Shown in pieces: positions 1 through 64,000 of a stretch of DNA of 64,000 nt (within the stretch, counting starts at the first letter, position 1; every line of letters begins with the position of its first letter). The translations under genes and the position numbers were made by a program. The DNA lies in sequence record PZ166176.1. One strand, written 5' to 3'. The stretch is from a phage. Under the pieces are notes generated by a model. That model saw only the letters and a list, made by a program, of their open reading frames with translations, had not been told where the DNA came from and made no database searches.

Positions 1-68
1 GAGTTATCTTGCATGGCCTCAATACAAAACATTTATAAACTTTATGGTGGAACATTACAGGAGGAAAC

Positions 69-434
69 ATGTTAGTTGACGTTCAAATTATGCGCAATGA
101 AAGGATGGACCTCTTTGAAGCAGTAGAGAAACATCTGATTCGATGGGACTATGAATTTGTTCCTGCTGGATGTGGACCAGTAGAGCATTTAGCGGAAGAC
201 GACGATGTATACATGATCATTCGTCAAGTGTACCAGACAGACCAGTGTGAAGAAACTCCCGAACTGATTTTGTTTGAGTGTAAAGATCTTGCAAAATATT
301 TTGACTATGGCGGAAAAGAGGGTCATAATCTCTCCAGATACAATAAACGTCTACTTATCTTAGACTACATGCGAAACAACAAACACAAACTCATCGACGC
401 AGACGCAGTTTATGGCTACTGGTGGATGGACTAA
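69..434 (+). CDS. hypothetical early protein (121 aa)
   Basis: Intact ORF with AGGAGG SD about 8 nt upstream of the ATG; no family recognised. Confidence 0.6.
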   Translation: MLVDVQIMRNERMDLFEAVEKHLIRWDYEFVPAGCGPVEHLAEDDDVYMIIRQVYQTDQCEETPELILFECKDLAKYFDYGGKEGHNLSRYNKRLLILDYMRNNKHKLIDADAVYGYWWMD

Positions 435-447
435 CAAAGGAGAAATT

Positions 448-636
448 ATGGCACGTTTAGCAGATAACCCTGTATTCTACCCCGTTCTTGATCTTTATGA
501 TGAATTGACATATGTTGTGGAGCGGTATAACTACAATGAAGATCTTTTGGAGACAAACCTTAAAGTGGTCCTGATGAAAGCCTATCAGCAAGGGCAACGT
601 GAAATTTTGGAGAGTATGAAAAATGCGAATAACTGA
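448..636 (+). CDS. hypothetical early protein (62 aa)
   Basis: ATG at 448 preceded by AAAGGAG; the ORF-track start at 412 lies inside the upstream gene. Confidence 0.55.
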   Translation: MARLADNPVFYPVLDLYDELTYVVERYNYNEDLLETNLKVVLMKAYQQGQREILESMKNANN

Positions 637-1165
637 TGATTACGTATTCTTCTTTTCACATAAAGATGTGTTTAGTAATTGGTATATTGCACCCTTTACA
701 GAAACCGAACCAGGTTACAATCAAACATTTAATTGTGTCGAACAATACATGATGTGGCGTAAAGCTTTGCTTTTTAATGACCACAACACTGCACAGGCTA
801 TTCTGACTCATAGTTTGATACGGAAAGATGAGAAGATCCAAGCTTATTACAAACGTATGGGTAGGGCAGTGTCGGATTTTGATAACAACGTATGGGAAGA
901 GAACCGTGAGCGTATTGTTATGCGAGGTTTATGCTTGAAATATGTACAGAATCCAGATTTGTATGCAGACTTACACCTTTACCAATACAAAACGTTTGTT
1001 GAAGCAAGCCCCTACGATAAGGTTTACGGAATTGGAATGGGGATGTATGAACCAGGGGTGCTAAACCCTGCCACCTGGAAAGGGCAGAATCTTTTAGGCA
1101 AATATCATAACAAACTGATCGAAATACTTTTCCCAGACAAAATACCGCAAAGACGATATTTGTGA
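623..1165 (+). CDS. NADAR-domain (YbiA-like) protein, putative ADP-ribose processing enzyme
   Basis: 180 aa; motifs FFFSHKDVFSNWY, CVEQYMMWRKALLF, MGRAVSDFDNNVWEENRERIVMRGL, LKYVQNPDL, VEASPYDKVYGIGMG align with NADAR/DUF1768 (E. coli YbiA) blocks. Confidence 0.7.
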   Translation: MRITDDYVFFFSHKDVFSNWYIAPFTETEPGYNQTFNCVEQYMMWRKALLFNDHNTAQAILTHSLIRKDEKIQAYYKRMGRAVSDFDNNVWEENRERIVMRGLCLKYVQNPDLYADLHLYQYKTFVEASPYDKVYGIGMGMYEPGVLNPATWKGQNLLGKYHNKLIEILFPDKIPQRRYL

Positions 1166-1221
1166 TATTTTAACTTTTTTCATTTTTAGAACAAAGGTGT
1201 CACTTTGTAGCACAGAAATAA

Positions 1222-1258
1222 GGCTCCTACAGCACCGTAGAGAGCCTGTTATTTTGTC
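1222..1258 (+). terminator. rho-independent terminator after the NADAR gene
   Basis: GGCTCCTACAG-cacc-GTAGAGAGCC hairpin followed by a T-rich tract. Confidence 0.55.
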
Positions 1259-1414
1259 TTATACAAACACTTATCTTTTTCAGTTTGCATCACTAGGATT
1301 CGATCTGGGTGGGTTCCTGAAGGTCTACCAATAAGATTAAAGGTTATATCAAATTCCCACTATCTTTTATCTCAAAAATCCCTCAAATTATTTAAACTTT
1401 TTAAGAATTTACAA

Positions 1415-1590
1415 AAGTGAAAGTTGAAAACCAAAATTTAAAGTTTAGGAAAATTATCTTAAAATGTTAGATACAAAACAAAACTCAAAAGTCAAGGAAA
1501 ATTTTAAAAATTTTGCGCGCCCACAGTATTTAAAGTTTTTTTGCTTTTACAAAAATGAAAGTACAAAAGCAAAATTTAAAGTTTACAAAA
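1415..1590. repeat. pair of ~40 bp direct repeats
   Basis: aaagtgaaagttgaaaaccaaaatttaaagtttaggaaaatt (1415-1456) and aaaatgaaagtacaaaagcaaaatttaaagtttacaaaaatt (1553-1594); a third partial copy near 1500. Confidence 0.6.
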
Positions 1591-1605
1591 ATTTATGCAG
1601 GTGAG

Positions 1606-1711
1606 AATGAGAAGAGTTCTCATGTGGAAATGCAAATGATAATGATTCGCATTTAGGTTTATAAATGAGATTGATTCTTATTTGATAAGGTAAATGATAA
1701 TCATTCTCATT
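1606..1711. promoter_or_regulatory. three palindromic operator-like sites resembling Fur boxes
   Basis: atgagaagagttctcat (1606-1623), aatgataatgattcgcatt (1635-1653), aatgataatcattctcatt (1693-1711); compare Fur consensus GATAATGATAATCATTATC. Confidence 0.45.
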
Positions 1712-1938
1712 TAGAGAATGACGCGCAGGGGTGGTGTTTGTCTCGCGCTCCCGTGTCCCCTCGCCATGTAATAAGAATAACAGATCCAGCCAGGAAAGCA
1801 AGCGATTATTTTATCTTTACATTTCTTTACAAATATATAGCGCCCAGCCTACCGGCGATCAACCTTCCAACCAGCGCCCTGGTATGTTAGCCCCGCCTTT
1901 ACGCCGTGGGGTGGCGCTTCCTCTTCTGTATGTAAAAC

Positions 1939-1967
1939 AGTATAAGCCCGATCCCTGGGCTTGTCAA
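1939..1967 (-). promoter_or_regulatory. consensus sigma70 promoter on minus strand (TTGACA-N17-TATACT)
   Basis: Reverse complement of 1939-1967 reads TTGACAagcccagggatcgggctTATACT; fires leftward into the GC-rich ORF-free segment. Confidence 0.55.
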
Positions 1968-1969
1968 GA

Positions 1970-2236
1970 TTATTTTTTGTTTTCTTGCCAGGATAGGACA
2001 CCTAACCAAAAATACATATCGCCCCGCGCCCCTGGTGGTATCTTGCTTTCCCCGCCGCCACTGCAAGCCCATAGATAACCATTTGCGAACGTATCAAAAT
2101 GATCTATCTCTTCCACCTTATGATCGCCCAGGTTGAGAACGGTTTCAACCTTTAAGCCCGTTGCGCTTGCTACCTGGTGCACCGTGCCGCCTTGCCAGCC
2201 CAATGAGTGCATAAGGTGTAATGTAGTAGTTGTCAT
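1970..2236 (-). CDS. hypothetical protein (88 aa), doubtful
   Basis: Only ORF in the GC-rich island with a plausible SD (gaaaggg, 8 nt upstream); no family recognised; may be spurious. Confidence 0.3.
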   Translation of the reverse strand: MTTTTLHLMHSLGWQGGTVHQVASATGLKVETVLNLGDHKVEEIDHFDTFANGYLWACSGGGESKIPPGARGDMYFWLGVLSWQENKK

Positions 2237-2345
2237 GGTATCGCCCTTTCTTTGTTGTGCGCCCTGGTTGGCGCGGTAGAAAGATGATAGCCTTTTCCTT
2301 TATATATAGCAAGCAAAAAGAAAATAAAAAAAGATTGAAAAAGTG

Positions 2346-2374
2346 GTTGACGTTCCTCACCTGGTAGCGTAGTA
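2346..2374 (+). promoter_or_regulatory. sigma70-like promoter (TTGACG-N17-TAGTAT)
   Basis: ttgacgttcctcacctggtagcgtagtat upstream of ORF 2511. Confidence 0.4.
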
Positions 2375-2510
2375 TTCATCTTGTCGAGGGGGGCGCGGCA
2401 CAACGACAATAAAAAACAGGAGGGCGCAATGTAGGACGGGCAAAGGTGAGGATCTCCATAATCCACCGTCAACCAACAAAAAACATCATTCATCACCTGG
2501 AGTTAAAATC

Positions 2511-2708
2511 ATGGCAACATTGCACATAGTAGCGAAAGCAGGACAAATCAGCGTCGTGGTAAACGGTTTTACTGAGTTCAGTCATCCCCAGGATGATCAT
2601 GAAACGGTTTTATCTTTCATTGATTCACTGTTAGAAATGGGAGTAATTACAGAAGACCAGCACGCTACAAAATGCAAACGCGTTAATCAGATTGCAGGAA
2701 TAGAATAA
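2511..2708 (+). CDS. hypothetical early protein (65 aa)
   Basis: ORF with GGAG upstream of ATG. Confidence 0.55.
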   Translation: MATLHIVAKAGQISVVVNGFTEFSHPQDDHETVLSFIDSLLEMGVITEDQHATKCKRVNQIAGIE

Positions 2709-2714
2709 AAAGTA

Positions 2715-2778
2715 TTGACAACAACCAACAACCTGATAAGATGTATCACATAGGGCGGCGGAATGGTCCACCGCTCAC
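2715..2778 (+). promoter_or_regulatory. PeSL-like cassette: promoter plus 5' stem-loop
   Basis: TTGACA 2715-2720, -10 TAAGAT, then tagggcggcggaatggtccaccgc hairpin, SD, ATG at 2800. Confidence 0.7.
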
Positions 2779-2799
2779 AACAGAAGAGAGATTATAATC

Positions 2800-3072
2800 A
2801 TGGCATCATATAGCGCAACAATGATCGTAGCTGGCACCACTGGTAAACCTATGAGCGGTGGCGGATCTTTCGCAAATATCAACATTGACGGGCGTTTATC
2901 CCTGGACGCAGCGATCACCGTGGCGCGGGAAACATTTAAGAAAGAATGTAAATTCAATAAACAAGATTATCTCGGTTTTGCTATTGAAAAAACCGCGCGT
3001 TTTGTTGATTATAAAAGCCCAAAAATGGTTGATACTACACTAAAAGCGCAAGATGTAGCGTTTTTGCTTTAA
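2800..3072 (+). CDS. hypothetical early protein (90 aa)
   Basis: First ORF after cassette; SD agagag. Confidence 0.65.
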   Translation: MASYSATMIVAGTTGKPMSGGGSFANINIDGRLSLDAAITVARETFKKECKFNKQDYLGFAIEKTARFVDYKSPKMVDTTLKAQDVAFLL

Positions 3073-3075
3073 GGC

Positions 3076-3131
3076 TTGACATTAACGAATAATTTGTTAA
3101 TATGTTACATAAAGCGGGAATAGTTCCCGCT
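3076..3131 (+). promoter_or_regulatory. PeSL-like cassette
   Basis: TTGACA 3076-3081, taatat -10, hairpin gcgggaatagttcccgc 3114-3130. Confidence 0.65.
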
Positions 3132-3148
3132 ATTTGTAAGGTGGTAGA

Positions 3149-3406
3149 ATGTTTTACATCAAATTAAAAGGTCACGTGATCGCGTTCAAAGATAACGCTT
3201 TTTACAGATTAGCAAAATATGCGTTAATACATCCCCACTATGTTTATATAAGGGGGCGTGATGAAATAAATATCTTTGATCAAACAACATGCGAAAACAT
3301 CGAGATCCGCAAGGTTGGCGTACGTGATTATCGTACATCTTTCTACCCTTGCAAGGATTCAGCAAGTCTTTTCAAAGTATGCCAATTGTTGAAAAAAGGT
3401 GGTTAA
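3149..3406 (+). CDS. hypothetical early protein (85 aa)
   Basis: ORF after cassette, SD aaggtgg. Confidence 0.6.
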   Translation: MFYIKLKGHVIAFKDNAFYRLAKYALIHPHYVYIRGRDEINIFDQTTCENIEIRKVGVRDYRTSFYPCKDSASLFKVCQLLKKGG

Positions 3407-3407
3407 T

Positions 3408-3965
3408 ATGGGCCGCGAATATGTGATCCAGTCTTGGGTAAAACATGAAGCAGATGATCCGCGCATCATTCCCGATCATCTTATCGATGAATCCACGGGA
3501 TATAGCGGTGAGCAAATAGGTAACAGGTTAGCACGTAGTAACGGCAACGTAAAAGCGCGTTATGTGCGCCCTGGCTGGCTGGCAAATGGTAACGCTGATT
3601 TATCCAGTGCGGAAGATGCGAGCGACGGCGCGAAAGATAATCCTTTGTACAAAATTGATCCGGCTTTTCGTGTCCTGGATGAATACCCCAACAAGATAGC
3701 GGCGCTCGATCAGGCCCTGGAAAGTAAGCGCATCACCTGGACCGCTTACAACATGGCAAAAAACGTACTTGATGGTAAATTGATTCAAGCCGAAAGAAAA
3801 TTAGCCAAAATTGCAGCCATAGCCCAGGAGGAAGACGAGGAGACAACGGAAGAGGAAGAGTACGAAGAGATCCCGCCGTTGTTGTGTGTTGATGCTTTTC
3901 CTGATTATCAGCCGACAGAGGAAGAAAAAAGGATCGCACTAGAAAACTTTGAAAATAGTCTTTGA
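3408..3965 (+). CDS. hypothetical early protein with acidic C-terminal region
   Basis: ATG at 3408 with SD aaggtgg; the track GTG start at 3399 overlaps the SD; Glu-rich tail EEDEETTEEEEYEE. Confidence 0.6.
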   Translation: MGREYVIQSWVKHEADDPRIIPDHLIDESTGYSGEQIGNRLARSNGNVKARYVRPGWLANGNADLSSAEDASDGAKDNPLYKIDPAFRVLDEYPNKIAALDQALESKRITWTAYNMAKNVLDGKLIQAERKLAKIAAIAQEEDEETTEEEEYEEIPPLLCVDAFPDYQPTEEEKRIALENFENSL

Positions 3966-4020
3966 CATATCGCCGCCACTGGCATAATATTTACCACGTA
4001 GGGCGGCAATGGTGCCGCTC
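3962..4020 (+). promoter_or_regulatory. PeSL-like cassette
   Basis: TTGACA 3962-3967, cataat -10, hairpin gggcggcaatggtgccgctc 4001-4020. Confidence 0.7.
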
Positions 4021-4047
4021 ATAGTGAAATTATGCAAGAGGTTTACA

Positions 4048-4143
4048 ATGATTAATAAAGAAAATAGCTTGACGGTTGGAACGATTAACGCTATCATTTT
4101 CGCCGTTCCATTTTGGGTTGTAGTAGCGGCTATTATTTTCTAA
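4048..4143 (+). CDS. 31-aa hydrophobic micro-protein (predicted single transmembrane helix)
   Basis: MINKENSLTVGTINAIIFAVPFWVVVAAIIF; SD caagagg 7 nt upstream; below the track length cut-off. Confidence 0.45.
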   Translation: MINKENSLTVGTINAIIFAVPFWVVVAAIIF

Positions 4144-4153
4144 AAAAATATTC

Positions 4154-4214
4154 TTGACAACGTTTTTTAATCTGATAAGATGTATCACATAGGGCGGCGG
4201 AATACTTCCCCGCC
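4154..4214 (+). promoter_or_regulatory. PeSL-like cassette
   Basis: TTGACA 4154-4159; same promoter sequence as the 2715 copy; hairpin gggcggcggaatacttccccgcc. Confidence 0.7.
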
Positions 4215-4235
4215 AAAACAAAAAAGGGTAACACA

Positions 4236-4598
4236 ATGAGCAAGCAAATCAATACTATCATGTTTAATCTGGTATCTTTCCGCGACGATATGAAAAATTT
4301 ACCACGTGAAACGGTTGATATTCATGTTTCAGCTTATCGCGCCCTTATTGATATGTTACCGCTAAAACGTGATCAACATGCCGCTAATATGATGCTTAAC
4401 GCTATGCTTAAAAAGATGATTCAAACGGATCTCACCCTGGCATATGAGTATCAAGGGTGCTTATATGCAACTTACAACAAGGCGGTACCTGGTCTGGGAA
4501 GTACCGAAGAATTGCACGGCTTAAACCTGGATCAAAACACTTGGGATAGTATGCGCCGCGTTATGGTATGGGCCGAAAGCGGTAAAATTTACGAATAA
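4236..4598 (+). CDS. hypothetical early protein (120 aa)
   Basis: ORF after cassette. Confidence 0.65.
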   Translation: MSKQINTIMFNLVSFRDDMKNLPRETVDIHVSAYRALIDMLPLKRDQHAANMMLNAMLKKMIQTDLTLAYEYQGCLYATYNKAVPGLGSTEELHGLNLDQNTWDSMRRVMVWAESGKIYE

Positions 4599-4604
4599 AA
4601 ACGG

Positions 4605-4664
4605 TTGACACTGTTTAAACTTCTGGTATAGTTTACCACATAGGGCGGGAAGTGGTTTCCCGCC
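4605..4664 (+). promoter_or_regulatory. PeSL-like cassette
   Basis: TTGACA 4605-4610, TATAGT -10, hairpin tagggcgggaagtggtttcccgcc 4641-4664. Confidence 0.7.
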
Positions 4665-4668
4665 AACA

Positions 4669-5052
4669 ATGAAAAAGGTTATCATCATGGCTATTAATAT
4701 TAATGTTTCCGCTTATGCTACCCTGGCTGACACGGCTAAAATTGAATTATCCAGCATTGAGGTGGTGCATATTAGCGCCCGTCGCTGGTTTCAACAGTCC
4801 TACGGTAACACATATTTTTCTTTAATGGTTGACGTTGAGATCGGCGGTAAACTGATCGAGGTGGTTAACGTTCCGTTTCAATATGGTTATGGTGATCATT
4901 TTGATACCGTCGCCCTGGAAGAATTTAGCAAGGTTGTTAATATGGAAGGCAAAGAGTTTTCACGCGGCGCGTATCTTTCCCGTTTTTGCCGTGACAATGG
5001 GATCACTGTATACAGTCATGCAAGCGATGTAAAACGTAAAAAAGATTTATAA
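4669..5052 (+). CDS. hypothetical early protein (127 aa)
   Basis: ORF after cassette; an alternative ATG at 4687 has the better SD. Confidence 0.6.
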   Translation: MKKVIIMAININVSAYATLADTAKIELSSIEVVHISARRWFQQSYGNTYFSLMVDVEIGGKLIEVVNVPFQYGYGDHFDTVALEEFSKVVNMEGKEFSRGAYLSRFCRDNGITVYSHASDVKRKKDL

Positions 5053-5058
5053 AAAGCA

Positions 5059-5118
5059 TTGACAGCAGGAAGAAAAAGCGTAAAATGTTTTATATCGAGA
5101 GCGGGAATAGTTCCCGCC
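5059..5118 (+). promoter_or_regulatory. PeSL-like cassette
   Basis: TTGACA 5059-5064, taaaat -10, hairpin gcgggaatagttcccgc 5101-5117. Confidence 0.65.
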
Positions 5119-5141
5119 TCACTGAAAAAGAGAGAAAAATC

Positions 5142-5381
5142 ATGGCTAAATCTAAAATGTATAACGGTCACAAAAATAAAACTCACTGGAATGTAAGCCT
5201 TTGGATTAATAACGATGAATCATTATACCGTTTGGCCCAAGATTTTATTAACGCTAATGCTAATCGTAATGATGCGGCGCGGGATATGATGCTTTTTCTG
5301 GAACAAACTGGACAAGATAAAACGCCTGACGGTTTCAAATATAGCACTACTGCGATCCGCGCCGCGATGGTTGGAATGTAA
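5142..5381 (+). CDS. hypothetical early protein (79 aa)
   Basis: ATG 5142 with SD agagag; the track start at 5085 would read through the hairpin. Confidence 0.6.
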   Translation: MAKSKMYNGHKNKTHWNVSLWINNDESLYRLAQDFINANANRNDAARDMMLFLEQTGQDKTPDGFKYSTTAIRAAMVGM

Positions 5382-5390
5382 TAAAAACAG

Positions 5391-5450
5391 TTGACAACGT
5401 TTAAAATTAGTGTAAGATGTATCACATAGGGCGGGAAGTGGTTTCCCGCC
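5391..5450 (+). promoter_or_regulatory. PeSL-like cassette
   Basis: TTGACA 5391-5396, taagat -10, hairpin 5427-5450. Confidence 0.7.
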
Positions 5451-5472
5451 AACAACAGAGAGATTAAAGAGT

Positions 5473-5700
5473 ATGGCTATCAATATTGTTCGCGTATCCG
5501 GCACCGTTGGCACTTCCCAGGTTATTGCAGTTGTAACAAACAAAAAGATTAATGATGCATGTGAAAGCTTGAATAAGTGGGCTATTGCTAATTTTGGGGA
5601 ATATGCAAGCGTCGAGTACATCGAATCCTACCAGGTGCCAACCATCAGCCTAACCGATCTCAACGTTGATCGCCTGTTATGCCTGGATGAATTAATCTGA
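5473..5700 (+). CDS. hypothetical early protein (75 aa)
   Basis: ORF after cassette. Confidence 0.65.
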   Translation: MAINIVRVSGTVGTSQVIAVVTNKKINDACESLNKWAIANFGEYASVEYIESYQVPTISLTDLNVDRLLCLDELI

Positions 5701-5708
5701 AAAAGATT

Positions 5709-5767
5709 GTTGACACGGGAAAGAAAAAGAGTAAACTGTATTACGTAGGGCGGCAATGGTGCCGCTC
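5709..5767 (+). promoter_or_regulatory. PeSL-like cassette
   Basis: TTGACA 5709-5714, hairpin gtagggcggcaatggtgccgc. Confidence 0.7.
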
Positions 5768-5790
5768 ACAACAGAAGAGAGATTATTACG

Positions 5791-6003
5791 ATGGCTAATA
5801 TCCGCACACTGTTAAAAAATGCAAGTCAAGTTTTATTTTCAGATGACGAGTATTTCAATAAAGACATTACAGGCGTGAAGAATATCAAAGATGTAAAAAG
5901 TGTTATGGGTATATATTGCAATGTTAAACGTGTTGGAACGTTCGGTGATAAAGTATTGTACCAATCAGGTGATTACAATTTTACTTTGACGATTATTTCA
6001 TAA
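5791..6003 (+). CDS. hypothetical early protein (70 aa)
   Basis: ORF after cassette. Confidence 0.65.
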   Translation: MANIRTLLKNASQVLFSDDEYFNKDITGVKNIKDVKSVMGIYCNVKRVGTFGDKVLYQSGDYNFTLTIIS

Positions 6004-6007
6004 AACG

Positions 6008-6070
6008 CTTGCAATACTGCAAAAATAAAGTAAACTGTATTACATCAAGGCGGCGGAATGGTCCACCGCC
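6008..6070 (+). promoter_or_regulatory. PeSL-like cassette (variant -35 CTTGCA)
   Basis: hairpin aaggcggcggaatggtccaccgcc 6047-6070. Confidence 0.6.
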
Positions 6071-6094
6071 TAAGAAAGAGAAGAGGAAAATATC

Positions 6095-6262
6095 ATGATC
6101 ACTTTCGCTACCCGTGAAGCCGCTCGCAACGTTGCACGTAAAGTTAACGCCGCCAACCTGGGCGCTACTTTTAAAGCCCCGGTGAAAGATGAATCAGGCA
6201 AATGGATCTTCCCTGGTCTGCGTCACGCTGATAAGCTAGGCACTTTAAGCCTTAAAAAATAA
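6095..6262 (+). CDS. 55-aa basic small protein
   Basis: MITFATREAARNVARKVNAANLGATFKAPVKDESGKWIFPGLRHADKLGTLSLKK; SD aagagg; below the track cut-off. Confidence 0.5.
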   Translation: MITFATREAARNVARKVNAANLGATFKAPVKDESGKWIFPGLRHADKLGTLSLKK

Positions 6263-6264
6263 TC

Positions 6265-6303
6265 GTTGACTTTTCGTTATAGCGCCTTATAATGGGCGCT
6301 ATA
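6265..6303 (+). promoter_or_regulatory. promoter plus variant stem-loop
   Basis: TTGACT 6265-6270, hairpin tatagcgcc-ttataatg-ggcgctata. Confidence 0.5.
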
Positions 6304-6336
6304 GAGAAGAGAAACCACTACTAACAAGGAAACATC

Positions 6337-6558
6337 ATGATCACTTTCGCTATTGTCGCCGTTGTCGCTGGTCAAGTTTACGTAAATGAGACATTTACTA
6401 CAGAAGACAAGGCCGCAGGAGACATAACCGCCGTTTACAATGAGTGCAAGGCAGTAGAAAGGATGTTAGCGCCTTGTATGTTAATGAGTGAACGCCAGGA
6501 CGGGATAACAGTGTTTACTAACATTGAGACAGGGTACCAAATGGTAGTAACAAAATAA
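6337..6558 (+). CDS. hypothetical early protein (73 aa)
   Basis: ORF; shares N-terminal MITFA with the 6095 ORF. Confidence 0.6.
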   Translation: MITFAIVAVVAGQVYVNETFTTEDKAAGDITAVYNECKAVERMLAPCMLMSERQDGITVFTNIETGYQMVVTK

Positions 6559-6561
6559 AGC

Positions 6562-6619
6562 TTGACACGGATTTAATTTTCAGTAAACTGTTACACGTAG
6601 GGCGGGAATAGTTCCCGCT
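6562..6619 (+). promoter_or_regulatory. PeSL-like cassette
   Basis: TTGACA 6562-6567, hairpin gtagggcgggaatagttcccgc. Confidence 0.7.
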
Positions 6620-6636
6620 AAAAAGAGAGAAAGACC

Positions 6637-6990
6637 ATGAAAGCACAAAATGCAATTAAAGAGTACATCCTTGCCGCTATCGATTTTAATGATTACGGTA
6701 TTACAACCGAAAAAGAGAAGATCGCGGAATTGATGCGCCGTTTTAATTCCGAGTACTGGTACCCTGATAACCAATCACGTTTTAATTATAGTATTGTTAA
6801 AGCACTTGCATCATGGTTACAAGGTTTGCCATCAAATATCAATATCGCTTTCGAATATTGGGAAATTGATCGTTTGTTAACATCCTGGGGATACATTAAA
6901 GAGAATAGCAGCGATGATAAAATCCAACGAGAAAGGGAAAATTATTGGCTTTATATTGCAGGCGTGATCCTTGCTTGCTCTTATGAATGA
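6637..6990 (+). CDS. hypothetical early protein (117 aa)
   Basis: ORF after cassette. Confidence 0.65.
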   Translation: MKAQNAIKEYILAAIDFNDYGITTEKEKIAELMRRFNSEYWYPDNQSRFNYSIVKALASWLQGLPSNINIAFEYWEIDRLLTSWGYIKENSSDDKIQRERENYWLYIAGVILACSYE

Positions 6991-6996
6991 TAAACC

Positions 6997-7052
6997 TTGA
7001 CAATTTTACAAAACAGTTTAAATTAACAATATAGCGGCAATGGTGCCGCTCA
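6997..7052 (+). promoter_or_regulatory. PeSL-like cassette
   Basis: TTGACA 6997-7002, hairpin atagcggcaatggtgccgct. Confidence 0.65.
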
Positions 7053-7069
7053 TATGAAGAGGAAACAAA

Positions 7070-7216
7070 ATGAATACATCTAATCGCGCAGAAAAAATTC
7101 AATCTTCCAAGATCCGCAAGGCCTGGAACGAGGAAGTGATCCGCAAAGGCGACAAGCGCAATAAAACAAAGCGCGGGAAGAGTGACAAATATAATTGGAT
7201 GGATTTAGAGGATTAA
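7070..7216 (+). CDS. 48-aa lysine/arginine-rich small protein
   Basis: MNTSNRAEKIQSSKIRKAWNEEVIRKGDKRNKTKRGKSDKYNWMDLED; SD agaggaaac; followed by a terminator. Confidence 0.5.
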   Translation: MNTSNRAEKIQSSKIRKAWNEEVIRKGDKRNKTKRGKSDKYNWMDLED

Positions 7217-7223
7217 CATAACA

Positions 7224-7250
7224 AGGGCGCACCAAGCGCCCTTTCTTTTT
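7224..7250 (+). terminator. rho-independent terminator (GGGCGCACCAAGCGCCC family)
   Basis: agggcgcaccaagcgccct plus ttctttttt; the same hairpin recurs at 12701 and 13265. Confidence 0.7.
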
Positions 7251-7271
7251 ACATGTAGAGGATAAACAAAA

Positions 7272-7457
7272 ATGACTTTAAACGAGCTTAAAACAGCCTA
7301 CAGCACAACATTAAAAATAGCCGTGCGCTACCGTGACGAATACGGTTTTATTGCGCAGGGCGTGATCCTGGGCTTTTCTGACGATGGTTTGATCTATGTT
7401 GATGCACATCATAACAAGGTAAAACCTGAAAACGTCATTAGCATAAAATATCTTTAA
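7272..7457 (+). CDS. hypothetical early protein (61 aa)
   Basis: ORF with SD gaggat. Confidence 0.55.
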   Translation: MTLNELKTAYSTTLKIAVRYRDEYGFIAQGVILGFSDDGLIYVDAHHNKVKPENVISIKYL

Positions 7458-7463
7458 AAGTGG

Positions 7464-7523
7464 TTGACACCATAACTGGACCTGTTAAACTGTATTACAT
7501 CAGGCGGGGAATAGTTCTCCACC
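7464..7523 (+). promoter_or_regulatory. PeSL-like cassette (degenerate hairpin)
   Basis: TTGACA 7464-7469, hairpin caggcggggaatagttctccacc. Confidence 0.55.
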
Positions 7524-7542
7524 ATACAAAAAGGTAAATATT

Positions 7543-7749
7543 ATGATCACCGCAAAACAAGAGAAAATCATTATCGACGTTGCAGCCGTTGCCGCTATTG
7601 CTATTATTGGATCTTATTATGATACCCGTTTCCCGTCGGCTATGCATGAGGTCGCCGCCGTTGCATCAGTTGGCGTACTGTTTTACGTTGGTAAACGCTA
7701 TTTATCACCAATGATTAACAAGCTGACACCGTGGAAAAATAAAGGTTGA
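7543..7749 (+). CDS. hypothetical membrane protein (68 aa)
   Basis: Two hydrophobic stretches (AAVAAIAIIGSYY, AAVASVGVLFYVG). Confidence 0.6.
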   Translation: MITAKQEKIIIDVAAVAAIAIIGSYYDTRFPSAMHEVAAVASVGVLFYVGKRYLSPMINKLTPWKNKG

Positions 7750-7800
7750 TCCTGTTTTATATTGTGTTATAGTTATCGTGTAGGGCGGCAATGGTGCCGT
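7746..7800 (+). promoter_or_regulatory. PeSL-like cassette (variant -35 TTGATC)
   Basis: hairpin gtagggcggcaatggtgccg 7779-7800. Confidence 0.55.
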
Positions 7801-7820
7801 GCCCCTTTGAGGATGCAATC

Positions 7821-8105
7821 ATGAGTAAAGCTAACACCGTGCTAATGTTTTCCCTGATTAATGATCTCGCTTACTTGTCCAACATGACGCAGGAGGGTAA
7901 CACATTAACGGCAACATTCACCAATAAGCTTGACCGAGTGATCATCATCTCACTGAAAACAGTTAGTAAAGGCTTTTACTCGTTAGCTTATCATTGGATC
8001 ACCGATACCAATGAGACAAGCCAGGACTATAGCGCCCCTTTCCCTGAATCAATGGCACGGGAGATCATCGCCGCCGTTGTAAATGATGGTTTGTTTACTG
8101 AATAA
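7821..8105 (+). CDS. hypothetical early protein (94 aa)
   Basis: ATG 7821 with SD gaggatg; the track start at 7791 lies inside the hairpin. Confidence 0.6.
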   Translation: MSKANTVLMFSLINDLAYLSNMTQEGNTLTATFTNKLDRVIIISLKTVSKGFYSLAYHWITDTNETSQDYSAPFPESMAREIIAAVVNDGLFTE

Positions 8106-8123
8106 AATAATTTAGAAAAAGGC

Positions 8124-8180
8124 TTGCAATCATTTTGAGATAGTGTATATTTAATTCATAGGGCGGCGGGAATAGTTCCC
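8124..8180 (+). promoter_or_regulatory. PeSL-like cassette
   Basis: -35 TTGCAA, hairpin catagggcggcgggaatagttccc. Confidence 0.6.
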
Positions 8181-8203
8181 AAAGCAAACGAGAGGATTAC
8201 ACG

Positions 8204-8323
8204 ATGAGCAAGTACACAGTAGAATACACGGTAGAAAATCCGGCAGTATCCGAAGGTAAAAAGATGACATTTGCCATCAGTATAATCGCTTTCGTTGTCA
8301 CTATCTTATCAATCATGTTATAA
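8204..8323 (+). CDS. 39-aa micro-protein with C-terminal transmembrane helix
   Basis: MSKYTVEYTVENPAVSEGKKMTFAISIIAFVVTILSIML; SD agagga. Confidence 0.45.
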   Translation: MSKYTVEYTVENPAVSEGKKMTFAISIIAFVVTILSIML

Positions 8324-8333
8324 GGTGCACACC

Positions 8334-8495
8334 ATGAAAACAACAGACATTATCAAAGAGATCGCCCTTGCCGCTGGCGTTGAAGTCGAGGAAGTGATCG
8401 CGCTCAATCTTACAGAAAAAGATCTGCGCAACTATGAAGCGGAAAGCGTGAAAGCAAGCGGCGCGGTCCTGGTATATGATCCGGCTAACAAGTAA
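8334..8495 (+). CDS. hypothetical early protein (53 aa)
   Basis: ATG 8334 (MKTTDIIKEIAL...) after SD aaggtg; the track start at 8295 overlaps the upstream micro-ORF. Confidence 0.5.
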   Translation: MKTTDIIKEIALAAGVEVEEVIALNLTEKDLRNYEAESVKASGAVLVYDPANK

Positions 8496-8504
8496 GGGGA
8501 TAAC

Positions 8505-8615
8505 ATGAATCCGAAAGATATGCAAGCATGGAAAGGGTACGACGATCTAAGCGCCTTGCGCAATAAGTCAAGCCGTAACCTTAGACGGTTGGAAGCAAAG
8601 AAAAAGAAAAAATAG
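8505..8615 (+). CDS. 36-aa basic small protein
   Basis: MNPKDMQAWKGYDDLSALRNKSSRNLRRLEAKKKKK; SD aagggga. Confidence 0.4.
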   Translation: MNPKDMQAWKGYDDLSALRNKSSRNLRRLEAKKKKK

Positions 8616-8675
8616 TTTGACAAGTCCGCCTAGTCTGATAATATGTATCTTGTAGGGCGGCAATGGTGCCGCTCA
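8616..8675 (+). promoter_or_regulatory. PeSL-like cassette
   Basis: TTGACA 8616-8621, hairpin tgtagggcggcaatggtgccgctc. Confidence 0.7.
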
Positions 8676-8693
8676 CAAGAAGAGAGAAAAATC

Positions 8694-8978
8694 ATGAAAA
8701 TCACAAAAAGCCTAACTAATTATGCAGCACGTCGCGGATTATGTTTAACCGTTGAAAACTTAGGGAAAGAAGACTTTTTGTGTTTTTGGGAGCTTGAAAA
8801 TGATTGCGAGTGGATGTTTTCTTATTCTATCTGCGAAGATCAAAACGGTTGTTTGTTAACCTGGCGCGGTAATATCTATTTACCGGAAGAAATTAAAGAA
8901 GAGTTACCAGGTACGATCATGACAGAGAGACAGCTTAAGGAAATGATTAATTTTGTAGGGCAAAACATTAAAAAATAA
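8694..8978 (+). CDS. hypothetical early protein (94 aa)
   Basis: ATG 8694 with SD agagag; the track start at 8643 reads through the hairpin. Confidence 0.6.
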   Translation: MKITKSLTNYAARRGLCLTVENLGKEDFLCFWELENDCEWMFSYSICEDQNGCLLTWRGNIYLPEEIKEELPGTIMTERQLKEMINFVGQNIKK

Positions 8979-9040
8979 TTTGACAGCACGCAAACAACGT
9001 AGTAAAGTTTACCACATAGGGCGGCGGAATGGTCCACCGC
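8979..9040 (+). promoter_or_regulatory. PeSL-like cassette
   Basis: TTGACA 8979-8984, hairpin identical to the 2751 copy. Confidence 0.7.
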
Positions 9041-9063
9041 TCACAACAGAAGAGAAACAAATC

Positions 9064-9234
9064 ATGATCCCGACTATGTTTTATGTATCGCGCAAAGGTC
9101 ACAATATTTTTTGGTCTGAAGATTTAAACGAAGCTATGACGTTTGCCCGTGATCGTGTTGCTATCGGTGGCGTTAACATCACCGTAACCGATGAAAACGG
9201 CATTGAATACTATAACGGCGACGATGAAGAGTAA
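9064..9234 (+). CDS. hypothetical early protein (56 aa)
   Basis: ATG 9064 (MIPTMFYVSRKG...) with SD agagaaac. Confidence 0.55.
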   Translation: MIPTMFYVSRKGHNIFWSEDLNEAMTFARDRVAIGGVNITVTDENGIEYYNGDDEE

Positions 9235-9240
9235 TTAATG

Positions 9241-9263
9241 AGGCGGGGAGTATTCCCCGCCGT
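9241..9263 (+). other. stand-alone GC stem-loop with no promoter upstream
   Basis: gaggcggggagtattccccgccg immediately before the SD of ORF 9281. Confidence 0.5.
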
Positions 9264-9280
9264 CAATAAAGAGGTAAATC

Positions 9281-9550
9281 ATGAAAATATCATTGGACGT
9301 TGCAATCAAGGCCATCGAATCCGGTTACATCCTGGTAAAAGATGATAAGGCTAAAATAGTGCATCATGTTAACAAGGAAACAGGCGAAAGCATGATCACA
9401 TATAAAGCCGCCTATTTTCTCCAATCAGTAGCAGATCCGCGCGTACAACGCCAGGTTACGGCGGCTATTGCTAAAAAATTGTGTTCCTTGCAGGGTGCAA
9501 GTTTTAACGAGATCCCGCCGTGTTTTGAGTGGTCAAGCTTGAAAAAATAA
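9281..9550 (+). CDS. hypothetical early protein (89 aa)
   Basis: ORF with SD agaggt. Confidence 0.65.
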   Translation: MKISLDVAIKAIESGYILVKDDKAKIVHHVNKETGESMITYKAAYFLQSVADPRVQRQVTAAIAKKLCSLQGASFNEIPPCFEWSSLKK

Positions 9551-9551
9551 T

Positions 9552-9613
9552 TTGACAACAATTATAAATCGGGTAGAATGTATTTCGTAGGGCGGGGCAA
9601 TAAGGCAACGCCC
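9552..9613 (+). promoter_or_regulatory. PeSL-like cassette
   Basis: TTGACA 9552-9557, hairpin tagggcggggcaataaggcaacgccc. Confidence 0.65.
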
Positions 9614-9631
9614 ATTAATGAGGGTAGAATC

Positions 9632-9736
9632 ATGTTAGAGAAAATTTTCACGGTTGTAATAGTGGGCCTGGCGTTATCGGTTGGAGTGGTTGCAACTATG
9701 GCTAACATGATCCTATCTTCCCACGGTATCGGTTAA
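9632..9736 (+). CDS. 34-aa hydrophobic micro-protein
   Basis: MLEKIFTVVIVGLALSVGVVATMANMILSSHGIG; SD gagggtag. Confidence 0.45.
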   Translation: MLEKIFTVVIVGLALSVGVVATMANMILSSHGIG

Positions 9737-9737
9737 G

Positions 9738-9962
9738 GTGAAACAAATGATCACGAACAAAACAGGCAAAACGGAATTTTTACGCGGCTTACAAGTTGGT
9801 AAGCCTGAGATCTGGCATTGCACGAAGTCCGCGCATAATGAAATGAAAGATTTTACCGCTACTTTACAACGTGTTAAAATATCTATCACACAGAAAAAAG
9901 CCTTGTTAGTAGTAGAAAACGAGATCCCGCAAACTATTATTATTGTCGAGCGTACAGCATGA
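9738..9962 (+). CDS. hypothetical early protein (74 aa)
   Basis: ORF with SD aaggtgaaac. Confidence 0.6.
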   Translation: MKQMITNKTGKTEFLRGLQVGKPEIWHCTKSAHNEMKDFTATLQRVKISITQKKALLVVENEIPQTIIIVERTA

Positions 9963-10345
9963 AAACAGAAATCATTATTGAAATCATCAACGGCTATAAA
10001 GAAGCCTTTATTTTTGCTGAATCAGCAAGGGATCATGAAGGTAATTTTATTGATAACTTAGACGATTATGATTTTTCTCCTAGCGCAGATCAACGGATCG
10101 CCCAGGATGTAACAGCCTTTATTAATGCTAATCTTGCCGCTATCTCTGAGGCAATGAGCGACGGCGCAACAGCCAACCAGATCGGGAATGATTTACATTT
10201 TACCCGTAACGGTCACGGCGTAGGCTTTTGGGATCGCCCTGAAATATACACCACTAACACAGCCAACCGCCTAACCAATGCAGCTAAGTTTATGCCGAAC
10301 GTGTCGGCTTACATTGGTGAAGATAATTTGATTTATATTGAATAA
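9959..10345 (+). CDS. hypothetical early protein (128 aa)
   Basis: Start overlaps the upstream stop (ATGA coupling). Confidence 0.65.
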   Translation: MKTEIIIEIINGYKEAFIFAESARDHEGNFIDNLDDYDFSPSADQRIAQDVTAFINANLAAISEAMSDGATANQIGNDLHFTRNGHGVGFWDRPEIYTTNTANRLTNAAKFMPNVSAYIGEDNLIYIE

Positions 10346-10351
10346 AAAGTA

Positions 10352-10410
10352 TTGACACAGATCGCCAGTGTGCTAATATTTACCACGTAGGGCGGCAATG
10401 GTGCCGCTCC
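10352..10410 (+). promoter_or_regulatory. PeSL-like cassette
   Basis: TTGACA 10352-10357, -10 taatat, hairpin gtagggcggcaatggtgccgctc. Confidence 0.7.
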
Positions 10411-10428
10411 CCGAAAAAGGTAAACATT

Positions 10429-10620
10429 ATGAAAACCATCTCCTACCTGGAATCGAATAACATGTTTTTTGCGCCCGTTGATGAAATCATCGAAGCATTA
10501 AACAACGAGGAAGGGATCAAAGGTTTATCTTATAGCCAACTTTTAGGAATGGTTGCAGCAAATGAAGAGCTTGCTTACTATGTTGAAAATTTTGATGAAG
10601 CTGTAATCTTTACAAAATAA
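10429..10620 (+). CDS. hypothetical early protein (63 aa)
   Basis: ORF after cassette. Confidence 0.65.
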   Translation: MKTISYLESNNMFFAPVDEIIEALNNEEGIKGLSYSQLLGMVAANEELAYYVENFDEAVIFTK

Positions 10621-10622
10621 TC

Positions 10623-10680
10623 CTTGATCTAATCTCTTAGATAACTTATATTTAATGCGTAGGGCGGCAATGGTGCCGCC
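10623..10680 (+). promoter_or_regulatory. PeSL-like cassette (variant -35 CTTGAT)
   Basis: hairpin gtagggcggcaatggtgccgcc. Confidence 0.55.
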
Positions 10681-10698
10681 GATAATGAGGAAAGTAAA

Positions 10699-10998
10699 AT
10701 GGAAACTATCGCTATTATTACCGTAGAAAAACTGGTTGTTGGTGATGTATTCGCGTTAATGGTGCCTAACAGTAGCAAGCTGGGCGCTTATGAAGTGATG
10801 GATCATAAAAATGAATCATTTGGCGACGGTTGCACAATGGCGGTAAAATCTTTAAAGGATGGAATCATCCGTCAAGCTAATTGGCACAAAGGAAATCAAG
10901 TCGGATTAATATCAGCTAATTTCTTGCCAGAAGAGCAAACGTTAGACCAACTATCAGGCGGTAAGACGTTAGCCGAACTACTGGAAACAGCGATCTAA
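10699..10998 (+). CDS. hypothetical early protein (99 aa)
   Basis: ORF with SD gaggaaag. Confidence 0.65.
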   Translation: METIAIITVEKLVVGDVFALMVPNSSKLGAYEVMDHKNESFGDGCTMAVKSLKDGIIRQANWHKGNQVGLISANFLPEEQTLDQLSGGKTLAELLETAI

Positions 10999-11042
10999 TC
11001 AACAAAGGGGCGGCAACGCCCCACATCAGAAAGGAAAAGATT

Positions 11043-11279
11043 ATGAGTATTGCAACAGTATTAACCGCCGTTAAAACCGCTGAATCATCCGGCTTGCATG
11101 TTGAGCTTATAGATCAACCAGGTGGCGATCTCCTTGTCCAGGTTTACCCGCCGAAAGTAGGGGATGATCATTATTGGTGCTATTCCGATACGTTCGAACA
11201 AGTAGACACGAAAGCGATCACGGCTTTTATTTTAAAAGCTATTGAAGAAAATAATTTTCATTATAACATCAATCAATAA
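11043..11279 (+). CDS. hypothetical early protein (78 aa)
   Basis: ORF; preceded by a promoter-less hairpin ggggcggcaacgcccc. Confidence 0.6.
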   Translation: MSIATVLTAVKTAESSGLHVELIDQPGGDLLVQVYPPKVGDDHYWCYSDTFEQVDTKAITAFILKAIEENNFHYNINQ

Positions 11280-11334
11280 ACCATAAGCGCGGCGGTAACG
11301 CCCCATTAAACGCAATAGGAAGAGGCTAGAAAGC

Positions 11335-11619
11335 ATGAAAAAGATGATCGCAGTAGTTGCCCTGGTTGTTGGTATTAACGCGCCTGTAATGGCGAAAGAG
11401 TTGCCAGAATCCATCACGTTAACCGATATTAACGCAGTGAACCGGATCGGCGTTAATTATCGCCTATGCCTTGCCGCTAAAACTTTCCAGGACGGCACAA
11501 CAGAGTACTACGGATTCGAGGGTATCCGCTGCGGTGAGCTTGCACGCGACCTTAAGGAAGATCCAGACCTTGAGGCCATACCGATGACCGTAAACGGTAA
11601 AGCTTACGTAAGCCGCTAA
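11335..11619 (+). CDS. secreted small protein with predicted signal peptide (94 aa)
   Basis: N-terminus MKKMIAVVALVVGINAPVMA is signal-peptide-like; SD aggaagagg. Confidence 0.6.
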   Translation: MKKMIAVVALVVGINAPVMAKELPESITLTDINAVNRIGVNYRLCLAAKTFQDGTTEYYGFEGIRCGELARDLKEDPDLEAIPMTVNGKAYVSR

Positions 11620-11621
11620 CC

Positions 11622-11756
11622 ATGAGAAAGGTAATCATCACAATGGGGATCGTAGTAGCAACGCTGGCGCTTATCCCTTTCATGGTTGAACATGTGCTGA
11701 TTAATGTTGTCCTGGTAGTCAGTGACCTATTGGAAACGGTTGGCAACTGGTTTTAA
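11622..11756 (+). CDS. 44-aa hydrophobic micro-protein
   Basis: MRKVIITMGIVVATLALIPFMVEHVLINVVLVVSDLLETVGNWF; followed by a terminator. Confidence 0.45.
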   Translation: MRKVIITMGIVVATLALIPFMVEHVLINVVLVVSDLLETVGNWF

Positions 11757-11765
11757 GATAAATAA

Positions 11766-11793
11766 ACAGGGCTTGTTTTTGTCCTGTTTTTTG
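11766..11793 (+). terminator. rho-independent terminator
   Basis: acagggcttgtttttgtcctgt plus tttttt. Confidence 0.7.
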
Positions 11794-11932
11794 TTATACT
11801 TATTGAACGGGCGGCACCTGGGAGCAGGGGGAAGATAATCACCGGACGACCCCGCTATATATTGATAGCTAACATCTATCAAACAACAAAACATCAAAGA
11901 GATAAACTATCAAATCTTTACAATCCTACCTA

Positions 11933-11991
11933 TTGACACCGGATCACGCTTACATTATCATTTATCACGTAGGGCGGGAATGTTTCCCGCC
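11933..11991 (+). promoter_or_regulatory. PeSL-like cassette
   Basis: TTGACA 11933-11938, hairpin gtagggcgggaatgtttcccgcc. Confidence 0.7.
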
Positions 11992-12009
11992 TGATTTAGG
12001 AGTTATATC

Positions 12010-12243
12010 ATGATCGAACAAATTAAAAGCACTAAACCAAATGTTAACGGTAATGTTTCTCACTTTATCGGGGATAATGAAAGAGGTACACCGTACGCCG
12101 CCGTAACCGTTCAACCGAACGGGGATTATTGGTTTACCGTGTACGGATCTTACTCTTTTGGACGTTCGGCACATGATAAGATCTTGCAAGTGGTTAAGCC
12201 TACTGGGAAGAATATCACAGCAGAAAAATTTTATAAAAAATAG
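12010..12243 (+). CDS. hypothetical early protein (77 aa)
   Basis: ORF after cassette, SD ttaggag. Confidence 0.65.
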   Translation: MIEQIKSTKPNVNGNVSHFIGDNERGTPYAAVTVQPNGDYWFTVYGSYSFGRSAHDKILQVVKPTGKNITAEKFYKK

Positions 12244-12303
12244 CTTGCTTTATTTCTCCTGTTAACTTATAGTTATTGCGTAGGGCGAGCAATACAGCAA
12301 GCC
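12244..12303 (+). promoter_or_regulatory. PeSL-like cassette (variant)
   Basis: -35 CTTGCT, hairpin gtagggcgagcaatacagcaagccc. Confidence 0.5.
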
Positions 12304-12321
12304 CACAAAGAGGAAAAGAAG

Positions 12322-12690
12322 ATGAGCAAATCAGCAATTAAAGCACTTGAAAAAGCACAAGAAGTGATCGCAACGTCAACCACTGGCGCAAAGGTTAATC
12401 TCGTTGGTTATCTGGCAGATGAAACTATCCGTAAAAATTGGCGTAATGCTGATTTACTGGCTTGCTTATTGATTAATAGTGTCGCTAATGCTTTCCAGTG
12501 TGAAACAGCCGAGAGCCTGGAGGAAAACTTGTTTGATAATATGGATCAAGCCATTGAAACCTATATACAGTCAAACCTGGATAGCTGGAACAGTAAAACA
12601 TGGCCCGACAATTTACGCGATACAACTGATCAACTGATCCGCCTTGCCGTGATGGTTGAACGCGATAACGTTTACAACAGCACAAAGTAA
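12322..12690 (+). CDS. hypothetical early protein (122 aa)
   Basis: ORF with SD agaggaaaag. Confidence 0.65.
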   Translation: MSKSAIKALEKAQEVIATSTTGAKVNLVGYLADETIRKNWRNADLLACLLINSVANAFQCETAESLEENLFDNMDQAIETYIQSNLDSWNSKTWPDNLRDTTDQLIRLAVMVERDNVYNSTK

Positions 12691-12700
12691 GATTATACAA

Positions 12701-12722
12701 GGGCGCACCAAGCGCCCTTTAA
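12701..12722 (+). terminator. terminator hairpin (GGGCGCACCAAGCGCCC family)
   Basis: gggcgcaccaagcgccc plus ttt; weak T tract. Confidence 0.55.
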
Positions 12723-12747
12723 CGTAAAGAAATGTAAATAATGCGCT

Positions 12748-12782
12748 ATCCCCTATTGACAGGGGATCGGCGTTATATTATA
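12748..12782 (+). promoter_or_regulatory. promoter with -35 hexamer inside a hairpin loop
   Basis: atcccctaTTGACAggggat with -10 tatatt downstream. Confidence 0.45.
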
Positions 12783-12829
12783 TTTAACTCACTGGCAGCA
12801 AACAACAAAACGAAACAAAGGATAACACT

Positions 12830-13249
12830 ATGAACATTAAATCAAATAATCCAGCTTACTCCTTCGATAACGCTTTTTGTCACGGTAGCGCCGCCAAAGG
12901 CTTCGAAATCGATGGTAAATTGGTTATCGTGAACGTTGACGGGGAAGAGGTTGCAGTGTATCCGGTAAACGATGTTAAAAGCCGTTTACAATGCCGCATG
13001 GATGTTACCGCATATCAGCTTGATCCGATCCGTGTAGTTGCCCTGGTATTAGAGGAAGAGATCAAAGCAATGCATCACAGTAATAAGTTTATTGGTGACG
13101 CGCAGGATAATATGAACGTTTGCCGCCATAAAGTTAATGAAGCACTGAAAGAATGCGGTTTTAAGGATCTGATGATCAAACGTGATGAAAAATTCCGCTT
13201 TCGTAATGACCTGGCAAACCGGATCTACTCAATCTATGAAGCGTTATAA
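12830..13249 (+). CDS. hypothetical early protein (139 aa)
   Basis: ORF with SD aaaggat; terminator downstream. Confidence 0.65.
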   Translation: MNIKSNNPAYSFDNAFCHGSAAKGFEIDGKLVIVNVDGEEVAVYPVNDVKSRLQCRMDVTAYQLDPIRVVALVLEEEIKAMHHSNKFIGDAQDNMNVCRHKVNEALKECGFKDLMIKRDEKFRFRNDLANRIYSIYEAL

Positions 13250-13264
13250 TTGACAACAAAACAA

Positions 13265-13291
13265 GGGGCGCACCAAGCGCCCTTTCTTTTT
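13265..13291 (+). terminator. rho-independent terminator (GGGCGCACCAAGCGCCC family)
   Basis: gggcgcaccaagcgccc plus tttcttttt. Confidence 0.7.
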
Positions 13292-13498
13292 GCCCGAACA
13301 ATGTTGATAGCTTTCGCCTATGAAAAACCGACACAGAACAAAATTGAATAAATCGCGGTATCGAGCTAATCAACCATTAAACGAATAACCATACCTCCCA
13401 GGGTAACAGGCTGTTAGAGAGCCATTTATAGCGGTTAAAATCGATCAACAACCAACAACAAACCATCAAAAACACCCTTTTACCTCCTTTCTAGTGCA

Positions 13499-13516
13499 AT
13501 GATAACCATTATCATC
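13499..13516. promoter_or_regulatory. Fur-box-like palindrome
   Basis: aatgataaccattatcat. Confidence 0.4.
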
Positions 13517-14056
13517 TATCCATGTTTATCTATGCAATATAAGTGCATAACTATAATGTTGATAATAGTTCGCAACAACTAACTAACCAACAACCTAAAA
13601 CAATAAGCAAACTAATCATAATCAAAGGAATAATAGCAAGATGATTGATAACGACAAACAATCAAACCATGATGAATACTAAGCAAGATAACGATAACAC
13701 GACAAAACAACCAACTAACGAACAATAACAAACGAAACCATTAAAATAATAACTATTGCCATAATAGTGACTGAATGAAATCATTACAAAACGAATCATT
13801 CCCAGGATCATCATTAGCACGCTATGCCGGACACATAGCGAGCTAATAATAAGCCAACTACACCCCAACAATCATAACCATCGGTGATGGTTATTTCTTG
13901 TTACTGCGTAGCTTGCAATGATTGCAAGCGTAATGACGCTTACACTCATTGCGCTGGCTTATTATTAGCATTATATGTAATTACCAAGATCATAACATTA
14001 GCGCAATAACAATAATCATTGTAATGGTTACAATATGAAATCATTAGCATGGCAAT

Positions 14057-14212
14057 AATTATTGGGGGCAATGGGAGGATGATTATCATCATTCCGATAC
14101 ATTGCACACTATGCACATAATAGAATAAAAGTCAATAATTTTGGGGGCGAATACTATCGCGTAGCGATATGTTGAGCACTAAGAAAAGAGATAAACCTTA
14201 ATCATGGGGGCG
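14057..14212. repeat. three direct repeats of a TGGGGGC core
   Basis: attattgggggcaatggg (14057), aattttgggggcgaatac (14135), aatcatgggggcgtaaat (14198); a second direct repeat ATGTTGAGCA at 14165 and 14248. Confidence 0.5.
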
Positions 14213-14330
14213 TAAATATCCGAGGATTGCCAACGGCGATCCGGTAGGATGTTGAGCATCTTCTCTTAAACGTAAATAAAATCAGAAAATTCTTGATTTA
14301 TTATGGTTTTTATGTTAATAAATGTTTAAA

Positions 14331-14349
14331 TAATAATCATTCTCATATG
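14331..14349. promoter_or_regulatory. Fur-box-like palindrome
   Basis: taataatcattctcatatg. Confidence 0.4.
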
Positions 14350-14420
14350 AATAATAGTCTGCTTGTCATGAGCGGGATTAATTGACATTGTTCCGTCATA
14401 TGATGAAGTTGCCAAGCCAT

Positions 14421-14451
14421 TGATAAATAAGTGTTTGTGTGATTTATAATC
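14421..14451 (+). promoter_or_regulatory. sigma70-like promoter (TTGATA-N18-TATAAT)
   Basis: ttgataaataagtgtttgtgtgatttataat; candidate promoter for the block starting at 14868. Confidence 0.4.
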
Positions 14452-14507
14452 AAGTGGCCCACCTTGTCGCTATGTTGGCATGAGCCTTGCATAAGTCATT
14501 GAATACG

Positions 14508-14526
14508 AATGATAATTATTCTCATT
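14508..14526. promoter_or_regulatory. Fur-box-like palindrome
   Basis: aatgataattattctcatt, about 55 nt downstream of the candidate promoter. Confidence 0.45.
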
Positions 14527-14867
14527 CGCATGATATTTGGGAATTGTCGCTGCGTGGACCTGACGGCCCGAAAATTCGCGTTAAGCACTTCTTACGTATG
14601 CGCCATGATTTTTGCCATATCATATTGATTCTATTAGATATTCTTGCCGTGATTGCCATGAAACAGGGTGTCCCGAAATAATCTCTCCCCGTAGATATTT
14701 TGGGTTACTTTTTATACAAGAGTGGGGTGTCAAAAATAATCGGTATATATGGGATAATTGATAGGGAATACCAATGATAAATGAATTGTAATTGTCGAGG
14801 ATTGATCGTAGGATGTTGGTGATTGATGATTGCCATGAAAGATGGCTAACGATGAGAGGAGATTATC

Positions 14868-15242
14868 ATGCAAGAGAGTAAAAATGTTCCGTTGAGTAGT
14901 GCAACATTGCTTCGCTTCTATAAAGCATGGATTGCTAACTACCCTGCAATGAATCGCACAACGAGTGGCTTATGTGGTTGTCTGGTAGATTATGTAGATG
15001 ATTTTGTTGGTGAGACAACTAGAGAAGAAGATAGAAGATGGCGGGATAGTTTGTTAGACCGTTTGAAATATGAAATGAGGAAACAATTTACATGTGCAGG
15101 GCTGGACTACAATCTTCCGTTCAATGCAGATTGCATGGATTACCTTTCAGAGTGTATAAACTTGGCGTGTCATACCAACACGTTACGTCTTCAATGGGTG
15201 AAAGATCGTATTGAAGATGCAAATAATGCTTGCATTGAATAA
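14868..15242 (+). CDS. member A of a five-copy paralogous early family (GLC...PF...WVK motif)
   Basis: 124 aa; FYKAWI...GLCGCL...LPFN...RLQWVKD; paralogs at 18770, 22108, 24953, 26258. Confidence 0.7.
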   Translation: MQESKNVPLSSATLLRFYKAWIANYPAMNRTTSGLCGCLVDYVDDFVGETTREEDRRWRDSLLDRLKYEMRKQFTCAGLDYNLPFNADCMDYLSECINLACHTNTLRLQWVKDRIEDANNACIE

Positions 15243-15301
15243 AAATGTCTGTATGATAGTTTGCATACCGCGCATAACAAACAGCTAATGAGGAGATTGG
15301 A

Positions 15302-15550
15302 ATGCATAACATGAAACGCATGAAAGTTCGTATAGAAGATCCGTGTGGGTATGAGGGATTAGAAGGTGCAACATTCCCACTCATCCTTGATGCTAAACTG
15401 GGTGACAAGGGGCTTGCCTATGTGCGATTCTCAACTATGATGCAAGTGGAAGGCTGGTGGTGGGATGAGGAAGATACGAAAGAAGGTCATGATTATAGTT
15501 TCTTCTCTCATGAGTATACGATTGTAGAGGAGACGAGTGATGATCTGTAA
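15302..15550 (+). CDS. small paralog family 2, member 1 (82 aa)
   Basis: KVRIEDPCGYEGL...FPLILDA...VEGWWWDEED..EG.DY.FF..EY.IV; paralogs at 15540 and 19480. Confidence 0.65.
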   Translation: MHNMKRMKVRIEDPCGYEGLEGATFPLILDAKLGDKGLAYVRFSTMMQVEGWWWDEEDTKEGHDYSFFSHEYTIVEETSDDL

Positions 15551-15758
15551 AATTCGTATTGAGCATAATTGTGGTTACTTAGGATTGCTTCATGTAGATT
15601 TTCCTGTTATATTGGATGCACATATTGGTTATGGCAGAAATGCATACGTGCAATTCACAACGATGAGCCATGTGCAAGGTTGGAAATGGGAAGAAGGGGA
15701 TACTGTTGAAGGAGGTGAGTATGTTTTCCTTCGTGATGAATATGAAATTGTCTATTAA
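15540..15758 (+). CDS. small paralog family 2, member 2 (72 aa)
   Basis: MICKIRIEHNCGYLGL...FPVILDA...VQGWKWEEGD..EG.EYVFL.DEYEIV. Confidence 0.65.
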   Translation: MICKIRIEHNCGYLGLLHVDFPVILDAHIGYGRNAYVQFTTMSHVQGWKWEEGDTVEGGEYVFLRDEYEIVY

Positions 15759-15761
15759 AGG

Positions 15762-16010
15762 TTGTGTGCAATGATCACACCACAACAGAATGAAGCAGCA
15801 ATGGATCTTCTTGATAGTTTGTATTTCGATAATTGGTACTCTGAATGTGAATGGATGAATATGCAAACTCTGAAAGAGAAGACAGAAGCGTTGATTACAG
15901 TAGATCAATTTCTTGCAGAGACGGAAAGAATGAATTATGATATGGCATCTCGCGCACGCCGCGCTTCCATCTTTAATAAAATGGTGGCATTATGGGGAGG
16001 TAGAAAATGA
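15762..16010 (+). CDS. hypothetical early protein (82 aa)
   Basis: ORF with SD. Confidence 0.6.
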   Translation: MCAMITPQQNEAAMDLLDSLYFDNWYSECEWMNMQTLKEKTEALITVDQFLAETERMNYDMASRARRASIFNKMVALWGGRK

Positions 16011-16474
16011 GCGAAAAACCAGTGAGAGCTTCCACAATATTGGAAGCATACCTGCAATGCGTTGTAGATTACGTCAAGAGAAACTCCAGCCTACTGGACG
16101 TCTACCGTGCAGATGATGGCGATGTTGGTATTGTCTATGTGAAACACACTTTATCCGCGCGTAATGAGGTTTTCCGTGCAAGTATGTTAGGGTGTGATCG
16201 TGTTCGTGTGAACTATTTGGACCCGAATTATCGCCATGCTCTTGAAGATATTGAAGATTATCTTCCTCGCTGCCCGACAGGTAATGCAAAAGTGGCAGAA
16301 GAAGCCCCACAAGGTGTTGATTATCGTGTAGCCTTGTGGAAAAAGGCACGTCAACTACAAGTGCTGAATGAAATGAAAGAAGAGATTGAAAAAGAACTGA
16401 AAGAAGATTTTGGTATGCTTCCAAAAGACGCTTTGAAATGGTATGATGAACTAGGAGGAGAAAGTTATGAATAA
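16007..16474 (+). CDS. hypothetical early protein (155 aa)
   Basis: Start overlaps the upstream stop. Confidence 0.65.
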   Translation: MSEKPVRASTILEAYLQCVVDYVKRNSSLLDVYRADDGDVGIVYVKHTLSARNEVFRASMLGCDRVRVNYLDPNYRHALEDIEDYLPRCPTGNAKVAEEAPQGVDYRVALWKKARQLQVLNEMKEEIEKELKEDFGMLPKDALKWYDELGGESYE

Positions 16475-16661
16475 AGGAACTACTGTATATTTAGTAACAA
16501 AGAATACCCCAGGCTGGAGCCAATGCAGCACTGTCCCTTACAAGATCTGTGCAACATTAGAACTAGCACAACGTGCAGAAGCAGAAGTGGATGCCATGCA
16601 ATACAGCTATGGTGAGATCATTCCTTTTACTCTTGAACAAGAAGGAGCACATCATGTTTAA
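16467..16661 (+). CDS. hypothetical early protein (64 aa)
   Basis: Overlap-coupled ORF. Confidence 0.55.
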   Translation: MNKGTTVYLVTKNTPGWSQCSTVPYKICATLELAQRAEAEVDAMQYSYGEIIPFTLEQEGAHHV

Positions 16662-17109
16662 AGTAGGGTTTACTTATAAATTCAAAAGCGTTGCTGACCA
16701 AGGAGATATGGCAACACATGACAAAGCAAATATTGCTGTTTGCCAAGCGATTGGAAACGAAGTTTTCAAAGTTATGAATACAGATGATAAGTATGGTCAT
16801 GTTCTTGAGTTTTATATCAATGGTACCCTCTATACAGCAGGTGTTACCCCAGGGTTTAATTCGTATACTTATTTGATTGATAACGAAGAATTTAAATATT
16901 TTGAAGAAGTAAAGGAGGAAACAATGGGTAAAGCAGAACCACAATGGCATGTTGTGATTGTAGGATCAGAGTGTGTAGATGTTTGTTCTAGTTTTGAAAA
17001 AGCTTCTGAAGTCGCTACAAAAGCTAAGAAGGATTATCCGTCGAAGACGGTTGAGATTTACGCTCGTGTTGCAGTAGCAAACGCCACAATCACTATTGAT
17101 AAGGAGTAA
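16654..17109 (+). CDS. tandem MFK-family protein 1 (151 aa)
   Basis: ATG 16654 with SD gaaggag; N-terminus MFKVGFTYKF shared with the two downstream genes. Confidence 0.65.
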   Translation: MFKVGFTYKFKSVADQGDMATHDKANIAVCQAIGNEVFKVMNTDDKYGHVLEFYINGTLYTAGVTPGFNSYTYLIDNEEFKYFEEVKEETMGKAEPQWHVVIVGSECVDVCSSFEKASEVATKAKKDYPSKTVEIYARVAVANATITIDKE

Positions 17110-17114
17110 AGCCA

Positions 17115-17570
17115 ATGTTCAAAGAAGGTCATGTCTACCGTTTCCAGGACGAAGATTATATGCGATTATATTCTACCTTTGATAACAGTATGGCTGCTAT
17201 CATTGGAGAGAATTTTTTCGAAGTGTTGAGCACTGATGCAAATGGTAATATCTTGTCAATTGTTGTGATAGGGAGAGACGGTGTTATCACTGCTAGTGAT
17301 GGGGATCGTTACATAATCAATTCTGCTCATATAGATTATTTTGTTGACGGTGGTATTCGTGGTGGTCGTGGAAAACCCCAAGAAGAACCTGTTGATACAA
17401 CAAAAGAAGAGTGGTATGTTGTAATGACTGATGACACCTGTATTTCTGGATTTGAAAGTTATGAAGAAGCTTTGAAAGAAGCAGCAGAGCATAAAATGGC
17501 TAATCCTACAGAAGAGGTTGAAGTTTATAAACGTTTGGTTGTTGCTACCATCGGCGTATCTTTTGTTTAA
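17115..17570 (+). CDS. tandem MFK-family protein 2 (151 aa)
   Basis: MFKEGHVYRF...; C-terminal W(H/Y)VV...V(E)VY block similar to gene 1. Confidence 0.65.
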   Translation: MFKEGHVYRFQDEDYMRLYSTFDNSMAAIIGENFFEVLSTDANGNILSIVVIGRDGVITASDGDRYIINSAHIDYFVDGGIRGGRGKPQEEPVDTTKEEWYVVMTDDTCISGFESYEEALKEAAEHKMANPTEEVEVYKRLVVATIGVSFV

Positions 17571-17581
17571 AAGGAGCTATT

Positions 17582-18019
17582 ATGTTCAAAGTTAATGCTG
17601 TTTACTGTTTCAAAAGTAAAGCTGCATGTGAAGCTTTCTCTATGATCTCTGATGAAAATTTCAAAATGGCAGCTTTGATTGAAGGGTCTTGTTTCCGCGT
17701 CGAAGATGTTAGTGAATCAGGGTCTGTTTGCTCATTGACTTTATTGGACAGCGGGGATATTATTGAAGCTGGACAGTATCCGTTCAGGAGTTGGGAGATA
17801 TTGTTAGCTCGCGGAGAGCGTAACTTTTTTATGTGCGTGTCTGCGGGGGAAGTTGTGAAAGAAACTAAGGATGTTTCTGTTTACAATTCTGAATTTATAA
17901 GTTATAGTGAGTATCAACATTTGGAAGGCATTGTTGGTCACTTGTTATCTCTGATTGACATTGAATGTGACCTGCCTGAATCATTGAAAGAAGAGTTGAA
18001 AGCATTAGATCTGTTATAA
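17582..18019 (+). CDS. tandem MFK-family protein 3 (145 aa)
   Basis: MFKVNAVYCF...; SD aaaggag. Confidence 0.65.
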   Translation: MFKVNAVYCFKSKAACEAFSMISDENFKMAALIEGSCFRVEDVSESGSVCSLTLLDSGDIIEAGQYPFRSWEILLARGERNFFMCVSAGEVVKETKDVSVYNSEFISYSEYQHLEGIVGHLLSLIDIECDLPESLKEELKALDLL

Positions 18020-18046
18020 TGTTTCGCACAACGAAAGGAGAATAAG

Positions 18047-18346
18047 ATGAATCTGACTGAACAGTTACGCCGTATTGCAAAAGAAGCTTCCTTCAACTTC
18101 CCTGTTGAAGAAGTGATCGAGACTTGTTTTGCTGAAGCACGAGCGGGAAACTCTTCAAGGAATTTCACGCCATCCGATTTTGGTTTGGATAATTCTCCTA
18201 CTCACCCAGGGGAAATCTACAATCAGGTGAAATGGATGGATGAAGCAGTAGCAATTCTTCGTGAGCGTGGGCTTATTGTTTATAAAGAAATGGATCTGAA
18301 CGGGGCATACGAGTGGATCACTATTGATTGGTCCGAGGTGAAATGA
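18047..18346 (+). CDS. hypothetical early protein (99 aa)
   Basis: SD aaaggagaat. Confidence 0.65.
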   Translation: MNLTEQLRRIAKEASFNFPVEEVIETCFAEARAGNSSRNFTPSDFGLDNSPTHPGEIYNQVKWMDEAVAILRERGLIVYKEMDLNGAYEWITIDWSEVK

Positions 18347-18579
18347 TGAAAGGTAACAAGATGAAAGTTAATCAAGTGCCGAGCGCATACACTTTATGGC
18401 TTGCGCGAGCGTTACACCAGACGATCAAAGACCCTAAGAAGCCAATGAAGAGTGGGAAGAAGTTTATGTCTAAGGGCAAAACAACCTTTGGCTTCACTCG
18501 TATGTCTGTCAAGATGAAAAGGCTGGGGTACAAGCCAAACTACGCTCGTTACCCTTCTGAATACAACTGGTTTGACTAA
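18343..18579 (+). CDS. hypothetical basic protein (78 aa)
   Basis: ATG 18343 with SD gaggtgaa; Lys-rich. Confidence 0.55.
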   Translation: MMKGNKMKVNQVPSAYTLWLARALHQTIKDPKKPMKSGKKFMSKGKTTFGFTRMSVKMKRLGYKPNYARYPSEYNWFD

Positions 18580-18592
18580 AAGGAGAAAGATT

Positions 18593-18769
18593 ATGGCTAC
18601 TTTTCAACAATTGAAAGATGTTTCACGTTTAGTAAGAAAAATCCGAGAAGCAGACGCTGCTGTGCGGAATGCATTAACGCCAGCAGAGCGTGAAGATCTT
18701 GAAGAGGAGGTGAAAACAGCCGAGAATGCTTTTGCTGTGTATCTTTCAACACTGTACACAGGAGGTTAA
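18593..18769 (+). CDS. hypothetical early protein (58 aa)
   Basis: ATG 18593 with SD aaaggagaaag. Confidence 0.55.
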   Translation: MATFQQLKDVSRLVRKIREADAAVRNALTPAEREDLEEEVKTAENAFAVYLSTLYTGG

Positions 18770-19084
18770 ATGTCAGAAGAACTTAAAGAGTTTTATCAGG
18801 CATATCATAACTGGCTGTTAGCTGGTGCTCCAGATAATAATCCTTTCTGGCATGATAAAGGATTATGTAGTTGCCTCTACCTTTGGACTGGTGGTTACGA
18901 TGATCTAAATTATGAAATGCAAATGCAATTTCGAGAAGCAGGGTTGTCTGAAGAATACCCGTTTGATGACGGAGACTGGTTTAAATATGATTTTGCACAA
19001 AGAAACGGGCTATTGCATTTGAATGCTGCCCGTATAAAATGGGTAAAAGATCATGCTACACAGGAGGATGTGCAATGCCAATAG
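18770..19084 (+). CDS. member B of the five-copy paralogous early family
   Basis: FYQAYHNWLLAGAP...GLCSCL...YPFD...RIKWVKD. Confidence 0.7.
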   Translation: MSEELKEFYQAYHNWLLAGAPDNNPFWHDKGLCSCLYLWTGGYDDLNYEMQMQFREAGLSEEYPFDDGDWFKYDFAQRNGLLHLNAARIKWVKDHATQEDVQCQ

Positions 19085-19275
19085 TGTTTAGTTTCTTGAT
19101 AATTGTTATGGTTGTTCTTTTCGCGGCATGGCTTTGGGATTTTGACCCAGGAGCAGCGCAGCAAAGAGCTACAGACTGGAAAGAACAATGTATTGTGCTC
19201 AAACATGAACGAAATGCGGAGAAATTTCTTGACCTAGAGTGTGATCGCCTTGTAAGATACAAGCAAGATAAATAA
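19075..19275 (+). CDS. small membrane-anchored protein (66 aa)
   Basis: ATG 19075 with SD caggagg; N-terminal transmembrane helix PIVFSFLIIVMVVLFAAWLW. Confidence 0.55.
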   Translation: MPIVFSFLIIVMVVLFAAWLWDFDPGAAQQRATDWKEQCIVLKHERNAEKFLDLECDRLVRYKQDK

Positions 19276-19289
19276 CCTTGAGGTGCAAA

Positions 19290-19478
19290 ATGGTAATAGA
19301 GATTAAACTTGAATATGCTGGGGCTGTTGCCCTGATCGCACAAACGCTTGGAGCAAAGATTGAAGAAGTGTATATCAATGCCTGGAGCGTAGAGATTGAT
19401 GTTCCTATGGACAACATCGCTAATCGCTTGCTGGTGGCAGAGTGTGAACGCACCAACATAATCTACAAAGGAGCATAA
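19290..19478 (+). CDS. hypothetical early protein (62 aa)
   Basis: ATG 19290 with SD gaggtgcaaa. Confidence 0.55.
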   Translation: MVIEIKLEYAGAVALIAQTLGAKIEEVYINAWSVEIDVPMDNIANRLLVAECERTNIIYKGA

Positions 19479-19479
19479 T

Positions 19480-19701
19480 ATGAAAATTAGAGTTTGCGAT
19501 GTATTGGGTTATGTTGGTTTTGAGAATGTTCAGATTCCTTTTGTTGTTGAAGCACATCTTGTTAGTGATGATATGACAACATTCTTTGTTACGATAGAAG
19601 AAATGTCCAAAGTTGAGGGATGGGAGTGGTTTGAAGAAGATGTTTGGGAAGGTTGTGATTACGTATTTTTCTCTGATGAAGTGAATGTTCTTTCGGAGTA
19701 G
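19480..19701 (+). CDS. small paralog family 2, member 3 (73 aa)
   Basis: MKIRVCDVLGYVGF...VEGWEWFEEDVWEGCDYVFFSDEV. Confidence 0.65.
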   Translation: MKIRVCDVLGYVGFENVQIPFVVEAHLVSDDMTTFFVTIEEMSKVEGWEWFEEDVWEGCDYVFFSDEVNVLSE

Positions 19702-19703
19702 GT

Positions 19704-19910
19704 ATGTCTTGTTTTACAAAAGCAGTGTCCATATGTAAGAAACAGTATGAAAGTGATTACGGAATATTTAATATTCCAGCAGATCATACGGAGTATTGTT
19801 CATGTGGTGGCAGGATGAAGAAAACAGTGATTTATGCGGATAGTGGAGACGAACTTGTTCCGGTTATGGTTTGCAAAGCTTGTCATTCTGTTAAAACATT
19901 AAAAGCGTAA
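19704..19910 (+). CDS. small Cys-rich protein, possible zinc ribbon (68 aa)
   Basis: C..C at the N-terminus, CSCGG and CKAC pairs. Confidence 0.55.
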   Translation: MSCFTKAVSICKKQYESDYGIFNIPADHTEYCSCGGRMKKTVIYADSGDELVPVMVCKACHSVKTLKA

Positions 19911-20005
19911 GGAGTCGGGACACCCGACGATTGGAGCTAAAAATTTTGCGTACAACCCTTTCCGCCCAACAGGGGCGCGTCGGGTAAATAAAGAGGAGAG
20001 TTTAT

Positions 20006-20404
20006 ATGAAAAAGATCATCGTAGGTTTCTTGTTACTCATTGCATCACTTGGAACAGCAAATGCGTCTCAAGTTTATGAGTGTGTGTCAGATGTGGTTGT
20101 TAAAAATCTGAAAGGTGAAGTGATTTCTGGTCCTAAGAAAATGGCTTCTGTTGTCATTAATAAAGATAACTCCTTTATCCTTAAAAATTCAGGTGGTGCT
20201 TTGATGAGTGGCATTCTGCAATACACAGGAGAAAAAAGTAAAGATGGTAGTGCTATGTACGGTTCACAACAGTTTATTGGCACTACTGAAGTAGTAATGA
20301 TGCGCACAGAGTATCGAGACACTTTGGCTTGGTTTGCATTTCTAAAAAATGATAAAACAATAACAAATGTTCTTACTCTAGAAGCTGATTGTACGCAACG
20401 ATAA
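20006..20404 (+). CDS. secreted or periplasmic protein with signal peptide (132 aa)
   Basis: MKKIIVGFLLLIASLGTANA signal-peptide-like; SD agaggagag. Confidence 0.65.
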   Translation: MKKIIVGFLLLIASLGTANASQVYECVSDVVVKNLKGEVISGPKKMASVVINKDNSFILKNSGGALMSGILQYTGEKSKDGSAMYGSQQFIGTTEVVMMRTEYRDTLAWFAFLKNDKTITNVLTLEADCTQR

Positions 20405-20414
20405 GGGGGTATTT

Positions 20415-20870
20415 GTGACTAAAGTGCGACATTATGCTGTAAACTGCAACGATGCTTGGCGTTTGTGTCCTGATGATCCGACAGAAGGCACGTTTGTAAG
20501 ATATGAGGATTATAAAGAGTTATCGGATGCTGTGATCGCATTGTTAACTGATATCCGTTCACGTTATCCAGGACAAGATTTCACTTGCCCTCACATCAAA
20601 CTTCTTGCCCTTCTGGTAGAAGGGGAGGAACAAGTAGAAGATGGATTCAAGCGTGTAGAGTATCAAGGTGAAACTTTAGAGGTTCCTGAATTTGTTAATT
20701 ATATTGCAACAGATTCGAATGGCGAGCGTTATGGTTACAGTCATAAACCGGAGATTCCAGATTTCGCTTATGCGTGGCGTATTCCTTATCAAGTTTTTAA
20801 TGCTGCGGATTACTGGTATTTAGGAGAAGGAGATAGCCGTAATTGGCGTGACTCCTTGGCTCAGGTTTAA
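20415..20870 (+). CDS. hypothetical early protein (151 aa)
   Basis: GTG start after SD aagggggt. Confidence 0.6.
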   Translation: MTKVRHYAVNCNDAWRLCPDDPTEGTFVRYEDYKELSDAVIALLTDIRSRYPGQDFTCPHIKLLALLVEGEEQVEDGFKRVEYQGETLEVPEFVNYIATDSNGERYGYSHKPEIPDFAYAWRIPYQVFNAADYWYLGEGDSRNWRDSLAQV

Positions 20871-20874
20871 TACT

Positions 20875-21138
20875 ATGAAAGAGACATTGCCAGCAGCATA
20901 CCGTTTGAATGATGAACGTATTTGGGAGTGGACCGACGTTTCTTGTTTTTACCCTGAAATAGTTCAATATTGGCGAGCGAAAGGGTGTGTTGTAGTTATC
21001 AACCCTTGTGGACCAGTAGATGAAGATTGTTTGTATCTCAATGGAAAGTGGCACAGTTATTGTCGCTGGCCTTTTGAGTGGATGTGTAAAGAAGATCTCC
21101 CAGAAGGTTGGGAGTATCCAAAAGCAAATAGGAGATAA
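20875..21138 (+). CDS. hypothetical Cys/Trp-rich protein (87 aa)
   Basis: ORF; start uncertain (ATG 20875 or GTG 20848). Confidence 0.5.
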   Translation: MKETLPAAYRLNDERIWEWTDVSCFYPEIVQYWRAKGCVVVINPCGPVDEDCLYLNGKWHSYCRWPFEWMCKEDLPEGWEYPKANRR

Positions 21139-21139
21139 T

Positions 21140-21502
21140 ATGTCTAAAGATTTTGTTGAAGTGTTTGTCAAAGACGAAGAAACTGGTTTAGGCACAGGTT
21201 TCATTTGCGAAGAAACCTTTAAGCGTGAACAAGAAAAAGCTATTCTTATGCACCGCTATGATCACGCATTAGAACAATGGAAAAATGCAGAACAAAAATG
21301 CAAAAACCTTTACGCAGAAAATAGAAAACTACAAGATCAAATGGAGTTGTTAGCTATCAGTTTACGATCTCTCATTTTGGCTGTAGAAGATGGTTTTAAA
21401 AATCCAGATGGTTTTCCTGTGAGCGATATTGAGCATGATTTGTATCTTGCTCGTGGTGCTTACTTTTATGTTAAACAGAAGCCTGTAGAAGGAGAGAAAT
21501 GA
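21140..21502 (+). CDS. hypothetical early protein (120 aa)
   Basis: ATG 21140 with SD aataggag; possible coiled-coil. Confidence 0.6.
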   Translation: MSKDFVEVFVKDEETGLGTGFICEETFKREQEKAILMHRYDHALEQWKNAEQKCKNLYAENRKLQDQMELLAISLRSLILAVEDGFKNPDGFPVSDIEHDLYLARGAYFYVKQKPVEGEK

Positions 21503-21678
21503 TGGAAGAAAAACTGGAACGTATTATCGAGTTAGCCATGTCTATTGGCTACGACGATTGTTTTCTCCAAACTATTGGAGAAACACAGGACGATTACGAC
21601 TCTTGGGTGAAAGAGTTGGAAGAACTCAAAACTTCCTTGATTGCTGACTTTGCTGAAGCAGAGGAGGATGAATAATGT
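21502..21678 (+). CDS. 58-aa acidic small protein
   Basis: MMEEKLERIIELAMSIGYDD...; ATGA overlaps at both ends; below the track cut-off. Confidence 0.5.
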
Positions 21679-21902
21679 CGGATTATAACTGGTATGAACT
21701 TGAAGCTGTTTGTCAGTTTTATGATTCAATAGTTCTACGTGATCCAATCTGTCAAGAATTGAGTCGCCGTGCAAGTGCATTGGCAATCAATGTTAAAGTG
21801 CACGATTGGAACGCAGATCTGGAAAAAGAATTGGAATTCCTTTTGGAAACAACCCGTGTCTTCCATAAAGTGTTCCCTGAATGGTTTGAGATGGAGGAAT
21901 AA
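21675..21902 (+). CDS. hypothetical early protein (75 aa)
   Basis: Overlap-coupled ORF. Confidence 0.6.
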   Translation: MSDYNWYELEAVCQFYDSIVLRDPICQELSRRASALAINVKVHDWNADLEKELEFLLETTRVFHKVFPEWFEMEE

Positions 21903-21904
21903 GC

Positions 21905-22117
21905 ATGTGGATTGTCCGTCTTAAGTATGATGGCAAGTTTCCGTGGGAGAAAGATGTTTGTGCCTGTGATTCAGCAGCACATGCCAAAGCAGCGGGTCAG
22001 GCAGTAGTTGACATGTATAACAACACTTCCGTTGATCCAGAAATGGCAGGTGTTACAATGAGCATGTTCACTTACTATTCTTTTGAGGTTTACTATCATG
22101 AAGGAGAGTGGAAATGA
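21905..22117 (+). CDS. hypothetical early protein (70 aa)
   Basis: SD ggaggaataag. Confidence 0.6.
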   Translation: MWIVRLKYDGKFPWEKDVCACDSAAHAKAAGQAVVDMYNNTSVDPEMAGVTMSMFTYYSFEVYYHEGEWK

Positions 22118-22434
22118 GCGAAGAACTATTAACATTTTACCGCACGTATTTGGCATGGTTGGAAGCTGGTGCTCCTGAAGGTGAACCGTTCACCCGTCGC
22201 ACAGGCTTGTGCTCAAACCTCTATGATTTTTACGACATGGGAGAAAGCGAACGATACGAACATGTACTGGATGAAATGCATGAGCAGTTCTACCTCAAAG
22301 ATTTGGTTATGGTGTTGCCTTTCAACAGTAATTTTGGAAAGTACACCTTAGAAGCGGAAAAAAGCCGTTGTCATTTGAATGTGGATCGTGTGAACTGGGT
22401 AAAAGAACGTGTAGCAGAAGAAATAATTGGTTGA
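22108..22434 (+). CDS. member C of the five-copy paralogous early family
   Basis: FYRTYLAWLEAGAP...GLCSNL...LPFN...RVNWVKE. Confidence 0.7.
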   Translation: MEMSEELLTFYRTYLAWLEAGAPEGEPFTRRTGLCSNLYDFYDMGESERYEHVLDEMHEQFYLKDLVMVLPFNSNFGKYTLEAEKSRCHLNVDRVNWVKERVAEEIIG

Positions 22435-22461
22435 CAGAAGGATCTGTCTTTGTCATAATCA
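22431..22461 (+). promoter_or_regulatory. internal sigma70-like promoter (TTGACAGAAG...)
   Basis: ttgacagaaggatctgtctttgtcataat. Confidence 0.45.
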
Positions 22462-22488
22462 TCTCATCGAAACAGAGAGGAGAAAATC

Positions 22489-22902
22489 ATGAAAAAGTTT
22501 ATTTGCACCCGTTCCACTAACAGTGATATCCTTGTAGGTAAGGTTATCAAAGGAGAACTCTTCCATGCAAACGGTAAGAAATATATTCTGCTGAAAGATT
22601 CTTTCAACGGGGAATATCCGCGCTGCACTTTCTTCAATTACAACACTCCATTTGCTTTAGAAGGAGATGCTTGGGAATGGGCTGAACTCAATCCTTGTTG
22701 TGAGGAAGAAGAATCTATGTTCTTAGGTTTAAACGTTTACCGTGTAGATTACACCATGTGCGGAGCGGAACATTCTGTTCGCGTAGAAGCCGAATCCAAA
22801 CTACAAGCACCTTTCAAGGCAGGATTGACTTTGGGTCATTGTTTGGCAAACATTGAAGATGTTGTGATCCAAAGGGTTGTTTTAGAGAAAGAGGCTATTT
22901 GA
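22489..22902 (+). CDS. hypothetical early protein (137 aa)
   Basis: SD agagaggag. Confidence 0.65.
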   Translation: MKKFICTRSTNSDILVGKVIKGELFHANGKKYILLKDSFNGEYPRCTFFNYNTPFALEGDAWEWAELNPCCEEEESMFLGLNVYRVDYTMCGAEHSVRVEAESKLQAPFKAGLTLGHCLANIEDVVIQRVVLEKEAI

Positions 22903-22931
22903 CAGAAGACGGCACAATATTTAAAATATAA
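22902..22931 (+). promoter_or_regulatory. internal sigma70-like promoter (TTGACAGAAG-N-TAAAAT)
   Basis: ttgacagaagacggcacaatatttaaaat; shares TTGACAGAAG with the 22431 promoter. Confidence 0.45.
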
Positions 22932-22955
22932 AGATTAACCACAAAGGAGATAGAT

Positions 22956-23255
22956 ATGCAAGTTGAAGACCTAATCAAAATTTTGAATCAAGCCAAAGAG
23001 AAAGGGGCTATTAAGGATTGGAAACGTGAAACAAGTGAAGACTTATCTCACTGTTGCCGAGAGTTTTACATCGAAGGTATTGCTGACGATCATTATACTA
23101 TTGAATGGTATATTAACTTAATGACTCTTAAACACGGTTCATTTGAGGTTTGGTTTGATGACATTGATGTAAATGGTTTTCATCCTGGCTATAAAATCGC
23201 TATGCAGTTATCTTATCGTAGAGAAGTTGTAGCACATTTGGGTTTACATAACTAA
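22956..23255 (+). CDS. hypothetical early protein (99 aa)
   Basis: SD acaaaggag. Confidence 0.65.
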   Translation: MQVEDLIKILNQAKEKGAIKDWKRETSEDLSHCCREFYIEGIADDHYTIEWYINLMTLKHGSFEVWFDDIDVNGFHPGYKIAMQLSYRREVVAHLGLHN

Positions 23256-23265
23256 GGAGAAAAGA

Positions 23266-23589
23266 ATGCAAGCAGTTGTTAACGAAGCTATTATGAACTT
23301 ATCCTTCTTGTTAGCTGGTTTAGGAGGTGTCCTCATAGGTTTGGCTCTTATCTGGTGTATTCGTCGATTAATCGGGTACCGACAAAAAGGTGTTTCATGT
23401 TTTGTATCTTACAATTTTACAACTGCTTACAGCAATGAGGTGGGGTCTGGTAACGCTCAAGCATTTTTACCAACATATCCTCCTACAGTGGAAGATATTC
23501 GAAACTTGGAAGTAGAACTTATGGAACTAAGTGATAATTATACATCTCTCGTTATTCAAAATATTTTTCGACTAAAACAGGAGTCGTGA
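23266..23589 (+). CDS. membrane protein (107 aa)
   Basis: Hydrophobic helix LSFLLAGLGGVLIGLALIWCI. Confidence 0.6.
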   Translation: MQAVVNEAIMNLSFLLAGLGGVLIGLALIWCIRRLIGYRQKGVSCFVSYNFTTAYSNEVGSGNAQAFLPTYPPTVEDIRNLEVELMELSDNYTSLVIQNIFRLKQES

Positions 23590-23802
23590 ATGAAGGCACA
23601 TTACCCTCATCCCTTTGATCCTAAAAACAAAGCCGTAATTCTTCGTCAGTGGCAACGGGTTTGTCGTACTAAATGTCCAATCAATAGCCCACACAATGTA
23701 AACAAGGACTATCTTGGGACATTTGTTGAATACACTTACATAGACAAAAACAAGCGTAAACAACATGTCGAGGAATACTGCTTAAGAGTAGAATGGCTGT
23801 AA
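23590..23802 (+). CDS. hypothetical early protein (70 aa)
   Basis: Overlap-coupled ORF. Confidence 0.6.
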   Translation: MKAHYPHPFDPKNKAVILRQWQRVCRTKCPINSPHNVNKDYLGTFVEYTYIDKNKRKQHVEEYCLRVEWL

Positions 23803-23814
23803 ATAATAAATACC

Positions 23815-23845
23815 TTGACAAGTGTTTATTCGTTTTGTAAAGTGA
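23815..23845 (+). promoter_or_regulatory. sigma70-like promoter upstream of the recombinase gene
   Basis: ttgacaagtgtttattcgttttgtaaagt. Confidence 0.45.
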
Positions 23846-23872
23846 GAATACAGCAATAGTTTAGGAGTGGTT

Positions 23873-24544
23873 ATGAAAAAGTTTGTTGTTTACAGTCGTC
23901 TTTCTAAACAGAAAAAAGGTGAGGCACAATATGGTATGGAGAGCCAAGAGAACGATATTCGTTACTTCTTAGACTCTGTGCCTGATGCTGAAGTTATTGG
24001 TCAATTTTCTGAATACTATTCGGGTAAGGGCGATTGGAAGCAACGTAAGGAACTGGTCAAAGCGGTTGAAATGTGTAAAGCTACCGGAGCAACTTTATTG
24101 GTAGCTAAAGTTGACCGCTTGGGTCGTAACAACGCCTCCGTAGCAACTCTTCTAGAAATGATCGATGTTAAGATAGCCATTATGCCAGACGCAGATAAAA
24201 TGGTTATACAGCTTCTGTCTGTTCTGGCTGAACAAGAAGTTAGAGGTATTGCTGATCGTATTAAAAAGGGTCTTGCTGTAGCAAAAAGCAAAGGTGTTTT
24301 ATTAGGTAGTGCTAATCCTAAAACTGCCGCTGCACGTAGAAAAGGAAAAATGGAATACAACTCTGTTAAAGCAGACGCTTTTGCAGAGACATTCCGTGAA
24401 CGTTTGGAGATCCTTAGAGATTTAAATACACCTTACAAAACTATTGCTGAAAAATTCAATAGTAAGAAAATAGCAACAGCACGTGGTGGTAAATGGGATG
24501 CTAAAACTGTTTCTCGTTTGTGTGCCAGACTTAACATTAAATAG
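23873..24544 (+). CDS. serine recombinase (resolvase/invertase catalytic domain)
   Basis: VYSRLSKQ (catalytic Ser region), LLVAKVDRLGRN, LLSVLAEQEVRGIADRIKKGLAVAKSKG resemble the Gin/Hin/TnpR catalytic domain; C-terminal GGKWDAKTVSRL resembles the recombinase domain of large serine recombinases. Confidence 0.75.
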   Translation: MKKFVVYSRLSKQKKGEAQYGMESQENDIRYFLDSVPDAEVIGQFSEYYSGKGDWKQRKELVKAVEMCKATGATLLVAKVDRLGRNNASVATLLEMIDVKIAIMPDADKMVIQLLSVLAEQEVRGIADRIKKGLAVAKSKGVLLGSANPKTAAARRKGKMEYNSVKADAFAETFRERLEILRDLNTPYKTIAEKFNSKKIATARGGKWDAKTVSRLCARLNIK

Positions 24545-24552
24545 GAGAGGAT

Positions 24553-24975
24553 ATGAAACAAGAAAATGAATCTGTAGATCACTTAATCATGCTGTCAGCC
24601 CTTTTTGCAGGATGGGACGTATTTTTTGAAAATTTGTTCAATTCTGCTACAGATGGTTCCGATTTTATGCGCCAATTTAAACAACGAACTGTTGAGGACT
24701 ATACCTTCTATTCAGGTCTGATTGAAAAAGGTTACGAAGATACAAATACAACACTCACCATTAAAGTTTTAGATGTGATGTTTAGTGTTATAGATGCTAT
24801 CGACGAAAGTCTTCCGATCCTAGACAATTGTAATACGAAAGTTTATGTTTACAAAATAGCTCGTGCTTATGTGTCTGCAAACAGTTGTCTTCTTTCCACC
24901 CAGATTGCCGTGAACAATCTTGCCAACTTGTTTGATGAAGGAGAAACTTTTTATGACAATCGATTTGAAGTGTAA
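24553..24975 (+). CDS. hypothetical early protein (140 aa)
   Basis: SD ataggagagg. Confidence 0.65.
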   Translation: MKQENESVDHLIMLSALFAGWDVFFENLFNSATDGSDFMRQFKQRTVEDYTFYSGLIEKGYEDTNTTLTIKVLDVMFSVIDAIDESLPILDNCNTKVYVYKIARAYVSANSCLLSTQIAVNNLANLFDEGETFYDNRFEV

Positions 24976-25318
24976 GAGGATTCTTTTAGATTTCTATAAT
25001 AATTGGTTAGAACACCTCCGTCTCTTTCCAAGAGAAAGTGGTTACGCTGATGTTGGCTTATGCCGAGGTCTGCGTATGTATATAAGTGATGAATTTCGGG
25101 CAGAGCATTCTTTAGCATATTCTGTTTATGGTATGCAATTAGCCAGTTTTGAAAACGCTGGCTTAGATACAACTTTCCCATTTAACACAGCAAAATCTTT
25201 TGAGCAAGAGTGTAAGGAAAAACGTTGCATGTTTAATGAAAAACGTGTACAGTGGGTTAAGGATCAAGTTAAACAACTGGAACAAGAGTTGGATTTCTTC
25301 TATGATGAGGCAGAATAA
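24953..25318 (+). CDS. member D of the five-copy paralogous early family
   Basis: ATG 24953 with SD gaaggag; LDFYNNWLEH...GLCRGL...FPFN...RVQWVKD. Confidence 0.65.
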   Translation: MTIDLKCKRILLDFYNNWLEHLRLFPRESGYADVGLCRGLRMYISDEFRAEHSLAYSVYGMQLASFENAGLDTTFPFNTAKSFEQECKEKRCMFNEKRVQWVKDQVKQLEQELDFFYDEAE

Positions 25319-25590
25319 TGGATAGACAAACCTTAAAAACAATGGCAGATGCCACTAATTCCCCGTACTTTGAAAAAGTAAGTAAATTGGTAGCTCAAGC
25401 CGCAGAGGAAGGATATTATAACATAAACATCCACAACCCAAGTCTTATACTAGAAATGCCAAGTGATAAGAAGATACAAGAGAGTATCTGTGAAGGTATT
25501 GTTAGTTACTGGCGCGAGCGTGGGTGTGGTGCAAACATGGCTTTAGACAGTGCAAACATTGTAAGATATATAAATATTTCTTGGGGGTGA
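25318..25590 (+). CDS. hypothetical early protein (90 aa)
   Basis: Overlap-coupled ORF. Confidence 0.6.
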   Translation: MDRQTLKTMADATNSPYFEKVSKLVAQAAEEGYYNINIHNPSLILEMPSDKKIQESICEGIVSYWRERGCGANMALDSANIVRYINISWG

Positions 25591-25594
25591 TTTT

Positions 25595-26206
25595 ATGATT
25601 CAATGCACTCATATCCAAATTACTTGGAGAGATGAACTTTACCATTTGGGGCAATTTACTGTAGGGGAAACATACCCTATCATTAAACATAATCCTAACA
25701 TCGCAAACTTTGACAGGATGGTTCTTGTTGAGGACGATCTAGGTCAAACTTATTCTTTAGATCTAAAATATCCGTTTTCTTACGGCTACGATTGGATCGT
25801 TACTTTTGAAGACGCGGAGGAAAATAAAACAATGAACGAAAAAAATTCTTGGTATTATCGTTGTGAACTGCCGCCAGTAGGTGAAAAGGTTATCTTTGTT
25901 CCTGATTTGGAAAGATATTCTTGGGACAGTTCTTATTCTATTCCTAAAGAAGGAACAGAAGTTGAAGTTATTGCACATCGCACAACTTCGCATGGTAACG
26001 ATGTAGCAGTTGTTTTCTGGGATGATGAAGGCGCTGCTTGTGCAGGTGGCTTTGTTGCAGGTAATTTTGAACCCCTGCCAGATCCTTTGAAGGAGGCAAT
26101 TTTAGGCGTAGCTTCTTTTGGACTCTCTTACACATCTGCACAAGAGATTGTAGAAGGTATTTTAAACGGTACCGTTCCAAACGAAATTTTTAAACAGATT
26201 AAATAA
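25595..26206 (+). CDS. hypothetical early protein (203 aa)
   Basis: SD ttgggggtga. Confidence 0.65.
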   Translation: MIQCTHIQITWRDELYHLGQFTVGETYPIIKHNPNIANFDRMVLVEDDLGQTYSLDLKYPFSYGYDWIVTFEDAEENKTMNEKNSWYYRCELPPVGEKVIFVPDLERYSWDSSYSIPKEGTEVEVIAHRTTSHGNDVAVVFWDDEGAACAGGFVAGNFEPLPDPLKEAILGVASFGLSYTSAQEIVEGILNGTVPNEIFKQIK

Positions 26207-26257
26207 TAGTTGCACCCCGTTCTGCGGGGTGTTATTGTATATGTAAAGGAGGCGCTA

Positions 26258-26596
26258 ATGTATTACACTGAAGACTACATACTGTATAACTTTTTTAAAG
26301 GCTGGTTGAAATGGGCTGAACAAGCTCCTGTCGGAGATTGTGTTTTTCCTTGGGATTCTCGTCAAGGTTTGTGTCGTTGTTTGGAAGATTGGCTTATAAC
26401 CACAAACTACAATTCAGAAACTAAGAAATCTACATCAAATCGATTAAAAATGTTGTTTGAAGAAGATGGTTTAGATCCAATTTATCCTTTCGGTGAGGAA
26501 AGTTTCCACAATGGTCTTTTCCTTGGCACTCAACATTATGATAAAGATCGTGTAGATTGGGTAAAAGAAAAGGTAGCACAGTATGAATGGGGTTAA
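26258..26596 (+). CDS. member E of the five-copy paralogous early family
   Basis: ATG 26258 with SD aaaggaggcg; FFKGWLKWAEQAP...GLCRCL...YPFG...RVDWVKE; hairpin caccccgttctgcggggtg upstream. Confidence 0.65.
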   Translation: MYYTEDYILYNFFKGWLKWAEQAPVGDCVFPWDSRQGLCRCLEDWLITTNYNSETKKSTSNRLKMLFEEDGLDPIYPFGEESFHNGLFLGTQHYDKDRVDWVKEKVAQYEWG

Positions 26597-26786
26597 GAAT
26601 TATCACCGCTGGTTAGAAAGCTATCTTAAGAAATGTGAACTTGGTGTTCCAGGTTATACTTACGACACGGACGAGATCCTTGATGAAATGGAAGTTTGGT
26701 TTAAAGAGCCTCGTGAACTATTGGAAAACATTCTAATGGCTTGGGATGGTACGGCACAAAGCATTGAAGGAGGTAGAAATGAGTAA
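26583..26786 (+). CDS. hypothetical early protein (67 aa)
   Basis: Overlap-coupled ORF. Confidence 0.55.
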   Translation: MNGVKNYHRWLESYLKKCELGVPGYTYDTDEILDEMEVWFKEPRELLENILMAWDGTAQSIEGGRNE

Positions 26787-26913
26787 GAAATTGTTTAATA
26801 TTCGTGAGAACCGTGATGGATCGTTCTCTGTAGTCAATGAGTTTAACGTTTCGGTTGGGACTTTTATTACTAAACGTCAAGCAGAACAAGTAAGAGATAC
26901 TTTAAACAAGTAA
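26779..26913 (+). CDS. 44-aa small protein
   Basis: MSKKLFNIRENRDGSFSVVNEF...; SD gaaggaggtag. Confidence 0.45.
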   Translation: MSKKLFNIRENRDGSFSVVNEFNVSVGTFITKRQAEQVRDTLNK

Positions 26914-26930
26914 ATTTTTAAGGGGGACTT

Positions 26931-27350
26931 ATGTTAGGTAAGATCAAAGCCTTTTTCAAACGTATTATCGAAGGAAGTCCAACAGAAGGTGCATTAGGAA
27001 GATCCCTAACAGGAGAACCACTTGCCATAATTTCTATCAGTCGGCATGGTGGATATTCCATTCGACAAACACCTTTAGGTATAAAAGGTAGTATGCTTTC
27101 TTGGACAATATCTCAAGTTGGTGATAACAGGCTTGCAGCTATAGCGTTACTTCGTGGGGAGTATGACTACTGTTTATCAGCATCTTCTAAAAAGCACCTC
27201 ATAGAGCACATTAGAGACAGAGTAGAAAGAGAAGGCGGATACTTCTTCGAAACTAAGAGAAACGAACAAGGAACTCTTGACTTCACTAAGGTTTACTGGG
27301 ACAATCATACTCGTCAAACTGTTGAACAACTTCTGGAGGAAAGATGTTAA
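26931..27350 (+). CDS. hypothetical early protein (139 aa)
   Basis: SD ttaaggggga. Confidence 0.65.
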   Translation: MLGKIKAFFKRIIEGSPTEGALGRSLTGEPLAIISISRHGGYSIRQTPLGIKGSMLSWTISQVGDNRLAAIALLRGEYDYCLSASSKKHLIEHIRDRVEREGGYFFETKRNEQGTLDFTKVYWDNHTRQTVEQLLEERC

Positions 27351-27553
27351 AAGCTTTTGCTGTATACTCTACTGTAGGATTCTTTTATTGGATTATAGTT
27401 GTTGTTGGATGTTGGTTGGGTTCTTCTGTTGTGATGGGAGAATGGTTAACATACAATGTATTTGAATGGGATGTAGTTTGTAGATCATTACTTGTTATAT
27501 GGACTGCTATTGTTTGTTGGATAACTGTTAGTCTAACATTAGATCTATATTGA
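27344..27553 (+). CDS. small membrane protein (69 aa)
   Basis: Two hydrophobic helices, Trp-rich. Confidence 0.6.
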   Translation: MLKAFAVYSTVGFFYWIIVVVGCWLGSSVVMGEWLTYNVFEWDVVCRSLLVIWTAIVCWITVSLTLDLY

Positions 27554-27720
27554 TTAATAGATGGTAGATAGATGATCATAGTTTATCTACCTTCACTTAC
27601 GTTTCATACCTCACTATCGTGAGTAACATGAAACATTATTATATAGAAATCTACTACTCGCTATCGCTCGTAAACATATGTTTAGGGTACCATATTTTTT
27701 TGAAAAAGTCAATGCTGATT

Positions 27721-27810
27721 CACCTATCAATTATCTGTTTAAGATAAGTCTTACCTATCAATCTAAGTCTTAATTAGTATTGCACCTATAGTAAGACTAT
27801 TCCTATAGTT
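27721..27810. repeat. four iteron-like direct repeats (CCTATCAAT/CCTATAGT core)
   Basis: cacctatcaat (27721), tacctatcaat (27752), gcacctatagt (27782), ttcctatagtt (27801). Confidence 0.5.
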
Positions 27811-27845
27811 ATTAACCCTCTTCTTCTGTAGAATGTAATTAGATC

Positions 27846-27876
27846 CTTGACAAACTCACAAAACTTGTGTTACATT
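27846..27876 (+). promoter_or_regulatory. sigma70-like promoter
   Basis: ttgacaaactcacaaaacttgtgttacatt. Confidence 0.4.
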
Positions 27877-27913
27877 GTGTCTCACAGGTGAATAATACCG
27901 AACAGGAGGAAGA

Positions 27914-28129
27914 ATGAGTTCCAATTTTCTATACAAAGCAAAAGATTCACGAGATGGAGAGAACCATTGGTGGTTGATCACAGAAGATGGTGTTATCATC
28001 CTACCGTGGGACGGAGAGACGAAAGTTCAAATATTAGAGAAAGTAAAAGGTGTTAGTTTTAATGTTAGTCATGACATAACAACTTTCAAAGCTTTTGCTA
28101 TGAATCCTAATCTTGTTGCTGAATGGTAA
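27914..28129 (+). CDS. hypothetical early protein (71 aa)
   Basis: SD aacaggaggaag. Confidence 0.65.
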   Translation: MSSNFLYKAKDSRDGENHWWLITEDGVIILPWDGETKVQILEKVKGVSFNVSHDITTFKAFAMNPNLVAEW

Positions 28130-28142
28130 TCCAGGAGAAAAT

Positions 28143-28361
28143 ATGACTAAAATGTATGCAGCCGTTGATAAGCTGGATGGGTCTGATTCTGTTTTTATTT
28201 TGAATAAAATGGGTGTCTTAGTTTATGCCCGAACTTCTCAAAACATAGAACACCAAGTGGAAGCAGCACAAATTTTAGAGCAAATAACCCCTCCATACCT
28301 ATACTCAAATGTTGAGCGTTTTAACGATGCACTTGGTTTGACGTTAATAGCGGAATGGTAA
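28143..28361 (+). CDS. hypothetical early protein (72 aa)
   Basis: ATG 28143 with SD ccaggag. Confidence 0.6.
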   Translation: MTKMYAAVDKLDGSDSVFILNKMGVLVYARTSQNIEHQVEAAQILEQITPPYLYSNVERFNDALGLTLIAEW

Positions 28362-28561
28362 TAATGGCGAAAATGTTGGAAATTGATAATGTCGTAACAA
28401 TCACTACGTCCATACCTTGCCATCCTATGCCTTGCCCCTATTGTGGTGGTGCAGGATATGTTATGGCGGATGTAGGTCAAATTTACGAGTGTAACCCGTG
28501 CAAAACCACAGGTTATATCGAAATAGAATCAGAGGAGAAACACTATGAGCCAAAACGCTAA
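28355..28561 (+). CDS. small zinc-ribbon-like protein (68 aa)
   Basis: CPYCGG...CNPCKTTG pairs. Confidence 0.6.
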   Translation: MVIMAKMLEIDNVVTITTSIPCHPMPCPYCGGAGYVMADVGQIYECNPCKTTGYIEIESEEKHYEPKR

Positions 28562-28994
28562 AGAAAAAGAAGTAATCACGGTAATCCGTCAGATGGAAGG
28601 TGCCGAAAACAATGCTTTTGTTACTAAGATTCTTCTTAATATCTTTGAAGATATTATTTTAAACAATCCTGGTCATAAAGATTATCAGTATGATGTTATG
28701 ATGGGTGCTTTGCTTGAGATTAACAAAAACACTTTTGCTGAATATGAGCAACACATGCTTTTACCAGAGGAAGATCAGGATTATTTGTTATCTGGTGCTT
28801 TAAGTGCACAAGAAAATTTCTACCACGTTCTTAATATGGCTTATGCAGATGAACTTGCTGTTTCCCTTGAAGAGCGTATTCAAATGGTTCGTGATGTGAT
28901 GAATGAACAAATCCAAGAAGTTGAAGACTTGGTGGCAGAACCTTTAGCAGAAATTCGTGCAGCTATTGAAAAACAAAAAGGAACTCAATCATGA
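28545..28994 (+). CDS. hypothetical early protein (149 aa)
   Basis: Overlap-coupled ORF. Confidence 0.65.
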   Translation: MSQNAKEKEVITVIRQMEGAENNAFVTKILLNIFEDIILNNPGHKDYQYDVMMGALLEINKNTFAEYEQHMLLPEEDQDYLLSGALSAQENFYHVLNMAYADELAVSLEERIQMVRDVMNEQIQEVEDLVAEPLAEIRAAIEKQKGTQS

Positions 28995-29158
28995 TGCAAG
29001 TAGGTGATGTGGTTTGTCTTAAAGGTGCAAACAAACAAATGACAGTAATAGAAAGTTATGGTGAATCTTGTAAAGTAACTTGGTTCGATGAAAACGGGGA
29101 ATTGCAACACGCCATATTCGATCAAAAAGCTTTGAGGAAGGTTGAAGAAAAAGAATGA
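28991..29158 (+). CDS. 55-aa small protein, DUF2158/YodC-like
   Basis: MMQVGDVVCLKGANKQMTVIES...CKVTWFDENGEL fits my recollection of the GDVV-LKSGGP-MTV pattern of that family; below the track cut-off. Confidence 0.45.
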   Translation: MMQVGDVVCLKGANKQMTVIESYGESCKVTWFDENGELQHAIFDQKALRKVEEKE

Positions 29159-29418
29159 GACATCCGCCAATATTTTTCTGTTTTGTCGATCTTGAAAACG
29201 AGTCTTTAATCGTTGATAGTGAGGGTTACTTCACTTATTGGGAATCCGAGCACGAAACTATAAGTGTAGTGAAAGAAATTATGCAAACCAATCCAAATCT
29301 ACCAGCGCATAAGTACGGTATTGCAAAAGTGTTTGTTACTAAAACAGAGTACACAAAAGAGCGAAGCACTTTGTACCATAATATTGAAGTGATTCACTAT
29401 TTCAAAGATGTTATTTAG
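29155..29418 (+). CDS. hypothetical early protein (87 aa)
   Basis: Overlap-coupled ORF. Confidence 0.6.
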   Translation: MRHPPIFFCFVDLENESLIVDSEGYFTYWESEHETISVVKEIMQTNPNLPAHKYGIAKVFVTKTEYTKERSTLYHNIEVIHYFKDVI

Positions 29419-29426
29419 GAGGTTAT

Positions 29427-30035
29427 ATGGAAGAGAAGATTTGGGATGGTAAAGATCCTTTAGAAGTTGGACACGTAGCGCGTGTCAAAAAATCTACTAC
29501 AGGTCCTGGTTTTTCTGGTTTGTATCATATACCAGAAGAAGGTCAGCACGTTACAATTTTGGCTCGTGACAAACAAAACGGAGCAACGCCTGTGTGGATT
29601 GTTCGTTGGTATGACAAAGATCTTAACATTTGCTTGTCACCTATTATGGCTCATTTGCTGGAAGCCCCTTGCTCTGAAGAAGCTCTAATTTTTGTTTCAG
29701 CTTTTCAGAAAGCCACAGGTTTAACATTAGATGCAAAAGATGTGCAAAAAGCATTTGACATTATTCAGGAAGACAACGATACTACATCTAACGACGAACT
29801 GGTTGAAGTTACAATCTTATCTTCAGCAGATATCCGAGAGATTGATAATTGTGATTTTCCAATCACATTTAAAATGTCGCAGAAAGACATACAGTCATCT
29901 GGAAGTTGTTTTGGTATACCTCGTTGGTTTTTTGATTCTATCAAAAATTCTACTACAGAGGGATCAGACTATGATCAAGATGACATGCTTTGGTTCTTAA
30001 AAAACCGAGAGATTGTTCTCTCACCACTTAAATAA
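29427..30035 (+). CDS. hypothetical early protein (202 aa)
   Basis: SD ttaggagg. Confidence 0.65.
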   Translation: MEEKIWDGKDPLEVGHVARVKKSTTGPGFSGLYHIPEEGQHVTILARDKQNGATPVWIVRWYDKDLNICLSPIMAHLLEAPCSEEALIFVSAFQKATGLTLDAKDVQKAFDIIQEDNDTTSNDELVEVTILSSADIREIDNCDFPITFKMSQKDIQSSGSCFGIPRWFFDSIKNSTTEGSDYDQDDMLWFLKNREIVLSPLK

Positions 30036-30044
30036 GGAGAAATA

Positions 30045-30146
30045 ATGGTTTCATTTATCGTAGGTGTAGTTGTAGGCTATCTTATTAACAAATATCAAGA
30101 CGTTATCACGGCAAAAGTAAAAGACATTTTAGACTCATCTAAATAA
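30045..30146 (+). CDS. 33-aa hydrophobic micro-protein
   Basis: MVSFIVGVVVGYLINKYQDVITAKVKDILDSSK; SD aaggagaaat. Confidence 0.45.
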   Translation: MVSFIVGVVVGYLINKYQDVITAKVKDILDSSK

Positions 30147-30198
30147 TCTATCAAAGCTGCATCTTCAATAGGTGCAGCCTTTTAAAAGGAGATATGGC

Positions 30199-30372
30199 AT
30201 GACTAAACGCACTGATTTTAAATGTATGCATTGTGGGAAATCTTTTGGGGATCATCAAGCTCGCACATTCAACTGTCCACGTAAAGGTCGCGGAAATTTT
30301 AAAGGTTTTAATCCCGCACATGTTTATTCTCCAGATTACGATAAGCCAGAAGAAGAAAAATTTGTTATTTAA
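30199..30372 (+). CDS. small Cys/His protein, putative zinc finger (57 aa)
   Basis: ATG 30199 with SD aaaaggag; CMHCG...H...NCPRKG. Confidence 0.55.
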   Translation: MTKRTDFKCMHCGKSFGDHQARTFNCPRKGRGNFKGFNPAHVYSPDYDKPEEEKFVI

Positions 30373-30384
30373 TAAGGAGGTCAT

Positions 30385-30666
30385 ATGGAACTCGTTCAAG
30401 AATTGTATAATGCTTTAGGAGCAAAAGGAAAAGATTGGCCCGAACATGCGCTTATTGCTATAAGAGACTCCGATGGTGAGATTAAGTTTTCAAGCGTAAG
30501 TAAAGAGCACATCGTAGAAACAAAACTGGGTATTTACATGCGTGGAACTTATTGCTTATTCAACACCAGAATGGTAGAAGCTCCTGTTATTGAAGATGGG
30601 ACAAAAGATTGCCCCACAATCGTAACAAAAGCTGAATATGAGAAGTTTTTCTACGCTAAGGCTTGA
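30385..30666 (+). CDS. hypothetical early protein (93 aa)
   Basis: SD ataaggaggtc. Confidence 0.65.
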   Translation: MELVQELYNALGAKGKDWPEHALIAIRDSDGEIKFSSVSKEHIVETKLGIYMRGTYCLFNTRMVEAPVIEDGTKDCPTIVTKAEYEKFFYAKA

Positions 30667-30710
30667 CACAGAAACAATACTATAGGATAGTGATCCTATC
30701 GTAGCAATAG

Positions 30711-30733
30711 AACCCGCTTCGGCGGGTTTTTTC
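30711..30733 (+). terminator. rho-independent terminator
   Basis: aacccgcttcggcgggtt plus tttttc. Confidence 0.75.
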
Positions 30734-30757
30734 ATATCTGTAGCAATAGGAGGTCGT

Positions 30758-30988
30758 GTGTTAAATAAAATCGAAGAAGGTTGTATGGCATTTTTGGTAG
30801 ATAACCCGTTTCCCTTTATGGTTAAGGTCCATGTAGGAGAGTATTTAGGTTACGACGAATGGGATTGTAGTATCAATAGTGAAATGCACCACTACCAACC
30901 AACAATACTTAAGACGGATCAAATGGCGCGTATTACAGTAGAGGATGAATTGATCATTGAGTTATACGAGAGAGCACTACACAAGTAA
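30758..30988 (+). CDS. hypothetical protein (76 aa), last plus-strand gene
   Basis: GTG start after SD aggagg. Confidence 0.55.
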   Translation: MLNKIEEGCMAFLVDNPFPFMVKVHVGEYLGYDEWDCSINSEMHHYQPTILKTDQMARITVEDELIIELYERALHK

Positions 30989-31031
30989 GCTAGAACCCAC
31001 CTAAATCGAACAGAGACGCTCTAAAATAGAA

Positions 31032-31060
31032 AAGGCACCCACTTGGGTGCCTTTGTTTTA
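31032..31060. terminator. bidirectional terminator at the convergence of plus and minus transcription
   Basis: aaggcacccacttgggtgcctt with T/A runs on both sides. Confidence 0.7.
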
Positions 31061-31330
31061 TTCTTCGTTAGATTGCGTCTCAGACGCGTTAAATTCGATT
31101 TCAGTACAACTTGCTAGGTAACTTATATTTTGCATCACTACAACTACAGGTGTTTGAAGTTTATCTTCTAACCCCGCAGCCACTTGAGCCAAGGCATTAT
31201 CAATATTTGATTTCCTAACGCCTGTTCCATGTCCTGTTGCCAAGTAAAGATTACCTTCCCCTTTTTGTGTAGCATTGGCAAAGTAGTAAACGTAATGTGC
31301 AAGGTAGTAATCACGGATTTCTTCAGTCAT
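31058..31330 (-). CDS. hypothetical protein (90 aa)
   Basis: SD aggagaat upstream on minus. Confidence 0.6.
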   Translation of the reverse strand: MTEEIRDYYLAHYVYYFANATQKGEGNLYLATGHGTGVRKSNIDNALAQVAAGLEDKLQTPVVVVMQNISYLASCTEIEFNASETQSNEE

Positions 31331-31337
31331 TTTATTC

Positions 31338-31366
31338 TCCTAATAAGAAAGGGGCCGAAGCCCCTT
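31338..31366 (-). terminator. UUCG-tetraloop GC hairpin with T-rich tail (terminator or attenuator after Sir2)
   Basis: Minus strand reads GGGGCTTCGGCCCC then tttcttatt. Confidence 0.5.
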
Positions 31367-31373
31367 GAGTGGT

Positions 31374-32189
31374 TTATTTGTTTAAGTGGTCTTCGACCAT
31401 TTTAATGAAACCTTCATTGCTGAAGGCTGTTGCAGCTTTTTCTCGGTAAACAAAAACTCCACGATCTTCATAGAGAAGTGTTTCTTCGTAATTAACTCCA
31501 GGGTTAACTACAACCATTTTTGTACCCATACTAAGTGCAGGAAATAATTCCCAATTAAAATTGATAACTTGGTTTGAACACCCTACTACTACAACCAAAT
31601 CTTGCATGGTCAAAGTATCGAACAAGTGAGCCATATCTGCATACAAAGGTGCAGCCTCACCAAAAAATACAACATTAGGCTTCACCCAGTTATAATCATC
31701 TATGTTTATACTATTGTAACCAATATCTACCAGTGTTTTGTAATCTCCAGGATGCATACGGTAAACTACTTCAGGAAGATATCCGTGCACGTGAATAACA
31801 GAATCTCTGTCTACACCTGCTCGCTCTAGTAGATCATCAACGTTTGTTGTCAAGTTTACTACTTGGTTAGGATATTCTTTAAACCATTTTGCTATTTGAA
31901 TATGTGCAGCATTAGGCTGTACATCTTTAAGTTCAACACGTCTTTTGTTATAAAATTCGTGTGTTTTGGCATACAAATCCATACCGTTCTCGTCTACACC
32001 ACCGACCACTGGAAGATCTGGAGATGTTCTAACACGATAACCTGCCTGGAAAGCTCCAATATCGCAGACCTCTTCTAAATCATATTCTTCCCATAAGGCA
32101 CGACCACTATCGGTGTCTGTTCGGAATGTTCTAATCCCACTATCTGCACTTAAACCTGCACCGCTTACAAAAATCACTCGTCTTGGCAT
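31374..32189 (-). CDS. Sir2-family protein (CobB-like NAD-dependent deacylase or NADase)
   Basis: VIFVSGAGLSADSGIRTFR, ALWEE, NLTTNVDDLLERAG, VIHVHG match sirtuin/CobB motifs; the Cys4 zinc-ribbon module appears absent. Confidence 0.8.
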   Translation of the reverse strand: MPRRVIFVSGAGLSADSGIRTFRTDTDSGRALWEEYDLEEVCDIGAFQAGYRVRTSPDLPVVGGVDENGMDLYAKTHEFYNKRRVELKDVQPNAAHIQIAKWFKEYPNQVVNLTTNVDDLLERAGVDRDSVIHVHGYLPEVVYRMHPGDYKTLVDIGYNSINIDDYNWVKPNVVFFGEAAPLYADMAHLFDTLTMQDLVVVVGCSNQVINFNWELFPALSMGTKMVVVNPGVNYEETLLYEDRGVFVYREKAATAFSNEGFIKMVEDHLNK

Positions 32190-32677
32190 TCTTCCTCCTC
32201 ATAATCATCATAATCTTCGTCATCCAAATCGTACACTTCGTCTTGAGAATAACTCACTTCAAAGTAAATATCAAACTCCGCAAACAAACGTAGAATGTTG
32301 GACATGCTATAATAATTATCGTAGGCAGATTCAGCTTCATAGTAAACATAAAGCAAATGGTTAGCCTTATCATCTTCCAAATATTTCCCGTCTGCATACG
32401 CATAGTCTGCATATGCTTTACCTGCATCTTCCACAAGAGAACGATCAAGCAGAGTAGGAAATGGTTTCTCTTTTTCTTTTAGTTTGCTCACCAACCAGTG
32501 TGCAATATTATGCCAATCTGCATCCTCTCCGCTGAAGCAGCTTGCGACTTCGCCAAACTTGGCATCTCCTAAGTCCCCGCTGATAGTGATCATGGTTGAA
32601 CTATTGTAACCACAAGTTTCGCAATTTGAACAACTGTTGTGCACATGAATTTCTACTTGAAACATATTTCCTCCCAT
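32174..32677 (-). CDS. hypothetical protein with strongly acidic C-terminal tail (167 aa)
   Basis: Tail VYDLDDEDYDDYEEEECQDE. Confidence 0.6.
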   Translation of the reverse strand: MGGNMFQVEIHVHNSCSNCETCGYNSSTMITISGDLGDAKFGEVASCFSGEDADWHNIAHWLVSKLKEKEKPFPTLLDRSLVEDAGKAYADYAYADGKYLEDDKANHLLYVYYEAESAYDNYYSMSNILRLFAEFDIYFEVSYSQDEVYDLDDEDYDDYEEEECQDE

Positions 32678-32723
32678 AAAAGAAAAGCCCCCTGAAACAG
32701 GAGGCTTTGTTCAGATGCTGGCA

Positions 32724-33377
32724 CTATACCAGACTTTGTAGGTATTTGTCAAGGGCTTCTTGATCGCCTTGACAAACATAGCAACGGAAGTCTTGAGCCG
32801 AAGGTTGTTTATTTTCATCCCAGTCCCAATAAACATTACCCTTATAACGTGAACCAGGAAACTCAAAAGAGGCTGTATGTGTAATGTATCCTGGGCCACC
32901 AGTGAAATCACAGAATGAGAATTGGGGGTATGCCGCCTTTACTGCCTCAATAAACCAAGCTTTACGATCTAAAGCTTCATTGATGCTATACGCATGTCTC
33001 TCCATTTCTTCCCACGTTTTCCAGACACTTCTCTCATCAGGAGAAAAGACAAGCCATTCTGGAAGGTATAGAGTGTCATAGTAATCATCATATTCGATCT
33101 CGGAGGCGCACGAAGCTGACTCCTCCAGTTTTGAGTAATCAAAAGCAGAATATACCCACCAACCATCTTCCAGTAACGCTTTGATAGGGACGAAGCCTTT
33201 ATCAGCATATTGATCGAATTGTTTGACACGGTGGCTTGTGCAGTCTTCAAACTCACATTCTAAACGATATGCACCTTTTCGACGAGCCTCAAGACCGTGT
33301 GTACTGAAAATAACAACACTTCCTTCACCATCATTACGATCTACTTGATAAGCAACCACTGGTTTTGAATTTGACAT
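32724..33377 (-). CDS. hypothetical protein (217 aa)
   Basis: ORF with SD. Confidence 0.65.
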   Translation of the reverse strand: MSNSKPVVAYQVDRNDGEGSVVIFSTHGLEARRKGAYRLECEFEDCTSHRVKQFDQYADKGFVPIKALLEDGWWVYSAFDYSKLEESASCASEIEYDDYYDTLYLPEWLVFSPDERSVWKTWEEMERHAYSINEALDRKAWFIEAVKAAYPQFSFCDFTGGPGYITHTASFEFPGSRYKGNVYWDWDENKQPSAQDFRCYVCQGDQEALDKYLQSLV

Positions 33378-34060
33378 TATTTCTCCTTATCTAGAAGATT
33401 GTTAGACAAAAACACTGCACGAGCAAAACCACGTGCGGTTAGTGATCTAAGTTGTTTTGTTTTTGCACTAGCTCCACCTAAGCTTTTCCAACCCCAGAAG
33501 CAGCCTATATGATCTACTGGTTTCTTCACTGGTTGAACAAAACCATTGCCGTGCCAAATACAAGTTTTCTTTGTATACCCATCACGGGTAGGCATTTTAG
33601 GATGAAAGCTTCCTTCCTCTTCAAACAAATACCCACCATACTCATAAGGATCAAAGTAAAAATCGGGTTTACGCCATAAGGTTGAAAGTTTACCTACTGG
33701 GTTCTCAATCATCCAAGGAACATTATATTTGTTACCCAAAGCTTCCACTACACGAATATTAGCTAAAGCTTCATCCAATTCCTCTGTGCTGCGTTCGTGT
33801 TTGCTACCACTACCTGCTAACATAGTGCAAGGTGGAAATCCAAAAATAATATCGGGTTTAGGTATCCCATGATCTTCAGGGTTGAATGTAGAATCTATCC
33901 AGGCATTCACATAGGTTATGTTTGGGTGCTCCATCCTAACCTCGTATTTACCGTGATCCCCTTCATCAGCGTTTACACAAAAACACTTGTGACCTGCTTC
34001 GGCATAACGTAACACCATGATCCCAGATCCGTCAAACATAGACAAAACTGTTTTACTCAT
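33377..34060 (-). CDS. putative DNA (cytosine-5) methyltransferase, compact
   Basis: ATG at 34060 with SD ggagggg; motif I FDGSG, motif IV GFPPC, motif VI ENPVG; no obvious target-recognition domain. Confidence 0.55.
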   Translation of the reverse strand: MSKTVLSMFDGSGIMVLRYAEAGHKCFCVNADEGDHGKYEVRMEHPNITYVNAWIDSTFNPEDHGIPKPDIIFGFPPCTMLAGSGSKHERSTEELDEALANIRVVEALGNKYNVPWMIENPVGKLSTLWRKPDFYFDPYEYGGYLFEEEGSFHPKMPTRDGYTKKTCIWHGNGFVQPVKKPVDHIGCFWGWKSLGGASAKTKQLRSLTARGFARAVFLSNNLLDKEK

Positions 34061-34466
34061 TACCCCTCCATTCAAGACAAGCCATAACTTTACGCCAATC
34101 ACTTTCTGTAAGAAAAATCTCGTTTGCTTTCTTCCACAAATCTAAATCGTGAAGGGTTGGAATACGATATGTTAGTTCACAGAATCTATGCTCTTCTTCT
34201 GTAATATAACCAAAATGCAGAGCCACATCGTGAAACCAACACCAACCATGCATCTCTCGAACAACATGGTCATGTTGAGACATTATTTTATGCCGTAAAC
34301 CTAACCAACAAGGAACAGATACTTTAGTAGTCTTTAATCTGTGATCAACAGTATTAGAGTATTCAATAATAGCTGTCAGTTTCAATCGTGCTTTTTCTAA
34401 ATCCTCATGCGTCACTTTGAAATAACTTTCTGAAAGATATCCACACATATTAATAACCTCCTTCAA
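34053..34466 (-). CDS. hypothetical protein (137 aa)
   Basis: Overlap-coupled ORF. Confidence 0.6.
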   Translation of the reverse strand: MKEVINMCGYLSESYFKVTHEDLEKARLKLTAIIEYSNTVDHRLKTTKVSVPCWLGLRHKIMSQHDHVVREMHGWCWFHDVALHFGYITEEEHRFCELTYRIPTLHDLDLWKKANEIFLTESDWRKVMACLEWRGNE

Positions 34467-35391
34467 AAGGCTTTACTACATGTTGATTAGCTTTAAAACG
34501 TTCAACATAGTCGTTTTCGCCCATGTTTTCATATAGCTTAATAACAACATAAAAGTTTTCCCAAGCATATTCCCTAAACCAACCACTAGTGATGGACGTG
34601 CAGACTTTAGATAAAGCCATTATAAAACTTTGCTTAGGGGTTGGACCTCCGATCTCTCCACCGAAAGGAATTTGTGAACGTTCCAAAGCCAAAACACACG
34701 CTTCTTCATAAACACCTAACAGGCGCACATGTTTTGGTTGAGCAAAAAACTTTTCTTTGCTGGTCATAACTTCACTTCCATCTTTCATATAAGATTTATA
34801 TGCCGGAGCATCCATTACCGCGATTGCTTCATGGATAGAATCATGATCATAAACATACGGAACCTCATCACCTTTAAAAAAGTCTTTACTTTTTACGTTT
34901 AAGTTCGGATGAGAGTAAGTGTATGTTTCTTTCTCACGCAACTCATAAATACTCTTAAGATTTTCTGGGATCTTTGCGCCCAGTGACCGCATGAAATGAA
35001 TATCTTTCATAGTTTTAAAGAAGTGAGGACTATCCTTTTTAAAACGATGACTCATTTTAAGAAGGTAGAGCACATCTAAAGGAGCAACAACATGTCCAGC
35101 GTAAGTTCGACGAACATCATCAGAATCTTCACAATAACTAATCAAAGCTTCTGTGCTATCTCCTTGAGAAGCAATATCGTATTCCAAATGTGCACCAGCT
35201 ATCATTTTGACATGGCCTTTGTTTCCTTTACGTTCTACAAGTTCAACAAACTCATCTTGAGAGAACATTTTTGATAATTCTTCCCACTCTTGTTCTGTAC
35301 ACAGGTAATCTAAATCTACACAAGGGCGATACAAGTCTTTTCCCATATCCATAGCATGAATTTGTAATGCACGGCTACCAATTAACACCAT
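34450..35391 (-). CDS. hypothetical protein, possible minimal nucleotidyltransferase fold (313 aa)
   Basis: N-terminal LIGSRALQ...CVDLDYL resembles a GS...DxD nucleotidyltransferase motif; weak. Confidence 0.6.
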   Translation of the reverse strand: MVLIGSRALQIHAMDMGKDLYRPCVDLDYLCTEQEWEELSKMFSQDEFVELVERKGNKGHVKMIAGAHLEYDIASQGDSTEALISYCEDSDDVRRTYAGHVVAPLDVLYLLKMSHRFKKDSPHFFKTMKDIHFMRSLGAKIPENLKSIYELREKETYTYSHPNLNVKSKDFFKGDEVPYVYDHDSIHEAIAVMDAPAYKSYMKDGSEVMTSKEKFFAQPKHVRLLGVYEEACVLALERSQIPFGGEIGGPTPKQSFIMALSKVCTSITSGWFREYAWENFYVVIKLYENMGENDYVERFKANQHVVKPFEGGY

Positions 35392-35421
35392 AATATTTCT
35401 CCTCTATTGGTTGATAGGTTA

Positions 35422-35474
35422 AGTTTATCAAGCTTCCAGATTCCTGTCAATAAAAAACCCGCCGAAGCGGGTTA
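35422..35474 (-). promoter_or_regulatory. minus-strand terminator plus promoter unit
   Basis: Minus strand: aacccgcttcggcgggtt plus ttttttatt, then TTGACA-N17-TAAACT. Confidence 0.55.
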
Positions 35475-35481
35475 TTATTTA

Positions 35482-35754
35482 CTAACACATTGAGGAAGAA
35501 GAGATCCAAACACCTCTTGTGGTTAAACCATTTTCATCCAACTCTACACCATAATCTTCACAAATGAAATCAATATAGTGATCTGCGGCTGGCGTTCCTG
35601 TAGGGTAATAAGTTTCTCCGTTACCGTAGTCACCTATCCAAGCTTGTTCCTGAAACTGTTCACAAAGTTCTTCAATCTCCTTACGAAACTTTCTTTGTGC
35701 TTGTTCCATCTCTTTAACTTTCTTTTTTATCAGCAGTTCGCCTTCAGACTCCAC
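35482..35754 (-). CDS. small paralog with C-terminal W-x-SS-x-C motif, member 1
   Basis: Ends GVWISSSSMC; coiled-coil-like N-terminus. Confidence 0.6.
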   Translation of the reverse strand: MESEGELLIKKKVKEMEQAQRKFRKEIEELCEQFQEQAWIGDYGNGETYYPTGTPAADHYIDFICEDYGVELDENGLTTRGVWISSSSMC

Positions 35755-35763
35755 AATCTCTCC

Positions 35764-35982
35764 TTAACAGCTACTACTGTGCCAAACGCCTTGAGAATTA
35801 ACGACGAAACCATCATCACCTTCACCATAACAAGAAGAGGATTGCCAATCTTCAAAACAGATTGCGTCATTTTCTAAACTAAGACCAAAACCAGCATCTT
35901 CAGCTTCTTTTGTAAGTTCGTCCACTAAAGCCATAATAGCTTGGGCTTTTTCAGTTAATTCTTCAACATTACGATCACTCAT
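35764..35982 (-). CDS. small paralog with C-terminal W-x-SS-x-C motif, member 2
   Basis: Ends GVWHSSSC; internal ATG (MSDRNVEEL...) taken as start. Confidence 0.55.
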   Translation of the reverse strand: MSDRNVEELTEKAQAIMALVDELTKEAEDAGFGLSLENDAICFEDWQSSSCYGEGDDGFVVNSQGVWHSSSC

Positions 35983-36296
35983 TAGTATTTCTCCTCTGGT
36001 TGGAAAACTGAACGACAAGCCCACATACTAGCTTCTTTTAAATGTTTAATAGCACAACGGATTTGATCAATACGTTCGTATGTAAGATCTAATTCTTTTT
36101 CTGTGCCGTCAAAAGACCCATGATATGCTTCACAATACTCTTCCTCTAAAGCTTTGAAGATTAAACCTAAACGCTCTTCTGCATCTTTAATAGCGTTAAC
36201 CTTGCCAATCTTATCGTCAGTATGCGCCTTATAACCTTTGATATCTTCGATTCCCACTTTACCTCCTATTAACAACTTAAAGAAGATGGATGCCAA
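35982..36296 (-). CDS. hypothetical protein (104 aa)
   Basis: ORF. Confidence 0.6.
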   Translation of the reverse strand: MASIFFKLLIGGKVGIEDIKGYKAHTDDKIGKVNAIKDAEERLGLIFKALEEEYCEAYHGSFDGTEKELDLTYERIDQIRCAIKHLKEASMWACRSVFQPEEKY

Positions 36297-36466
36297 TTTG
36301 TTCCAGTATTCTCATTTTCATCTTCTGGATCATAATAGCCACCCATCCCATATTCAGGGGAGAAACGGAAACCTTTACCAGTCTCATCTGCTAACTGCTC
36401 TGCTTCCGCTAAAGCCTCATAAGCTGCTTTTACGGCTTCTTCTACTGTTTTAAACTTGGTCGTCAT
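36269..36466 (-). CDS. small paralog with C-terminal W-x-SS-x-C motif, member 3
   Basis: Ends NWHPSSLSC. Confidence 0.55.
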   Translation of the reverse strand: MTTKFKTVEEAVKAAYEALAEAEQLADETGKGFRFSPEYGMGGYYDPEDENENTGTNWHPSSLSC

Positions 36467-36740
36467 AAAATTTCTCCTCTCCTAAAGACATGTTGACATG
36501 AAATGCACGATATGTAAATTCGTTGTCCGTTGTGTTTGAATAAAACTCAAATTGAACAACACCGTCTTGAGAAGACAGATACATGCCAATTTGAACTGTT
36601 CCTTCTGGTACCAGGTAAGCATACTCTGGACGTAGTGTTACATTGTAAAAATAAAGTTCCCCAACACCCATTTCATCCCAAGCTTCCCAAGCGGTAACGA
36701 AGTTACTTTCAAAACTTGTTACTGATCCGAACTCTGCCAT
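36450..36740 (-). CDS. hypothetical protein (96 aa)
   Basis: ORF. Confidence 0.6.
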   Translation of the reverse strand: MAEFGSVTSFESNFVTAWEAWDEMGVGELYFYNVTLRPEYAYLVPEGTVQIGMYLSSQDGVVQFEFYSNTTDNEFTYRAFHVNMSLGEEKFYDDQV

Positions 36741-37231
36741 AAAACCTCCTCAATCTTGTAGTTTGACTCCATCTCCAACACATTTCCACGAACGTCTCTC
36801 CGAAGAAAGGCATAAGCTTTATTAGGTATTGTAGACTCATATTTAACCATATCTGGTACAGCAAAAGATACTACTACTCCTGCTGGGCTTCTGTCAAGAG
36901 CCTTATTAATATTTCTAAGGATATCGTTAGCCAAGATTTCTGCCAATTCTCCAAGAACGGTTTCGGTTATATCTTTATATCCCATTAAGTATTTGTTGAT
37001 ATCTTTCATCTCTGTATTGTTCAGAGTATAATCCAAAGGATAGAAATTCAAAGCGGAGTCACTTTTATGTGTCCACATGAAATGCACCCGATCCGAGCAG
37101 AATCGTAACCCTCTTTGAAGAATATCTTCTACAACAGGCAGAATTTCTTTTGTCACATCATTAACCATGTTGTAATCTAAGATTTCTGCCAAGTTTGTTC
37201 TTTGTTCACCACGTTTACGTTTAGGAATCAC
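36719..37231 (-). CDS. hypothetical protein (170 aa)
   Basis: ORF. Confidence 0.6.
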   Translation of the reverse strand: MIPKRKRGEQRTNLAEILDYNMVNDVTKEILPVVEDILQRGLRFCSDRVHFMWTHKSDSALNFYPLDYTLNNTEMKDINKYLMGYKDITETVLGELAEILANDILRNINKALDRSPAGVVVSFAVPDMVKYESTIPNKAYAFLRRDVRGNVLEMESNYKIEEVLWQSSDQ

Positions 37232-37802
37232 TTGTTATTGCCCTCATTACCAAAGGTCGTAGAAAATCGTAAATCTCTTGTTTTGTTTTCCCACGAATGT
37301 TTAAACAAGGAACATTATTGGCTTTAGCTATCTTCCAAGCCGTAGCTGTTCCACCTTTTGCATCTCCATGTTTATCAGTATTAGCACAAGCCAACAAGAA
37401 ACATGATGGAGCAGGATTCTCCAAATCTCTACCTAACACTTGATGCACATTACGTTGGTGCAATTTTCTAGCACCCTGCTTAAGCTTTTCATAGGCTGGG
37501 TGAACATCTTTGATCCATTGCACAGAAATAGCATAGTTCATTGTATCTGGTTTTGCAAGAACAATAACATCCCCTGGAATCTGATTACCTTTGAAATTTT
37601 CCCAAGGAACATAAATCTCCTTGTTAGTAGGATTTTCAGACTCTTGGACACCTGTTTCAAAAGCAGAATCACTACCCTCTGCCTTCCCAGACCTTAATTT
37701 AAACCCAAGGTTTGAAAGCCATTTCCCTATGCCTACCATCAAAGCCCACTCTTCTTCGGATATGTCTCTACTTCCAACTCCCGTATAGAACAGTTCTGCC
37801 AT
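37221..37802 (-). CDS. possible SLOG/DprA-LOG-like Rossmann-fold protein
   Basis: ATG at 37802 with SD gaggtga; motifs YTGVGSRD and RSGKAEGSDSAFETG resemble the GxGxR / SGGAxGxD signature; weak. Confidence 0.4.
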   Translation of the reverse strand: MAELFYTGVGSRDISEEEWALMVGIGKWLSNLGFKLRSGKAEGSDSAFETGVQESENPTNKEIYVPWENFKGNQIPGDVIVLAKPDTMNYAISVQWIKDVHPAYEKLKQGARKLHQRNVHQVLGRDLENPAPSCFLLACANTDKHGDAKGGTATAWKIAKANNVPCLNIRGKTKQEIYDFLRPLVMRAITSDS

Positions 37803-37809
37803 AATCACC

Positions 37810-38118
37810 TCAACAAGTAATTTCAAAAGGTGTATAGGGTTCCGTATTTCTCATGATCCAAGGACTGCTAGGATTGCTCGGATCATAAGGGCCAAAAGGT
37901 TTTATGGTAGGTTGTGTTTCTTTCTTCTGAATCTCTTCAAAAATACGACGAAGTTCAGAATATTCTTGATCCACCATAAGATTCGGTGCATCTGATTCTA
38001 CAGCTTGCAGGTTATCTTCCTTAAGAACAATCTCACGAACAAGATTAACATCTTCTGTTTCTAAGATAACTTCTTTACGGATATTGCCTACACTTTGAAT
38101 AATTGTAATCTTATACAT
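37810..38118 (-). CDS. hypothetical protein (102 aa)
   Basis: ORF. Confidence 0.6.
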   Translation of the reverse strand: MYKITIIQSVGNIRKEVILETEDVNLVREIVLKEDNLQAVESDAPNLMVDQEYSELRRIFEEIQKKETQPTIKPFGPYDPSNPSSPWIMRNTEPYTPFEITC

Positions 38119-38861
38119 TAATCCTCCTCAAGAGTTGAATAAAATTGAAGACCACCGTCCATATCGAAATAAGCAAATGTTAAGTTATTATTGAACACAG
38201 ATCCAGTATCCATATAAACACGATTCGCATTGATAATAGGTGTTTTTACATAAGAGTGTCCATGAAACACATAATCCACACCCATCACAACAGGAAGTTT
38301 CATTCCCTCTTTAGCACAATCCACCATATCTCTGTCCCACATAAGTGCTTCAGCAAAACGGTTTTCCTGTGTTTTTGTCATCTTCGAAGTGTATTCTGGA
38401 ATATCTGTTACAGGGAGATATTCCAAAGAAGACGGATACCCACCATGAATAAACGCAAGTTTCATGCCTCTGTAGTTAACAATGAGAACAACAGGTAAAT
38501 CTTCTGTCATCATTGCTAAGGCTGTAGCTCCTTCTTCACCACATTCTTCAAGGACCGTATATCCTCCATTTTGATACCAACACTCGAAGTAGCTACGATC
38601 TCCTTCCAGCATACCTTTAATCATCATGTCTTCATGATTTCCACGAATAGCGTAGCGATTGTGTTTACGAGTAAATTCTAAAACACAACGAAAGTTTTGC
38701 TTTCCACGGTCAGTAAGATCTCCTAGAGATACAACCACATCTGTATCTCGGATACCTAACTTTGCCTTTCCTTTTTCATACAAATTATAACAACCGTGTA
38801 GATCTCCAATTATAAAAAGATCTTGATCGCTTTTAACAGTAATTTCTCTGTGTATGATCAC
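38118..38861 (-). CDS. Ser/Thr protein phosphatase (calcineurin-like metallophosphoesterase)
   Basis: GDLHG, GDLTDRG, GNHE, GH motifs in canonical order. Confidence 0.8.
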   Translation of the reverse strand: MIIHREITVKSDQDLFIIGDLHGCYNLYEKGKAKLGIRDTDVVVSLGDLTDRGKQNFRCVLEFTRKHNRYAIRGNHEDMMIKGMLEGDRSYFECWYQNGGYTVLEECGEEGATALAMMTEDLPVVLIVNYRGMKLAFIHGGYPSSLEYLPVTDIPEYTSKMTKTQENRFAEALMWDRDMVDCAKEGMKLPVVMGVDYVFHGHSYVKTPIINANRVYMDTGSVFNNNLTFAYFDMDGGLQFYSTLEED

Positions 38862-39187
38862 TTATCCTCCTCAAAATCTAAGAAAATAAAAATATTCACC
38901 TTTCCTTCAATCTCTTGTTCTAAAACAAGATCGGCAAATTCTGCATAAGCTTTCTCTTCAACTTTTTCAATATGTTCTGCGGCATCTTTAAAAGGCGTAT
39001 CCCCATCCACCTTTACTAATAAGAAAAGAGATCGCATTTCGACGCTTTTACTGTTACGAGGAAGGAAATCTACAGCTTCAACAATTCTCCAACCCAAATA
39101 GCCAGGGGTTTTATGAATCTCCCCTAAATACTTTTCTAAGATTTTACGACCCTCGTCGATAAGGGCTTGTTCTGTAGTAATTTCCAT
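38858..39187 (-). CDS. hypothetical protein (109 aa)
   Basis: ORF. Confidence 0.6.
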   Translation of the reverse strand: MEITTEQALIDEGRKILEKYLGEIHKTPGYLGWRIVEAVDFLPRNSKSVEMRSLFLLVKVDGDTPFKDAAEHIEKVEEKAYAEFADLVLEQEIEGKVNIFIFLDFEEDK

Positions 39188-39197
39188 TCCTTCCTCC

Positions 39198-39788
39198 TCA
39201 AATTATTAACGAAACCGCATGACTAAATCTTGGTTCAGATATAACCTCTGCTACAGTCACATATGTATCGTGCAGCCAAAAAGATTCTACTCTACAAACA
39301 CAAATACCGTTGATAATGAAATCTATACAGGCTTTATTATTTTCGCACACTTGTTGACTATAAACAACTCCTAAAGAGTCATAAAGTGATCTCACTGTTG
39401 CTACCATTTCATCTGTTTCGTCTTCCTGTGAAACAAAGAAAACGAATACAGACAAGTTATTAGCGAAAGTATTGCTATTCTCTACTTCAACCGACTTACA
39501 AGGTAAAAAGGAGTAATATTTACCGTTAGGTATCAATTTCGCCTCAACCTGGTTAAGTACGCTTTGAGATGGTTTTGTTACATAAAAAAGATTTTCTGTT
39601 GGGTTTTCAACATTACTCCTTACTATGCAACGAGTGGGGTTCGAAGGATCAAAAACATGATCGAAATCGACACACACAGGTAAGTTAACAACTTTAAACT
39701 TTTTGCTAAGAATGCTTACTGCTGTAAAAATCAAACCAGCATTTATTTTGCCAGTGAAAGTTGAACGCATAACTACTCCTCGGATCAT
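39198..39788 (-). CDS. hypothetical protein (196 aa)
   Basis: ORF. Confidence 0.6.
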   Translation of the reverse strand: MIRGVVMRSTFTGKINAGLIFTAVSILSKKFKVVNLPVCVDFDHVFDPSNPTRCIVRSNVENPTENLFYVTKPSQSVLNQVEAKLIPNGKYYSFLPCKSVEVENSNTFANNLSVFVFFVSQEDETDEMVATVRSLYDSLGVVYSQQVCENNKACIDFIINGICVCRVESFWLHDTYVTVAEVISEPRFSHAVSLII

Positions 39789-39979
39789 TCTACCAAAGAG
39801 AATTCCGCCTCTTCCAGGTAGATTACAGACCTTGTTGCATGATATTTAACGCTCCAGAAATTACCTTCGCGCCGTAAAAGTATCTCATTCACATCAAGAT
39901 TGCTTAGAAAAACCATATAACTTAAAGCTTGTTGACGCGTTGAGAATTGTTTCTCTAAAAGTTCTTCTCCGCTCTGCAT
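39785..39979 (-). CDS. hypothetical protein (64 aa)
   Basis: ORF. Confidence 0.55.
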   Translation of the reverse strand: MQSGEELLEKQFSTRQQALSYMVFLSNLDVNEILLRREGNFWSVKYHATRSVIYLEEAEFSLVE

Positions 39980-40024
39980 AATCCCTCCTTAAAATACTCC
40001 CTCCGAAAAGGGAGTATAAGTATA

Positions 40025-40228
40025 TCACGTAGTTGTTATGTTGTCTTCTTGGATACTAGAATCCACTTCTGCAAACATATCTTCTGCACTGTAATTATTT
40101 CCAGTCCAGCGTGATAAAAGGATAGCACCAATCTCTTTTGCATGAGATTCGGACTCTGCATAAACGTTAGTCCCAGTGTCACCTTTTTTCTTTTCATGTG
40201 CATAAATGCAGTAATAATTGTAAGCCAT
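40025..40228 (-). CDS. hypothetical protein (67 aa)
   Basis: ORF. Confidence 0.55.
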   Translation of the reverse strand: MAYNYYCIYAHEKKKGDTGTNVYAESESHAKEIGAILLSRWTGNNYSAEDMFAEVDSSIQEDNITTT

Positions 40229-40464
40229 TAATCTTCCCAGTCATTGCCCTCGGTAGAGTGAACTAAAGCTCGCACGATACCACCGTAATCTACTGCCTGA
40301 TTTGCAGCATGTTCGGCATAAACTTCAATGGCTTTTTTGAAGAAAAGAGCAGTAGCTGCTTCAATATTATCCATTTCGCCATCTACGTCAGTAGAAAGTG
40401 AAAGGTTGAGGCTTTCATCTACTTCATCAAAATCAATAGCCACTGTCATAATTAGTTTACCCAT
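40228..40464 (-). CDS. hypothetical acidic protein (78 aa)
   Basis: ORF. Confidence 0.55.
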   Translation of the reverse strand: MGKLIMTVAIDFDEVDESLNLSLSTDVDGEMDNIEAATALFFKKAIEVYAEHAANQAVDYGGIVRALVHSTEGNDWED

Positions 40465-40476
40465 AGTTCACACTCC

Positions 40477-40986
40477 TTAAACAAAATAAAATGGTTGAGA
40501 GAGGCCCAAACGATTCTTTGGGTCGTATACATACCAAGCGTATGCTGTCTTATCTGTTCCACCTGCAACAAACGAAGGCCGTTCTGAAAGGACTATAAGG
40601 TTTGTTGGTGGATTCTTTTGATGGAACTCTCGTCGTTTCTTTGACTCCAAGAAGCCCAACCGAAGAAGATAAATACAAACATCCGCCTCTTTTAAGCTCT
40701 TTTCCAAGAACTCCATTGCTAACTTAAATGGAGGATTTGTGATTATAATGTCGGGACGATTTTCCCATTCATGACTAAAATAATCTTTACCTTCTTCAAG
40801 TTCGCAATATTCTGAACCTTCAGGAAAATGGCGATAAATCGCTTCAGCTTCACCTCTGCAAGGTTCTGCAAAAACCCAACCTTCTTCCTTTAGATTTTTG
40901 AAATCTATAACACTAAACAAACTATTGATTGCTTTTTGCGGTGTCGGATAATAATCGCTCGTTGGGCGATCATAATCTAATGCCAT
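40477..40986 (-). CDS. putative phage Dam-type DNA N6-adenine methyltransferase
   Basis: YYPTP, EPCRGE, DIIITNPPF (motif IV NPPF), ERPSF; size typical of the small phage Dam family. Confidence 0.6.
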   Translation of the reverse strand: MALDYDRPTSDYYPTPQKAINSLFSVIDFKNLKEEGWVFAEPCRGEAEAIYRHFPEGSEYCELEEGKDYFSHEWENRPDIIITNPPFKLAMEFLEKSLKEADVCIYLLRLGFLESKKRREFHQKNPPTNLIVLSERPSFVAGGTDKTAYAWYVYDPKNRLGLSQPFYFV

Positions 40987-41404
40987 CTAAAATCTCCTCT
41001 TTTGTAATATTATCCAACTCTTTAAAGGATGAAATCTCGTTTAATAATCCTATTTGATCAGCTTCTAGAGGATAAGTGTTTTTATCTGTTTTTCTAGACA
41101 GAATATCTTCAACAAACTTATCAATAGCCAAAGAAGAATCATAAAATTTTAAAAGTTGGTAATCCATAGGAGATATTTTGTCATCTCTTAGAAATATTTC
41201 TAACATGTTTTCAGGAGTGTCATGGTTTAGTTTATGTTCACCAAAAATATTAACTTCATAAACATCTTTGCCAAACCAACGTTTCTTCTTTTCAACAGTA
41301 TAGGTTTTTGCCACCAGACCATCTAAACAGTTTCTTGCCCTCTTACATGTTTGACGGTAAGAGTGGATAGCGCCTTCAACAAACTTAGCAGGAACTTGTA
41401 ACAT
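40970..41404 (-). CDS. hypothetical protein (144 aa)
   Basis: ORF. Confidence 0.6.
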   Translation of the reverse strand: MLQVPAKFVEGAIHSYRQTCKRARNCLDGLVAKTYTVEKKKRWFGKDVYEVNIFGEHKLNHDTPENMLEIFLRDDKISPMDYQLLKFYDSSLAIDKFVEDILSRKTDKNTYPLEADQIGLLNEISSFKELDNITKEEILDGIRL

Positions 41405-41427
41405 TATTAATCTCCTATGTTTAAGAA

Positions 41428-41445
41428 ATGCCCCCGAAGGGGCAG
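41428..41445 (-). other. UUCG-tetraloop GC hairpin between genes
   Basis: Minus strand reads GCCCCTTCGGGGGC. Confidence 0.45.
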
Positions 41446-41449
41446 TTTG

Positions 41450-42142
41450 TTAAATAGCGGTTCCTTCGAAATCCGCCACATTTACGAGATTAATATTTTC
41501 AGATTTAGAAGTCAAGTTGTTTTCTGCAACAGATTTTTCTTCAGTATCCGCCTCGTTACCTGCCACGTTACGAGGTTCTTCTTCACCGTAGGGATTACCG
41601 AATTTCAAAAGATTGATCAATTCTTCTTTGGAGAAGTTTTCTAAATCATCATCTGTTAATTCAATAATCTCGTCTTGTTCTTCAATAAATGTTTCACCAC
41701 CAGAAAAAGCATCTCGCTTTTTAGCTACTTCCATAGCCTGTTCTGGTGTTGCCCCTGCATCAAGAGCAGCTAAAGCAAAATCTGACCCACTCCCTACTGC
41801 ATAATATTCTTCATCAATCGGGTATGCACGTGTTGGGTTGTTACCTTCGTGCAGGAAAATACGTCCGTCTGGATGAACAACAAGTGCAATAAACTCTTCA
41901 TCTTCTTTATCTGGATCAGAGTGAATCATCAAACCAGGGACAGCATCACGTGCTGCTTCGCACTGTAGATTTTGTTCAAACCATTGAAAGAAAGAAAGCA
42001 CGGAGGTCAGACGACCAGCACCACCTACAAGGTAATCTCCAATTTTTCGGACCTTTTTGAAATTAATAGAATCTACACGCCCACCAAAAGTTACCTTACC
42101 GTCACTCAAAATCTTATTTTTGGTTGCAATAATTGTCGTCAC
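41450..42142 (-). CDS. HslV-like N-terminal-Thr peptidase with acidic C-terminal extension
   Basis: MTTIIATKNK (Thr2), KKVRKIGDYLVGGAG, AVGSGSDFALAALDAG match HslV blocks; about 60 extra acidic residues. Confidence 0.7.
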   Translation of the reverse strand: MTTIIATKNKILSDGKVTFGGRVDSINFKKVRKIGDYLVGGAGRLTSVLSFFQWFEQNLQCEAARDAVPGLMIHSDPDKEDEEFIALVVHPDGRIFLHEGNNPTRAYPIDEEYYAVGSGSDFALAALDAGATPEQAMEVAKKRDAFSGGETFIEEQDEIIELTDDDLENFSKEELINLLKFGNPYGEEEPRNVAGNEADTEEKSVAENNLTSKSENINLVNVADFEGTAI

Positions 42143-42645
42143 TATTCTTCCTCCTCTGTTAATGTTTTAAGAACCGCTTTCCCGCCATTCACATATTTGC
42201 AGATGTATTCTATCGCACGTAGTGTCTCTTTGTCAACAAAAATTTGATCAGACGTTGCGAGCGGGTTATTAAGAAGATCACTGCAATCACGAACAAGCAG
42301 TGCTTTCTTATTAAACAAATTACTTAAGAACAGTAACTTCGCCTCTTCTTCTGTTATGTGCAGAAGGCTAGGATCGGAGCCAGCTATTCCTATTATACAA
42401 TCAAACAAGCTTTCTTTACTATCAGAAAGTTCTTGAAAATGGTTTAAAAGCCAATCTTCTCCTAGACACCAACATTTAAACATTTCCAGTTTATCTCGGA
42501 GGGTCATATTCTCTAAAGTAAGAGCAATCTCTTTTTCAATATGGTTTACACAAATTTGACGAAATTCGTTAGGTTTTACGAGTCCCGTTTGATAGCACTC
42601 ATCTATACCGCTTCTTCCGATAGCTATTGTTGCTACACCCATCAA
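42142..42645 (-). CDS. hypothetical protein (167 aa)
   Basis: ORF. Confidence 0.6.
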   Translation of the reverse strand: MMGVATIAIGRSGIDECYQTGLVKPNEFRQICVNHIEKEIALTLENMTLRDKLEMFKCWCLGEDWLLNHFQELSDSKESLFDCIIGIAGSDPSLLHITEEEAKLLFLSNLFNKKALLVRDCSDLLNNPLATSDQIFVDKETLRAIEYICKYVNGGKAVLKTLTEEEE

Positions 42646-42677
42646 TCCTCCTTATAAATGGCTTCCCTGCCACATTA

Positions 42678-43436
42678 TTAAATAAACACTTCAGTAATCA
42701 GTTTAGACAAACGTCCACGTTTATTATCGTCCGTTGTCAGTTCAACATATCCAATAAAATCTACAATTGGCTCACGAACACCTTCTTCATTCTCTGGATA
42801 TAAAAGTTCCAAAATTTGATGCAGACCATTGCTACGTTTTTTAATTGCATATGTCTGGCGAACATCGCCTAATACAATAACATGCGTATTAATACCTGCA
42901 CGTTCAATAAGAAGTTTAAGTGTTTCTGTTGACATAAGTTGTGCTTCGTCAATAATGACGATTGTATTATCCAGGGTGGCCCCCAACAAATAGTTAGGAA
43001 TATTCAATTCGATCTTACCTGATCCAATATCGTTTTCCAATTTGTTGGCTGTCATGAATTGCTGGAAAATACGTTTTGTAGATTCATAGTGTGCTGCTAG
43101 TTTATCTGTTTTATCCCCAGACAAGAAACCAATCTGGTCATCTCCGACTTCAGTAGGGTTCTTGATAAAAAGTAGTTTACGGAAGTCTCCTGAACGAAGC
43201 ATCTGCAAAGCTTTCCATAAAGCAACAGAGGTTTTACCAGTCCCTGCCGGAGCATTTACAACAGTCAGATCATTCCAAATCATGCTTTGAACAATCTTAT
43301 TTTGGTCCCCTTCAGGCATAAATTCATCTAAACGGTAATCGTCATTACCTACCGCTTTTGCTGCATAACGGCTTTCAATCTTTGCTGAATTAGCCAGTTT
43401 CTGCCGTTGTGTTTTAGCTGCGGTTTTATTTCCCAT
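42678..43436 (-). CDS. phoH: PhoH-like ATPase
   Basis: Walker A NAPAGTGKT, Walker B VIIDEAQ; ATG at 43436 with SD aaaggag downstream of the hairpin. Confidence 0.8.
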   Translation of the reverse strand: MGNKTAAKTQRQKLANSAKIESRYAAKAVGNDDYRLDEFMPEGDQNKIVQSMIWNDLTVVNAPAGTGKTSVALWKALQMLRSGDFRKLLFIKNPTEVGDDQIGFLSGDKTDKLAAHYESTKRIFQQFMTANKLENDIGSGKIELNIPNYLLGATLDNTIVIIDEAQLMSTETLKLLIERAGINTHVIVLGDVRQTYAIKKRSNGLHQILELLYPENEEGVREPIVDFIGYVELTTDDNKRGRLSKLITEVFI

Positions 43437-43451
43437 AGTAGCACTCCTTTT

Positions 43452-43472
43452 AGAAGGGGCCGAAGCCCCTTT
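43452..43472 (-). other. UUCG-tetraloop GC hairpin between lysozyme and phoH
   Basis: Minus strand reads GGGGCTTCGGCCCC with no U tract after it. Confidence 0.45.
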
Positions 43473-43473
43473 A

Positions 43474-43974
43474 TTAGTTGTAAGCATCTAAAGTTCCAGA
43501 AGTCAGAACTTTAATTACTCGTTCAGCACGGTTTGGCGTCTGGCTATACCATCGGCTTTTACGCATGTTTTTACCTGCTTGAGTATAATATGCATTGCTG
43601 ATTAAAGTCAAGCTATTTTGAAACCCTTCAGCACCTTTTAACCCCAACTGGAAAACCATGTTAATTATTCCCAATTTACGAGTATCACTAACCTTATCAT
43701 AGATTGGTGATAAGATAGTACTGTTTTTTATGTCTCTCTTCACTTTTGCAACATCGTCAGCAAAGATTTGACGGGCTTCTTTTTCCGTGATAACTCCATT
43801 AGTCTTACGACCAAGAAGATTATCTAAGATTTGAATAGCCTTTGCTTTATCTTTTATTTTAGTCAGAAGGTGTCCTATGCCGACTGTCCAATAACCAAGA
43901 TGGTCTTGATAAACAGTAAGCTTCAGTCCTTCATCGACTCGTAGCATATCAAACTCATCTACTACTTTAGCCAT
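43474..43974 (-). CDS. e: T4-type lysozyme (endolysin)
   Basis: MLRVDEGLKLTVYQDHLGYWTVGIGHLLTK, GRKTNGVITEKEA, INMVFQLG, KSRWYSQTPNRAERVIKVLTSGTLDAY parallel T4 lysozyme. Confidence 0.9.
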   Translation of the reverse strand: MAKVVDEFDMLRVDEGLKLTVYQDHLGYWTVGIGHLLTKIKDKAKAIQILDNLLGRKTNGVITEKEARQIFADDVAKVKRDIKNSTILSPIYDKVSDTRKLGIINMVFQLGLKGAEGFQNSLTLISNAYYTQAGKNMRKSRWYSQTPNRAERVIKVLTSGTLDAYN

Positions 43975-43981
43975 TTACTTC

Positions 43982-44131
43982 CTATTCGTCGTCTCCTACT
44001 CCGTGATCCAACTCGTTAAACAACAGATGTTCTGGAGAAGTTTCACGTTTTGGTTTCGTTTTCTTTATGTTGGACTTCAGCTCATTTGCCAAAGCACGAG
44101 AAAAGATCTTACGTTTCTGTTTACTTTTCAT
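43982..44131 (-). CDS. 49-aa basic small protein
   Basis: MKSKQKRKIFSRALANELKSNIKKTKPKRE...; SD gcggag. Confidence 0.4.
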   Translation of the reverse strand: MKSKQKRKIFSRALANELKSNIKKTKPKRETSPEHLLFNELDHGVGDDE

Positions 44132-44136
44132 AATTG

Positions 44137-44397
44137 TTACTCCGCAATTTGAGCCATGAGATCACGCAGTTCGGTAAAACCGCCTACGTATGTTACCTCC
44201 CCGTTCACTTCGGACAGAATTTGTGGAAATGTGCGTGGAGGAACTCCGGTAAGATCAACAACTGTTTTAGTCATTGATTCTAAATCATAGTCTTGATCAA
44301 GACTTAAATATTCAAACTGTTTATTGCGCATGGTTAATAGTTGTTTTGACATTTCACAAAATTGACAGTTAGGTTTACCAAAAATTACAAATTCCAT
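44137..44397 (-). CDS. glutaredoxin-like protein
   Basis: 86 aa, CQFC active-site motif near the N-terminus; sits with nrdAB. Confidence 0.7.
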   Translation of the reverse strand: MEFVIFGKPNCQFCEMSKQLLTMRNKQFEYLSLDQDYDLESMTKTVVDLTGVPPRTFPQILSEVNGEVTYVGGFTELRDLMAQIAE

Positions 44398-45239
44398 TAC
44401 CTCTCCTTATTAAGTAATACTGCTAAAGACTGTTCAATACCTTTATTTAAATCTGATTTTGTAAGATAGTGACTGGTTACTAGTTGTGACTTCACCGGAC
44501 GTGCTGCTGGAGCATTATAGGTTGAAGCTGATACCGCCGATATCTTAACAGGTTCTGGCATCTGTGTCAAGATCTTTTCCGCAAACTCCGCCCAAGAAAT
44601 AAGATGGCTTCCTGCAAAATGGTAAGTCTTAACAGACCTTGACCAACCTGTTTTTAATACTTCAAAAATAGCTTCTGCTAAATCTGGAGCATATGTTGGA
44701 CAAGAGAACTGATCAGCAACAATAATAAAATCACGTTGTCCATCATTATAGCGAGACAACATGGTTTTTAGAAAGTTATTTCCAAATTCGCTATATACCG
44801 AGGCTGTTCGAATAATATATGCATTTGGGTTAACTCCTCGCACCATTTTTTCACCAAGTTCTTTCGTATACCCATAATTGTTTATTGGGTTAGGTGTAGT
44901 ATCTTCAAAAATAGGATGAGAATAATTAAAAATATAGTCTGTGGAAATATGCACAAAATCGATTTTAAGTTTGCTGCACACTGCCGCAATATTTGCAGGT
45001 CCATACGCATTAACAGCCAAAGCAGTAGCAAAATCATGTTCTGCTTTATCTACAGCCGTATAAGCGGCGCAATTAATAACCCCATCTACATAATCTTCAA
45101 CAATAGCGTTTCGCACAGCTTCAAAATTTGTAATATCTACACGTTCTTTAGGATAAATTAAAGATACATTTGAAGGAACCACTTTACGTAAAGCTTGTCC
45201 CAGTTGTCCATTACCACCCAATACCAGATATGTTAGCAT
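44397..45239 (-). CDS. rmlD: dTDP-4-dehydrorhamnose reductase (RmlD)
   Basis: GGNGQLG, AAYTAVDKAE, STDYIF, YGYTK, GNNFLKTML, ADQFSCPT, ARPVKSQL align with E. coli RmlD blocks. Confidence 0.8.
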   Translation of the reverse strand: MLTYLVLGGNGQLGQALRKVVPSNVSLIYPKERVDITNFEAVRNAIVEDYVDGVINCAAYTAVDKAEHDFATALAVNAYGPANIAAVCSKLKIDFVHISTDYIFNYSHPIFEDTTPNPINNYGYTKELGEKMVRGVNPNAYIIRTASVYSEFGNNFLKTMLSRYNDGQRDFIIVADQFSCPTYAPDLAEAIFEVLKTGWSRSVKTYHFAGSHLISWAEFAEKILTQMPEPVKISAVSASTYNAPAARPVKSQLVTSHYLTKSDLNKGIEQSLAVLLNKER

Positions 45240-45799
45240 ACACCCTCGCTACGTAACTGTTGAAAAGATTTAGCCATTGCATCTTTTGTTGATAAAATAG
45301 GTTTAAAACCTTCGTCAAAAATCATATCGAAGCCCCAATCAATCCCTATATCAGGATCATCCCAACGTAAACTTTGTTCACTAGAAGGGTCGTATGGAGT
45401 TGTGCATTTGTATTCAAAGATCGCATCCATACTCAAAACTATGAAACCATGTGCCAAACCAGGAGGAAGCCAAAACTGCGTATGGTGTCGTGCACGAAGA
45501 ACAACACCGTCCCAAGCACCGTAAGTTGGGCTATCTTTACGTAAATCTACAGCGAAATCCAATACTTCCCCACTTACACAACGAACAAGCTTACCTTGCG
45601 GATTATTTGTTTGAAAATGCATTCCTCGCAAAACACCGAAGTTTGATTTAGACATATTATCTTGAACGAAAGTTTGTTTACCAATGATATCTTCGTATTT
45701 TTGTTCATTGTATGTTTCTAAAAAGAAACCACGATCATCTTTATAAACGTCTGGTTTGATAATTACCGCACCTTCAATTTTTGTTTTTTCTACTTTCAT
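45233..45799 (-). CDS. rmlC: dTDP-4-dehydrorhamnose 3,5-epimerase (RmlC)
   Basis: DDRGFFLET, RGMHFQ, QGKLVRCVSGEVLDFAVDLRKDSPTYG, PPGLAHGF, RWDDPDIGIDW align with RmlC. Confidence 0.85.
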   Translation of the reverse strand: MKVEKTKIEGAVIIKPDVYKDDRGFFLETYNEQKYEDIIGKQTFVQDNMSKSNFGVLRGMHFQTNNPQGKLVRCVSGEVLDFAVDLRKDSPTYGAWDGVVLRARHHTQFWLPPGLAHGFIVLSMDAIFEYKCTTPYDPSSEQSLRWDDPDIGIDWGFDMIFDEGFKPILSTKDAMAKSFQQLRSEGVC

Positions 45800-45808
45800 T
45801 TTCTCTCC

Positions 45809-46135
45809 TTACCAGACGTGTTGAGAAATAATAGTTTCCGTTTTAATATTATATTTTTCAAGTAGCTCTGCATAGGCTTCTTTTGCATTCTCATTCAATT
45901 GCTCAAGATCTACAGCTATGCTTCCTTCTCCGCCTTCTAAATCAAGGCCGTATATGCAATAAGACTCATCCGCATCGTAGAAAGGAGAGATGCGGCTTAA
46001 GTCCAGACCTTCTTGTAAGAACCAGTTAAAATCTCCATCAAATTCTTCTTCAATTCTAGGATCTTCTCCTACAGCCTCTTCCCACTTATTAAAAGGTGCA
46101 CCCTGTAACATACGCCATTCGATATCAATACCCAT
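45809..46135 (-). CDS. hypothetical acidic protein (108 aa)
   Basis: SD gaggag. Confidence 0.6.
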   Translation of the reverse strand: MGIDIEWRMLQGAPFNKWEEAVGEDPRIEEEFDGDFNWFLQEGLDLSRISPFYDADESYCIYGLDLEGGEGSIAVDLEQLNENAKEAYAELLEKYNIKTETIISQHVW

Positions 46136-46289
46136 TTTTCATCTCCTCCTCTTCTTGAGCAGCTTTAATAATTGCTTCATAAATATCGTAAGCAATGCCT
46201 CCACAACATCTAGCTTCGAAAGCTATTGCTTCTGCAATGTGATCTGTTAATTCTCGTGGAATGCGGACATACTCTTTTTCACTCTCCAT
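46125..46289 (-). CDS. 54-aa small protein
   Basis: MESEKEYVRIPRELTDHIAEAIAFEARCCGG...; overlap-coupled on both sides. Confidence 0.4.
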   Translation of the reverse strand: MESEKEYVRIPRELTDHIAEAIAFEARCCGGIAYDIYEAIIKAAQEEEEMKNGY

Positions 46290-46431
46290 CTTCTACCTCC
46301 AACCCTTCTTTTTCAAAGACTACTACTCGTCCCTCACCATGACAATTCAGGCAAGGAAATGTTACCATAATTTCCACTTCCATCTGTCCAGTCCCACCGC
46401 ACACAGGACAAAAAATAAGTTTTTCAGCCAT
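46279..46431 (-). CDS. 50-aa zinc-ribbon small protein
   Basis: MAEKLIFCPVCGGTGQMEVEIMVTFPCLNCHGEGRVVVFEKEG; TAATG overlap with the upstream gene. Confidence 0.5.
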   Translation of the reverse strand: MAEKLIFCPVCGGTGQMEVEIMVTFPCLNCHGEGRVVVFEKEGLEVEDGE

Positions 46432-46640
46432 TATTCCTCCTTAATTATTTCAAACTTGGCAACACCATTTACAATAATATGACCACAAGACATAACTCCT
46501 AGCCAAGGATCGCCGTTTTTCTTCCGGCGTTTACCGAATACATCACAAAAACCATTCTTCATTTCGGAGGCTTCATAAGAAGCCCCTTTGTCAAAAACGT
46601 CTTTGAATGTGTCGATTATACCAACACATCTCAAAATCAT
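46431..46640 (-). CDS. hypothetical protein (69 aa)
   Basis: ORF coupled to nrdB. Confidence 0.55.
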   Translation of the reverse strand: MILRCVGIIDTFKDVFDKGASYEASEMKNGFCDVFGKRRKKNGDPWLGVMSCGHIIVNGVAKFEIIKEE

Positions 46641-47725
46641 TAGAAGTCAAGCTCCTCATCATCAGAGAGATCTTTGTTAGCTGAATTCAATTTGTAATTA
46701 GTTAACTGAATCTCTTGGGCTGCTGACTGAATCAAATCAGGATTCAACCATTTTTCCATCCAAGCTAAAGGACTATGTTTAGGTGCTTTAAACTTGGCTT
46801 TCATTTTCAATCGACGATAAATAGGAGCAGCATTGAAATAAACCCACTGTTTAGACAATTCGGCGTTAAGACCTACAATAAAACGACCTTCACTAAACAG
46901 GTAGTCACACCACTGTTCCTCTTGTTCAACAACAGTGTCGAGGATCAAAGTCAACTCTTCAATATTGTCTTCGTAAATTTTACGCCAAATTGGGTCATGC
47001 ATCAATGCATCAATTACAGCATAATCCATCTTAACATGCAAGATTTCATCTAGCATAATTTTCTGGATCAGTTTACAAGCCCCAACAAACAGTTGTTGTT
47101 CTGCCATAGCAAAAGTAGCAGAGAAGGAAGATATAAACTGAATACCTTCTAATCCAATCAGGGCTACCATCCCTTTAAGAATCAGCAATCGAAGTTCATC
47201 GTTAGCTTCAATCAATCCTAGAGCATACTTATGACCAGCTTCTTCCAACTGACCCATGATATCAGCAATGATACCCATACGATTGAAAATTTTATCATTA
47301 ATCATAATCTGATTGATGACTTCAATTGGATCTGGAGTACATTGACGGATTATTTCAGAATACGTTAACGCATGGAGAACTTCCATTTCACTCTGCTTCA
47401 TCATCATAGCACAGGCTTCATTGTTACTCAAGAATGGAGAGAACAAAGTGATGATTGATTTTGCAAGAGAATCATTTTCCCATTGGAACGATAAGTTTTT
47501 AATCATAACATCGTAGTTGTTTTTAGAACAAGCTACGAAATCTTTACGTGTCTGATCCAGATTAACTTCGTTTTCATCCCAATCTTGTGCTTTTTGAAGC
47601 TTGTAGAGTTTGTGCATTTCTGGGTAAGTTACGTTAACAGAATCAAAGATCCCTAATTGCTCCCCCAAAAATACTGGATATTTTCCTGTTTTGTAAACTT
47701 CATTGTGTAAATTAATTGCTGCCAT
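46640..47725 (-). CDS. nrdB: ribonucleotide reductase class Ia small subunit (NrdB)
   Basis: 361 aa, ferritin-like family; C-terminal acidic tail DDEELDF typical of the R2 tail; SD ggagga. Confidence 0.85.
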   Translation of the reverse strand: MAAINLHNEVYKTGKYPVFLGEQLGIFDSVNVTYPEMHKLYKLQKAQDWDENEVNLDQTRKDFVACSKNNYDVMIKNLSFQWENDSLAKSIITLFSPFLSNNEACAMMMKQSEMEVLHALTYSEIIRQCTPDPIEVINQIMINDKIFNRMGIIADIMGQLEEAGHKYALGLIEANDELRLLILKGMVALIGLEGIQFISSFSATFAMAEQQLFVGACKLIQKIMLDEILHVKMDYAVIDALMHDPIWRKIYEDNIEELTLILDTVVEQEEQWCDYLFSEGRFIVGLNAELSKQWVYFNAAPIYRRLKMKAKFKAPKHSPLAWMEKWLNPDLIQSAAQEIQLTNYKLNSANKDLSDDEELDF

Positions 47726-48050
47726 TTAAATCCTCCACTATTTCACAAAAACCTCTTAAGCTTAAAATATCTTCTTCCTCAAAATCATTGCTCCGGTAGA
47801 AAGCTTCCAGTGCTTCCCATACGCTTCTACCAAGTATAACAGTCACTGTTTCTTCACTTCTTGCCCTTGTTATTGCGTAAGCCGTGGCTTCTGGATAAAA
47901 AGATTCCCAAATCTGCATGTTAGCTATTTCAAGACCGCCAAGATAATGGTGGCACCAAGTAGGGGTAAAATCTTCAGGGCGAATCAACAGAGGCTTAAAC
48001 CCAGGTCGGTAGATTGGGGTTACTCCAGGTAAAACTATAAGTGTGCTCAT
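47712..48050 (-). CDS. hypothetical protein between nrdA and nrdB (113 aa)
   Basis: ATG at 48050 with SD gaggagg; the track start at 48119 would overlap the nrdA 3' end and the hairpin. Confidence 0.55.
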   Translation of the reverse strand: MSTLIVLPGVTPIYRPGFKPLLIRPEDFTPTWCHHYLGGLEIANMQIWESFYPEATAYAITRARSEETVTVILGRSVWEALEAFYRSNDFEEEDILSLRGFCEIVEDLNGSN

Positions 48051-48059
48051 AATCCTCCT

Positions 48060-48085
48060 CAATAAAAAGGGGCTGAAGCCCCTAG
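48060..48085 (-). terminator. GC hairpin with U-run after nrdA (terminator or attenuator)
   Basis: Minus strand reads GGGGCTTCAGCCCC then tttttatt. Confidence 0.5.
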
Positions 48086-48090
48086 TTTCA

Positions 48091-50331
48091 TCACATTTTG
48101 CAAGCTTCACAACCACCATCAGAATCTTCTTGTGCTAAAGAGTCTGCTGATTTTGTTCTACTATTAAGGTAATACAATGACTTGCCACCCAGTCTGGCAA
48201 AATTCAGAATAAACTGCATCTCAGCTTTCACTGATAAACGTCCACCTACCAATTTAGAATAATCTAGCCAAGAATCACAAGAAATTCCTTGGTCCGTGAA
48301 TTTGGTAAAGATACCATACATTTCTGCAAGATCTTTAGCCGGAGTATCCCAGGCGGATTGGTAGAACATTTTCAGTTTTTCGTAGTCTGGAACAATAAAT
48401 AATACACTACCTTTCTGACTTTGTTTATACATGATAGTATCACGAACAGGATACAGAGAGTTAGTAGTATTGCTTACCAAACTGCTGGACTCATTAGGTG
48501 CAATAGCAGCCAAGACACTGTTACGGATACCACCTTGTTCAATGATTTCAGCACGTAAGCCTTCCCAGTCCATTTTAAGATCAAAATTACCGATACTATC
48601 TACTGTTTTAGCATAAGTGTCAATTGGTAGCCAACCTTGAGGCCATTTGGTCTTATCGATCCACTCTGCATTACCTTTTTCCTTAGCCAGACGCAGAGAG
48701 GCTTTTGCCAACCAAAAGTAATGACGTTCTGCAAGTTCATGCATTAATTTTTTAGCATAAGCATCTGAATAATTTACAAAATTACTTGCCAAGTAATGCG
48801 CTAAGTTTGTAATGCCTACACCAATAGATCTACGTGCTTTAGCAGTTATTTCGTTATGTTTAAATGGATAATCCATTGTTTCAATAACGTTGTCAATTGT
48901 CAATACAGTGTAGTATGCAACATCCTCATATTCTTCAGGTAAGACACGACCAGCCACAATAGAAGATAAGAAGCATAAAGCCAATTCTTGATCTTCTGTA
49001 TTCTCACCAGTAAAGAGATCCGGCATACTGTGGAAAGCTTTAGTTGGTAAGAAGATCTCTTGACACAGGTTTGATTGATACACCGTATCCAGGAAAGGTG
49101 TATGGTTGTTAACGTTGTCAGCAAAGAACATGTAAATACGTCCTGTTTCTGCACGTTGAACAATAATCTCTGTCAGAAGATCACGAGCCTTAACAAATTT
49201 TTTCTTAATGCGACGACGGCTTACTTTGTCATAAACTGCATCAAACTCTTCTTCACTTTTATACAAAGCTTCATAAAGTTCAGGAGCATCATCACAACTA
49301 ACTAACATCCAATCTTCGTTTTTTGCTGCTCGACGCAAGAACGAACGGTTAACAACAATAGAATAATCCAGTTTGTCTACTCGTTTATCTATAGGTGTTG
49401 TTGGATTCTTCAGTCGAATCAGATCGTCGAAGTCTGGTTCAAGTATGGTAAAGGTAACTGTAGCACTACCTCCACGACTTGCTTGCTTCGAAGCTCCAAC
49501 ACTATCTTCCATCCATTTCAGATACGGAAGAAGACCACCATGAATAATACGATTATTCTTAACACCTTGACCTGTGGCACGAGTTTGAAGATTAACACCA
49601 ATACCTGCGTTATTCAACGTATACTCATGAGCTAAGTAATTAGCAATGGCTAAAGACTCTGCCGTATCGTCTGCACGGAATAAACAACAAGACGCACTTC
49701 CTTTGATTGGAGTTCGTAGAGTTGTCAGATACGGCGATGGCAGATTAATCTTAAGATCGCTAACATAAGTATAAAGTTTTTTAATATCTTCTATACGGCG
49801 TTCTTTTGGTTGGATCTCCATAACCTTCATTGCGATACCAATGAAAAGAAACTGTGGAGACTCATGCACCACATCGTTTACTGCATCTCGAATAAGATAT
49901 TTATCTACCATCTGGCGTAAAACAGAATAACCATAAGTTAGATTTTTATTATGCTTTACAATCTTACCGATTTCTTTGATCTCTTCATCAGTATAATCCA
50001 TTTTAGCCCAATGTCCACGTTCTACCATATCATGATAAAAGGTATTCAGTGAAGGGATACTGTGGTATCCCCCATGAGCCTGTTTGTAAATCATACCCAG
50101 AAGAAGTCTTCCTGCCATATCACTGTAAGCTTGTGTTTTCTTGTCAATACACGCTGCAATCATTGCTTTATGCAGATCACGTGTAGACACACCGTCATAA
50201 CACCGCTTCACAGCTTCTAATTCAATTTCAGACCAGTTTAGTTTACCTGCTGCAAATTCAGACCACTTGCGAAGTTTTTCTGGATTAAACTCCTCTGTCT
50301 TACCATTAGATTTAGTTACAAAACGAATCAA
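48091..50331 (-). CDS. nrdA: ribonucleotide reductase class Ia large subunit (NrdA)
   Basis: 746 aa; N-terminal ATP-cone region, SASCCLFRAD-type block, C-terminal CEACKM redox pair; TTG start after GGGAGGAG. Confidence 0.9.
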   Translation of the reverse strand: MIRFVTKSNGKTEEFNPEKLRKWSEFAAGKLNWSEIELEAVKRCYDGVSTRDLHKAMIAACIDKKTQAYSDMAGRLLLGMIYKQAHGGYHSIPSLNTFYHDMVERGHWAKMDYTDEEIKEIGKIVKHNKNLTYGYSVLRQMVDKYLIRDAVNDVVHESPQFLFIGIAMKVMEIQPKERRIEDIKKLYTYVSDLKINLPSPYLTTLRTPIKGSASCCLFRADDTAESLAIANYLAHEYTLNNAGIGVNLQTRATGQGVKNNRIIHGGLLPYLKWMEDSVGASKQASRGGSATVTFTILEPDFDDLIRLKNPTTPIDKRVDKLDYSIVVNRSFLRRAAKNEDWMLVSCDDAPELYEALYKSEEEFDAVYDKVSRRRIKKKFVKARDLLTEIIVQRAETGRIYMFFADNVNNHTPFLDTVYQSNLCQEIFLPTKAFHSMPDLFTGENTEDQELALCFLSSIVAGRVLPEEYEDVAYYTVLTIDNVIETMDYPFKHNEITAKARRSIGVGITNLAHYLASNFVNYSDAYAKKLMHELAERHYFWLAKASLRLAKEKGNAEWIDKTKWPQGWLPIDTYAKTVDSIGNFDLKMDWEGLRAEIIEQGGIRNSVLAAIAPNESSSLVSNTTNSLYPVRDTIMYKQSQKGSVLFIVPDYEKLKMFYQSAWDTPAKDLAEMYGIFTKFTDQGISCDSWLDYSKLVGGRLSVKAEMQFILNFARLGGKSLYYLNSRTKSADSLAQEDSDGGCEACKM

Positions 50332-50347
50332 CTTCTCCTCCCTATTA

Positions 50348-50590
50348 TTAATGCATATTCAAAACATCTACATCATAACCGAACTTCATTTCATTAAAAA
50401 GTCCATTAGCATATAGAAAACCTTCAAAATGAGTTATGTCATCAAACCCTTTTGCTTTTGCTCGACGGTCTGCTTCTTGTCTTTTAGGAGATAAACGTTT
50501 TGAAGTGTCTAGAATTACAGTTACATTACAACCAACAGTTTCATCAAAATAGACTTCGATTTCACAGCCTTCATATTTATTATCAGTCAT
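50348..50590 (-). CDS. hypothetical protein (80 aa)
   Basis: ATG at 50590 with SD gagaggg. Confidence 0.55.
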   Translation of the reverse strand: MTDNKYEGCEIEVYFDETVGCNVTVILDTSKRLSPKRQEADRRAKAKGFDDITHFEGFLYANGLFNEMKFGYDVDVLNMH

Positions 50591-50598
50591 TGTCCCTC

Positions 50599-51008
50599 TC
50601 ATTGATTAGTATCATCTGCTTTCGCAGGATCATAAGAGTTACCGAAATCATCCATCTTAATATGTGACGCACCCCAACCTGTAAATTCTTCATCACCAAA
50701 ATGAAAAATATCATTTTCTTGATAGATTCGTTTAAAACCACAATTAGGTGAAACAGGGAAAGTGAAAAGTGTTGTATTTGCAAACACTACTCGCTTACCG
50801 TTATTGCTTCGGATATTCACATTACGCTCAACAGAATAGTGTGAATCTTCAGCCATACCCAGCATTACAAGCGACGCTCTAATAACAGCACTTTGTTTCT
50901 CGTGTGGGATATTGCCATTGTGTTTATTTGATTCTAGTTTCCAGATAGGGGTAGACATTACAGTAGACATGCTTACGGTAGCCCAAGTTGTAGTATTTAC
51001 TAATGACA
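50599..51008 (-). CDS. hypothetical protein (136 aa)
   Basis: ATG at 51008 with SD aaggagaaaa. Confidence 0.6.
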
Positions 51009-51030
51009 TATTTTCTCCTTCATTTTGAAT

Positions 51031-51091
51031 GGGAGGACTCACCTCCTCCCAGTATTGTGCTATATTATACTAAAACTAATACTAAAGTCAA
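51031..51091 (-). promoter_or_regulatory. minus-strand promoter plus 5' stem-loop (PeSL-like architecture)
   Basis: Minus strand: TTGACT-N16-TATAAT then gggaggaggtgagtcctccc hairpin, SD, ATG. Confidence 0.5.
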
Positions 51092-51107
51092 TAACTATTT
51101 AAACAGA

Positions 51108-52106
51108 TCACCATTTAGTATGATTTGTTAAAAGTTGACGATGTTGAATCCAGCCTTTGAAATTGCCAGACCAAAACTTACCATTACGATCTACATGGGT
51201 AATACCTGGTTCCCAAGAGTTAAAATCCCAAGGAGCATTGATAAACAAATCTTCAAAACAGTTCTCTCCATATTGTTCGTATGTTTCTTGAATTGGAGTG
51301 GCCTGATGTTCAAACGGAGAAGCATGAACCTTGCGCCCAGTCAGCAAGCGACCATAAATATCTAAAGCTTTATCTTTAGTTGCATTTAAACGACGATAGC
51401 TAACCTGTGCACAACATGAAGCTGAAATAGCTTTGGCTTCTTCCAAAGTAAGCACAACAACTTCTCCAGATTCATCTTGAACGTAGTATCCACCAAAAAC
51501 AAAATGATCGTCACCTTCTGTGCCAATATTATCGTAGAAATGGTCTACATAAGGTGTGTGCCATTGCCCTGGTTTCAGCACTTCTGGTGTAGATCCTTCA
51601 TACTCTTTGTGCATCTCTTTAGCCAAAGCTTCGATAGTAGGATCGGCTTCTTTGTCATCACGTAGCCACCAGAAATTTTCATATTCTGTTGCTGTCAGAA
51701 CTGTTTTAATTCGTTGGAAAGGTTCCAGAAGACGGTTTGCAACTTGTTTGTGGTACCCTGCCAAAGAGAATTCTTCTGCAAAACGTGCTGCACTAAGCGC
51801 GGCAAGATCCCACCACTCTTGAGCAGTATAACCTGCATCAATAAGAGCGTCATGATCAACACCTTTATCCTGCATACCAGGTTGGTTAGCCCCAAAACGA
51901 TAAGGACGAGCAGGTTGATTTCGCACCATTTCAATCAGTGTTTTAACAGGTATAGCACGGCTAGAAGCAGCATTACGACTAAACAGGCGGTGAGTCATCA
52001 ATTCTGAATGAATAATACGTGGATATTCTAGTTCAAAAGTTACAATCTCTTTTCCGTCTTCAGTGATGGAATGCGCAATAATACTAGCCGAAATCTGTTT
52101 TGTCAT
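51108..52106 (-). CDS. ThyX-like flavin-dependent thymidylate synthase family protein
   Basis: SELMTHRLFSRNAASSRAIP fits the ThyX RHR-x7-S-x-R signature except Thr replaces the first Arg; 332 aa is long for ThyX. Confidence 0.5.
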   Translation of the reverse strand: MTKQISASIIAHSITEDGKEIVTFELEYPRIIHSELMTHRLFSRNAASSRAIPVKTLIEMVRNQPARPYRFGANQPGMQDKGVDHDALIDAGYTAQEWWDLAALSAARFAEEFSLAGYHKQVANRLLEPFQRIKTVLTATEYENFWWLRDDKEADPTIEALAKEMHKEYEGSTPEVLKPGQWHTPYVDHFYDNIGTEGDDHFVFGGYYVQDESGEVVVLTLEEAKAISASCCAQVSYRRLNATKDKALDIYGRLLTGRKVHASPFEHQATPIQETYEQYGENCFEDLFINAPWDFNSWEPGITHVDRNGKFWSGNFKGWIQHRQLLTNHTKW

Positions 52107-52115
52107 TTTTTCTCC

Positions 52116-52724
52116 TTAGTTTTTAAAATTGTTCAAAGTGTTAAAAACATCCAAACATGTTAGCCACTGATCTTCTAAACCTGTGATCACAACATTTGGT
52201 TTTTTCTTTAGTTCTTCTAGATGGTTATCTTTATAAGGCGTATTAAAATATATTTTAACCACTTCATCTGGAAAATATAGTAGGTTATCAGCCCTGTCAT
52301 CTATTGCTATATCACAAGGCAATAAGTATTTTTCTTTCGTAGCAAAAAAGCCGTTACCAGATCCTTTGCTAAAATCAATCGTATCTAACGTTCTTAAAAC
52401 ATGCTTATGTTTAGAACTTAAGTGACCACCTTTTGTCACACTTGCGATCAAAAGATTGCTACCTTTCCTTGAAACATACTTTAAGAAATCTGGCATACCT
52501 GGAACAAAACCCATTGTATCATAGAGATGAGGATTATCCAGAAATCCGTAAGGATCTATATTGAACTCCTCCCTGAAACCAGGAAAGTAGTTGGTAAGAT
52601 CATAGTCTGCATTTTTTGTGAATGTGTCTATCTTAACACCAAGTCCACTAATCTTATTCAACCATTCTAACCAAGCAACATCTAATGGAGCCACAACTAA
52701 ATCCCAATCACATACTATCTGCAT
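52116..52724 (-). CDS. HAD-superfamily phosphatase, putative 5'(3')-deoxyribonucleotidase
   Basis: N-terminal VCDWDLV (DxDxV motif I), distal IDDR; context in a nucleotide-metabolism cluster. Confidence 0.45.
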   Translation of the reverse strand: MQIVCDWDLVVAPLDVAWLEWLNKISGLGVKIDTFTKNADYDLTNYFPGFREEFNIDPYGFLDNPHLYDTMGFVPGMPDFLKYVSRKGSNLLIASVTKGGHLSSKHKHVLRTLDTIDFSKGSGNGFFATKEKYLLPCDIAIDDRADNLLYFPDEVVKIYFNTPYKDNHLEELKKKPNVVITGLEDQWLTCLDVFNTLNNFKN

Positions 52725-52760
52725 AAAACCTCCTCTCTCTTTTAGTATAGTTATCTTATA

Positions 52761-53336
52761 CTAACTTTCAATTTCCTGCAATAGGATTTTGACTATTTGT
52801 TTACGGCGTTTTGCTACTGTGCTTTCAGGTTCTATTTTACGCTTCTTCAGCCACGCTTTATCTTTCTTAGCTCTACACAAAGCTATCGCTTCTTTTTCAG
52901 CTTTTGCTTCTTCAAAAGATATGCCTTGCTTGTCTGCATAAGCAAGAATAGAGTTGCACAATTTACAAACCATTCGCAAATCTTCTTCTTTCACATAGAT
53001 CAAACGGAAAACAAAAAGGGGAATATCCTCAAAACATTGAAGTTGTTTTGCTGCGTGAATATGATCCACTTGGAAGTCTTTCATTCCTCCTCTGTGTCCA
53101 CATATTTCGCACTCACAATTCCAAACTTGTTTTGGTTTTCCAGTTTTCTTGTCTATCATTACATTGCCGTCTTTATCTACACGATCAACTTTAAAACGCC
53201 TTGCATTGATAACCTTAATTTTATTAGGGTGTCTCATCCATGCTTTTCTAAAACATCCCCTAAGATAAGTATAAAATTCAGCTTGTGTTTTCCAGGGTGT
53301 TCCTTCACCCCACATTATTTTTGGTTCACCTGCCAA
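52761..53336 (-). CDS. HNH endonuclease (putative homing endonuclease)
   Basis: CECEICG...QVDHIHAAK...CKLCN arrangement typical of HNH; TTG start. Confidence 0.55.
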   Translation of the reverse strand: MAGEPKIMWGEGTPWKTQAEFYTYLRGCFRKAWMRHPNKIKVINARRFKVDRVDKDGNVMIDKKTGKPKQVWNCECEICGHRGGMKDFQVDHIHAAKQLQCFEDIPLFVFRLIYVKEEDLRMVCKLCNSILAYADKQGISFEEAKAEKEAIALCRAKKDKAWLKKRKIEPESTVAKRRKQIVKILLQEIES

Positions 53337-53382
53337 TATTGCTCACCTTTTTAGCTGTATATTCCCCTGGTGGGATATTATG

Positions 53383-53416
53383 TTTAAAAAACAAAAGGCG
53401 GTCTAACCCCGCCTTG
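53383..53416 (-). terminator. rho-independent terminator (minus strand)
   Basis: Minus strand: aaggcggggttagaccgcctt plus ttttgtttttt. Confidence 0.65.
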
Positions 53417-53503
53417 CACATTGTTTCTGGAATAGTCAAAGTTAGTAAAAGTTTATCACCTTTTCGGTTGAATATTTTATAAACTTCTCCTGCTCCATAT
53501 TGT

Positions 53504-53905
53504 TTAGTATTGCTCGCCACTAATACGTTCCTTAAGTTGTTTAATAGCTTCGATTGCATCTACATAAGAAGAGTTATACATGTGTTTCAGTGCTACTCGT
53601 ATTAAAGGATCTTTTGTGAAGAAATCAATAAGAAGCATAGCTTGATCATGTTTAGCTGCATTTGTCATAGATGGATAATTTTCACGAACCATATACGTGT
53701 TATTTTGCATAAGGGTTCTTTCTAGTTCAATACAATGAATAGCTTTATCTAGGTTAATCTGACGTTCACCTTTAATACGTGTTGCGTATTTTGCCAATTT
53801 GCAAAAACAAGGTGTGCCACCAACCAAATAAGCTAGTTCAATAGGTTGCATTGCCATTTTTGTGTAGTGATCACCGTCAACCTGATTATCAAAAGCATTA
53901 GACAT
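53504..53905 (-). CDS. conserved phage protein, DUF3310-like
   Basis: VDGDHY...QPIE near the N-terminus matches my recollection of the DUF3310 GxHY motif; unverified. Confidence 0.45.
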   Translation of the reverse strand: MSNAFDNQVDGDHYTKMAMQPIELAYLVGGTPCFCKLAKYATRIKGERQINLDKAIHCIELERTLMQNNTYMVRENYPSMTNAAKHDQAMLLIDFFTKDPLIRVALKHMYNSSYVDAIEAIKQLKERISGEQY

Positions 53906-54170
53906 AATTTTCCTCCTGAATTCCTACTGCACCTTCTTCTGGGTAGTCTGCATAATAAGCTACCCTACCTTGATAGATAATATCACCATCGTCATTATAA
54001 ATTGCTGTATCTTCTTGGATTGTTATTTCAACGTCAAGAAGATCTGGATCTTTATTGATGGTATAGTTCAAACCTAACATTTCAAACAGTTCGAAAATTT
54101 CGTTACCTGTTAATGTAATGCTCATATTTCCTCCTTTTATTGTGGTTAGCAGAGTATACACTAATATCAA
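53898..54170 (-). CDS. hypothetical protein (90 aa)
   Basis: SD aaaggagg; promoter upstream. Confidence 0.6.
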   Translation of the reverse strand: MILVYTLLTTIKGGNMSITLTGNEIFELFEMLGLNYTINKDPDLLDVEITIQEDTAIYNDDGDIIYQGRVAYYADYPEEGAVGIQEENYV

Positions 54171-54205
54171 ATTTTTGTCAATAAAAAAGGGAGCAATAAG
54201 CTCCC
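54153..54205 (-). promoter_or_regulatory. minus-strand terminator plus promoter unit
   Basis: Minus strand: gggagcttattgctccc plus ttttttatt, then TTGACA-N17-TATACT. Confidence 0.55.
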
Positions 54206-54211
54206 TGATTA

Positions 54212-55171
54212 TTAGATTCCAATGATAGTTGCTGCTCGTTTATCCTTGGATCTGGTGTTTGCTCTACTACGTGACAAACCTCCGCAAGATTCACAACGAA
54301 TGATATCGAAAGAACTTACCGCAGTGTGGTATTGTTTACCAGTAACAACGTGAACGTGATCACTGCCACAACGAGAACAACGGACCTTCTCATCTGGGTA
54401 ATAAGCGGATAAGTTAGGATGCTGTGGAATCCACGGAAGGATTTTCATATATAAATCACGGAGTGAAACAACATCACCATCATTGTAAATCTGCATACGT
54501 TCAAAAGCATCACGATCACCTTCACAACATGCTTTCCATAAAGGGAACCCCTCGTTATCCAGTTTTTCACTTTCTGTTTCGAAATATGCTCCCATTTCTT
54601 TAAGGGAGTTGGAAGGAAGTGCAAATTGTTTCTTAGCTGCCTTCAATGTATCAACAACTACATAATTAGAAGGAGGAGCCATATCGTGATATGCAAATCG
54701 TTGGTTAATGTATGCACGGTCAAACTTATATCCGTTGTGTGCCACAACTACATCTGCCTCATTCAGAAGGTTCCAAAGATCTTGGCAAAGCTCCCAATCA
54801 TCTGTATGATCAATATCAAAAAGAGGATAAGAAGACAAGTTCTTACCTTCCACTTCACCAGTATACAGGTCAGCAGAAGAGTAAGATAACAAATAACCCC
54901 TACGAATTACTTGATCTGGAGAAATGAAGGCTTTGAATCGACGGAAAGTATATGCAATCTCTGGTGCAGTTTCAACATCAATAATTTTAATAACTGGTTG
55001 TTTCTTTTTAACTGGCTCTTGTTTACTTGCTCCAAATCGTGCAAGGAAATCGTTCACTGTGCTTTTTCTTGTTGGACTACCTAAAACAATTGCTGCAATA
55101 TTACGAGAAGACATACCCTCTGCACTCATACTAAGGATATCTGCTTTCTGCTCTTCTGTTAATCTGCTCAC
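54212..55171 (-). CDS. DEDD-family 3'-5' exonuclease with N-terminal HTH and C-terminal zinc ribbon
   Basis: IIDVETAPE, AHNGYKFD, YNDGDVVSL (DEDDh-like); N-terminal LSMSAEGMSSRNIAAIV helix-turn-helix; CSRCG...CESCGG. Confidence 0.6.
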   Translation of the reverse strand: MSRLTEEQKADILSMSAEGMSSRNIAAIVLGSPTRKSTVNDFLARFGASKQEPVKKKQPVIKIIDVETAPEIAYTFRRFKAFISPDQVIRRGYLLSYSSADLYTGEVEGKNLSSYPLFDIDHTDDWELCQDLWNLLNEADVVVAHNGYKFDRAYINQRFAYHDMAPPSNYVVVDTLKAAKKQFALPSNSLKEMGAYFETESEKLDNEGFPLWKACCEGDRDAFERMQIYNDGDVVSLRDLYMKILPWIPQHPNLSAYYPDEKVRCSRCGSDHVHVVTGKQYHTAVSSFDIIRCESCGGLSRSRANTRSKDKRAATIIGI

Positions 55172-56283
55172 TCTGCCTCCTGTTGTGAGATGTATGATTG
55201 AAGCATACTCTCAAATGTTGTATCGTCATTATCCCAGCGTTTCATGTATACCAACTGGAAAATTGTTTCTATCCATTCATCTGTTGTCATATGGACTTCT
55301 TCTCCATCCCAAGAAGTAAAATTAACACCATCTGGGAACCACGAGTAGTAAGTATCTTTAACTGTTTGGAAAAGTTCTGCTTGAGTTTTACAAGCTGAAA
55401 GAAGATTAAAACAAGTAATATCTCCGAACTTAATATCAAAATCTTGATAAGGTCGGATACTATCTGTTTTATCTCCCATTAGCATCTGATATGCTAACCA
55501 GTAACTGCCCCAACCTTTAACTTCTTTCTTTTTACCTTTATCTACAATCCATATATCGCCAATAGACTCGTCAATAAGAATTATATCTGGATTTTTAAAT
55601 ACTCCATCCTCTTTGTAGAAATTAAAAAGGATACTAGGAGTATGTAAACTATCTTTATCTATAGACACTACGATATAAGAAAATTTACCCGTCCTTTTAT
55701 AATCTTTATAACCTTGGAAACCATACTTCTCTAACTCATCGTCAGCCTCTATTACAGTAACAACATCACCATTGTGGAACTCCACAAGATAATCTTTGGT
55801 TTCTGAAAGCTGAAGTGGTTTGATATCTAATCGTTCAGATTTATATTCTACAGGCATTTTGAAGGCGTGTCTGAAAGTTTTTCCTACGCCAATAACTCCG
55901 CAATATTTTTCTAAACGTAGATGTTTTAGAATACCTAAGACTTTTGTTTTAGCTGCTTGGAAGGTGTGTCCGATATCTTCTGGCGGGTATTGCTTATCAA
56001 TGATTTCGAACTCTTCCTTTGTGAAGGGACGTTTGTTTTTGGAGGCTCTTTCTGCATTTGTATCTCCTAGCCAACCTCCAATTTTAGTCTTGCTTTTACC
56101 CCAAAACTCTGTCTTATTTTTAAATTCCTTTTGAGCACCTGAAGGGATGTGCTTCGCAATGATTGTTCTTTTCTCTAATGCAGACGCTGCTTGGAAAGCG
56201 ATCTGATCATAATCAATTGCAGCTATTGTTTCTTCGTTGACATATAAATGAAGATCTTCAGGTTTAATTAAAATATAACCGCT
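55168..56283 (-). CDS. rnh: T4 RNase H-like 5'-3' exonuclease (FEN family), start codon unresolved
   Basis: Frame is open from 56298; upstream part TIAAIDYDQIAFQAASAL parallels T4 RNase H ICLIDFSQIALSTAL; EADDELEKYG and LMGDKTDSI match FEN motifs; no ATG/GTG/TTG before 55857. Confidence 0.6.
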   Translation of the reverse strand, partial: SGYILIKPEDLHLYVNEETIAAIDYDQIAFQAASALEKRTIIAKHIPSGAQKEFKNKTEFWGKSKTKIGGWLGDTNAERASKNKRPFTKEEFEIIDKQYPPEDIGHTFQAAKTKVLGILKHLRLEKYCGVIGVGKTFRHAFKMPVEYKSERLDIKPLQLSETKDYLVEFHNGDVVTVIEADDELEKYGFQGYKDYKRTGKFSYIVVSIDKDSLHTPSILFNFYKEDGVFKNPDIILIDESIGDIWIVDKGKKKEVKGWGSYWLAYQMLMGDKTDSIRPYQDFDIKFGDITCFNLLSACKTQAELFQTVKDTYYSWFPDGVNFTSWDGEEVHMTTDEWIETIFQLVYMKRWDNDDTTFESMLQSYISQQEAE

Positions 56284-56298
56284 AATATTTCCCCCTAA

Positions 56299-56508
56299 TT
56301 ATTCATCGTCATCCTCTGTTGAGAATGTTTTAGTATACGGACATTGACGACTTTTCGGGATTGCTATAACTTCATCTTGGTTAGCGTTAGAATAGTAGCA
56401 ATATTTTGTGTTGCCATTAACTTCAGAATCAGACAAGATTAAAGTAATTTGACCTGCTGCTACTGTGAAACTAAAAGCTAAAAGAACGACTGTCAGAATC
56501 TTTTTCAT
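56299..56508 (-). CDS. small secreted protein with signal peptide (69 aa)
   Basis: MKKILTVVLLAFSFTVAAG signal-peptide-like; acidic C-terminus. Confidence 0.6.
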   Translation of the reverse strand: MKKILTVVLLAFSFTVAAGQITLILSDSEVNGNTKYCYYSNANQDEVIAIPKSRQCPYTKTFSTEDDDE

Positions 56509-56518
56509 AACGCCTCCT

Positions 56519-56548
56519 AAAAAGCCTACCTCATTAAGTAGGTAGGCA
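56519..56548 (-). terminator. rho-independent terminator (minus strand)
   Basis: Minus strand: gcctacctacttaatgaggtaggc plus ttttt. Confidence 0.6.
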
Positions 56549-56580
56549 TAATATCATAACTAATCCCGCAAGTCAAGAAC

Positions 56581-57459
56581 TTATTTAAGGATTGTTGCTT
56601 TGGTTAAATCTTCCATCAGACCTCGAATCTCATTGAAGCACAGAAGGACTGAAGCTTCAATACTACCTTCTTCGTCTGCAAAATATTTCGGAAAACGTAG
56701 TTTAGAAAGTTTAAACTCTTTATCCACTACAAAATCTACAACACCATCATATTCAAGACCGATTGCAACCACATCTTTACCATCTTCTTTTAGTTCGACA
56801 GCTTTAGACTCGTATAGGGATTCTTTACTCCAAACAACAACGCCCTCGCTATCCTCCATTTTGATATAATTTCCGAGAGTAATACGATCTGCTTCGTGAT
56901 TCTCCAGCAATTCACCAAAACCTTTTACAATAGCTTCTTCGTGCACACTAAAACCTACCGAAGGGAAAGTCCCCAGAACGGAACGGAGGAAAGAAGTAAT
57001 CTCTTCTGCAACCTTTTTACTTCCATTAAGAACATAAAGAAGATTCGTAGTTTTATCTAAGACAACATAGTTAAAGAAATCTTCAGGTTCTGTTTCAGGC
57101 AATAGTGCAAATTCAATATCTTCCTTCATTGCTTTGACTACTTCTTTATCGACATAAAACTCTTTACCTTCGCTCTCCATGTCCTGACGCATTTCTTCTA
57201 GACGTTCATTCAGAATACGTTTAACTTTCTTTTTATCTACCTTCTTCACAGATTGACCTACATTAAGTAGTTCAAGATCTGAAAACTCTTTTACAAATTT
57301 AGAGTCATCTTCGAAACGAACAAGACCGATAGTATGTGACTGGGAGCCTTCTGCTGTTACAAATTCCAGAGGAATATCTGTAATGCTGTTAAGGGATGCT
57401 ACAGAAGCATTGTCACCAACAACCATAGGCAGAGCGGATTTAAAAGATTTTACAAACAT
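56581..57459 (-). CDS. hypothetical protein, possibly RdgC-like (292 aa)
   Basis: Size and N-terminus loosely resemble RdgC; weak. Confidence 0.55.
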   Translation of the reverse strand: MFVKSFKSALPMVVGDNASVASLNSITDIPLEFVTAEGSQSHTIGLVRFEDDSKFVKEFSDLELLNVGQSVKKVDKKKVKRILNERLEEMRQDMESEGKEFYVDKEVVKAMKEDIEFALLPETEPEDFFNYVVLDKTTNLLYVLNGSKKVAEEITSFLRSVLGTFPSVGFSVHEEAIVKGFGELLENHEADRITLGNYIKMEDSEGVVVWSKESLYESKAVELKEDGKDVVAIGLEYDGVVDFVVDKEFKLSKLRFPKYFADEEGSIEASVLLCFNEIRGLMEDLTKATILK

Positions 57460-57515
57460 GTTTCCTCCTATTTAATACATCTCACATTACCGCCCGTAAA
57501 GGGCGGCTTACAACA

Positions 57516-58241
57516 TTACTTATTAATAATACCTGCAATATTAGGTTTGACAAAGGTCGATGGTTTCATGATCTTACCTTTATCATCAAAGAACACATAC
57601 ACTTTCTGTTTTTCATTATAAACAGCATGAACACCAGTGTATGCCCCTTCTGGACGATTGGCATTTCGTTCTTCAATTGCAGCGCATTCTTGTGCAATGG
57701 CTGAATCGATATCTGAAGTTTTCCAAGTTTTCAGCAACTGTTGTTTAGTTGGATACTTGGAATCATTACTTTTCAATACCTCTTTAATAACTTTCTTTTC
57801 TGGATATTTTGAACGGATTAGAGTGTCACGAGACATACGCATAATACCAGCAGCCATTAGTGCCATTTGAACTGGCTCTGTAAATGTTTGTTCCAAAGCA
57901 TCAAAATCAGTATATACAGTTGGAGTAAAAACATCGCCTACAGCATAGTCCAAGAAATTCATCGTATGTTCTTCACCAAAGAACATGTAAGTAAGATAAC
58001 TGGATACTACAAAAATATCCGCTGCTGCATCCAAGAGTTCTACATGATCGTTTACTTTCGCGGCTGTTTCATACTCTTTAAGCTCTTCACGAACGAACCC
58101 GATTTGGGACATAAATAGCTCTTGAGTGAATTCAGGTTGTTCACCACCTCGTGCTTTGGCATTCCAATCAATCACGTGCTTTGCTGCATTTTTGAAAAAT
58201 TCAGTATCGAATTTAATATCTTTAAAAAAATTCTCGATCAT
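57516..58241 (-). CDS. protein with MazG/HisE-like NTP pyrophosphohydrolase N-terminal domain
   Basis: REELKEYETA and VELLDAAADIFVV resemble the paired-glutamate helices of all-alpha NTP-PPases; weak. Confidence 0.4.
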   Translation of the reverse strand: MIENFFKDIKFDTEFFKNAAKHVIDWNAKARGGEQPEFTQELFMSQIGFVREELKEYETAAKVNDHVELLDAAADIFVVSSYLTYMFFGEEHTMNFLDYAVGDVFTPTVYTDFDALEQTFTEPVQMALMAAGIMRMSRDTLIRSKYPEKKVIKEVLKSNDSKYPTKQQLLKTWKTSDIDSAIAQECAAIEERNANRPEGAYTGVHAVYNEKQKVYVFFDDKGKIMKPSTFVKPNIAGIINK

Positions 58242-58250
58242 TATAACTCC

Positions 58251-58433
58251 TTATTTAAAATAGCTTTCTAGAAAGTTGCTAATATTTACTACAGTCTCAC
58301 CCATGTAAATTCCTGCGAAACCGAAAACAAGCATACGTGGAATATTGAAATACCATTTATCCGCCGGAAAAGATGCCAGAATTACAATAGCAATGGCTAT
58401 CAACATCATAAGAATTGTTGCTAAAATTATCAT
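58251..58433 (-). CDS. small membrane protein (60 aa)
   Basis: MIILATILMMLIAIAIVILASF...; SD ggagg; abuts the upstream ORF. Confidence 0.5.
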   Translation of the reverse strand: MIILATILMMLIAIAIVILASFPADKWYFNIPRMLVFGFAGIYMGETVVNISNFLESYFK

Positions 58434-58624
58434 AAAAATGCCTCCAGGTATTTTGCACAATGATAAGCTAAGAAACAAGAAACTACCGCATACCCAACTC
58501 CAGACATACATGAATCAATCGCAATACATACGGTTCTTTTCTTTGAATTCTTAGGAAAGCTTTCCGAAGCATTCATACAATAAAAAGAAAGCACACTGAA
58601 AACGATTAAAATGGCTAAGAACAT
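58430..58624 (-). CDS. small membrane protein (64 aa)
   Basis: MFLAILIVFSVLSFY...; SD taaggagg. Confidence 0.55.
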   Translation of the reverse strand: MFLAILIVFSVLSFYCMNASESFPKNSKKRTVCIAIDSCMSGVGYAVVSCFLAYHCAKYLEAFL

Positions 58625-58633
58625 TTTTCCTCC

Positions 58634-59761
58634 TTATTCTGCTGGTTCCCAAGTGCCTGGGATCATTTCTCGAATACGAACACCAACAGGTTTTGTTGGA
58701 ATACCTTCATCTGAAAATTCTTCATACTCTATTTCAACAAACTGGTTAATCAAGGTAGAAGCATTCTCTGCTTTACGATAATTGATAGTCTCATGAGCAT
58801 CTTTACGCATTAAGAATTCGACTACTTTACCATTTTCCATCTCACCTGTCAACACTCCATCGCCATTTTTATCACTTTTTGAATTTGTTACTTTAACTTC
58901 AAGGGTATGGCGAGGCTTACGTTTAATAACGTCATAAGAACGTTTATCAAATTCGTAAACTCCGTGAGCATTACGATATACTACACCTTCAGCTTTCTCA
59001 AGTAAAGCTTTTTCATAGAAAGCATCAAACTGTTCTTGGTTTTCAATAAACTCTGTATGAACTACACAAATAAGCTCGTCAAGACCATAATCTTCAACTA
59101 CTGCCTTAAGAGCAGCAAGAACATCAACACGTTTTTCAAACGGTAGATCTGGAACTGGAATATCGTATACGTAATAGTTCAGCAAAGGTGTATTTGCATT
59201 ATGCTTCTTCCAGGCACTGTTAATTTGTTGTAGACTAAGGACACCTAACCCAGCAAACACTTCACCATCAAGAGGATGACCAACAACTTCACTAATAAAG
59301 TTTGGAATACCTTTCCAATGAGGTGGCAGGTTGTACACTTCCCCAGCTTTTGATAAACACTCCCCTTTCATGTTAATCATAGAACGCAACCCGTTCAGTT
59401 TGTACTGTGCATAACCAGGGAACACAACCCTTTCAGGATAATCTTTATAATCCTGGCATTTCATTGGTGTGGAAGGAACATGGTTTTCAGCTTCTTCTTT
59501 TGTTTTATAATAGCCATTCTTTAACTGTTTTGTCCATTTGGCAAAAGCTTCAAGTTCAGCTTGTTCTTCCGGTGTTGTTTCATTGGAACGACCAATGTTT
59601 TTTGCTTCTGCTGTATAAGATTTTTCTGTGATTTTTCCACCTACTCTTCCATGAGCTACAGTAACAACTGCACCATCTGTATACACTGTCCACTGTTTAA
59701 GTTTTCCTTTTGAATCTTTACCATACAGCGTTTGATTTGTTTGTTGCATTAGTCCTCCCAT
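58634..59761 (-). CDS. ATP-dependent nucleic-acid ligase (DNA/RNA ligase superfamily)
   Basis: Motif I KLNGLR (KxNGxR variant), motif III LDGEVF, motif IV EGVVYR, motif V DVIKRK. Confidence 0.6.
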   Translation of the reverse strand: MGGLMQQTNQTLYGKDSKGKLKQWTVYTDGAVVTVAHGRVGGKITEKSYTAEAKNIGRSNETTPEEQAELEAFAKWTKQLKNGYYKTKEEAENHVPSTPMKCQDYKDYPERVVFPGYAQYKLNGLRSMINMKGECLSKAGEVYNLPPHWKGIPNFISEVVGHPLDGEVFAGLGVLSLQQINSAWKKHNANTPLLNYYVYDIPVPDLPFEKRVDVLAALKAVVEDYGLDELICVVHTEFIENQEQFDAFYEKALLEKAEGVVYRNAHGVYEFDKRSYDVIKRKPRHTLEVKVTNSKSDKNGDGVLTGEMENGKVVEFLMRKDAHETINYRKAENASTLINQFVEIEYEEFSDEGIPTKPVGVRIREMIPGTWEPAE

Positions 59762-59970
59762 TTAAAAACTGAAATTTTCAATCTGTTACACACTTCATCC
59801 AAATCTGCGTCGAGTAACGTTGTAGATGTTGCCAACATGTAATCAATGCTTGTGAAACCTTGCCCTTTGGCATAGTCAAACATATCTTCATACATATCTT
59901 CAAGATCACCGTCATCAAAAGTAGCTAGAAAATCCTCGTCTCCGCTACGAACATAAAATGCAGTACTCAT
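59749..59970 (-). CDS. hypothetical acidic protein (73 aa)
   Basis: ORF. Confidence 0.55.
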   Translation of the reverse strand: MSTAFYVRSGDEDFLATFDDGDLEDMYEDMFDYAKGQGFTSIDYMLATSTTLLDADLDEVCNRLKISVFKWED

Positions 59971-60155
59971 TCTTCTTCATCCCAAGATTCAAAAGCACAA
60001 CAATCATCGGTTTCTATAATACCAACACGTCCGCAGGTATTGCAAGTGATTTTATCCCCGTAGAATAAATAATTTTTATCACCCTCTGTGTTTACAGTTA
60101 TGTCATTACTACCACAAGGGCAAGTCAGCCAACCAACAACGATATCTTTTTTCAT
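59967..60155 (-). CDS. zinc-ribbon small protein (62 aa)
   Basis: CPCG...CNTCG. Confidence 0.55.
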   Translation of the reverse strand: MKKDIVVGWLTCPCGSNDITVNTEGDKNYLFYGDKITCNTCGRVGIIETDDCCAFESWDEEE

Positions 60156-60164
60156 AATCCCTCC

Positions 60165-60491
60165 TTAAGCGTTAAGTTCGTTGTTGAGTTCGTAAATCTC
60201 TTCTTGAAGAGCATCAATCTCTTCCTCCAAACGGGAGATCTCTTCTTTTAGATATACCATTTCGGATTCTTTCTCTTCTAATTCATTTTCAAATTTTACT
60301 TTATTAGCCTCATTTTCATAATTCAGTTCAGCGTAATCATCACGCATTTGTTCAATAAGATGAATCAGAGACAAGATGTAATTGTCTCCCGTTTCATCAC
60401 GCCACTCTTCACCGTGACGGAGAACGGTAATTCGTCCAGTATCTTCATCTAAAATTGTCTCATATTTACGATCATCTGTATAAATCTGCAT
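60165..60491 (-). CDS. coiled-coil protein (108 aa)
   Basis: C-terminal heptad-like EEISRLEEEIDALQEEIYELNNEL. Confidence 0.6.
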   Translation of the reverse strand: MQIYTDDRKYETILDEDTGRITVLRHGEEWRDETGDNYILSLIHLIEQMRDDYAELNYENEANKVKFENELEEKESEMVYLKEEISRLEEEIDALQEEIYELNNELNA

Positions 60492-60500
60492 TATTTCTCC

Positions 60501-60905
60501 TTATTGAAGTTTAAGTGAACCACGAAGACGTTTCTCTTGCTGATCACGGATATATTGTGGAACCTCGTGAATTGAATCATTACCGTGCCTATTTTCAACA
60601 ACTAAAGAGATAACTTGATAACCAAACTCTTCAGCAAGAGCTAAATAAGGTTTAAGTTCTTTCTCTGTGGTTGAAGTATTAGAAACAATAATCTTGTTAA
60701 GATTAGATGCCATAGCATCACGAACAATACCCTGACACCATGCGTGTGCTTTACCTACATTTTCTGGCTTCCAATCGTAAACACCACTCTCTGTGTAATG
60801 ATATTGATCTGCCTCACAGATAGGCCAATAACCTTCAGAAATAATTTCTGCTACTGTAGATTTACCAGCACCTGAAACGCCACGTAAAATGATAAGTTGT
60901 TTCAT
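60501..60905 (-). CDS. P-loop kinase, putative polynucleotide 5'-kinase
   Basis: Walker A GVSGAGKST at the N-terminus; small size like the Pnk kinase domain; adjacent to ligase and phosphoesterase. Confidence 0.6.
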   Translation of the reverse strand: MKQLIILRGVSGAGKSTVAEIISEGYWPICEADQYHYTESGVYDWKPENVGKAHAWCQGIVRDAMASNLNKIIVSNTSTTEKELKPYLALAEEFGYQVISLVVENRHGNDSIHEVPQYIRDQQEKRLRGSLKLQ

Positions 60906-61838
60906 TTATCCTCCAAAAAAGTTTTCGATTTTTTCACGTCGTTCTTGCTGATTTAAAGCAGCCCATTGAATCTTCGTAAAATTATTTTGAATCCATTCTA
61001 ACAAAGCGTAATATTCTTCGTCAACCATTTGTTTGGCATTTTTTGGATTATCCCAAATCAGATCCCACTTTTTATCTCCACCGCGCATAAGAAACTTCTT
61101 AGTAAGATAGTGTGGTGATTTAATTTTTAAAAGTAAGTTGAACGGATAGTTTGTTTCACGAACTACAAACCCTTCGTGTTTACAATGTTTAGACATTTCA
61201 ACAACATCTGAAAACTTAACCATTGGATGAACTTCAGGACGCTTAAATTTGGTGACAGAAGCAATTCCATCAAGAGCACCTTCAGGTAACATAAAACTTG
61301 TCCCATCAGGATTTTGAATTCTGGCACCAATTAAGTATGCACCTGGTTCTTCTTCGACAATATGCGGATCAGAAGGATCACAGATTTCAAAAAGGAAAGT
61401 TGCTTTTGCACTCTCTGTCCATTTGATGAAATGTTCTATGTCATCACACTCTGAAACAATATGATTCTTTGCAATACTTGCAAAATCTGATTCAAGGCTT
61501 CCTGTTGTCGATACAATAAGTTGACCTTTATATACACCTACAGAGGCCATAAAACCATTTATTTTACGAACCACATCTACAAGTTCATCCGCTGGTAGAT
61601 CTGTGCCATTCTCAAAACGATTAAAAATCTTAGTGAAAGGCCAAATAACAACATTGTCATCAGCATCAACAACGATTCCGCGACATTCTAGAAGACGAGA
61701 ATCAATGCTCCATAAGTTATCCCAGAAAACTTTGTTCTTATACTTAAGAACAGATAGACCAGAATACTCTCCTTCTTTATATGTTTTCTTATGAACTAAA
61801 CCTTTTTCAACCAAATCGTCGCAATTAAATTTAGCCAC
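60906..61838 (-). CDS. RNA ligase (Rnl2-like nucleotidyltransferase)
   Basis: Motif I RKINGFMA (compare T4 Rnl2 KIHGTN), motif IV EGFVVRE, motif V LLLKIK. Confidence 0.6.
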   Translation of the reverse strand: MAKFNCDDLVEKGLVHKKTYKEGEYSGLSVLKYKNKVFWDNLWSIDSRLLECRGIVVDADDNVVIWPFTKIFNRFENGTDLPADELVDVVRKINGFMASVGVYKGQLIVSTTGSLESDFASIAKNHIVSECDDIEHFIKWTESAKATFLFEICDPSDPHIVEEEPGAYLIGARIQNPDGTSFMLPEGALDGIASVTKFKRPEVHPMVKFSDVVEMSKHCKHEGFVVRETNYPFNLLLKIKSPHYLTKKFLMRGGDKKWDLIWDNPKNAKQMVDEEYYALLEWIQNNFTKIQWAALNQQERREKIENFFGG

Positions 61839-61839
61839 A

Positions 61840-62391
61840 TTATTCTCCTTTGATTATTTTGTGATGGTCTACAGTCACGATATCTCGTTTACTCATCATA
61901 GAAATTATCTCATCAAAATGCAAGATTTTTCCGTGTGCATCCCAACCCACATCTAACATTTTACCATAAGCTTCATCAGGGAAAGATCCGTGGGAATGCC
62001 CGTGTAGCATGATTGATCCACGACCTTGTTTATTCCAGGAGGCCATAGGGTAATGGCTTAAGACGAAGAACAGCTTCTGATATTTCACTTCGTCATAATA
62101 CACCACTTCTCCATACTCTGCAAGCACTTCTCGGTGTTTGCTGTAGTCATGGTTCCCAACACAGTAGGTGATATCTCCTTGAAGACGGGAAGCAATTTTA
62201 CGGGTATCTTCTTCAGTTCCGAAACAGAAGTCGCCCAAATGCCACATCTTAACACCAGGAGTAGTAGCACATTTGTTCCATGCTTCGATCAAGGCTTCTG
62301 TCATGTGGTCCATATCTTCCCACGGACGATATTCAGGAGCAAACTCTCGAATACGTTTATGCATAAAATGCAAATCGCTTGTAATAAACAT
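61840..62391 (-). CDS. calcineurin-like metallophosphoesterase (candidate RNA end-healing phosphatase)
   Basis: SDLHFMH, LGDFCFG, VGNHD, LHGHSHG motifs. Confidence 0.7.
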   Translation of the reverse strand: MFITSDLHFMHKRIREFAPEYRPWEDMDHMTEALIEAWNKCATTPGVKMWHLGDFCFGTEEDTRKIASRLQGDITYCVGNHDYSKHREVLAEYGEVVYYDEVKYQKLFFVLSHYPMASWNKQGRGSIMLHGHSHGSFPDEAYGKMLDVGWDAHGKILHFDEIISMMSKRDIVTVDHHKIIKGE

Positions 62392-62747
62392 TAGTATAAT
62401 CCCTCGCTAAATAATTCATGGTCGTGACCATTACGCTCATGGTCGATCTGGTCAGCATTTTCCGCGATGATGTAAGCATCCGCACGACTCCACCAATTGT
62501 AATACTGATCGATAAAGCCTTGATTATCTGGTGTGCACAAAGTTTTGTTGATTACACCTGCTTCTTTCAACACGTTTAACTGTGCATATAGTACAGGATT
62601 TGCATGTCGAACACAAGGAATAATTAATTCTTCACCATTATTCAAAATATACTTATTTGCAGCACAGACGATAACACGTTGCGCATAATGACCCTCACCC
62701 ATCCAGGTAAGAGGTTGGTAACAAATGTTGTTTTCAATACCACTCAT
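62391..62747 (-). CDS. hypothetical protein (118 aa)
   Basis: ORF. Confidence 0.6.
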   Translation of the reverse strand: MSGIENNICYQPLTWMGEGHYAQRVIVCAANKYILNNGEELIIPCVRHANPVLYAQLNVLKEAGVINKTLCTPDNQGFIDQYYNWWSRADAYIIAENADQIDHERNGHDHELFSEGLY

Positions 62748-62754
62748 TGTTTCC

Positions 62755-62898
62755 TAATCCTCCTCTCTTAAATTATCCTCGAAAAAACTAGTATCTGGAA
62801 GTAAAAGATCATTGCTTGTGTCGGGCCAATCCTCTTCTTCTCTGTAGATAAAGTAACCTTCGTCCTCTTCTTGTTCCGACCAAACCGAATGATGCATG
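62755..62898 (-). CDS. roughly 47-aa acidic small protein
   Basis: MHHSVWSEQEEDEGYFIYREEEDWPDT...; SD aaggagaga. Confidence 0.35.
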
Positions 62899-62906
62899 TT
62901 CTCTCC

Positions 62907-63251
62907 TTAGTAGTGCACACGAATCATTTTAATACCATAACGCTGCATGAATTCTTTTGCAAGCATGAATTTATCCCCAGCGGCGGGATTAGAAGTATGC
63001 ACGAAAATGGTAGGTGAACCAAAGCAAGGTTTACCAAACGCCAGAAGTTCTTCCAGGTGCAGGAAAACATCATACCCATCTTGGTCTGACTCCATACCTA
63101 AATCATTGTCAAAAGACCACTCGGTTACTCTTCGATACAGTTTAGCAGGATCATTGAGAAAGGCCATAGCTTCTTGTGACGTTTTAAACCAAATTGCATC
63201 TTCCTGTCCATAGTCGGCTGGGTTCCGCATATCATCTATCCAAACTTTCAT
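62907..63251 (-). CDS. hypothetical protein (114 aa)
   Basis: N-terminal MKVWIDDMRNP; no family assigned. Confidence 0.6.
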   Translation of the reverse strand: MKVWIDDMRNPADYGQEDAIWFKTSQEAMAFLNDPAKLYRRVTEWSFDNDLGMESDQDGYDVFLHLEELLAFGKPCFGSPTIFVHTSNPAAGDKFMLAKEFMQRYGIKMIRVHY

Positions 63252-63261
63252 ATAACCTCCT

Positions 63262-63732
63262 TTAAGCTGGCATGATCAAAAAAGAACTTTCCACTTCAAA
63301 ATGCCAATCATCAACAAGTCCTGATTCCCAATCCTTCTCTTCATGGAAAGAGCAAATCCAACGGTACATACCTGGCGGTGTATTCTCAACATCTTCTGGC
63401 AACCCATAATCCAAAGCTGTCTTACCGTTCTCTGTAAAACCAGGGTGGAGATTAGGAGCTTTCAGTACAGAAACCATACCTCCAACATCCACAGCTACGA
63501 TCCACTCTGTCATGTATGGACTGTCATATTGAGGCTCATCATAACCTACCTCAACAGCCTCTGTGCGTAAGATGATAATAGGCTGCTCTGTGATTGGGGC
63601 TTTGACAATATACCCGTGGTCCTCAAAAAGATCGATAACCTCGAACTCATCACCGTTTTCGATACCATAGCTCTTATTCAAAGAGATAAACTTCGGGTTA
63701 TCATCGTAAGCTTTAGTTACTTTAATTTTCAT
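63262..63732 (-). CDS. hypothetical protein (156 aa)
   Basis: ORF. Confidence 0.6.
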   Translation of the reverse strand: MKIKVTKAYDDNPKFISLNKSYGIENGDEFEVIDLFEDHGYIVKAPITEQPIIILRTEAVEVGYDEPQYDSPYMTEWIVAVDVGGMVSVLKAPNLHPGFTENGKTALDYGLPEDVENTPPGMYRWICSFHEEKDWESGLVDDWHFEVESSFLIMPA

Positions 63733-63935
63733 TTTTCCTCCTTCACTTTAACCTCAAATTCTACAGGCTTGCCCTCAATGTAAAAACACTGATACTCTGA
63801 CTTATCATCCTCATCACGAGGCCAAGTTACCAAGGAGTTATAGCAATCTTCTGGTGCTTTGAAGATGGTTTTAGTCTCCACAGTAACATTCCCATTAAGT
63901 GTTGCCAATACCACCCACCCAGCTATAGGGATCAT
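63729..63935 (-). CDS. hypothetical protein (68 aa)
   Basis: ATG at 63935 with SD ggaggcact. Confidence 0.55.
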   Translation of the reverse strand: MIPIAGWVVLATLNGNVTVETKTIFKAPEDCYNSLVTWPRDEDDKSEYQCFYIEGKPVEFEVKVKEEK

Positions 63936-64000
63936 AGTGCCTCCACTTTCCACGTTTTACCCTTATCAACCAAGGTCTTTGCTACAGCATACTCCTTCCC

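What the first reader, a model, noticed from the sequence alone, without database searches (positions are those of the whole stretch)
23815..24544. Serine recombinase with its own promoter inside the early gene block
The ORF has the resolvase/invertase catalytic domain (Ser-containing YSRLS block, KVDRLGR, the E-helix region) plus a C-terminal segment resembling the recombinase domain of larger serine recombinases. Site-specific recombinases are unexpected in the middle of a lytic phage early region. Possibilities are a DNA invertase controlling a switchable segment elsewhere, a resolvase acting on replication concatemers, or the remnant of a mobile element. A consensus-like promoter precedes it, unlike its operon-coupled neighbours.
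Basis: partly seen in the sequence, partly recalled or inferred. Interest (0 to 1): 0.55.

Follow-up and report, generated by a model that had tools for sequence, protein, structure and literature searches.

The report
Orphan serine recombinase of virulent coliphage
A real, strongly conserved and probably active DNA-rearranging enzyme (a serine recombinase) with its own promoter sits among the early genes of a phAPEC8-like lytic E. coli phage; the gene is already annotated in dozens of public genomes, does not look like a tail-fibre switch, and its DNA target is still unknown.

Summary
ATG 23873 to stop 24544 (+) encodes a 223-aa serine recombinase (Pfam Resolvase E 5e-18). All catalytic residues are intact, and a sigma-70-like promoter lies at 23815-23843. 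The window is a Phapecoctavirus (phAPEC8-like). The protein is 99.6-100% identical in 63 of 65 GenBank records, where it is variously called DNA invertase, resolvase or hypothetical. All nucleotide differences seen are synonymous, so it is not a decaying remnant. Its C-terminus is not the resolvase/invertase HTH. It resembles the first helices of the 'recombinase domain' of large serine integrases, but weakly.

Relatives occur throughout Stephanstirmvirinae, in 128-137-kb Vibrio phages, in some ICP1 isolates and in many prophages, nearly always behind their own TTGACA promoter. In phi92 the gene lies in a PhoH–HslV–methylase…DprA block. The window keeps that block but has an empty site there, so the promoter-gene unit has moved.

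I found no inverted repeats beyond terminators and no inversion polymorphism across about 60 genomes. The tail-fibre invertase idea is therefore not supported. Homologues carry a single dyad site over their own promoter, which favours a self-regulated, single-site (resolvase or Cre-like) role. In this phage the site is not established. Interest is modest.

The parts
23815..23843 (+). Sigma-70-type promoter: TTGACA, 17-nt spacer, TAAAGT
   Evidence: scores it 10 of 12. No base from -70 to -29 relative to the ATG varies among 11 haplotypes, although 36 synonymous sites vary in the ORF. A TTGACA promoter at the same distance precedes nearly all homologues.
23805..23830 (.). Candidate recombinase-binding dyad AATAAATA-N10-TGTTTATT, overlapping the -35 hexamer. 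This is a hypothesis only.
   Evidence: It has the 26-bp, 12+2+12 architecture, but it is not significant against shuffles (z 0.49). It is unique in the 149-kb composite genome and is not conserved in the 75%-identical relative L008.
23863..23867 (+). Ribosome-binding site AGGAG, 5 nt before the ATG
   Evidence: Read directly from the sequence.
23873..24544 (+). Serine recombinase gene, 223 aa plus stop
   Evidence: It is 100% identical to proteins in many GenBank Phapecoctavirus records. The exact protein occurs in 884 blocks of public assemblies.
23885..24298 (+). Catalytic domain plus E-helix (residues 5-142), with Y7, R9, S11 (nucleophile), E47, R58, D81, R82, R85, E120 and E122
   Evidence: Pfam. 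These residues are invariant in a 34-sequence family alignment. A profile alignment to gamma-delta resolvase is offset by +1. The AF2 model has pLDDT 88.6 and Foldseek hits Sin, gamma-delta, TP901-1 and Bxb1.
24317..24529 (+). Four-helix C-terminal DNA-binding domain (residues about 149-219), with the motif IAxxFNxxxIATARGGKWxAKTVSRL
   Evidence: PF07508 hit and no HTH_7 hit. Helices 149-172, 175-183, 188-197 and 210-219 appear in the model. The isolated domain's best PDB matches are the Bxb1 recombinase domain, but E is about 0.8.
39979..40037 (-). Empty ancestral site: the intergenic hairpin between the homologues of phi92 gp054 and gp052, where phi92 carries promoter plus recombinase
   Evidence: tblastn synteny of phi92 gp061-gp045 with window 43974-36474, and the junction sequences.

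Best explanation
This is a functional, separately transcribed early gene for a catalytically competent serine recombinase of an uncharacterised short clade. The clade combines a resolvase-type catalytic domain and E-helix with a truncated 'recombinase-domain' helix bundle, in place of the HTH_7 of resolvases and invertases.

Shown: the fold, the intact active site, purifying selection, the conserved private promoter, and vertical retention across Stephanstirmvirinae with one relocation of the promoter-gene unit.

Inferred: a dimer binds one dyad-symmetric site that overlaps its own promoter, as the homologues' sites do. Binding there represses its own transcription. Two copies of the site, on sister or concatemeric genome copies or in a terminal redundancy, are synapsed by a tetramer. 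Ser11 then makes staggered double-strand breaks, and subunit rotation exchanges the strands. The outcome is resolution or cyclisation of replicating phage DNA, like a resolvase or like P1 Cre/loxP, and not inversion. The function is accessory, not essential.
For: Identity and activity: Pfam and PHROG hits. The residues equivalent to Y6, R8, S10, R68 and R71 are invariant, and D36 is conservatively E47; these six are the crucial residues in Tn3 resolvase (PMC2794168).

Selection: 12 of 12 differences against DE16, and 36 of 36 segregating ORF sites, are synonymous, and the promoter is invariant. Flanking proteins vary by 90-99%.

Family habit: nearly every homologue has a TTGACA promoter at about -55. 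Dyads over that promoter are enriched; 26% of loci reach p<=0.05 against shuffles. Examples are a 32-bp palindrome over the -10 in Vibrio phages, single-copy per genome, and a 44-bp site in another subgroup. In alphaproteobacterial prophages, CACAACG-WW-CGTTGACA occurs at -110 to -20 in 21 of 80 loci, with only one other copy in 1.37 Mb of flanks. That core equals the Mpi invertase crossover repeat ARACGTTCGTN (PMC8375218).

Those prophages also carry a tyrosine integrase, so the short recombinase is not their integrase. In some it abuts putative terminase genes, as cre/loxP does near pac in P1 (from memory).

One site per genome fits resolution or cyclisation, not inversion.
Against: In this phage itself no convincing site exists. 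The dyad at 23805-23830 is at chance level and is not conserved in close relatives. The alphaproteobacterial core is absent from the window.

Phages that package from concatemers have no obvious need for multimer resolution. The genome ends of this phage group were not determined here.

The dyad enrichment used mononucleotide shuffles on partly related loci, and promoter dyads may be operators only.

One isolate (Schickermooser) has six indels that frameshift the gene. If those indels are real, the function is dispensable in culture.
Confidence: 0.35

Rival explanations
1. It acts in trans on non-phage DNA, such as the host chromosome, a resident prophage, or the att sites of a phage satellite. 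In this reading it is an offensive or counter-defence tool in genome conflict, or a factor that satellites exploit.
For: No cognate site was found in the phage. The gene is early and host-RNAP-transcribed. Mpi-type relatives act on many remote sites. Stephanstirmvirinae phages, including the Phapecoctavirus Mt1B1_P17, are inferred helpers of a family of E. coli satellites, some of which carry a serine recombinase (PMC10055350). In ICP1 the homologue lies where the annotated genes carry no earlier gp number, flanked by the genes formerly called GP30 and GP41. ICP1 is known to manipulate a satellite's serine recombinase, although through an unrelated protein (PMC9638900).
Against: This is purely circumstantial. 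No target sequence is known. There is no DNA homologue in 5,426 E. coli genomes. There is no PADLOC hit. Retention of the gene across phages of Escherichia, Klebsiella, Citrobacter and Vibrio argues for a phage-internal substrate.
Confidence: 0.2
2. It is a selfish or 'moron'-like promoter-gene cassette, or the relic of a mobile element, that persists without benefit to the phage.
For: The promoter-gene unit occupies different loci in Phapecoctavirus and Justusliebigvirus, and a clean empty site remains. It always travels with its own promoter. One isolate carries a frameshifted copy.
Against: Purifying selection is strict. There is exactly one copy, at a fixed position, in every genome of each genus. 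The unit has no terminal repeats or spare flanking DNA: the stop codon abuts the next gene's ribosome-binding site. The ancestral neighbourhood is conserved out to Vibrio phages.
Confidence: 0.12
3. It works mainly as a DNA-binding repressor or regulator, at its own and perhaps other early promoters, and recombination is vestigial.
For: Dyads overlap the promoter in many homologues. Resolvases are known autorepressors (established knowledge for Tn3/gamma-delta).
Against: The whole catalytic constellation is invariant down to about 30% identity, which would not be needed for DNA binding alone.
Confidence: 0.1
4. It is a DNA invertase that flips a segment elsewhere in the genome, for example tail fibres or a promoter.
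For: PHROG 125 and several GenBank records call it 'DNA invertase'. The best profile hits in the PDB are Gin (E 6e-18). There is a weak match to Mpi.
Against: The 149-kb composite genome has no inverted repeat above chance length other than terminators. The promoter dyad has no second copy. The tail-fibre/structural 37 kb shows a single colinear place in each of about 60 genomes. Of 65 genomes, 60-61 are colinear over two further 25-kb blocks. The gene is not adjacent to any candidate segment, and its immediate context is invariant in assemblies. There is no HTH_7 domain.
Confidence: 0.06

Closest known systems
Tn3 / gamma-delta resolvase, and Sin and beta recombinases
   Same: The catalytic domain and E-helix are shared; the PDB profile search gives E about 1e-16. 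All crucial catalytic residues are present. The gene is preceded by its own promoter, and in homologues a dyad site overlaps that promoter, as res overlaps the tnpR promoter.
   Different: There is no HTH_7 DNA-binding domain. No three-subsite res was detected. It is not on a transposon or plasmid. NCBIfam scores are far below every family cut-off.
Gin / Hin / Cin phage and flagellar DNA invertases
   Same: They give the best profile match to solved structures (Gin, E 6e-18). Both are phage-borne and about 200 aa long.
   Different: There is no flanking invertible segment and no paired inverted sites. The gene is far from the tail fibres. The C-terminal domain is different. Dependence on a Fis enhancer was not testable.
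Mpi master invertase of Bacteroides
   Same: It is a short serine recombinase. The site core of the alphaproteobacterial homologues (AACG-WW-CGTT) equals the Mpi repeat.
   Different: The score is 22.6 bits against a 272-bit cut-off. The motif occurs once in the window, which is the chance level.
Large serine integrases (Bxb1, phiC31, TP901-1)
   Same: The C-terminal motif IAxxLNxxGxxTxRGxxW and its helices match the start of their recombinase domain. The top whole-model Foldseek hit is Bxb1.
   Different: It lacks the remainder of the recombinase domain, the zinc ribbon and the coiled coil, being 223 aa against 450-600 aa. The host phage is virulent. Related prophages use a tyrosine integrase instead.
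P1 Cre/loxP (functional analogy only)
   Same: The proposed job is the same: a single-site recombinase that cyclises or monomerises phage genomes. Some homologues lie next to packaging genes.
   Different: The enzyme family is unrelated (tyrosine recombinase). No lox-like site was identified here.

Membership tests
Serine recombinase superfamily (Pfam PF00239) | Resolvase-type catalytic domain above the curated threshold | tested here: met
   66 bits against a 23.3-bit cut-off, E 5.2e-18, residues 5-142. All 34 of 34 family members hit.
Serine recombinase superfamily (Pfam PF00239) | The six residues crucial in Tn3 resolvase (Y6, R8, S10, D36, R68, R71; PMC2794168) | tested here: met
   Y7, R9, S11, R82 and R85 are invariant, and D36 aligns with E47, an acidic residue (E or D) in every row.
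Serine recombinase superfamily (Pfam PF00239) | Long E-helix after the catalytic core | tested here: met
   Helix 109-139 in the AF2 model at pLDDT about 90. It aligns with the E-helix of the resolvases.
Small resolvase/invertase subfamily | C-terminal HTH_7 (PF02796) DNA-binding domain | tested here: not met
   No HTH_7 hit in any of the 34 members; PF07508 or HTH_62 hit instead.
Small resolvase/invertase subfamily (resolvases) | Multi-subsite res next to the gene | tested here: inconclusive
   There are only 70 nt upstream, with one weak 26-bp dyad. Homologues have one clear dyad.
Small resolvase/invertase subfamily (invertases) | Two inverted crossover sites flanking an invertible segment, seen in both orientations | tested here: not met
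   No such repeats. No inversion polymorphism among about 60 genomes.
Small resolvase/invertase subfamily (invertases) | Fis-dependent enhancer | not testable with these tools
   This needs biochemistry.
Large serine recombinases | Complete recombinase domain, zinc-ribbon domain and coiled coil | tested here: not met
   Only model positions 19-48 of 102 of PF07508 match, below threshold. The protein ends at residue 223, and the isolated C-terminus matches the Bxb1 recombinase domain at E about 0.8.
Large serine recombinases | attP x attB integration into a host site | not testable with these tools
   No attP-like site was identified. The phage group is treated as virulent in the papers read.
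Mpi family (NCBIfam NF009949) | Score above the curated cut-off | tested here: not met
   22.6 bits against 272.
IS607-like serine transposases | N-terminal MerR-like HTH before a C-terminal catalytic domain | tested here: not met
   The catalytic domain starts at residue 5.

The most novel reading that the evidence does not exclude
The recombinase is not a housekeeping resolvase. Instead it is a player in phage-satellite or phage-host genome conflict. In this reading, an early-expressed enzyme of Stephanstirmvirinae (and of some ICP1 lineages) recombines or cleaves attachment or other specific sites on E. coli satellites, prophages or the chromosome. Alternatively, satellites may exploit it for their own excision.
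Probability: 0.08. Interest if true: 0.75.

Novelty: new member of a known kind. Interest (0 to 1): 0.3.

Why it matters
Site-specific recombinases in strictly virulent phages are routinely flagged as 'lysogeny-like' genes in safety screens for phage therapy. One paper simply guesses that this one handles concatemers.

The evidence here is that the gene is an ancient, selected component of a whole phage subfamily, that it is not an integrase in its temperate relatives, and that it does not drive tail-fibre switching. That helps interpret such screens.

It also defines a compact, uncharacterised clade of serine recombinases of about 220 aa. For some members the cognate sites of 32-44 bp can be read directly upstream of the gene. 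Those members would be easy to test, and they are of possible use as small recombinase tools.

The biological role in lytic infection remains an open but tractable question.

Tried and rejected
1. I searched for inverted and direct repeats in the window and in a 149-kb composite genome. Only terminator hairpins, promoter/stem-loop cassettes and chance 17-mers turned up.
2. I looked for a second copy of the promoter dyad and found none.
3. I searched for the Mpi-type core ARACGTWCGT or AACGNNCGTT. There is one chance-level hit in the window and one in the composite genome.
4. I screened related GenBank genomes for inversions and found none. Small inversions inside two of the 25-kb blocks cannot be excluded, because only summary counts were read for those.
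5. I looked for alternative junctions next to the gene in public assemblies. The flanking genes are the same in all 10 places returned.
6. I compared the upstream region across genera. Only the promoter hexamers and a TAGTGCATACT box in Justusliebigvirus-like phages are conserved.
7. I looked for an 'empty site' for the Phapecoctavirus insertion. The downstream neighbour exists only in the same 65 genomes.
8. Rfam on 12.5-25.5 kb gave nothing. PADLOC gave nothing relevant. PHROGs classed all ten neighbouring proteins as unknown function.
9. ICP1 Adi turned out to be an unrelated 147-aa protein.
10. The idea that the Vibrio homologues sit in T5-like terminal repeats was dropped. The phage has rIIA/rIIB and the same PhoH-protease module.
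11. There is no DNA homologue in E. coli genomes.
12. The coordinates of the satellite in CP057957 could not be retrieved, so its serine recombinase was not compared.

Full report
WHAT IS THERE. The finding's coordinates run from the -35 hexamer of a promoter-like site to the stop codon of an ORF. The promoter-like site is TTGACA-17 nt-TAAAGT at 23815-23843. An AGGAG ribosome-binding site lies at 23863-23867. The ORF runs from ATG 23873 to 24544 on the + strand and encodes 223 aa. This is the same start that GenBank annotators use for phage DE16.

The protein matches Pfam Resolvase (E 5.2e-18, residues 5-142) and PHROG 125 'DNA invertase' (E 2.6e-32).

The window is a Phapecoctavirus (phAPEC8-like, Stephanstirmvirinae). 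Sixty-five GenBank records match the 2.5 kb around the gene at 95% identity or better.

IS IT AN ACTIVE ENZYME? In an alignment of 34 family members, reaching down to about 30% identity, these residues are invariant: Y7, R9, S11, Q25, R58, D81, R82 and R85. Alignment to Tn3 and gamma-delta resolvase equates them with Y6, R8, S10, R45, D67, R68 and R71. D36 aligns with E47, an acidic residue in every row. Y6, R8, S10, D36, R68 and R71 are the six residues crucial for catalysis in Tn3 resolvase (PMC2794168).

The AlphaFold model is confident (pLDDT 88.6). It shows the expected beta/alpha core and a long E-helix at residues 109-139. Foldseek retrieves the catalytic domains of Sin, gamma-delta resolvase and TP901-1, and Bxb1 integrase.

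THE C-TERMINUS. No family member has the HTH_7 domain of resolvases and invertases. Instead, 20 of 34 hit PF07508 'Recombinase' (best E 5.9e-6) and two hit HTH_62. The window protein itself is sub-threshold for PF07508, with E 0.003 and 18.2 bits against a 21.1-bit cut-off.

The motif IAxxLNxxGxxTARGxxW is the hallmark start of the recombinase domain of large serine integrases (domain knowledge). Modelled alone, the 82-residue C-terminus has pLDDT 79.6. Its best PDB matches are all the Bxb1 recombinase domain, but they are not significant, at E about 0.8.

NCBIfam places the protein in no curated family. YneB scores 32 bits against 175, XisF 27 against 375 and Mpi 22.6 against 272. So it is a serine recombinase, but neither a canonical small resolvase/invertase nor a large serine recombinase.

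SELECTION. The protein is at least 99% identical in 63 of the 65 Phapecoctavirus records, and 100% identical in most of those listed. The gene immediately downstream varies between 90 and 99%.

Against phage DE16 the ORF has 12 nucleotide differences, all synonymous. The neighbouring genes carry amino-acid changes.

Among 12 sequences (11 haplotypes) there are 36 segregating sites in the ORF, all silent. Ten of these sequences were retrieved by exact protein identity, so only part of this count is independent. In the same sequences, no position from -70 to -29 upstream varies.

One isolate, Schickermooser, has six small deletions totalling 19 nt in the 5' half, which break the reading frame. 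If these are not sequencing errors, the gene is dispensable in culture.

EVOLUTIONARY CONTEXT. Homologues occur in:
- phi92 and other Justusliebigvirus phages, at 57% identity; phi92 gp053 is annotated 'DNA invertase';
- Klebsiella and Citrobacter members of the subfamily, at 55-67%;
- Vibrio phages of 128-137 kb, at 35-39%;
- some ICP1 isolates, at 30%;
- a few Bacteroidales phages.

In phi92 the gene lies in the block lysozyme–PhoH–gp059–HslV–gp057–Dam methylase–gp055–gp054–[recombinase]–gp052–HisRS-like–gp050–NinI–gp048–DprA-like. The window contains the whole block on its minus strand at 43974-36474, but without the recombinase. Between the gp054 and gp052 homologues (39979-40037) there is only a hairpin.

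The gp054-recombinase adjacency, or proximity to the DprA-like gene, recurs in more distant contigs (L015, L016 and L017). A Vibrio phage has PhoH–protease…rIIA–rIIB–recombinase. The block position therefore appears ancestral. The lineage of Phapecoctavirus, Citrobacter Tr1 and L008 moved the promoter-gene unit into the early block.

All ten neighbouring proteins in the window are of unknown function.

THE PROMOTER. A private promoter is a family trait, not a peculiarity of this copy. Nearly every homologue examined has TTGACA about 55 nt before the ATG. This holds in phages of enterobacteria and Vibrio, in ICP1 and in prophages.

In the window, the immediate neighbours are translationally coupled. 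However, the genes starting at 22489 and 22956 also have strong promoters.

TESTS OF THE INVERTASE IDEA. I built a composite genome from the window plus bases 61841-146912 of the close relative PV191315. Self-comparison gave no inverted repeat longer than 17 nt except terminator hairpins. Seventeen-mers are expected by chance at this genome size.

The 12-kb tail-fibre block and the adjoining 25-kb structural block each map as one colinear place in every one of the about 60 Phapecoctavirus genomes listed. The uncovered 8-12% is absent or replaced sequence, not a second, inverted place.

Two further 25-kb blocks are colinear over at least 80% of their length in 60-61 of the 65 genomes.

The exact protein is on record in 884 blocks of public assemblies. 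In the ten distinct contexts returned, the flanking genes are always the same.

I therefore consider a tail-fibre or other large invertible switch not supported.

WHERE MIGHT IT ACT? Evidence comes from the homologues. Dyad-symmetric elements over the homologues' promoters are more frequent than in shuffled sequence. Twenty-six per cent of 83 loci reach p<=0.05, with a mean z of 1.1. The loci are partly related and the shuffles preserve only mononucleotide content, so this is indicative only.

Clear cases are:
- AACCCAGTGAC-N10-GTTACTGGGTT over the -10 in two Vibrio phage contigs. It is single-copy in each genome and, curiously, present in opposite orientation in the two.
- ATACAAA-N6-TAACG-NN-CGTTA-N6-TTTGTAT directly upstream in four contigs, again single-copy in the DNA held.
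- CACAACG-WW-CGTTGACA in alphaproteobacterial chromosomes. The strict core lies at -110 to -20 in 21 of 80 loci. There is only one other copy in 1.37 Mb of flanking DNA, against four in shuffles.

This core, AACG-WW-CGTT, is the repeat at which the Bacteroides serine invertase Mpi recombines (ARACGTTCGTN; PMC8375218). It therefore looks like a genuine crossover site and not merely an operator. The '-35' TTGACA is part of it.

These bacterial loci are prophages that carry a tyrosine integrase; Pfam Phage_integrase matches with E 1e-11 to 2e-15. The site next to the short recombinase is intact in the integrated state. So the short recombinase is not the integrase.

In a minority of loci it lies next to putative terminase genes, though the Pfam hits for these are weak.

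One intact site per genome, overlapping the promoter, is the arrangement of autoregulated resolvases. It would also suit a Cre/loxP-like cyclisation function.

THE WINDOW'S OWN SITE. The best candidate is the 26-bp imperfect palindrome AATAAATA-N10-TGTTTATT (23805-23830) across the -35 hexamer. It is not significant (z 0.49). It is unique in the composite genome and is not conserved in the 75%-identical relative L008.

The invariance of this stretch among haplotypes may reflect the promoter alone. The substrate in this phage is therefore unknown.

ALTERNATIVES. A role on host, prophage or satellite DNA cannot be excluded. Stephanstirmvirinae phages, including the Phapecoctavirus Mt1B1_P17, are inferred helpers of a family of E. 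coli satellites (PMC10055350). The ICP1 homologue lies where the annotated genes carry no earlier gp number, between the genes formerly called GP30 and GP41. But nothing links the enzyme to these elements. No DNA homologue exists in 5,426 E. coli genomes, and the characterised ICP1 factor Adi is unrelated.

A purely selfish cassette is hard to reconcile with the selection pattern and the fixed single copy.

A regulator without catalysis is hard to reconcile with the invariant active site.

WHAT IS KNOWN. The gene is already annotated in GenBank as DNA invertase, resolvase, serine recombinase, recombinase family protein, or, wrongly, 'methionine ABC transporter ATP-binding protein'. The only comment found in the literature is a guess that it keeps concatemers as single genomes (PMC10282059). 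[quoted passage not shown]

VERDICT. The feature is real and ordinary in kind: an uncharacterised member of the serine recombinases, with a non-canonical short DNA-binding domain. It is mildly interesting because the gene is conserved in strictly virulent phages and its substrate is unknown.

Noticed in passing
window 13250-14870: About 1.6 kb has no ORF of 60 aa or more, between a terminator hairpin and the first gene of the second + strand block. The strand composition is strongly skewed. There are at least 4 copies of an 18-nt palindrome, AATGATAAnCATTATCAT, that resembles the E. coli Fur box (from memory), plus spaced TGGGGGC repeats and several other perfect palindromes. Many GenBank records of related phages start near window 14255. 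Rfam finds nothing.
   Followed up: partly
window 2300-12800 (+): There are about 20 near-identical regulatory cassettes, roughly one per small gene. Each has TTGACA-16/17-TAnnnT, then a GC stem-loop (CAC(A/G)TAGGGCGGC…GCCGCTCA), then the ribosome-binding site. They are reminiscent of the mobile 'promoter-early stem-loop' cassettes of T4-type phages (from memory).
   Followed up: partly
window 39979-40037 (-): This is the empty site where phi92 carries promoter plus recombinase. It holds a hairpin, ATACTCCCT-TTTCGG-AGGGAGTAT. The ribosome-binding site and start that follow (AAGGAGGGATTATG) resemble the phi92 recombinase's own RBS/start more than that of gp052.
   Followed up: partly
L092 (phage Schickermooser, MK373788) 1200-1470: The recombinase gene carries six deletions (1, 1, 7, 1, 2 and 7 nt) within about 200 bp, while the flanks are nearly identical. 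Only a 128-aa 3' fragment is annotated. This is either a pseudogene or a sequencing artefact.
   Followed up: partly
L016 about 2948-2979 and L017 about 2950-2981 (two Vibrio phage contigs): A 32-bp palindrome over the -10 of the recombinase promoter is present as exact reverse complements in the two genomes, so the small hairpin element has flipped. Both orientations give a -10-like hexamer. There is one copy per genome.
   Followed up: partly
L106-L185 (alphaproteobacterial chromosomes), -110 to -20 from the recombinase start: The site GTAACA…CACAACG-WW-CGTTGACA…TTTGCAAC is highly conserved upstream of the ~220-aa recombinase in prophages that also encode a tyrosine integrase. Its core equals the Mpi invertase repeat. 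This is a ready-made test system for the family.
   Followed up: partly
window 30711-30732 and 35452-35473: An identical 22-nt terminator hairpin, AACCCGCTTCGGCGGGTTTTTT, occurs in opposite orientations near the boundary between the + and - strand gene blocks. A third copy lies elsewhere in the composite genome.
   Followed up: no
GenBank records OR062524, OR062526, MT496970/NC_052662, OR352956 and others: The recombinase ORF is annotated 'methionine ABC transporter ATP-binding protein' in OR062524, OR062526 and NC_052662. The same name, or 'putative ABC transporter ATP-binding protein', appears among the features of the 2.5-kb region in further records such as OR352956. This is an evident mis-annotation that has been propagated between records.
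   Followed up: no
L103 10669-11484 (metagenome variant of the same phage): A SIR2-domain gene and other minus-strand genes replace the small + strand ORFs found about 4 kb downstream of the recombinase in other genomes.
   Followed up: no
window 23590-23802: The 70-aa protein just upstream of the recombinase belongs to Pfam DUF7202 (PF23832) according to precomputed hits. It is not homologous to the upstream neighbour in phi92.
   Followed up: no

Follow-up and report, generated by a model that had tools for sequence, protein, structure and literature searches.

Short direct repeats in a non-coding stretch of phage DNA can be read as origin iterons, as binding sites of a transcription regulator or as residues of sequence turnover, and the question raised by the repeats at 27721-27810 of the window (the whole stretch of 64,000 nucleotides analyzed here) is which of these readings applies. 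The source is a Phapecoctavirus, a phAPEC8/ESCO13-like E. coli myophage of the Stephanstirmvirinae, and positions 27000-29000 are 98.5-99.1% identical to about 60 phAPEC8-like genomes. As the initial annotation had described, the repeats lie in a 360-bp non-coding gap (27554-27913), which is by far the largest gap in 14 kb. The gap is bounded on the left by a + strand ORF for a 69-aa membrane protein (27344-27553; stop codon 27551-27553) and on the right by a + strand ORF of 71 aa (27914-28129), both part of a long, all-rightward cluster of small early ORFs of unassigned function. No credible ORF was found within 27554-27913; a 42-aa + strand ORF (27619-27747) annotated in phAPEC8 and ASO2A was rejected as a gene, given a stop at codon 3 in phiWec190 and no equivalent in phi92. 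None of ten neighboring ORFs carries an initiator-type Pfam domain, their PHROGs being of unknown function, and no recognizable DNA-binding protein was found among the neighboring genes; for the first protein downstream, a few small homologues and weak similarity to repeat proteins were all that was found. A tRNA scan of the whole window returned nothing. Literature on promoters or RNA-seq of Phapecoctavirus, phAPEC8, Stephanstirmvirinae and Justusliebigvirus yielded no description of the gap locus, and no transcript, TSS or binding data were found in the literature for the phAPEC8-like group; transcription starts, protein binding and the direction of regulation at the gap are all inferred here from sequence. 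We put at about even chances the reading that the repeats belong to a compact region of divergent transcription control, between a predicted leftward promoter (P_left) and a predicted rightward promoter (P_right), and are not origin iterons.

A repeat finder resolved the array into pairs. Copy 1 (27721-27731, + strand, CACCTATCAAT) and copy 2 (27752-27762, + strand, TACCTATCAAT), 31 bp apart, carry the decamer ACCTATCAAT, which has exactly two copies (27722-27731 and 27753-27762, spacing 31); the core of copy 1 lies at -46 to -54 from the predicted start of P_left. Copy 3 (27783-27792, + strand, CACCTATAGT), which follows copy 2 by 31 bp and includes the palindrome CTATAG, and copy 4 (27800-27809, + strand, TTCCTATAGT) carry the octamer CCTATAGT, again in exactly two copies (27785-27792 and 27802-27809, spacing 17), the spacings between successive copies being 31, 31 and 17. 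Because the sequence common to all four copies is only CCTAT, these are two pairs rather than four copies of one unit. The initial annotation had listed four copies of YACCTATMR; three are present as described (27721, 27752 and 27783), and the fourth, TTCCTATAG, is mismatched, so its "four iterons" are a heterogeneous array of two exact 10-mers and two exact 8-mers. Two elements had escaped it: TAAGTCTTA occurs twice, starting at 27745 and 27764 and interleaved with the repeat pairs (the second copy at 27764-27772, + strand, from the repeat finder), and an inverted GTAAGACTA lies at 27791-27799.

The repeat cluster is real but modest. The repeat stretch ties for second or third place among all 100-bp segments of the 64 kb for repeated 8-mers, and three of the four occurrences of YACCTATMR in the 64 kb fall within the repeat region. 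In dinucleotide shuffles of the 360-bp gap, a 5-mer was present at least four times in 93%, an exact 10-mer repeat appeared in 10%, and at least six repeated 8-mers appeared in 5.7%. These frequencies bring in the main rival explanation, that the repeats are neutral or residual products of slippage, duplication or chance in a fast-evolving spacer whose only function would be to set promoters apart. We consider it rather unlikely overall: the ease with which shuffling produces 5-mers and even 10-mers favors it, whereas a repeat density among the top three in 64 kb argues against it. The repeats are also short and heterogeneous, with within-gap shuffle significance of about 0.05-0.1, and this weighs against reading them as control elements.

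Sequence variation also bears on neutrality from both sides. Across ten close genomes, 27715-27830 is the most SNP-dense part of the locus, with 16 variable sites in 116 nt, as a neutral spacer would be expected to be; the SNPs nevertheless avoid the repeat cores, hitting 1 of 34 core nt compared with 15 of 82 non-core nt (Fisher p = 0.037). Within these ten genomes, copies 1 and 2 and the core of copy 3 have no SNP, and copy 4 has a single one (27807 A>G, in phage anhysbys). The second TAAGTCTTA varies in relatives (at 27764 and 27767) and is therefore probably not constrained, and such variation of the TAAGTCTTA repeats fits neutral drift. In the divergent subgroup of phiWec190, phiWec181 and PsgM04F, copies 1-2 and their 31-bp spacing are identical at an overall identity of only 83%, which speaks for constraint, whereas copies 3-4 and everything rightward are replaced there by unrelated sequence and extra small ORFs, as turnover would produce; copy 3, missing from this subgroup, and copy 4 are thus subgroup-specific. 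The block 27723-27765 is about 88% identical between Phapecoctavirus subgroups, so the cores are not clearly better conserved there than their spacer. The left part of the gap varies at 4 of 161 nt, compared with 26 of 426 nt in the flanking CDSs of the ten close genomes, a lower variability that is a trend only (p = 0.09).

Two hairpins occupy the left end of the gap. Hairpin 1 (27563-27591, + strand) has an 11-bp stem and a 7-nt loop by RNA folding and begins 10 nt after the upstream stop codon; the hairpin previously placed at 27561-27590 is thus real, with corrected coordinates. Its pairs were compared in three lineages, in which 11, 10 and 11 of 11 are kept on the + strand (G.U included) and 9, 7 and 8 on the - strand. 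Since the pairing is kept (10-11/11) only on the + strand, hairpin 1 belongs to the upstream rightward operon, of which it is the predicted 3' hairpin or terminator. The hairpin is annotated as a rho-independent terminator (TransTermHP) in phage ASO2A; its tail, TTCACTTACGTTT, is a weak U-tract, and the terminator scan of the window did not list it. Hairpin 2 (27601-27634, either strand) is compound, with an outer stem GTTTCAT/ATGAAAC and an inner CTCAC-TATC-GTGAG, and folds on both strands; compared by eye, phiWec190, phi92, ECGD1 and Tr1 also have a hairpin at the corresponding position, built on a different stem sequence.

The poor U-tract of hairpin 1 makes read-through into the gap plausible, and the repeats might then act in a read-through or unrecognized RNA, as structure or as protein or sRNA sites. 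Consistent with this, the arms 27740-27754 and 27791-27805 are 80% complementary. However, 27715-27830 does not fold unusually well (z = -1.9, equalled by 11 of 200 shuffles), Rfam gave no match at the gathering threshold over the whole window, nor even at E <= 5 over 27500-27950, and the repeats lie upstream of both predicted transcription starts, so that a role at the RNA level appears very improbable. DNA or cruciform folding of the repeat zone was not significant either.

Directly adjoining the repeats on the left is a leftward promoter cassette, which the initial annotation had missed. P_left (27684-27712, - strand) was recognized by pattern match as a predicted sigma-70 promoter with the -35 hexamer TTGACT (27712-27707), a 17-nt spacer, TG (27692-27691) and the -10 hexamer TACCCT (27689-27684), that is, an extended -10 of the form TGgTACCCT, with a predicted start near 27677. 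The promoter scan did not list it because it scores only 8/12 against plain hexamers. Hairpin 3 (27655-27674, - strand), TTACGAGC-GATA-GCGAGTAG with tandem G.A/A.G mismatches, lies 9-14 nt beyond the -10 and would span about +3 to +22 of the leftward RNA. Distant BLAST found 27620-27716 to be 79% conserved in Justusliebigvirus (phi92-like), where it is likewise non-coding and the flanking ORFs are unrelated. We aligned nine copies of the cassette, from the window, phiWec190, Tr1, KP2025, ECGD1, phi92, the IMG/VR contig L024 and two more places in DIJ07P1, which represent at least six lineages. Invariant in all nine were TT.A.TTTT, TG, TACCCTA and CGAGCG..AGCGAG, with a spacer that varied in sequence and measured 17-18 nt; the -35 hexamer, TG and TACCCT were either unchanged or conservatively substituted. 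Across the copies hairpin 3 takes the form (A/C)CGAGC-GA(T)A-GCGAG(T/G), which is unique in the window, and its outer pair covaries, being A-U in five copies and C-G in three.

Two other readings were rejected. A + strand terminator made of TTAGGGTA and the following T-run is at odds with L024, in which the hexamers and TG are kept and the spacer lacks a T-run on the + strand. Read as a + strand -10, TATCAAT would stand 19-20 nt from any -35-like hexamer, and the -10 hexamer would lack T at position 6.

A profile search found three cassettes per genome in the Phapecoctavirus DIJ07P1 and likewise three in the Justusliebigvirus VEcB, their relative positions, about -30 kb, 0 and +40 kb, agreeing between the two genera. 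Genes in the orientation of the cassette lie ahead of it in phi92 locus 1, L024 and genome copies B and C, as is expected of a real promoter. The copy beside the repeats and its positional counterparts in Tr1, KP2025 and ECGD1 are flanked by rightward genes only (ECGD1 has the downstream LYKAKD gene in common with the window), and no ORF follows P_left in Phapecoctavirus, Tr1, KP2025 and the syntenic Justusliebigvirus locus; beside the repeats, the predicted leftward RNA would be non-coding, lying antisense to where the upstream operon ends. With elements conserved as a unit and co-oriented genes where any are present, P_left has the properties of an extended -10 sigma-70 promoter, and sigma-70 promoters, many with an extended -10, have been reported in rV5-like phages (PMC3606486). 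As judged from these alignments, the cassette is conserved across Stephanstirmvirinae and is more conserved than the rightward promoter. A metagenome scan with the 18-mer ACTCGCTATCGCTCGTAA returned 60 matches, most of them probably due to chance, together with an apparently unrelated gut-phage hairpin family. The cassette resembles the promoter-early stem-loop (PeSL) regulatory cassettes of T4-like phages (PMC2839356, PMC4122927) in joining an early-type promoter and a stem-loop within about 65 nt, in being repeated among small variable early ORFs and in being preserved across genera whose flanking ORFs are not homologous. It differs from PeSL in having only three copies per genome, at conserved positions, and in its stem-loop, which lies downstream in the leader and not upstream as a terminator.

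On the right side of the repeats, the TTGACA promoter that had been placed at 27846 is real. P_right (27847-27876, + strand) combines TTGACA (27847-27852), an 18-nt spacer, TG (27868-27869) and TACATT (27871-27876), and the promoter scan scored this TTGACA-18-TGtTACATT at 10/12 with TG, with a predicted start near 27883. An RBS, AGGAGG (27904-27909), and the ATG at 27914 follow 28-38 nt on, giving the makeup of an extended -10 sigma-70 promoter with an RBS-bearing downstream gene. Its hexamers are invariant in the ten close genomes, DIJ07P1 has TTGATA, and the homologues of its downstream gene in PsgM04F and phiWec190 have other strong sigma-70 promoters. With the P_left cassette on their left and P_right on their right, the repeats sit between two divergent promoters, within about 135 bp between the -35 hexamers; the predicted starts are about 206 bp apart. 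The order of the gap from left to right would then be the 3' hairpin of the upstream operon, the P_left cassette, about 135 bp of repeat-bearing DNA and P_right, a strong early promoter. This resembles divergent promoter regions of bacteria and phages, in which phased repeats and pseudo-palindromes lie between opposed sigma-70-type promoters; here the ACCTATCAAT copies are 31 bp, or three helical turns, apart and two pseudo-palindromic boxes described below are 52 bp, or five turns, apart. It differs from such regions in that P_left has no ORF and is directed into the 3' end of an operon that converges on it, and in being predicted from sequence. P_right itself is near-consensus and should not need an activator, a point against the control-region reading.

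The first repeat is placed at a fixed distance from P_left. CCTAT starts exactly 10 nt beyond the P_left -35 hexamer in the window, in phiWec190, in Tr1 (CCTATCGTT) and in KP2025 (CCTATTAAT), and the flanks of this element are otherwise unalignable in Tr1 and KP2025, an arrangement that speaks against neutral drift. ECGD1 has ACCGAT at the copy-1 position and an inverted CTATCAAT 6 nt further. Other genera have a single CCTAT-type element or an inverted one, and the array is not conserved beyond the genus.

A conserved promoter without an ORF also raises the possibility that the locus is a replication origin, in which the repeats would be iteron-like initiator sites and the P_left RNA, running across the AT-rich segment 27635-27654, would serve as primer or form an R-loop, in the manner of T4 oriF/oriG or the primary origin of T7. 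Several features are compatible with this: P_left is strongly conserved where it has no ORF, the gap is at the 99th percentile of AT content on the 100-200 bp scale, the three cassettes per genome keep their positions, and the cassette hairpin core in phi92 and L024 is GCGAAGC, a very stable DNA mini-hairpin reported near some origins. A primer-RNA origin stays conceivable because the conserved promoter lacks an ORF and is followed by a stable hairpin and AT-rich DNA. Origin iterons, exemplified by the O-binding repeats of lambda ori and the iterons of P1, F and pSC101, have units of about 17-22 bp. The present locus is like them in placing helically phased direct repeats beside an AT-rich stretch, hairpins and a promoter; unlike them, its units are half the usual length (8-10 bp), are not uniform and number 2+2, of which only two are conserved, and no initiator-like gene was found nearby. 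At least three near-identical, regular repeats, an adjacent initiator gene and an array conserved among relatives, by which origin iterons are recognized, were not seen at this locus. Furthermore, the cumulative GC skew has its turning point at 30974, coinciding with the flip in gene orientation, and not at the repeats; the window has AT-richer loci at about 1236-1610 and 14170-14340; two of the three cassettes serve as ordinary promoters for genes in their own orientation; and at the phi92-like orthologous site the repeat motif is missing except for one inverted CTATCAAT. For these reasons an origin seems improbable, and the "secondary origin" half of the earlier proposal, "transcription-factor binding array or secondary origin", finds no specific support, with short units, no initiator gene nearby and a skew turn located elsewhere. 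Even if the repeats were inert, the gap would call for annotation as a promoter region, not as an origin.

If the repeats are instead parts of a divergent transcription-control region, the question becomes which protein could bind them. The homodimer box of the host stress regulator RcsB is TN(G/A)GAN4TC(T/C)NA, and the RcsB site at rprA spans -33 to -53 (PMC7913699); the consensus of the RcsAB box is TaAGaatatTCcta (PMC4325325). Two matches to these patterns lie between the promoters. Box 1 (27740-27753, palindromic, TAAGATAAGTCTTA), located between copies 1 and 2 and including the first TAAGTCTTA, matches the RcsB pattern exactly and the RcsAB consensus at 10/14 positions, with 5/5 of the most conserved bases; its equivalent in phiWec190 and PsgM04F, TCAGATAAGTCCTA, is still an exact RcsB match. 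Box 2 (27792-27805, + strand, TAAGACTATTCCTA), the right half of which is formed by the first six bases of copy 4, is an exact RcsB box and matches the RcsAB consensus at 13/14 positions. Its center, 52 bp away from the box 1 center, falls at about -84.5 relative to the predicted P_right start and -121.5 relative to the predicted P_left start. The boxes overlap copies 3/4 and the TAAG repeats, and on this comparison "copy 4", the first TAAGTCTTA and the inverted GTAAGACTA are accounted for by the putative RcsB-type boxes. All three SNPs within the boxes, at 27748 in box 1 and at 27793 and 27797 in box 2, fall at N positions.

Box 2 is the sole RcsAB match with at most one mismatch in the 143-kb DIJ07P1 genome, where 0.085 are expected per genome, a rarity that also argues against a neutral origin of the repeats, and as the best match within the inter-promoter DNA it has p = 0.0006. 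Tr1 has an independent exact RcsB box (12/14, p = 0.0018) that abuts the P_left -35 and so resembles the rprA site in position (PMC7913699). The loose RcsB pattern, which is of low information content, has 12 matches in the 64-kb window compared with 5.1 expected, and the motif was chosen post hoc, after the sequence had been viewed, from some 15-20 consensus sequences. Like the RcsB/RcsAB boxes of Enterobacteriaceae, the two exact RcsB matches, one of them 13/14 for RcsAB, are both upstream of predicted starts; unlike host boxes, they are in the genome of a virulent phage and not in a host promoter, and no RcsB boxes were found at the orthologous site in the phi92-like Justusliebigvirus. Other consensuses were compared by eye and none was convincing: an IHF site (WATCAANNNNTTR) was matched at 8/9 at best, copy 2 (TACCTAT) fits the NarL heptamer TACYYMT, and the DnaA box, Fur box, tetO half-site and omega heptad were also tried. 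The repeats may accordingly be viewed as candidate protein-binding sites, possibly for RcsB, and an RcsB input is to be taken as a lead.

The transcription-control reading can be put together as follows. The repeats would be a mixture of two kinds of probable protein-binding site, one consisting of the two ACCTATCAAT direct repeats three helical turns apart, with the first anchored 10 nt upstream of the P_left -35, and the other of the two RcsB-type pseudo-palindromic boxes five turns apart. Early in infection, a protein bound there would determine how active the weak P_left is, and perhaps P_right as well. SNP avoidance, the fixed offset, the RcsB-type boxes and the divergent promoters all make the binding-array half of the earlier proposal the better supported one. 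In a more speculative and doubtful extension, RcsB with or without RcsA would be wired into early control of the phage: the two phased boxes, and the rprA-like box in Tr1, would gate the ORF-less P_left, the RNA of which would be antisense to the early operon or a replication primer, making the cassette a dedicated regulatory RNA or primer unit. Such wiring, if true, would couple early phage gene expression to the capsule and envelope-stress state of the host.

Next to nothing has been described of how phAPEC8/phi92-like phages control their transcription; these phages are widely isolated for therapeutic use against APEC and encapsulated E. coli. In 200 bp, the locus combines two predicted starts and four to six candidate protein sites of an early control region. 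It also offers a non-coding cassette with stronger conservation than its neighboring genes and, in RcsB, a candidate host input, RcsB being the regulator of the capsule response with which bacteria counter phages. The adjacent leftward promoter-hairpin cassette with its possible RcsB input is a more interesting object than the repeats themselves.

Occurrences of the repeat elsewhere were few. A genome-wide regulon was not found, CCTATCAAT being present only three times in the whole 143-kb genome of a relative, twice at the repeat locus and in all three cases in non-coding DNA. In IMG/VR, the arrangement CCTATCAAT-N22-CCTATCAAT was matched only by a phiWec-like contig and three others, of which the one inspected (L048) was an unrelated phage. 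The third CCTATCAAT, with the same four following bases, lies at 14756-14768 of the window on the minus strand, in a large non-coding left-end control region that we took to be near the presumed left genome end, and it is also present at the equivalent place in phi92. For CCTATCAA, four of seven occurrences are non-coding in a genome that is 7.8% non-coding; minus the two founding copies the count is two of five, which is marginal (p about 0.05). This pattern suggests a small set of operator-like sites, with statistics that are modest without the two founding copies. One of the CCTATCAA occurrences outside the gap, ACCTATCAAC, coincides in part with the predicted start of a promoter, TTGACA-17-TAAACT, located at about 35408-35450.

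A conserved cassette of ~65 nt, comprising a predicted promoter followed by a leader hairpin, lies on the minus strand at 27655-27712, with the layout TTGACT-17/18-TGnTACCCT ... CGAGCG-GAWA/GCA-GCGAG. The cassette was found in two genera in three copies per genome, at matching positions: beyond the window, paralogues are present at 69219-69285 and 139403-139472 in the related Phapecoctavirus genome DIJ07P1, and the copies in the Justusliebigvirus genome VEcB are located at 100469, 73567 and 140170. The -10 element of the cassette, TACCCT, is non-consensus and is invariant in all nine aligned copies. On the other side of the gap, the first two genes past the predicted rightward promoter P_right, 27914-28129 (phrog_16110) and 28143-28361 (phrog_24460), are paralogues. 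The product of 27914-28129 has very few homologues, and its matches to long repeat proteins are weak and spread over several stretches; its motif W-LI--DG-IILP resembles WG-type beta repeats.

Sites resembling the short repeats at 27721-27810 also occur elsewhere in the window. One of these, GATAATTGATAGG at 14756-14768, consists of repeat copy 1 in reverse complement with 4 further nt and is located inside a non-coding stretch of ~900 bp (~13900-14867) that has no ORF longer than 64 aa and also contains the repeats GGATGTTGAGCA and TGATTGCCATGAAA. Several GenBank records of Phapecoctavirus begin or finish within this stretch, and the homologous end of phage phi92 is annotated with a 343-bp direct terminal repeat. 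This stretch is probably a left-end early control region. A second site, ACCTATCAAC (9 of 10 positions identical to the repeat), overlaps the predicted start of a promoter, TTGACA-17-TAAACT, which follows a terminator (AACCCGCTTCGGCGGGTTTTTT) on the minus strand at 35408-35450; downstream of this promoter, a 313-aa DUF7277/DUF7275 protein is encoded.

In the whole window, 12 matches to the RcsB-box pattern TNRGAN4TCYNA were counted, compared with 5.1 +/- 2.3 in shuffles, and most of them fall within early-region ORFs; the 149 kb of VEcB contain only 6. In the divergent phiWec190/PsgM04F subgroup of Phapecoctavirus, a second exact RcsB-type box, TAAGATTTGTCTGA, was found at 1942-1955 of locus L003 and at the same site in L002, as well as, by eye, in L004. 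This box is placed in the next intergenic gap, directly after an inserted small membrane-protein ORF. Two related palindromes, AAATGATAATGATTCGCATTT (1634-1654) and CGAATGATAATTATTCTCATTCG (14506-14528), lie in large non-coding regions and match by eye ~13 of 19 positions of the Fur-box consensus GATAATGATAATCATTATC.

Both AT content (79-82%) and repeat density reach their highest values in the window at ~1330-1610, where AAAATTTAAAGTTT units are repeated; judged by its composition only, this stretch is a better candidate for an origin or UP element than the repeats at 27721-27810. A third repeat-dense 100-bp stretch, with CTCTTC-type repeats, is present at 60150-60290.

Metagenome contigs contain a multi-copy hairpin family, TTAC-TC-GC-(TATC/TCC/TAC/TGC)-GC-TC-GTAA (loci L062, L063, L079, L084, L092, L103 and L104). 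Compensatory changes are clear in this family, and an internal TC/CT mismatch (GA/AG when read on the opposite strand) is conserved. An exact 18-mer is common to this family and the hairpin of the phage cassette, and the likeness between them is probably convergent. Several of the family's loci come from contigs of 140-171 kb, and one contig is labelled human gut.

Follow-up and report, generated by a model that had tools for sequence, protein, structure and literature searches.

A sirtuin gene carried by a phage close to genes for a nucleotidyltransferase (NTase), a SLOG-like protein and two methyltransferases raises the question of whether these genes form one system acting on NAD-based immunity or are separate enzymes that lie side by side. 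The window that we analyzed, a stretch of 64,000 nucleotides (record PZ166176.1), comes from a Phapecoctavirus, a phage of E. coli, and shares 98% identity with deposited phages; public records already annotate genes of the region. All five genes are on the minus strand, at the coordinates of the initial annotation, and the region forms the distal end of a leftward block of early/middle genes in this virulent phage. The plus- and minus-strand gene blocks meet at a bidirectional terminator (31031-31054), and a small gene (31058-31330) lies between it and a terminator-like hairpin (31366-31349) 3' of the sirtuin gene (31374..32189, minus strand). Farther upstream, a strong terminator-like hairpin (32708-32684, minus strand) lies between the NTase/C5-methyltransferase unit and the hyp167-sirtuin unit, next to a promoter-like site (32752-32723, minus strand; 11/12 match with TG), and a third hairpin (35473-35456, minus strand) is followed by a promoter-like site (35450-35422, minus strand) at the start of the NTase-hyp137-C5-methyltransferase-hyp217 unit. 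Together with the upstream SLOG/phosphatase unit, at least three transcription units are predicted, so that the genes are clustered physically, as first described, but not as one unit. The sirtuin shares its unit with hyp167 (32174..32677, minus strand; PHROG 9509), which has an N-terminal CxxCxxC motif and a very acidic C-terminal tail; the hyp167 stop and the sirtuin start overlap by 16 nt, suggesting that the two genes are probably cotranscribed and translationally coupled. The pairing is found in just 5 of 56 related loci, and the most constant sirtuin neighbor in phapecoctavirus-like loci is hyp217 (32724..33377, minus strand; PHROG 8514), which has no functional assignment.

The 271-aa sirtuin matches Pfam SIR2 (PF02146; E 1.3e-22) and PHROG 2162 (E 8e-105), and its model matches are limited to Pfam SIR2, with no other Pfam family matched, and the NCBIfam CobB-type deacylase models. 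Among solved structures it is closest to E. coli CobB (1s5p; E 1e-18), and it is 32% identical to CobB-S over 213 aa (E 1e-25). It stays below all NCBIfam CobB cutoffs (106.6 bits versus 243) and is thus no CobB equivalog. With CobB and human SIRT5, the class III NAD+-dependent lysine deacetylases/desuccinylases that are its best sequence match, it shares GAGxS, the FR cofactor loop, FYNxRR (containing Y-x-x-R), PNxAH, the N and D of xQNxD, the catalytic HG and the VxFFGE substrate loop. Invariant across the phage sirtuin clade are G10-A11-G12 (GAGLS), F22-R23, Y80, R83-R84, N116, D118, H135-G136 and F175-F176-E178, bearing out the original call of a Sir2 protein with NAD-binding and catalytic-His motifs. 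Among these are the residues typical of deacylases, namely, the F22-R23 cofactor loop, the Y80-x-x-R83 pocket of SIRT5/CobB, the catalytic H135 and the FFGE loop. The window protein differs from CobB and SIRT5 in lacking the zinc cysteines, in a 25- to 30-aa variable insert (residues 48 to 72), in an altered C-terminal GTS..YPAA region and in having TTNVD in place of TQNID. This last change, an invariant Q-to-T substitution adjoining the catalytic Asn, is seen in 110 viral loci and in 0 of 73 bacterial loci. Either it or the altered GTS..YPAA region could bring a change of chemistry.

These features place the protein in a virus-specific subfamily descended from proteobacterial CobB/SIRT5-type sirtuins, which has lost the zinc ligands and changed TQNID to TTNVD but retains all the machinery by which NAD+ cleavage is coupled to substrate-oxygen attack. 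We infer that the enzyme takes a macromolecule as its substrate, to which it would transfer the ADP-ribose of NAD+. Most likely it would strip lysines of host or phage proteins of acetyl groups or of acidic acyl groups (succinyl/malonyl-type), yielding nicotinamide and O-acyl-ADP-ribose rather than simply burning NAD+. The literature searched holds no biochemical or genetic data on phage sirtuins.

The absence of the Cys4 ribbon had been read as a sign of a defense-type NADase. Realignment to CobB confirms the absence itself: all four zinc cysteine positions of CobB (118/137/139/140) are substituted, and no Cys is conserved in the module across the phage clade. It would be one argument for a free NADase or NAD+ manipulator that works with the NTase and the SLOG protein against Thoeris, DSR or CBASS-type immunity. 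Ordinary bacterial CobB homologues, however, are commonly zinc-less as well: of the CobB-like loci on bacterial chromosomes, the best 70 for which scoring was possible include 49 whose zinc module has 0 or 1 Cys, and zinc loss is therefore, as far as these sequences go, not diagnostic of NADase activity. The defense sirtuins ThsA, DSR1/2, SIR2-HerA and SPARSA, which are NADase effectors, have the sirtuin fold, the missing zinc ribbon and the use of NAD+ in common with the window protein, but there is no HMM similarity between them. PADLOC defense-system models gave no match to a defense-type Sir2 (the sole match was PDC-S65; E 0.0066), and the window protein stands alone, with no sensor or partner domain, and keeps the acyl-lysine-type substrate loop. 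From its sequence it looks like a CobB-type substrate-directed enzyme rather than an immune-style destroyer of NAD+.

The other genes of the proposed set bear on the same question. The 193-aa protein at 37221..37802 (minus strand), a weak SLOG call at first, is supported as a stand-alone DprA-like SLOG domain with the motifs GVGSR, RSGKAEGSD and KGGTAT. Compared with the DprA Rossmann-like domain and the Moco carrier protein of the SLOG superfamily, it is a single domain without the flanking SAM and winged-helix domains of DprA, and it has a family-specific helical insert with invariant W67, H115, R117, N118 and Q121. It also lacks the LOG catalytic motif PGGxGTxxE, and we take it to be a DprA-like binder of single-stranded DNA or nucleotides. 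A metallophosphoesterase of the lambda-phosphatase/PrpA type (38118..38861, minus strand), with the complete DxH/GD/GNH/H/GH motif set, keeps a distance of about 1 kb to the SLOG gene throughout the related loci. Iyer et al. (2022; PMC9503650) predicted a role for viral SLOG domains in processing signals derived from ADP-ribose, which favors an NAD-directed role, but the window SLOG is DprA-like and not of the YpsA-like clade discussed for cADPR.

NadV (NAMPT) does show a connection with NAD+ turnover, as its gene directly adjoins the sirtuin gene in two loci (L177 and L208) and lies 7 to 8 kb from it in Vequintavirus/Mydovirus-type loci. This adjacency is equally compatible with a nicotinamide-releasing deacylase, and NadV is absent from the window and, in the reference genome closest to it, from 129 kb of sequence, so that an NADase would starve the phage itself. 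Across phages, we saw no co-occurrence of the sirtuin, NTase and SLOG families. The NTase, SLOG and C5-methyltransferase families each occur in 736 to 1,497 phage records in unrelated neighborhoods, scattered over T4-like, T1-like, jumbo and Pseudomonas phages. Given the poor diagnostic value of zinc loss, the non-defense type of the sirtuin, its retained deacylase residues and the lack of a conserved gene unit, the suggestion of counterdefense or NAD+ manipulation by this gene set is not supported, and we regard such a role as improbable.

The recurrent neighbors of the sirtuin point in another direction. The window protein is 47 to 61% identical to the sirtuins of the phage groups of Escherichia phage V5, Proteus phage Mydo and Escherichia phage SP15, and the clade occurs in three distinct genomic contexts, the same three neighborhood types described by Iyer et al. 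(2022; PMC9503650, section 3.7.3), who found these sirtuins adjoining tRNA ligase, kinase, MazG and phosphoesterases. They (Iyer, Burroughs, Anantharaman and Aravind) proposed, as a prediction only, a KptA-like function in RNA repair. Such an enzyme would use NAD+ to add ADP-ribose to the 2'-phosphate that remains where an RNA break was healed or sealed, as KptA/Tpt1 does, with the phosphate taking the place of the succinyl carboxylate in the Y-x-x-R pocket; this step might complete the repair of tRNAs cleaved by host anticodon nucleases. Unbiased neighbor clustering recovered two families in 26 loci each around the sirtuin gene, a phosphoesterase at a median of 3 kb and a ligase at 1 kb, along with a kinase in 22 loci (0.65 kb) and Rnl1 in 21 (2 kb). 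In Vequintavirus/Mydovirus-type phages the orthologous sirtuin directly adjoins a cassette of kinase, Rnl1 and phosphoesterase, and an RlaP RNA-repair NTase lies 5.5 kb from the sirtuin of the divergent phage L177. The same cassette is present in the window on the minus strand, as a polynucleotide-kinase-like P-loop protein (60501-60905), a T4 Rnl1-like RNA ligase (60906-61838) and a calcineurin-like phosphoesterase (61840-62391), and the confinement of TTNVD to viruses is consistent with a new specificity. That these neighbors are RNA-repair enzymes and NadV, and not protein-modification genes, favors an RNA-related substrate.

Unlike in the Vequintavirus/Mydovirus-type phages, however, the Phapecoctavirus sirtuin gene has moved out of the cassette and closes a gene block at a distance of 28 kb, in its own small operon with hyp167. 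The T5-like phages, the largest group, have no ligase close to the sirtuin gene, and the linkage among related myoviruses may merely reflect shared ancestry. Healing of the T4 type (kinase/phosphatase and Rnl1, the Pnkp/Rnl1 pathway) leaves no 2'-phosphate, so that there is no obvious need for a Tpt1-like step. We know of no sirtuin demonstrated to act on an RNA phosphate. We consider a role in RNA repair rather unlikely.

The NTase (34450..35391, minus strand), another weak call, was substantiated as a protein with a Pol-beta fold (DUF7277) followed by a helical DUF7275 domain, which is also found without the NTase head and carries invariant His/Asp/Arg residues of its own. In structure comparison, its closest fold neighbors are the MenT NTases, which act at the tRNA acceptor end, and it is probably an RNA 3'-end NTase. 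Relative to MenT1, MenT3, MenT4 and AbiEii, the DUF1814 tRNA NTase toxins, it has a larger C-terminal domain (DUF7275), no evident antitoxin gene and no sequence-level relation, with neither a DUF1814 Pfam match nor a PDB profile match. The compact C5-cytosine-methyltransferase-like protein (227 aa; 33377..34060, minus strand; PHROG 757) is likewise upheld by invariant motifs I (FDGSG), IV (PPC) and VI (ENPV) and by a weak match to M.HaeIII from motif I through the PPC motif, with no match to PF00145; its length leaves no space for a normal target-recognition domain. The 169-aa protein at 40477..40986 (minus strand; PHROG 799), annotated as Dam-like, is a minimal amino-methyltransferase, but its NPPF motif speaks against the Dam type. 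Both small enzymes probably self-methylate phage DNA, and the anti-restriction role proposed for them would be reasonable.

These properties would also allow the sirtuin, hyp217, C5-methyltransferase and NTase to be a cooperating module directed at tRNA, in which the MenT-like NTase would rebuild the 3' ends of tRNAs or mask them, the C5-methyltransferase, lacking a target-recognition domain, would methylate tRNA as Dnmt2 does, and the last step of RNA end healing would fall to the sirtuin. The four genes remain together across an inversion in four relatives (L040/42/49/52) that parts the sirtuin side from the SLOG side. Two close relatives (L004/L005), however, have the sirtuin, hyp217 and SLOG genes without the NTase and C5-methyltransferase, and in the window a terminator and a promoter set the sirtuin apart from the other three. 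The NTase and C5-methyltransferase families are solitary in hundreds of other phages, there are no tRNA genes in the window, and nothing ties the methyltransferase to RNA, all of which makes such a module very improbable.

The best reading is a substrate-directed sirtuin that would deacylate lysines or, possibly, act as an RNA 2'-phosphotransferase. The analysis shows what the domains are, which residues are conserved, how the proteins fold, where the operons break and how the families are distributed, and from this we infer the substrates and physiological roles. The region would thus hold several independently transcribed accessory enzymes rather than one NAD-centered system, with the sirtuin most likely acting as a lysine deacylase, a reading that we favor tentatively and with somewhat less than even confidence. 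Counterdefense in another sense is plausible, in which the sirtuin could act in RNA repair and the SLOG protein could sense or degrade nucleotide signals.

Phapecoctaviruses are virulent myoviruses of ~150 kb that belong to the Stephanstirmvirinae. The 6.7-kb region encoding the sirtuin (Sir2; 31374 to 32189), a C5-cytosine methyltransferase-like protein (C5MT; 33377 to 34060), a nucleotidyltransferase (NTase; 34450 to 35391), and a SLOG protein (37221 to 37802), all on the minus strand, shares 98% identity along its entire length with more than 60 Escherichia phage records from the genus Phapecoctavirus (e.g., NC_052654.1). Their records already name Sir2 (as an NAD-dependent deacetylase), the DNA methyltransferase, a DprA-like recombination mediator, and a NinI-like phosphatase, and list the NTase-like gene as hypothetical. 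According to GC skew and ORF orientation, the plus-strand early block meets the minus-strand block at ~31.0 kb, and the sirtuin gene is the penultimate gene of the latter. A consensus scan located three strong terminator-like hairpins on the minus strand, at 35473 to 35456, 32708 to 32684, and 31366 to 31349, the first two directly followed by a good promoter-like site. Based on these hairpins and promoter-like sites, the genes divide into predicted units composed of NTase-hyp137-C5MT-hyp217 and of hyp167-Sir2, with a 16-nt overlap in the second, and an upstream unit containing the phosphatase (38118 to 38861) and SLOG genes. Such operon breaks, which are new in this analysis, argue against reading the cluster of the initial annotation as one NAD system. 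The same is indicated by the host distributions of the four families, which differ, and by their neighborhoods, which are unrelated: the sirtuin family occurs in 990 phage records, the NTase family in 736 (including T4-like Mosigvirus, Acinetobacter, Aeromonas, and Pseudomonas phages), the SLOG family in 1,469, and the C5-methyltransferase family in 1,497, many of them T1-like. The genes are thus not one system.

The small protein hyp167 (32174 to 32677, minus strand) is probably translationally coupled to the sirtuin via the overlap and combines an N-terminal C-x-x-C-x-x-C cluster with an extremely acidic tail, DLDDEDYDDYEEEECQDE. It was found in just 5 of 56 related loci. A role as sirtuin partner or regulator is conceivable, as is DNA mimicry. 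The neighboring hyp217 (32724 to 33377, minus strand) had no match among PDB sequences.

The assignment of the sirtuin itself is firm, with a match to Pfam SIR2 (PF02146) at an E value of 1.3e-22, a match to PHROG 2162, and no match to any other Pfam family. Among solved structures, E. coli CobB is the closest relative (32% identity, E value of 1e-25), and the best score of the phage protein against the NCBIfam CobB models, 106.6 bits versus a cutoff of 243, lies below equivalog level. Across 18 diverse phage homologues, the NAD+-binding residues G10-A11-G12-x-S14, the cofactor loop F22-R23, F79-Y80-x-x-R83-R84, P92-N93-x-x-H96, N116, D118, H135-G136 with the catalytic histidine H135, and the loop K170-P171-N172-V173-x-F175-F176-x-E178 are invariant. 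The FYNKRR segment containing Y80 and R83 aligns with FYNARR of CobB, and its Y-x-x-R motif is what we take, from established knowledge of SIRT5 and CobB, to be the pocket for acidic acyl groups. Throughout the viral clade, the Gln of the TQNxD motif is replaced by Thr, while N116 and D118 are kept. Judging from these alignments, the protein descends from CobB-like sirtuins and has an intact NAD+ site, catalytic His, FGE acceptor loop, and SIRT5/CobB-type Y-x-x-R pocket. It would bind a macromolecule and cleave NAD+ in a reaction coupled to attack by an oxygen of that substrate, and we consider a lysine deacylase, acting on acetyl or acidic acyl groups, to be the most likely reading of the sequence, at somewhat less than an even chance.

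The absence of the Cys4 zinc module, pointed out in the initial annotation, was confirmed by alignment: Cys118, -137, -139, and -140 of CobB are all replaced, the 41-residue module contains no Cys, and no module Cys is conserved across the 18 phage homologues. This loss had been taken as a sign of an immune-type NADase with a role in counter-defense. Using the sirtuin as the query against 1.84 billion representative proteins, we classified the 150 best matches. Among these, sequences with Thr in the motif were mostly zinc-less (33, versus 7 with four or more Cys), and those with Gln mostly had four or more Cys (68, versus 10 zinc-less), so that the zinc-less state goes with a Thr where TQNID has Gln (Fisher test, 8e-14, uncorrected for phylogeny). 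A profile built from divergent zinc-less members was also run against GTDB genomes and IMG/VR. All 73 bacterial loci carried TQN[IV]D and none carried TTNVD; the latter form occurred in 110 viral loci, representing 59 distinct sequences. Of the 70 scorable bacterial loci, 49 had at most one module Cys, and these are ordinary chromosomal CobB-like genes from Bacteroidota, Marinobacter, Flavobacteriia, and others. Since plain CobB homologues have commonly lost the zinc ligands too, this loss is uninformative about NADase activity, and the virus-specific change is that from Q to T. Both the frequency of zinc-less CobB homologues in bacteria and the restriction of TTNVD to viruses are new in this analysis. 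The sirtuin matched no defense Sir2 profile; its sole match among the PADLOC models of defense systems was to PDC-S65, with an E value of 0.0066 over 37 residues. Furthermore, in contrast to ThsA, DSR, SIR2-HerA, and SPARSA, the sirtuin is a stand-alone protein of 271 amino acids, and in none of the 56 loci was a SLOG fusion, HerA, pAgo, or a large C-terminal sensor fused or adjacent to it. Therefore, we regard a free NADase as unlikely, and the counter-defense role built on it is not supported.

To describe the genomic context of the clade, we fetched 56 viral contigs encoding sirtuin relatives and mapped all proteins of the window onto them. Phapecoctavirus-like contigs share the gene order of the window, with two of them devoid of the NTase and C5MT genes and four others carrying an inversion that parts Sir2-hyp217-C5MT-NTase from the SLOG-phosphatase block. 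In Vequintavirus/Mydovirus-like contigs, the sirtuin gene is flanked by those for a small P-loop kinase and a ligase, and an Rnl1-type RNA ligase, a calcineurin-like phosphoesterase, and MazG are all encoded within 3 kb of it, whereas in T5-like contigs PhoH and ribonucleotide reductase are found nearby and the linkage to RNA ligase and end healing is absent. In the window, the corresponding RNA-repair cassette (60501 to 62391, minus strand; P-loop kinase [AAA_33], T4 Rnl1-like RNA ligase [PF09511], and calcineurin-like phosphoesterase) lies 28 kb from the sirtuin, which has moved away from it, while sister lineages have the sirtuin inside the cassette. Downstream of this cassette are an ATP-dependent ligase (58634 to 59761) and a MazG-like pyrophosphatase (57516 to 58241). 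Label-free clustering of the ORFs near TTNVD sirtuins returned the phosphoesterase, ligase, MazG, Rnl1, and kinase as the top recurrent close families. The same neighborhoods were published by Iyer et al. 2022 (PMC9503650), who proposed a KptA/Tpt1-like RNA-repair role for the clade, and our neighbor clustering is an independent reproduction. The genes were already catalogued, and computational descriptions of the sirtuin clade and of its contexts existed. Because RNA-repair genes recur beside the clade and the Q-to-T change is virus-only, we rank activity on an RNA 2'-phosphate acceptor second after the deacylase, as a doubtful alternative.

In two divergent contigs, L177 (6057 to 8705) and L208, NadV (NAMPT) directly adjoins the sirtuin, being encoded immediately upstream on the same strand, and it lies 7 to 8 kb away in the Vequintavirus/Mydovirus-like contigs. 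This adjacency suggests that nicotinamide release by the sirtuin is coupled to nicotinamide salvage. Neither the window nor a 129-kb portion of the nearest reference genome contains NadV. L177 additionally encodes, near the sirtuin, the RNA-repair nucleotidyltransferase RlaP, a type of enzyme that adds nucleotides at damaged RNA 3' ends (PMC12776372). A kinship between RlaP and the NTase family of the window was rejected, as hhalign found no relation.

The NTase and SLOG calls, initially rated weak, were both strengthened by structure prediction. In the NTase, G5-S6 (motif I, hG[GS]), D26 and D28 (motif II, DxD), and the third carboxylate, E70, are all invariant, as in the pol-beta motif set, and its predicted fold resembles the MenT/AbiEii DUF1814 nucleotidyltransferases in a Foldseek comparison against the PDB. 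The DUF1814 profile, including its C-terminal motif IV, matched neither the NTase nor any of its 41 relatives, and the profile of the NTase family had no match among PDB sequences. The predicted assignment of DUF7277/DUF7275 to the MenT-like NTase fold is new in this analysis, and these fold neighbors suggest that the protein is probably an RNA 3'-end nucleotidyltransferase. The SLOG protein has a predicted SLOG Rossmannoid fold, with the DprA motifs GSR, SGxAxGxD, and GGT represented by invariant G10, R12, R37-S38-G39, A41, G43, D45, and G150-G151-T152, which align with 3maj and 3uqz. It scores 12.7 bits against PF02481 (gathering score, 29.6), with the best family member reaching an E value of 2.6e-7. 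Unlike DprA, which has flanking domains, it is a single domain; it is nonetheless DprA-like and could bind single-stranded DNA, modulating RecA, or a nucleotide ligand, and its invariant W67, H115, R117, N118, and Q121 point to a defined pocket. The phosphatase encoded beside it has a complete lambda-phosphatase-type motif set.

C5MT is a compact C5-cytosine methyltransferase-like protein. Its FDGSG (motif I), PPC with C78 (motif IV), and ENPV (motif VI) do not vary among 8 distinct relatives, and it weakly matches M.HaeIII in an alignment over motifs I to IV. It had no Pfam match, PF00145 included, and no target-recognition domain was found in it, and its PADLOC matches cover the N-terminal 110 amino acids only (E value of 1e-4). 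The protein at 40477 to 40986 (minus strand), initially described as Dam-like, is a methyltransferase but not a Dam-like one: it is a minimal amino-methyltransferase with the motif NPPF, weakly matching EcoRI_methylase (E value of 0.02) and PADLOC MTase_II (3.6e-4), and neither DPPY nor a match to a MethyltransfD12-type profile was found. The simplest reading of both is as orphan DNA methyltransferases that protect the phage's own DNA.

Several further features of the window were recorded. The plus-strand early region (2727 to 11992) contains at least 15 copies of a regulatory cassette, each immediately preceding a small early ORF and composed of a sigma-70-like promoter (TTGACA...TAnnnT) and, after it, a GC-rich stem-loop that is conserved as GGGCGGCAATGGTGCCGC or GGGCGGGAAnnnTTCCCGCC; this arrangement recalls the promoter-early stem-loop cassettes of T4 type. 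Two stretches of ~1.2 to 1.5 kb (13250 to 14600 and 700 to 1900), devoid of annotated genes in the reference, gave no tRNA or Rfam match, and no tRNA gene or known RNA family was found in the entire 64,000 nt; a 72-nt AT-rich direct repeat occupies 1384 to 1455 and 1522 to 1593. On the minus strand, three tandem small paralogues matching the C-terminal part of PHROG 899 (35482 to 35754, 35764 to 36024, and 36269 to 36466) all end in a conserved W-x-S-S-(S)-x-C, whose terminal Cys may be a modification or metal site. The protein at 39198 to 39788 (minus strand; PHROG 4806), which has a second genomic copy, is called "histidyl tRNA synthetase" in RefSeq phage records, a label that looks unreliable given that no Pfam, NCBIfam, or PDB sequence supports it. 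Genes for a nucleotide-sugar epimerase and a dTDP-4-dehydrorhamnose 3,5-epimerase lie at 44397 to 45799; the window lacks ~1.9 kb of NC_052654.1 (within 88657 to 91935) with two more sugar-nucleotide genes, and the closest reference encodes four glycosyltransferases elsewhere in its genome. Finally, several "Campylobacter phage" records (~135 to 137 kb, e.g., MG065647) contain near-identical genes of rV5/phAPEC8-like E. coli phages and are probably mislabeled or contaminants.

We found no experimental work in the literature on phage sirtuins, Phapecoctavirus Sir2, or DUF7275/7277, and the PhageMaP and NARP3 papers mention Sir2 only as host Sir2-HerA. The finding is real and ordinary in kind. 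Beyond the preferred deacylase reading, the zinc-less viral sirtuins with TTNVD may have exchanged acyl-lysine for a different acceptor, either a nucleic-acid phosphate or some other non-protein group. Given such a switch, they would be NAD+-dependent RNA end-healing enzymes, and in Phapecoctavirus the sirtuin and a MenT-like NTase rebuilding tRNA 3' ends would form a tRNA-rescue toolkit directed against host tRNA-targeting immunity. Taken together, switch, end-healing role, and toolkit are improbable; if true, they would represent an unprecedented chemistry for the sirtuin fold and a previously unrecognized class of phage counter-defense. Sirtuins of the clade are encoded by ~990 phage genomes in the databases, among them T5-like, rV5-like, and phAPEC8-like therapeutic candidates. 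Since NAD+ is a central battleground of phages and bacteria, the activity of a phage sirtuin, be it protein deacylation, RNA healing, or NAD+ consumption, is of consequence both for phage biology and for the selection of therapeutic phages.
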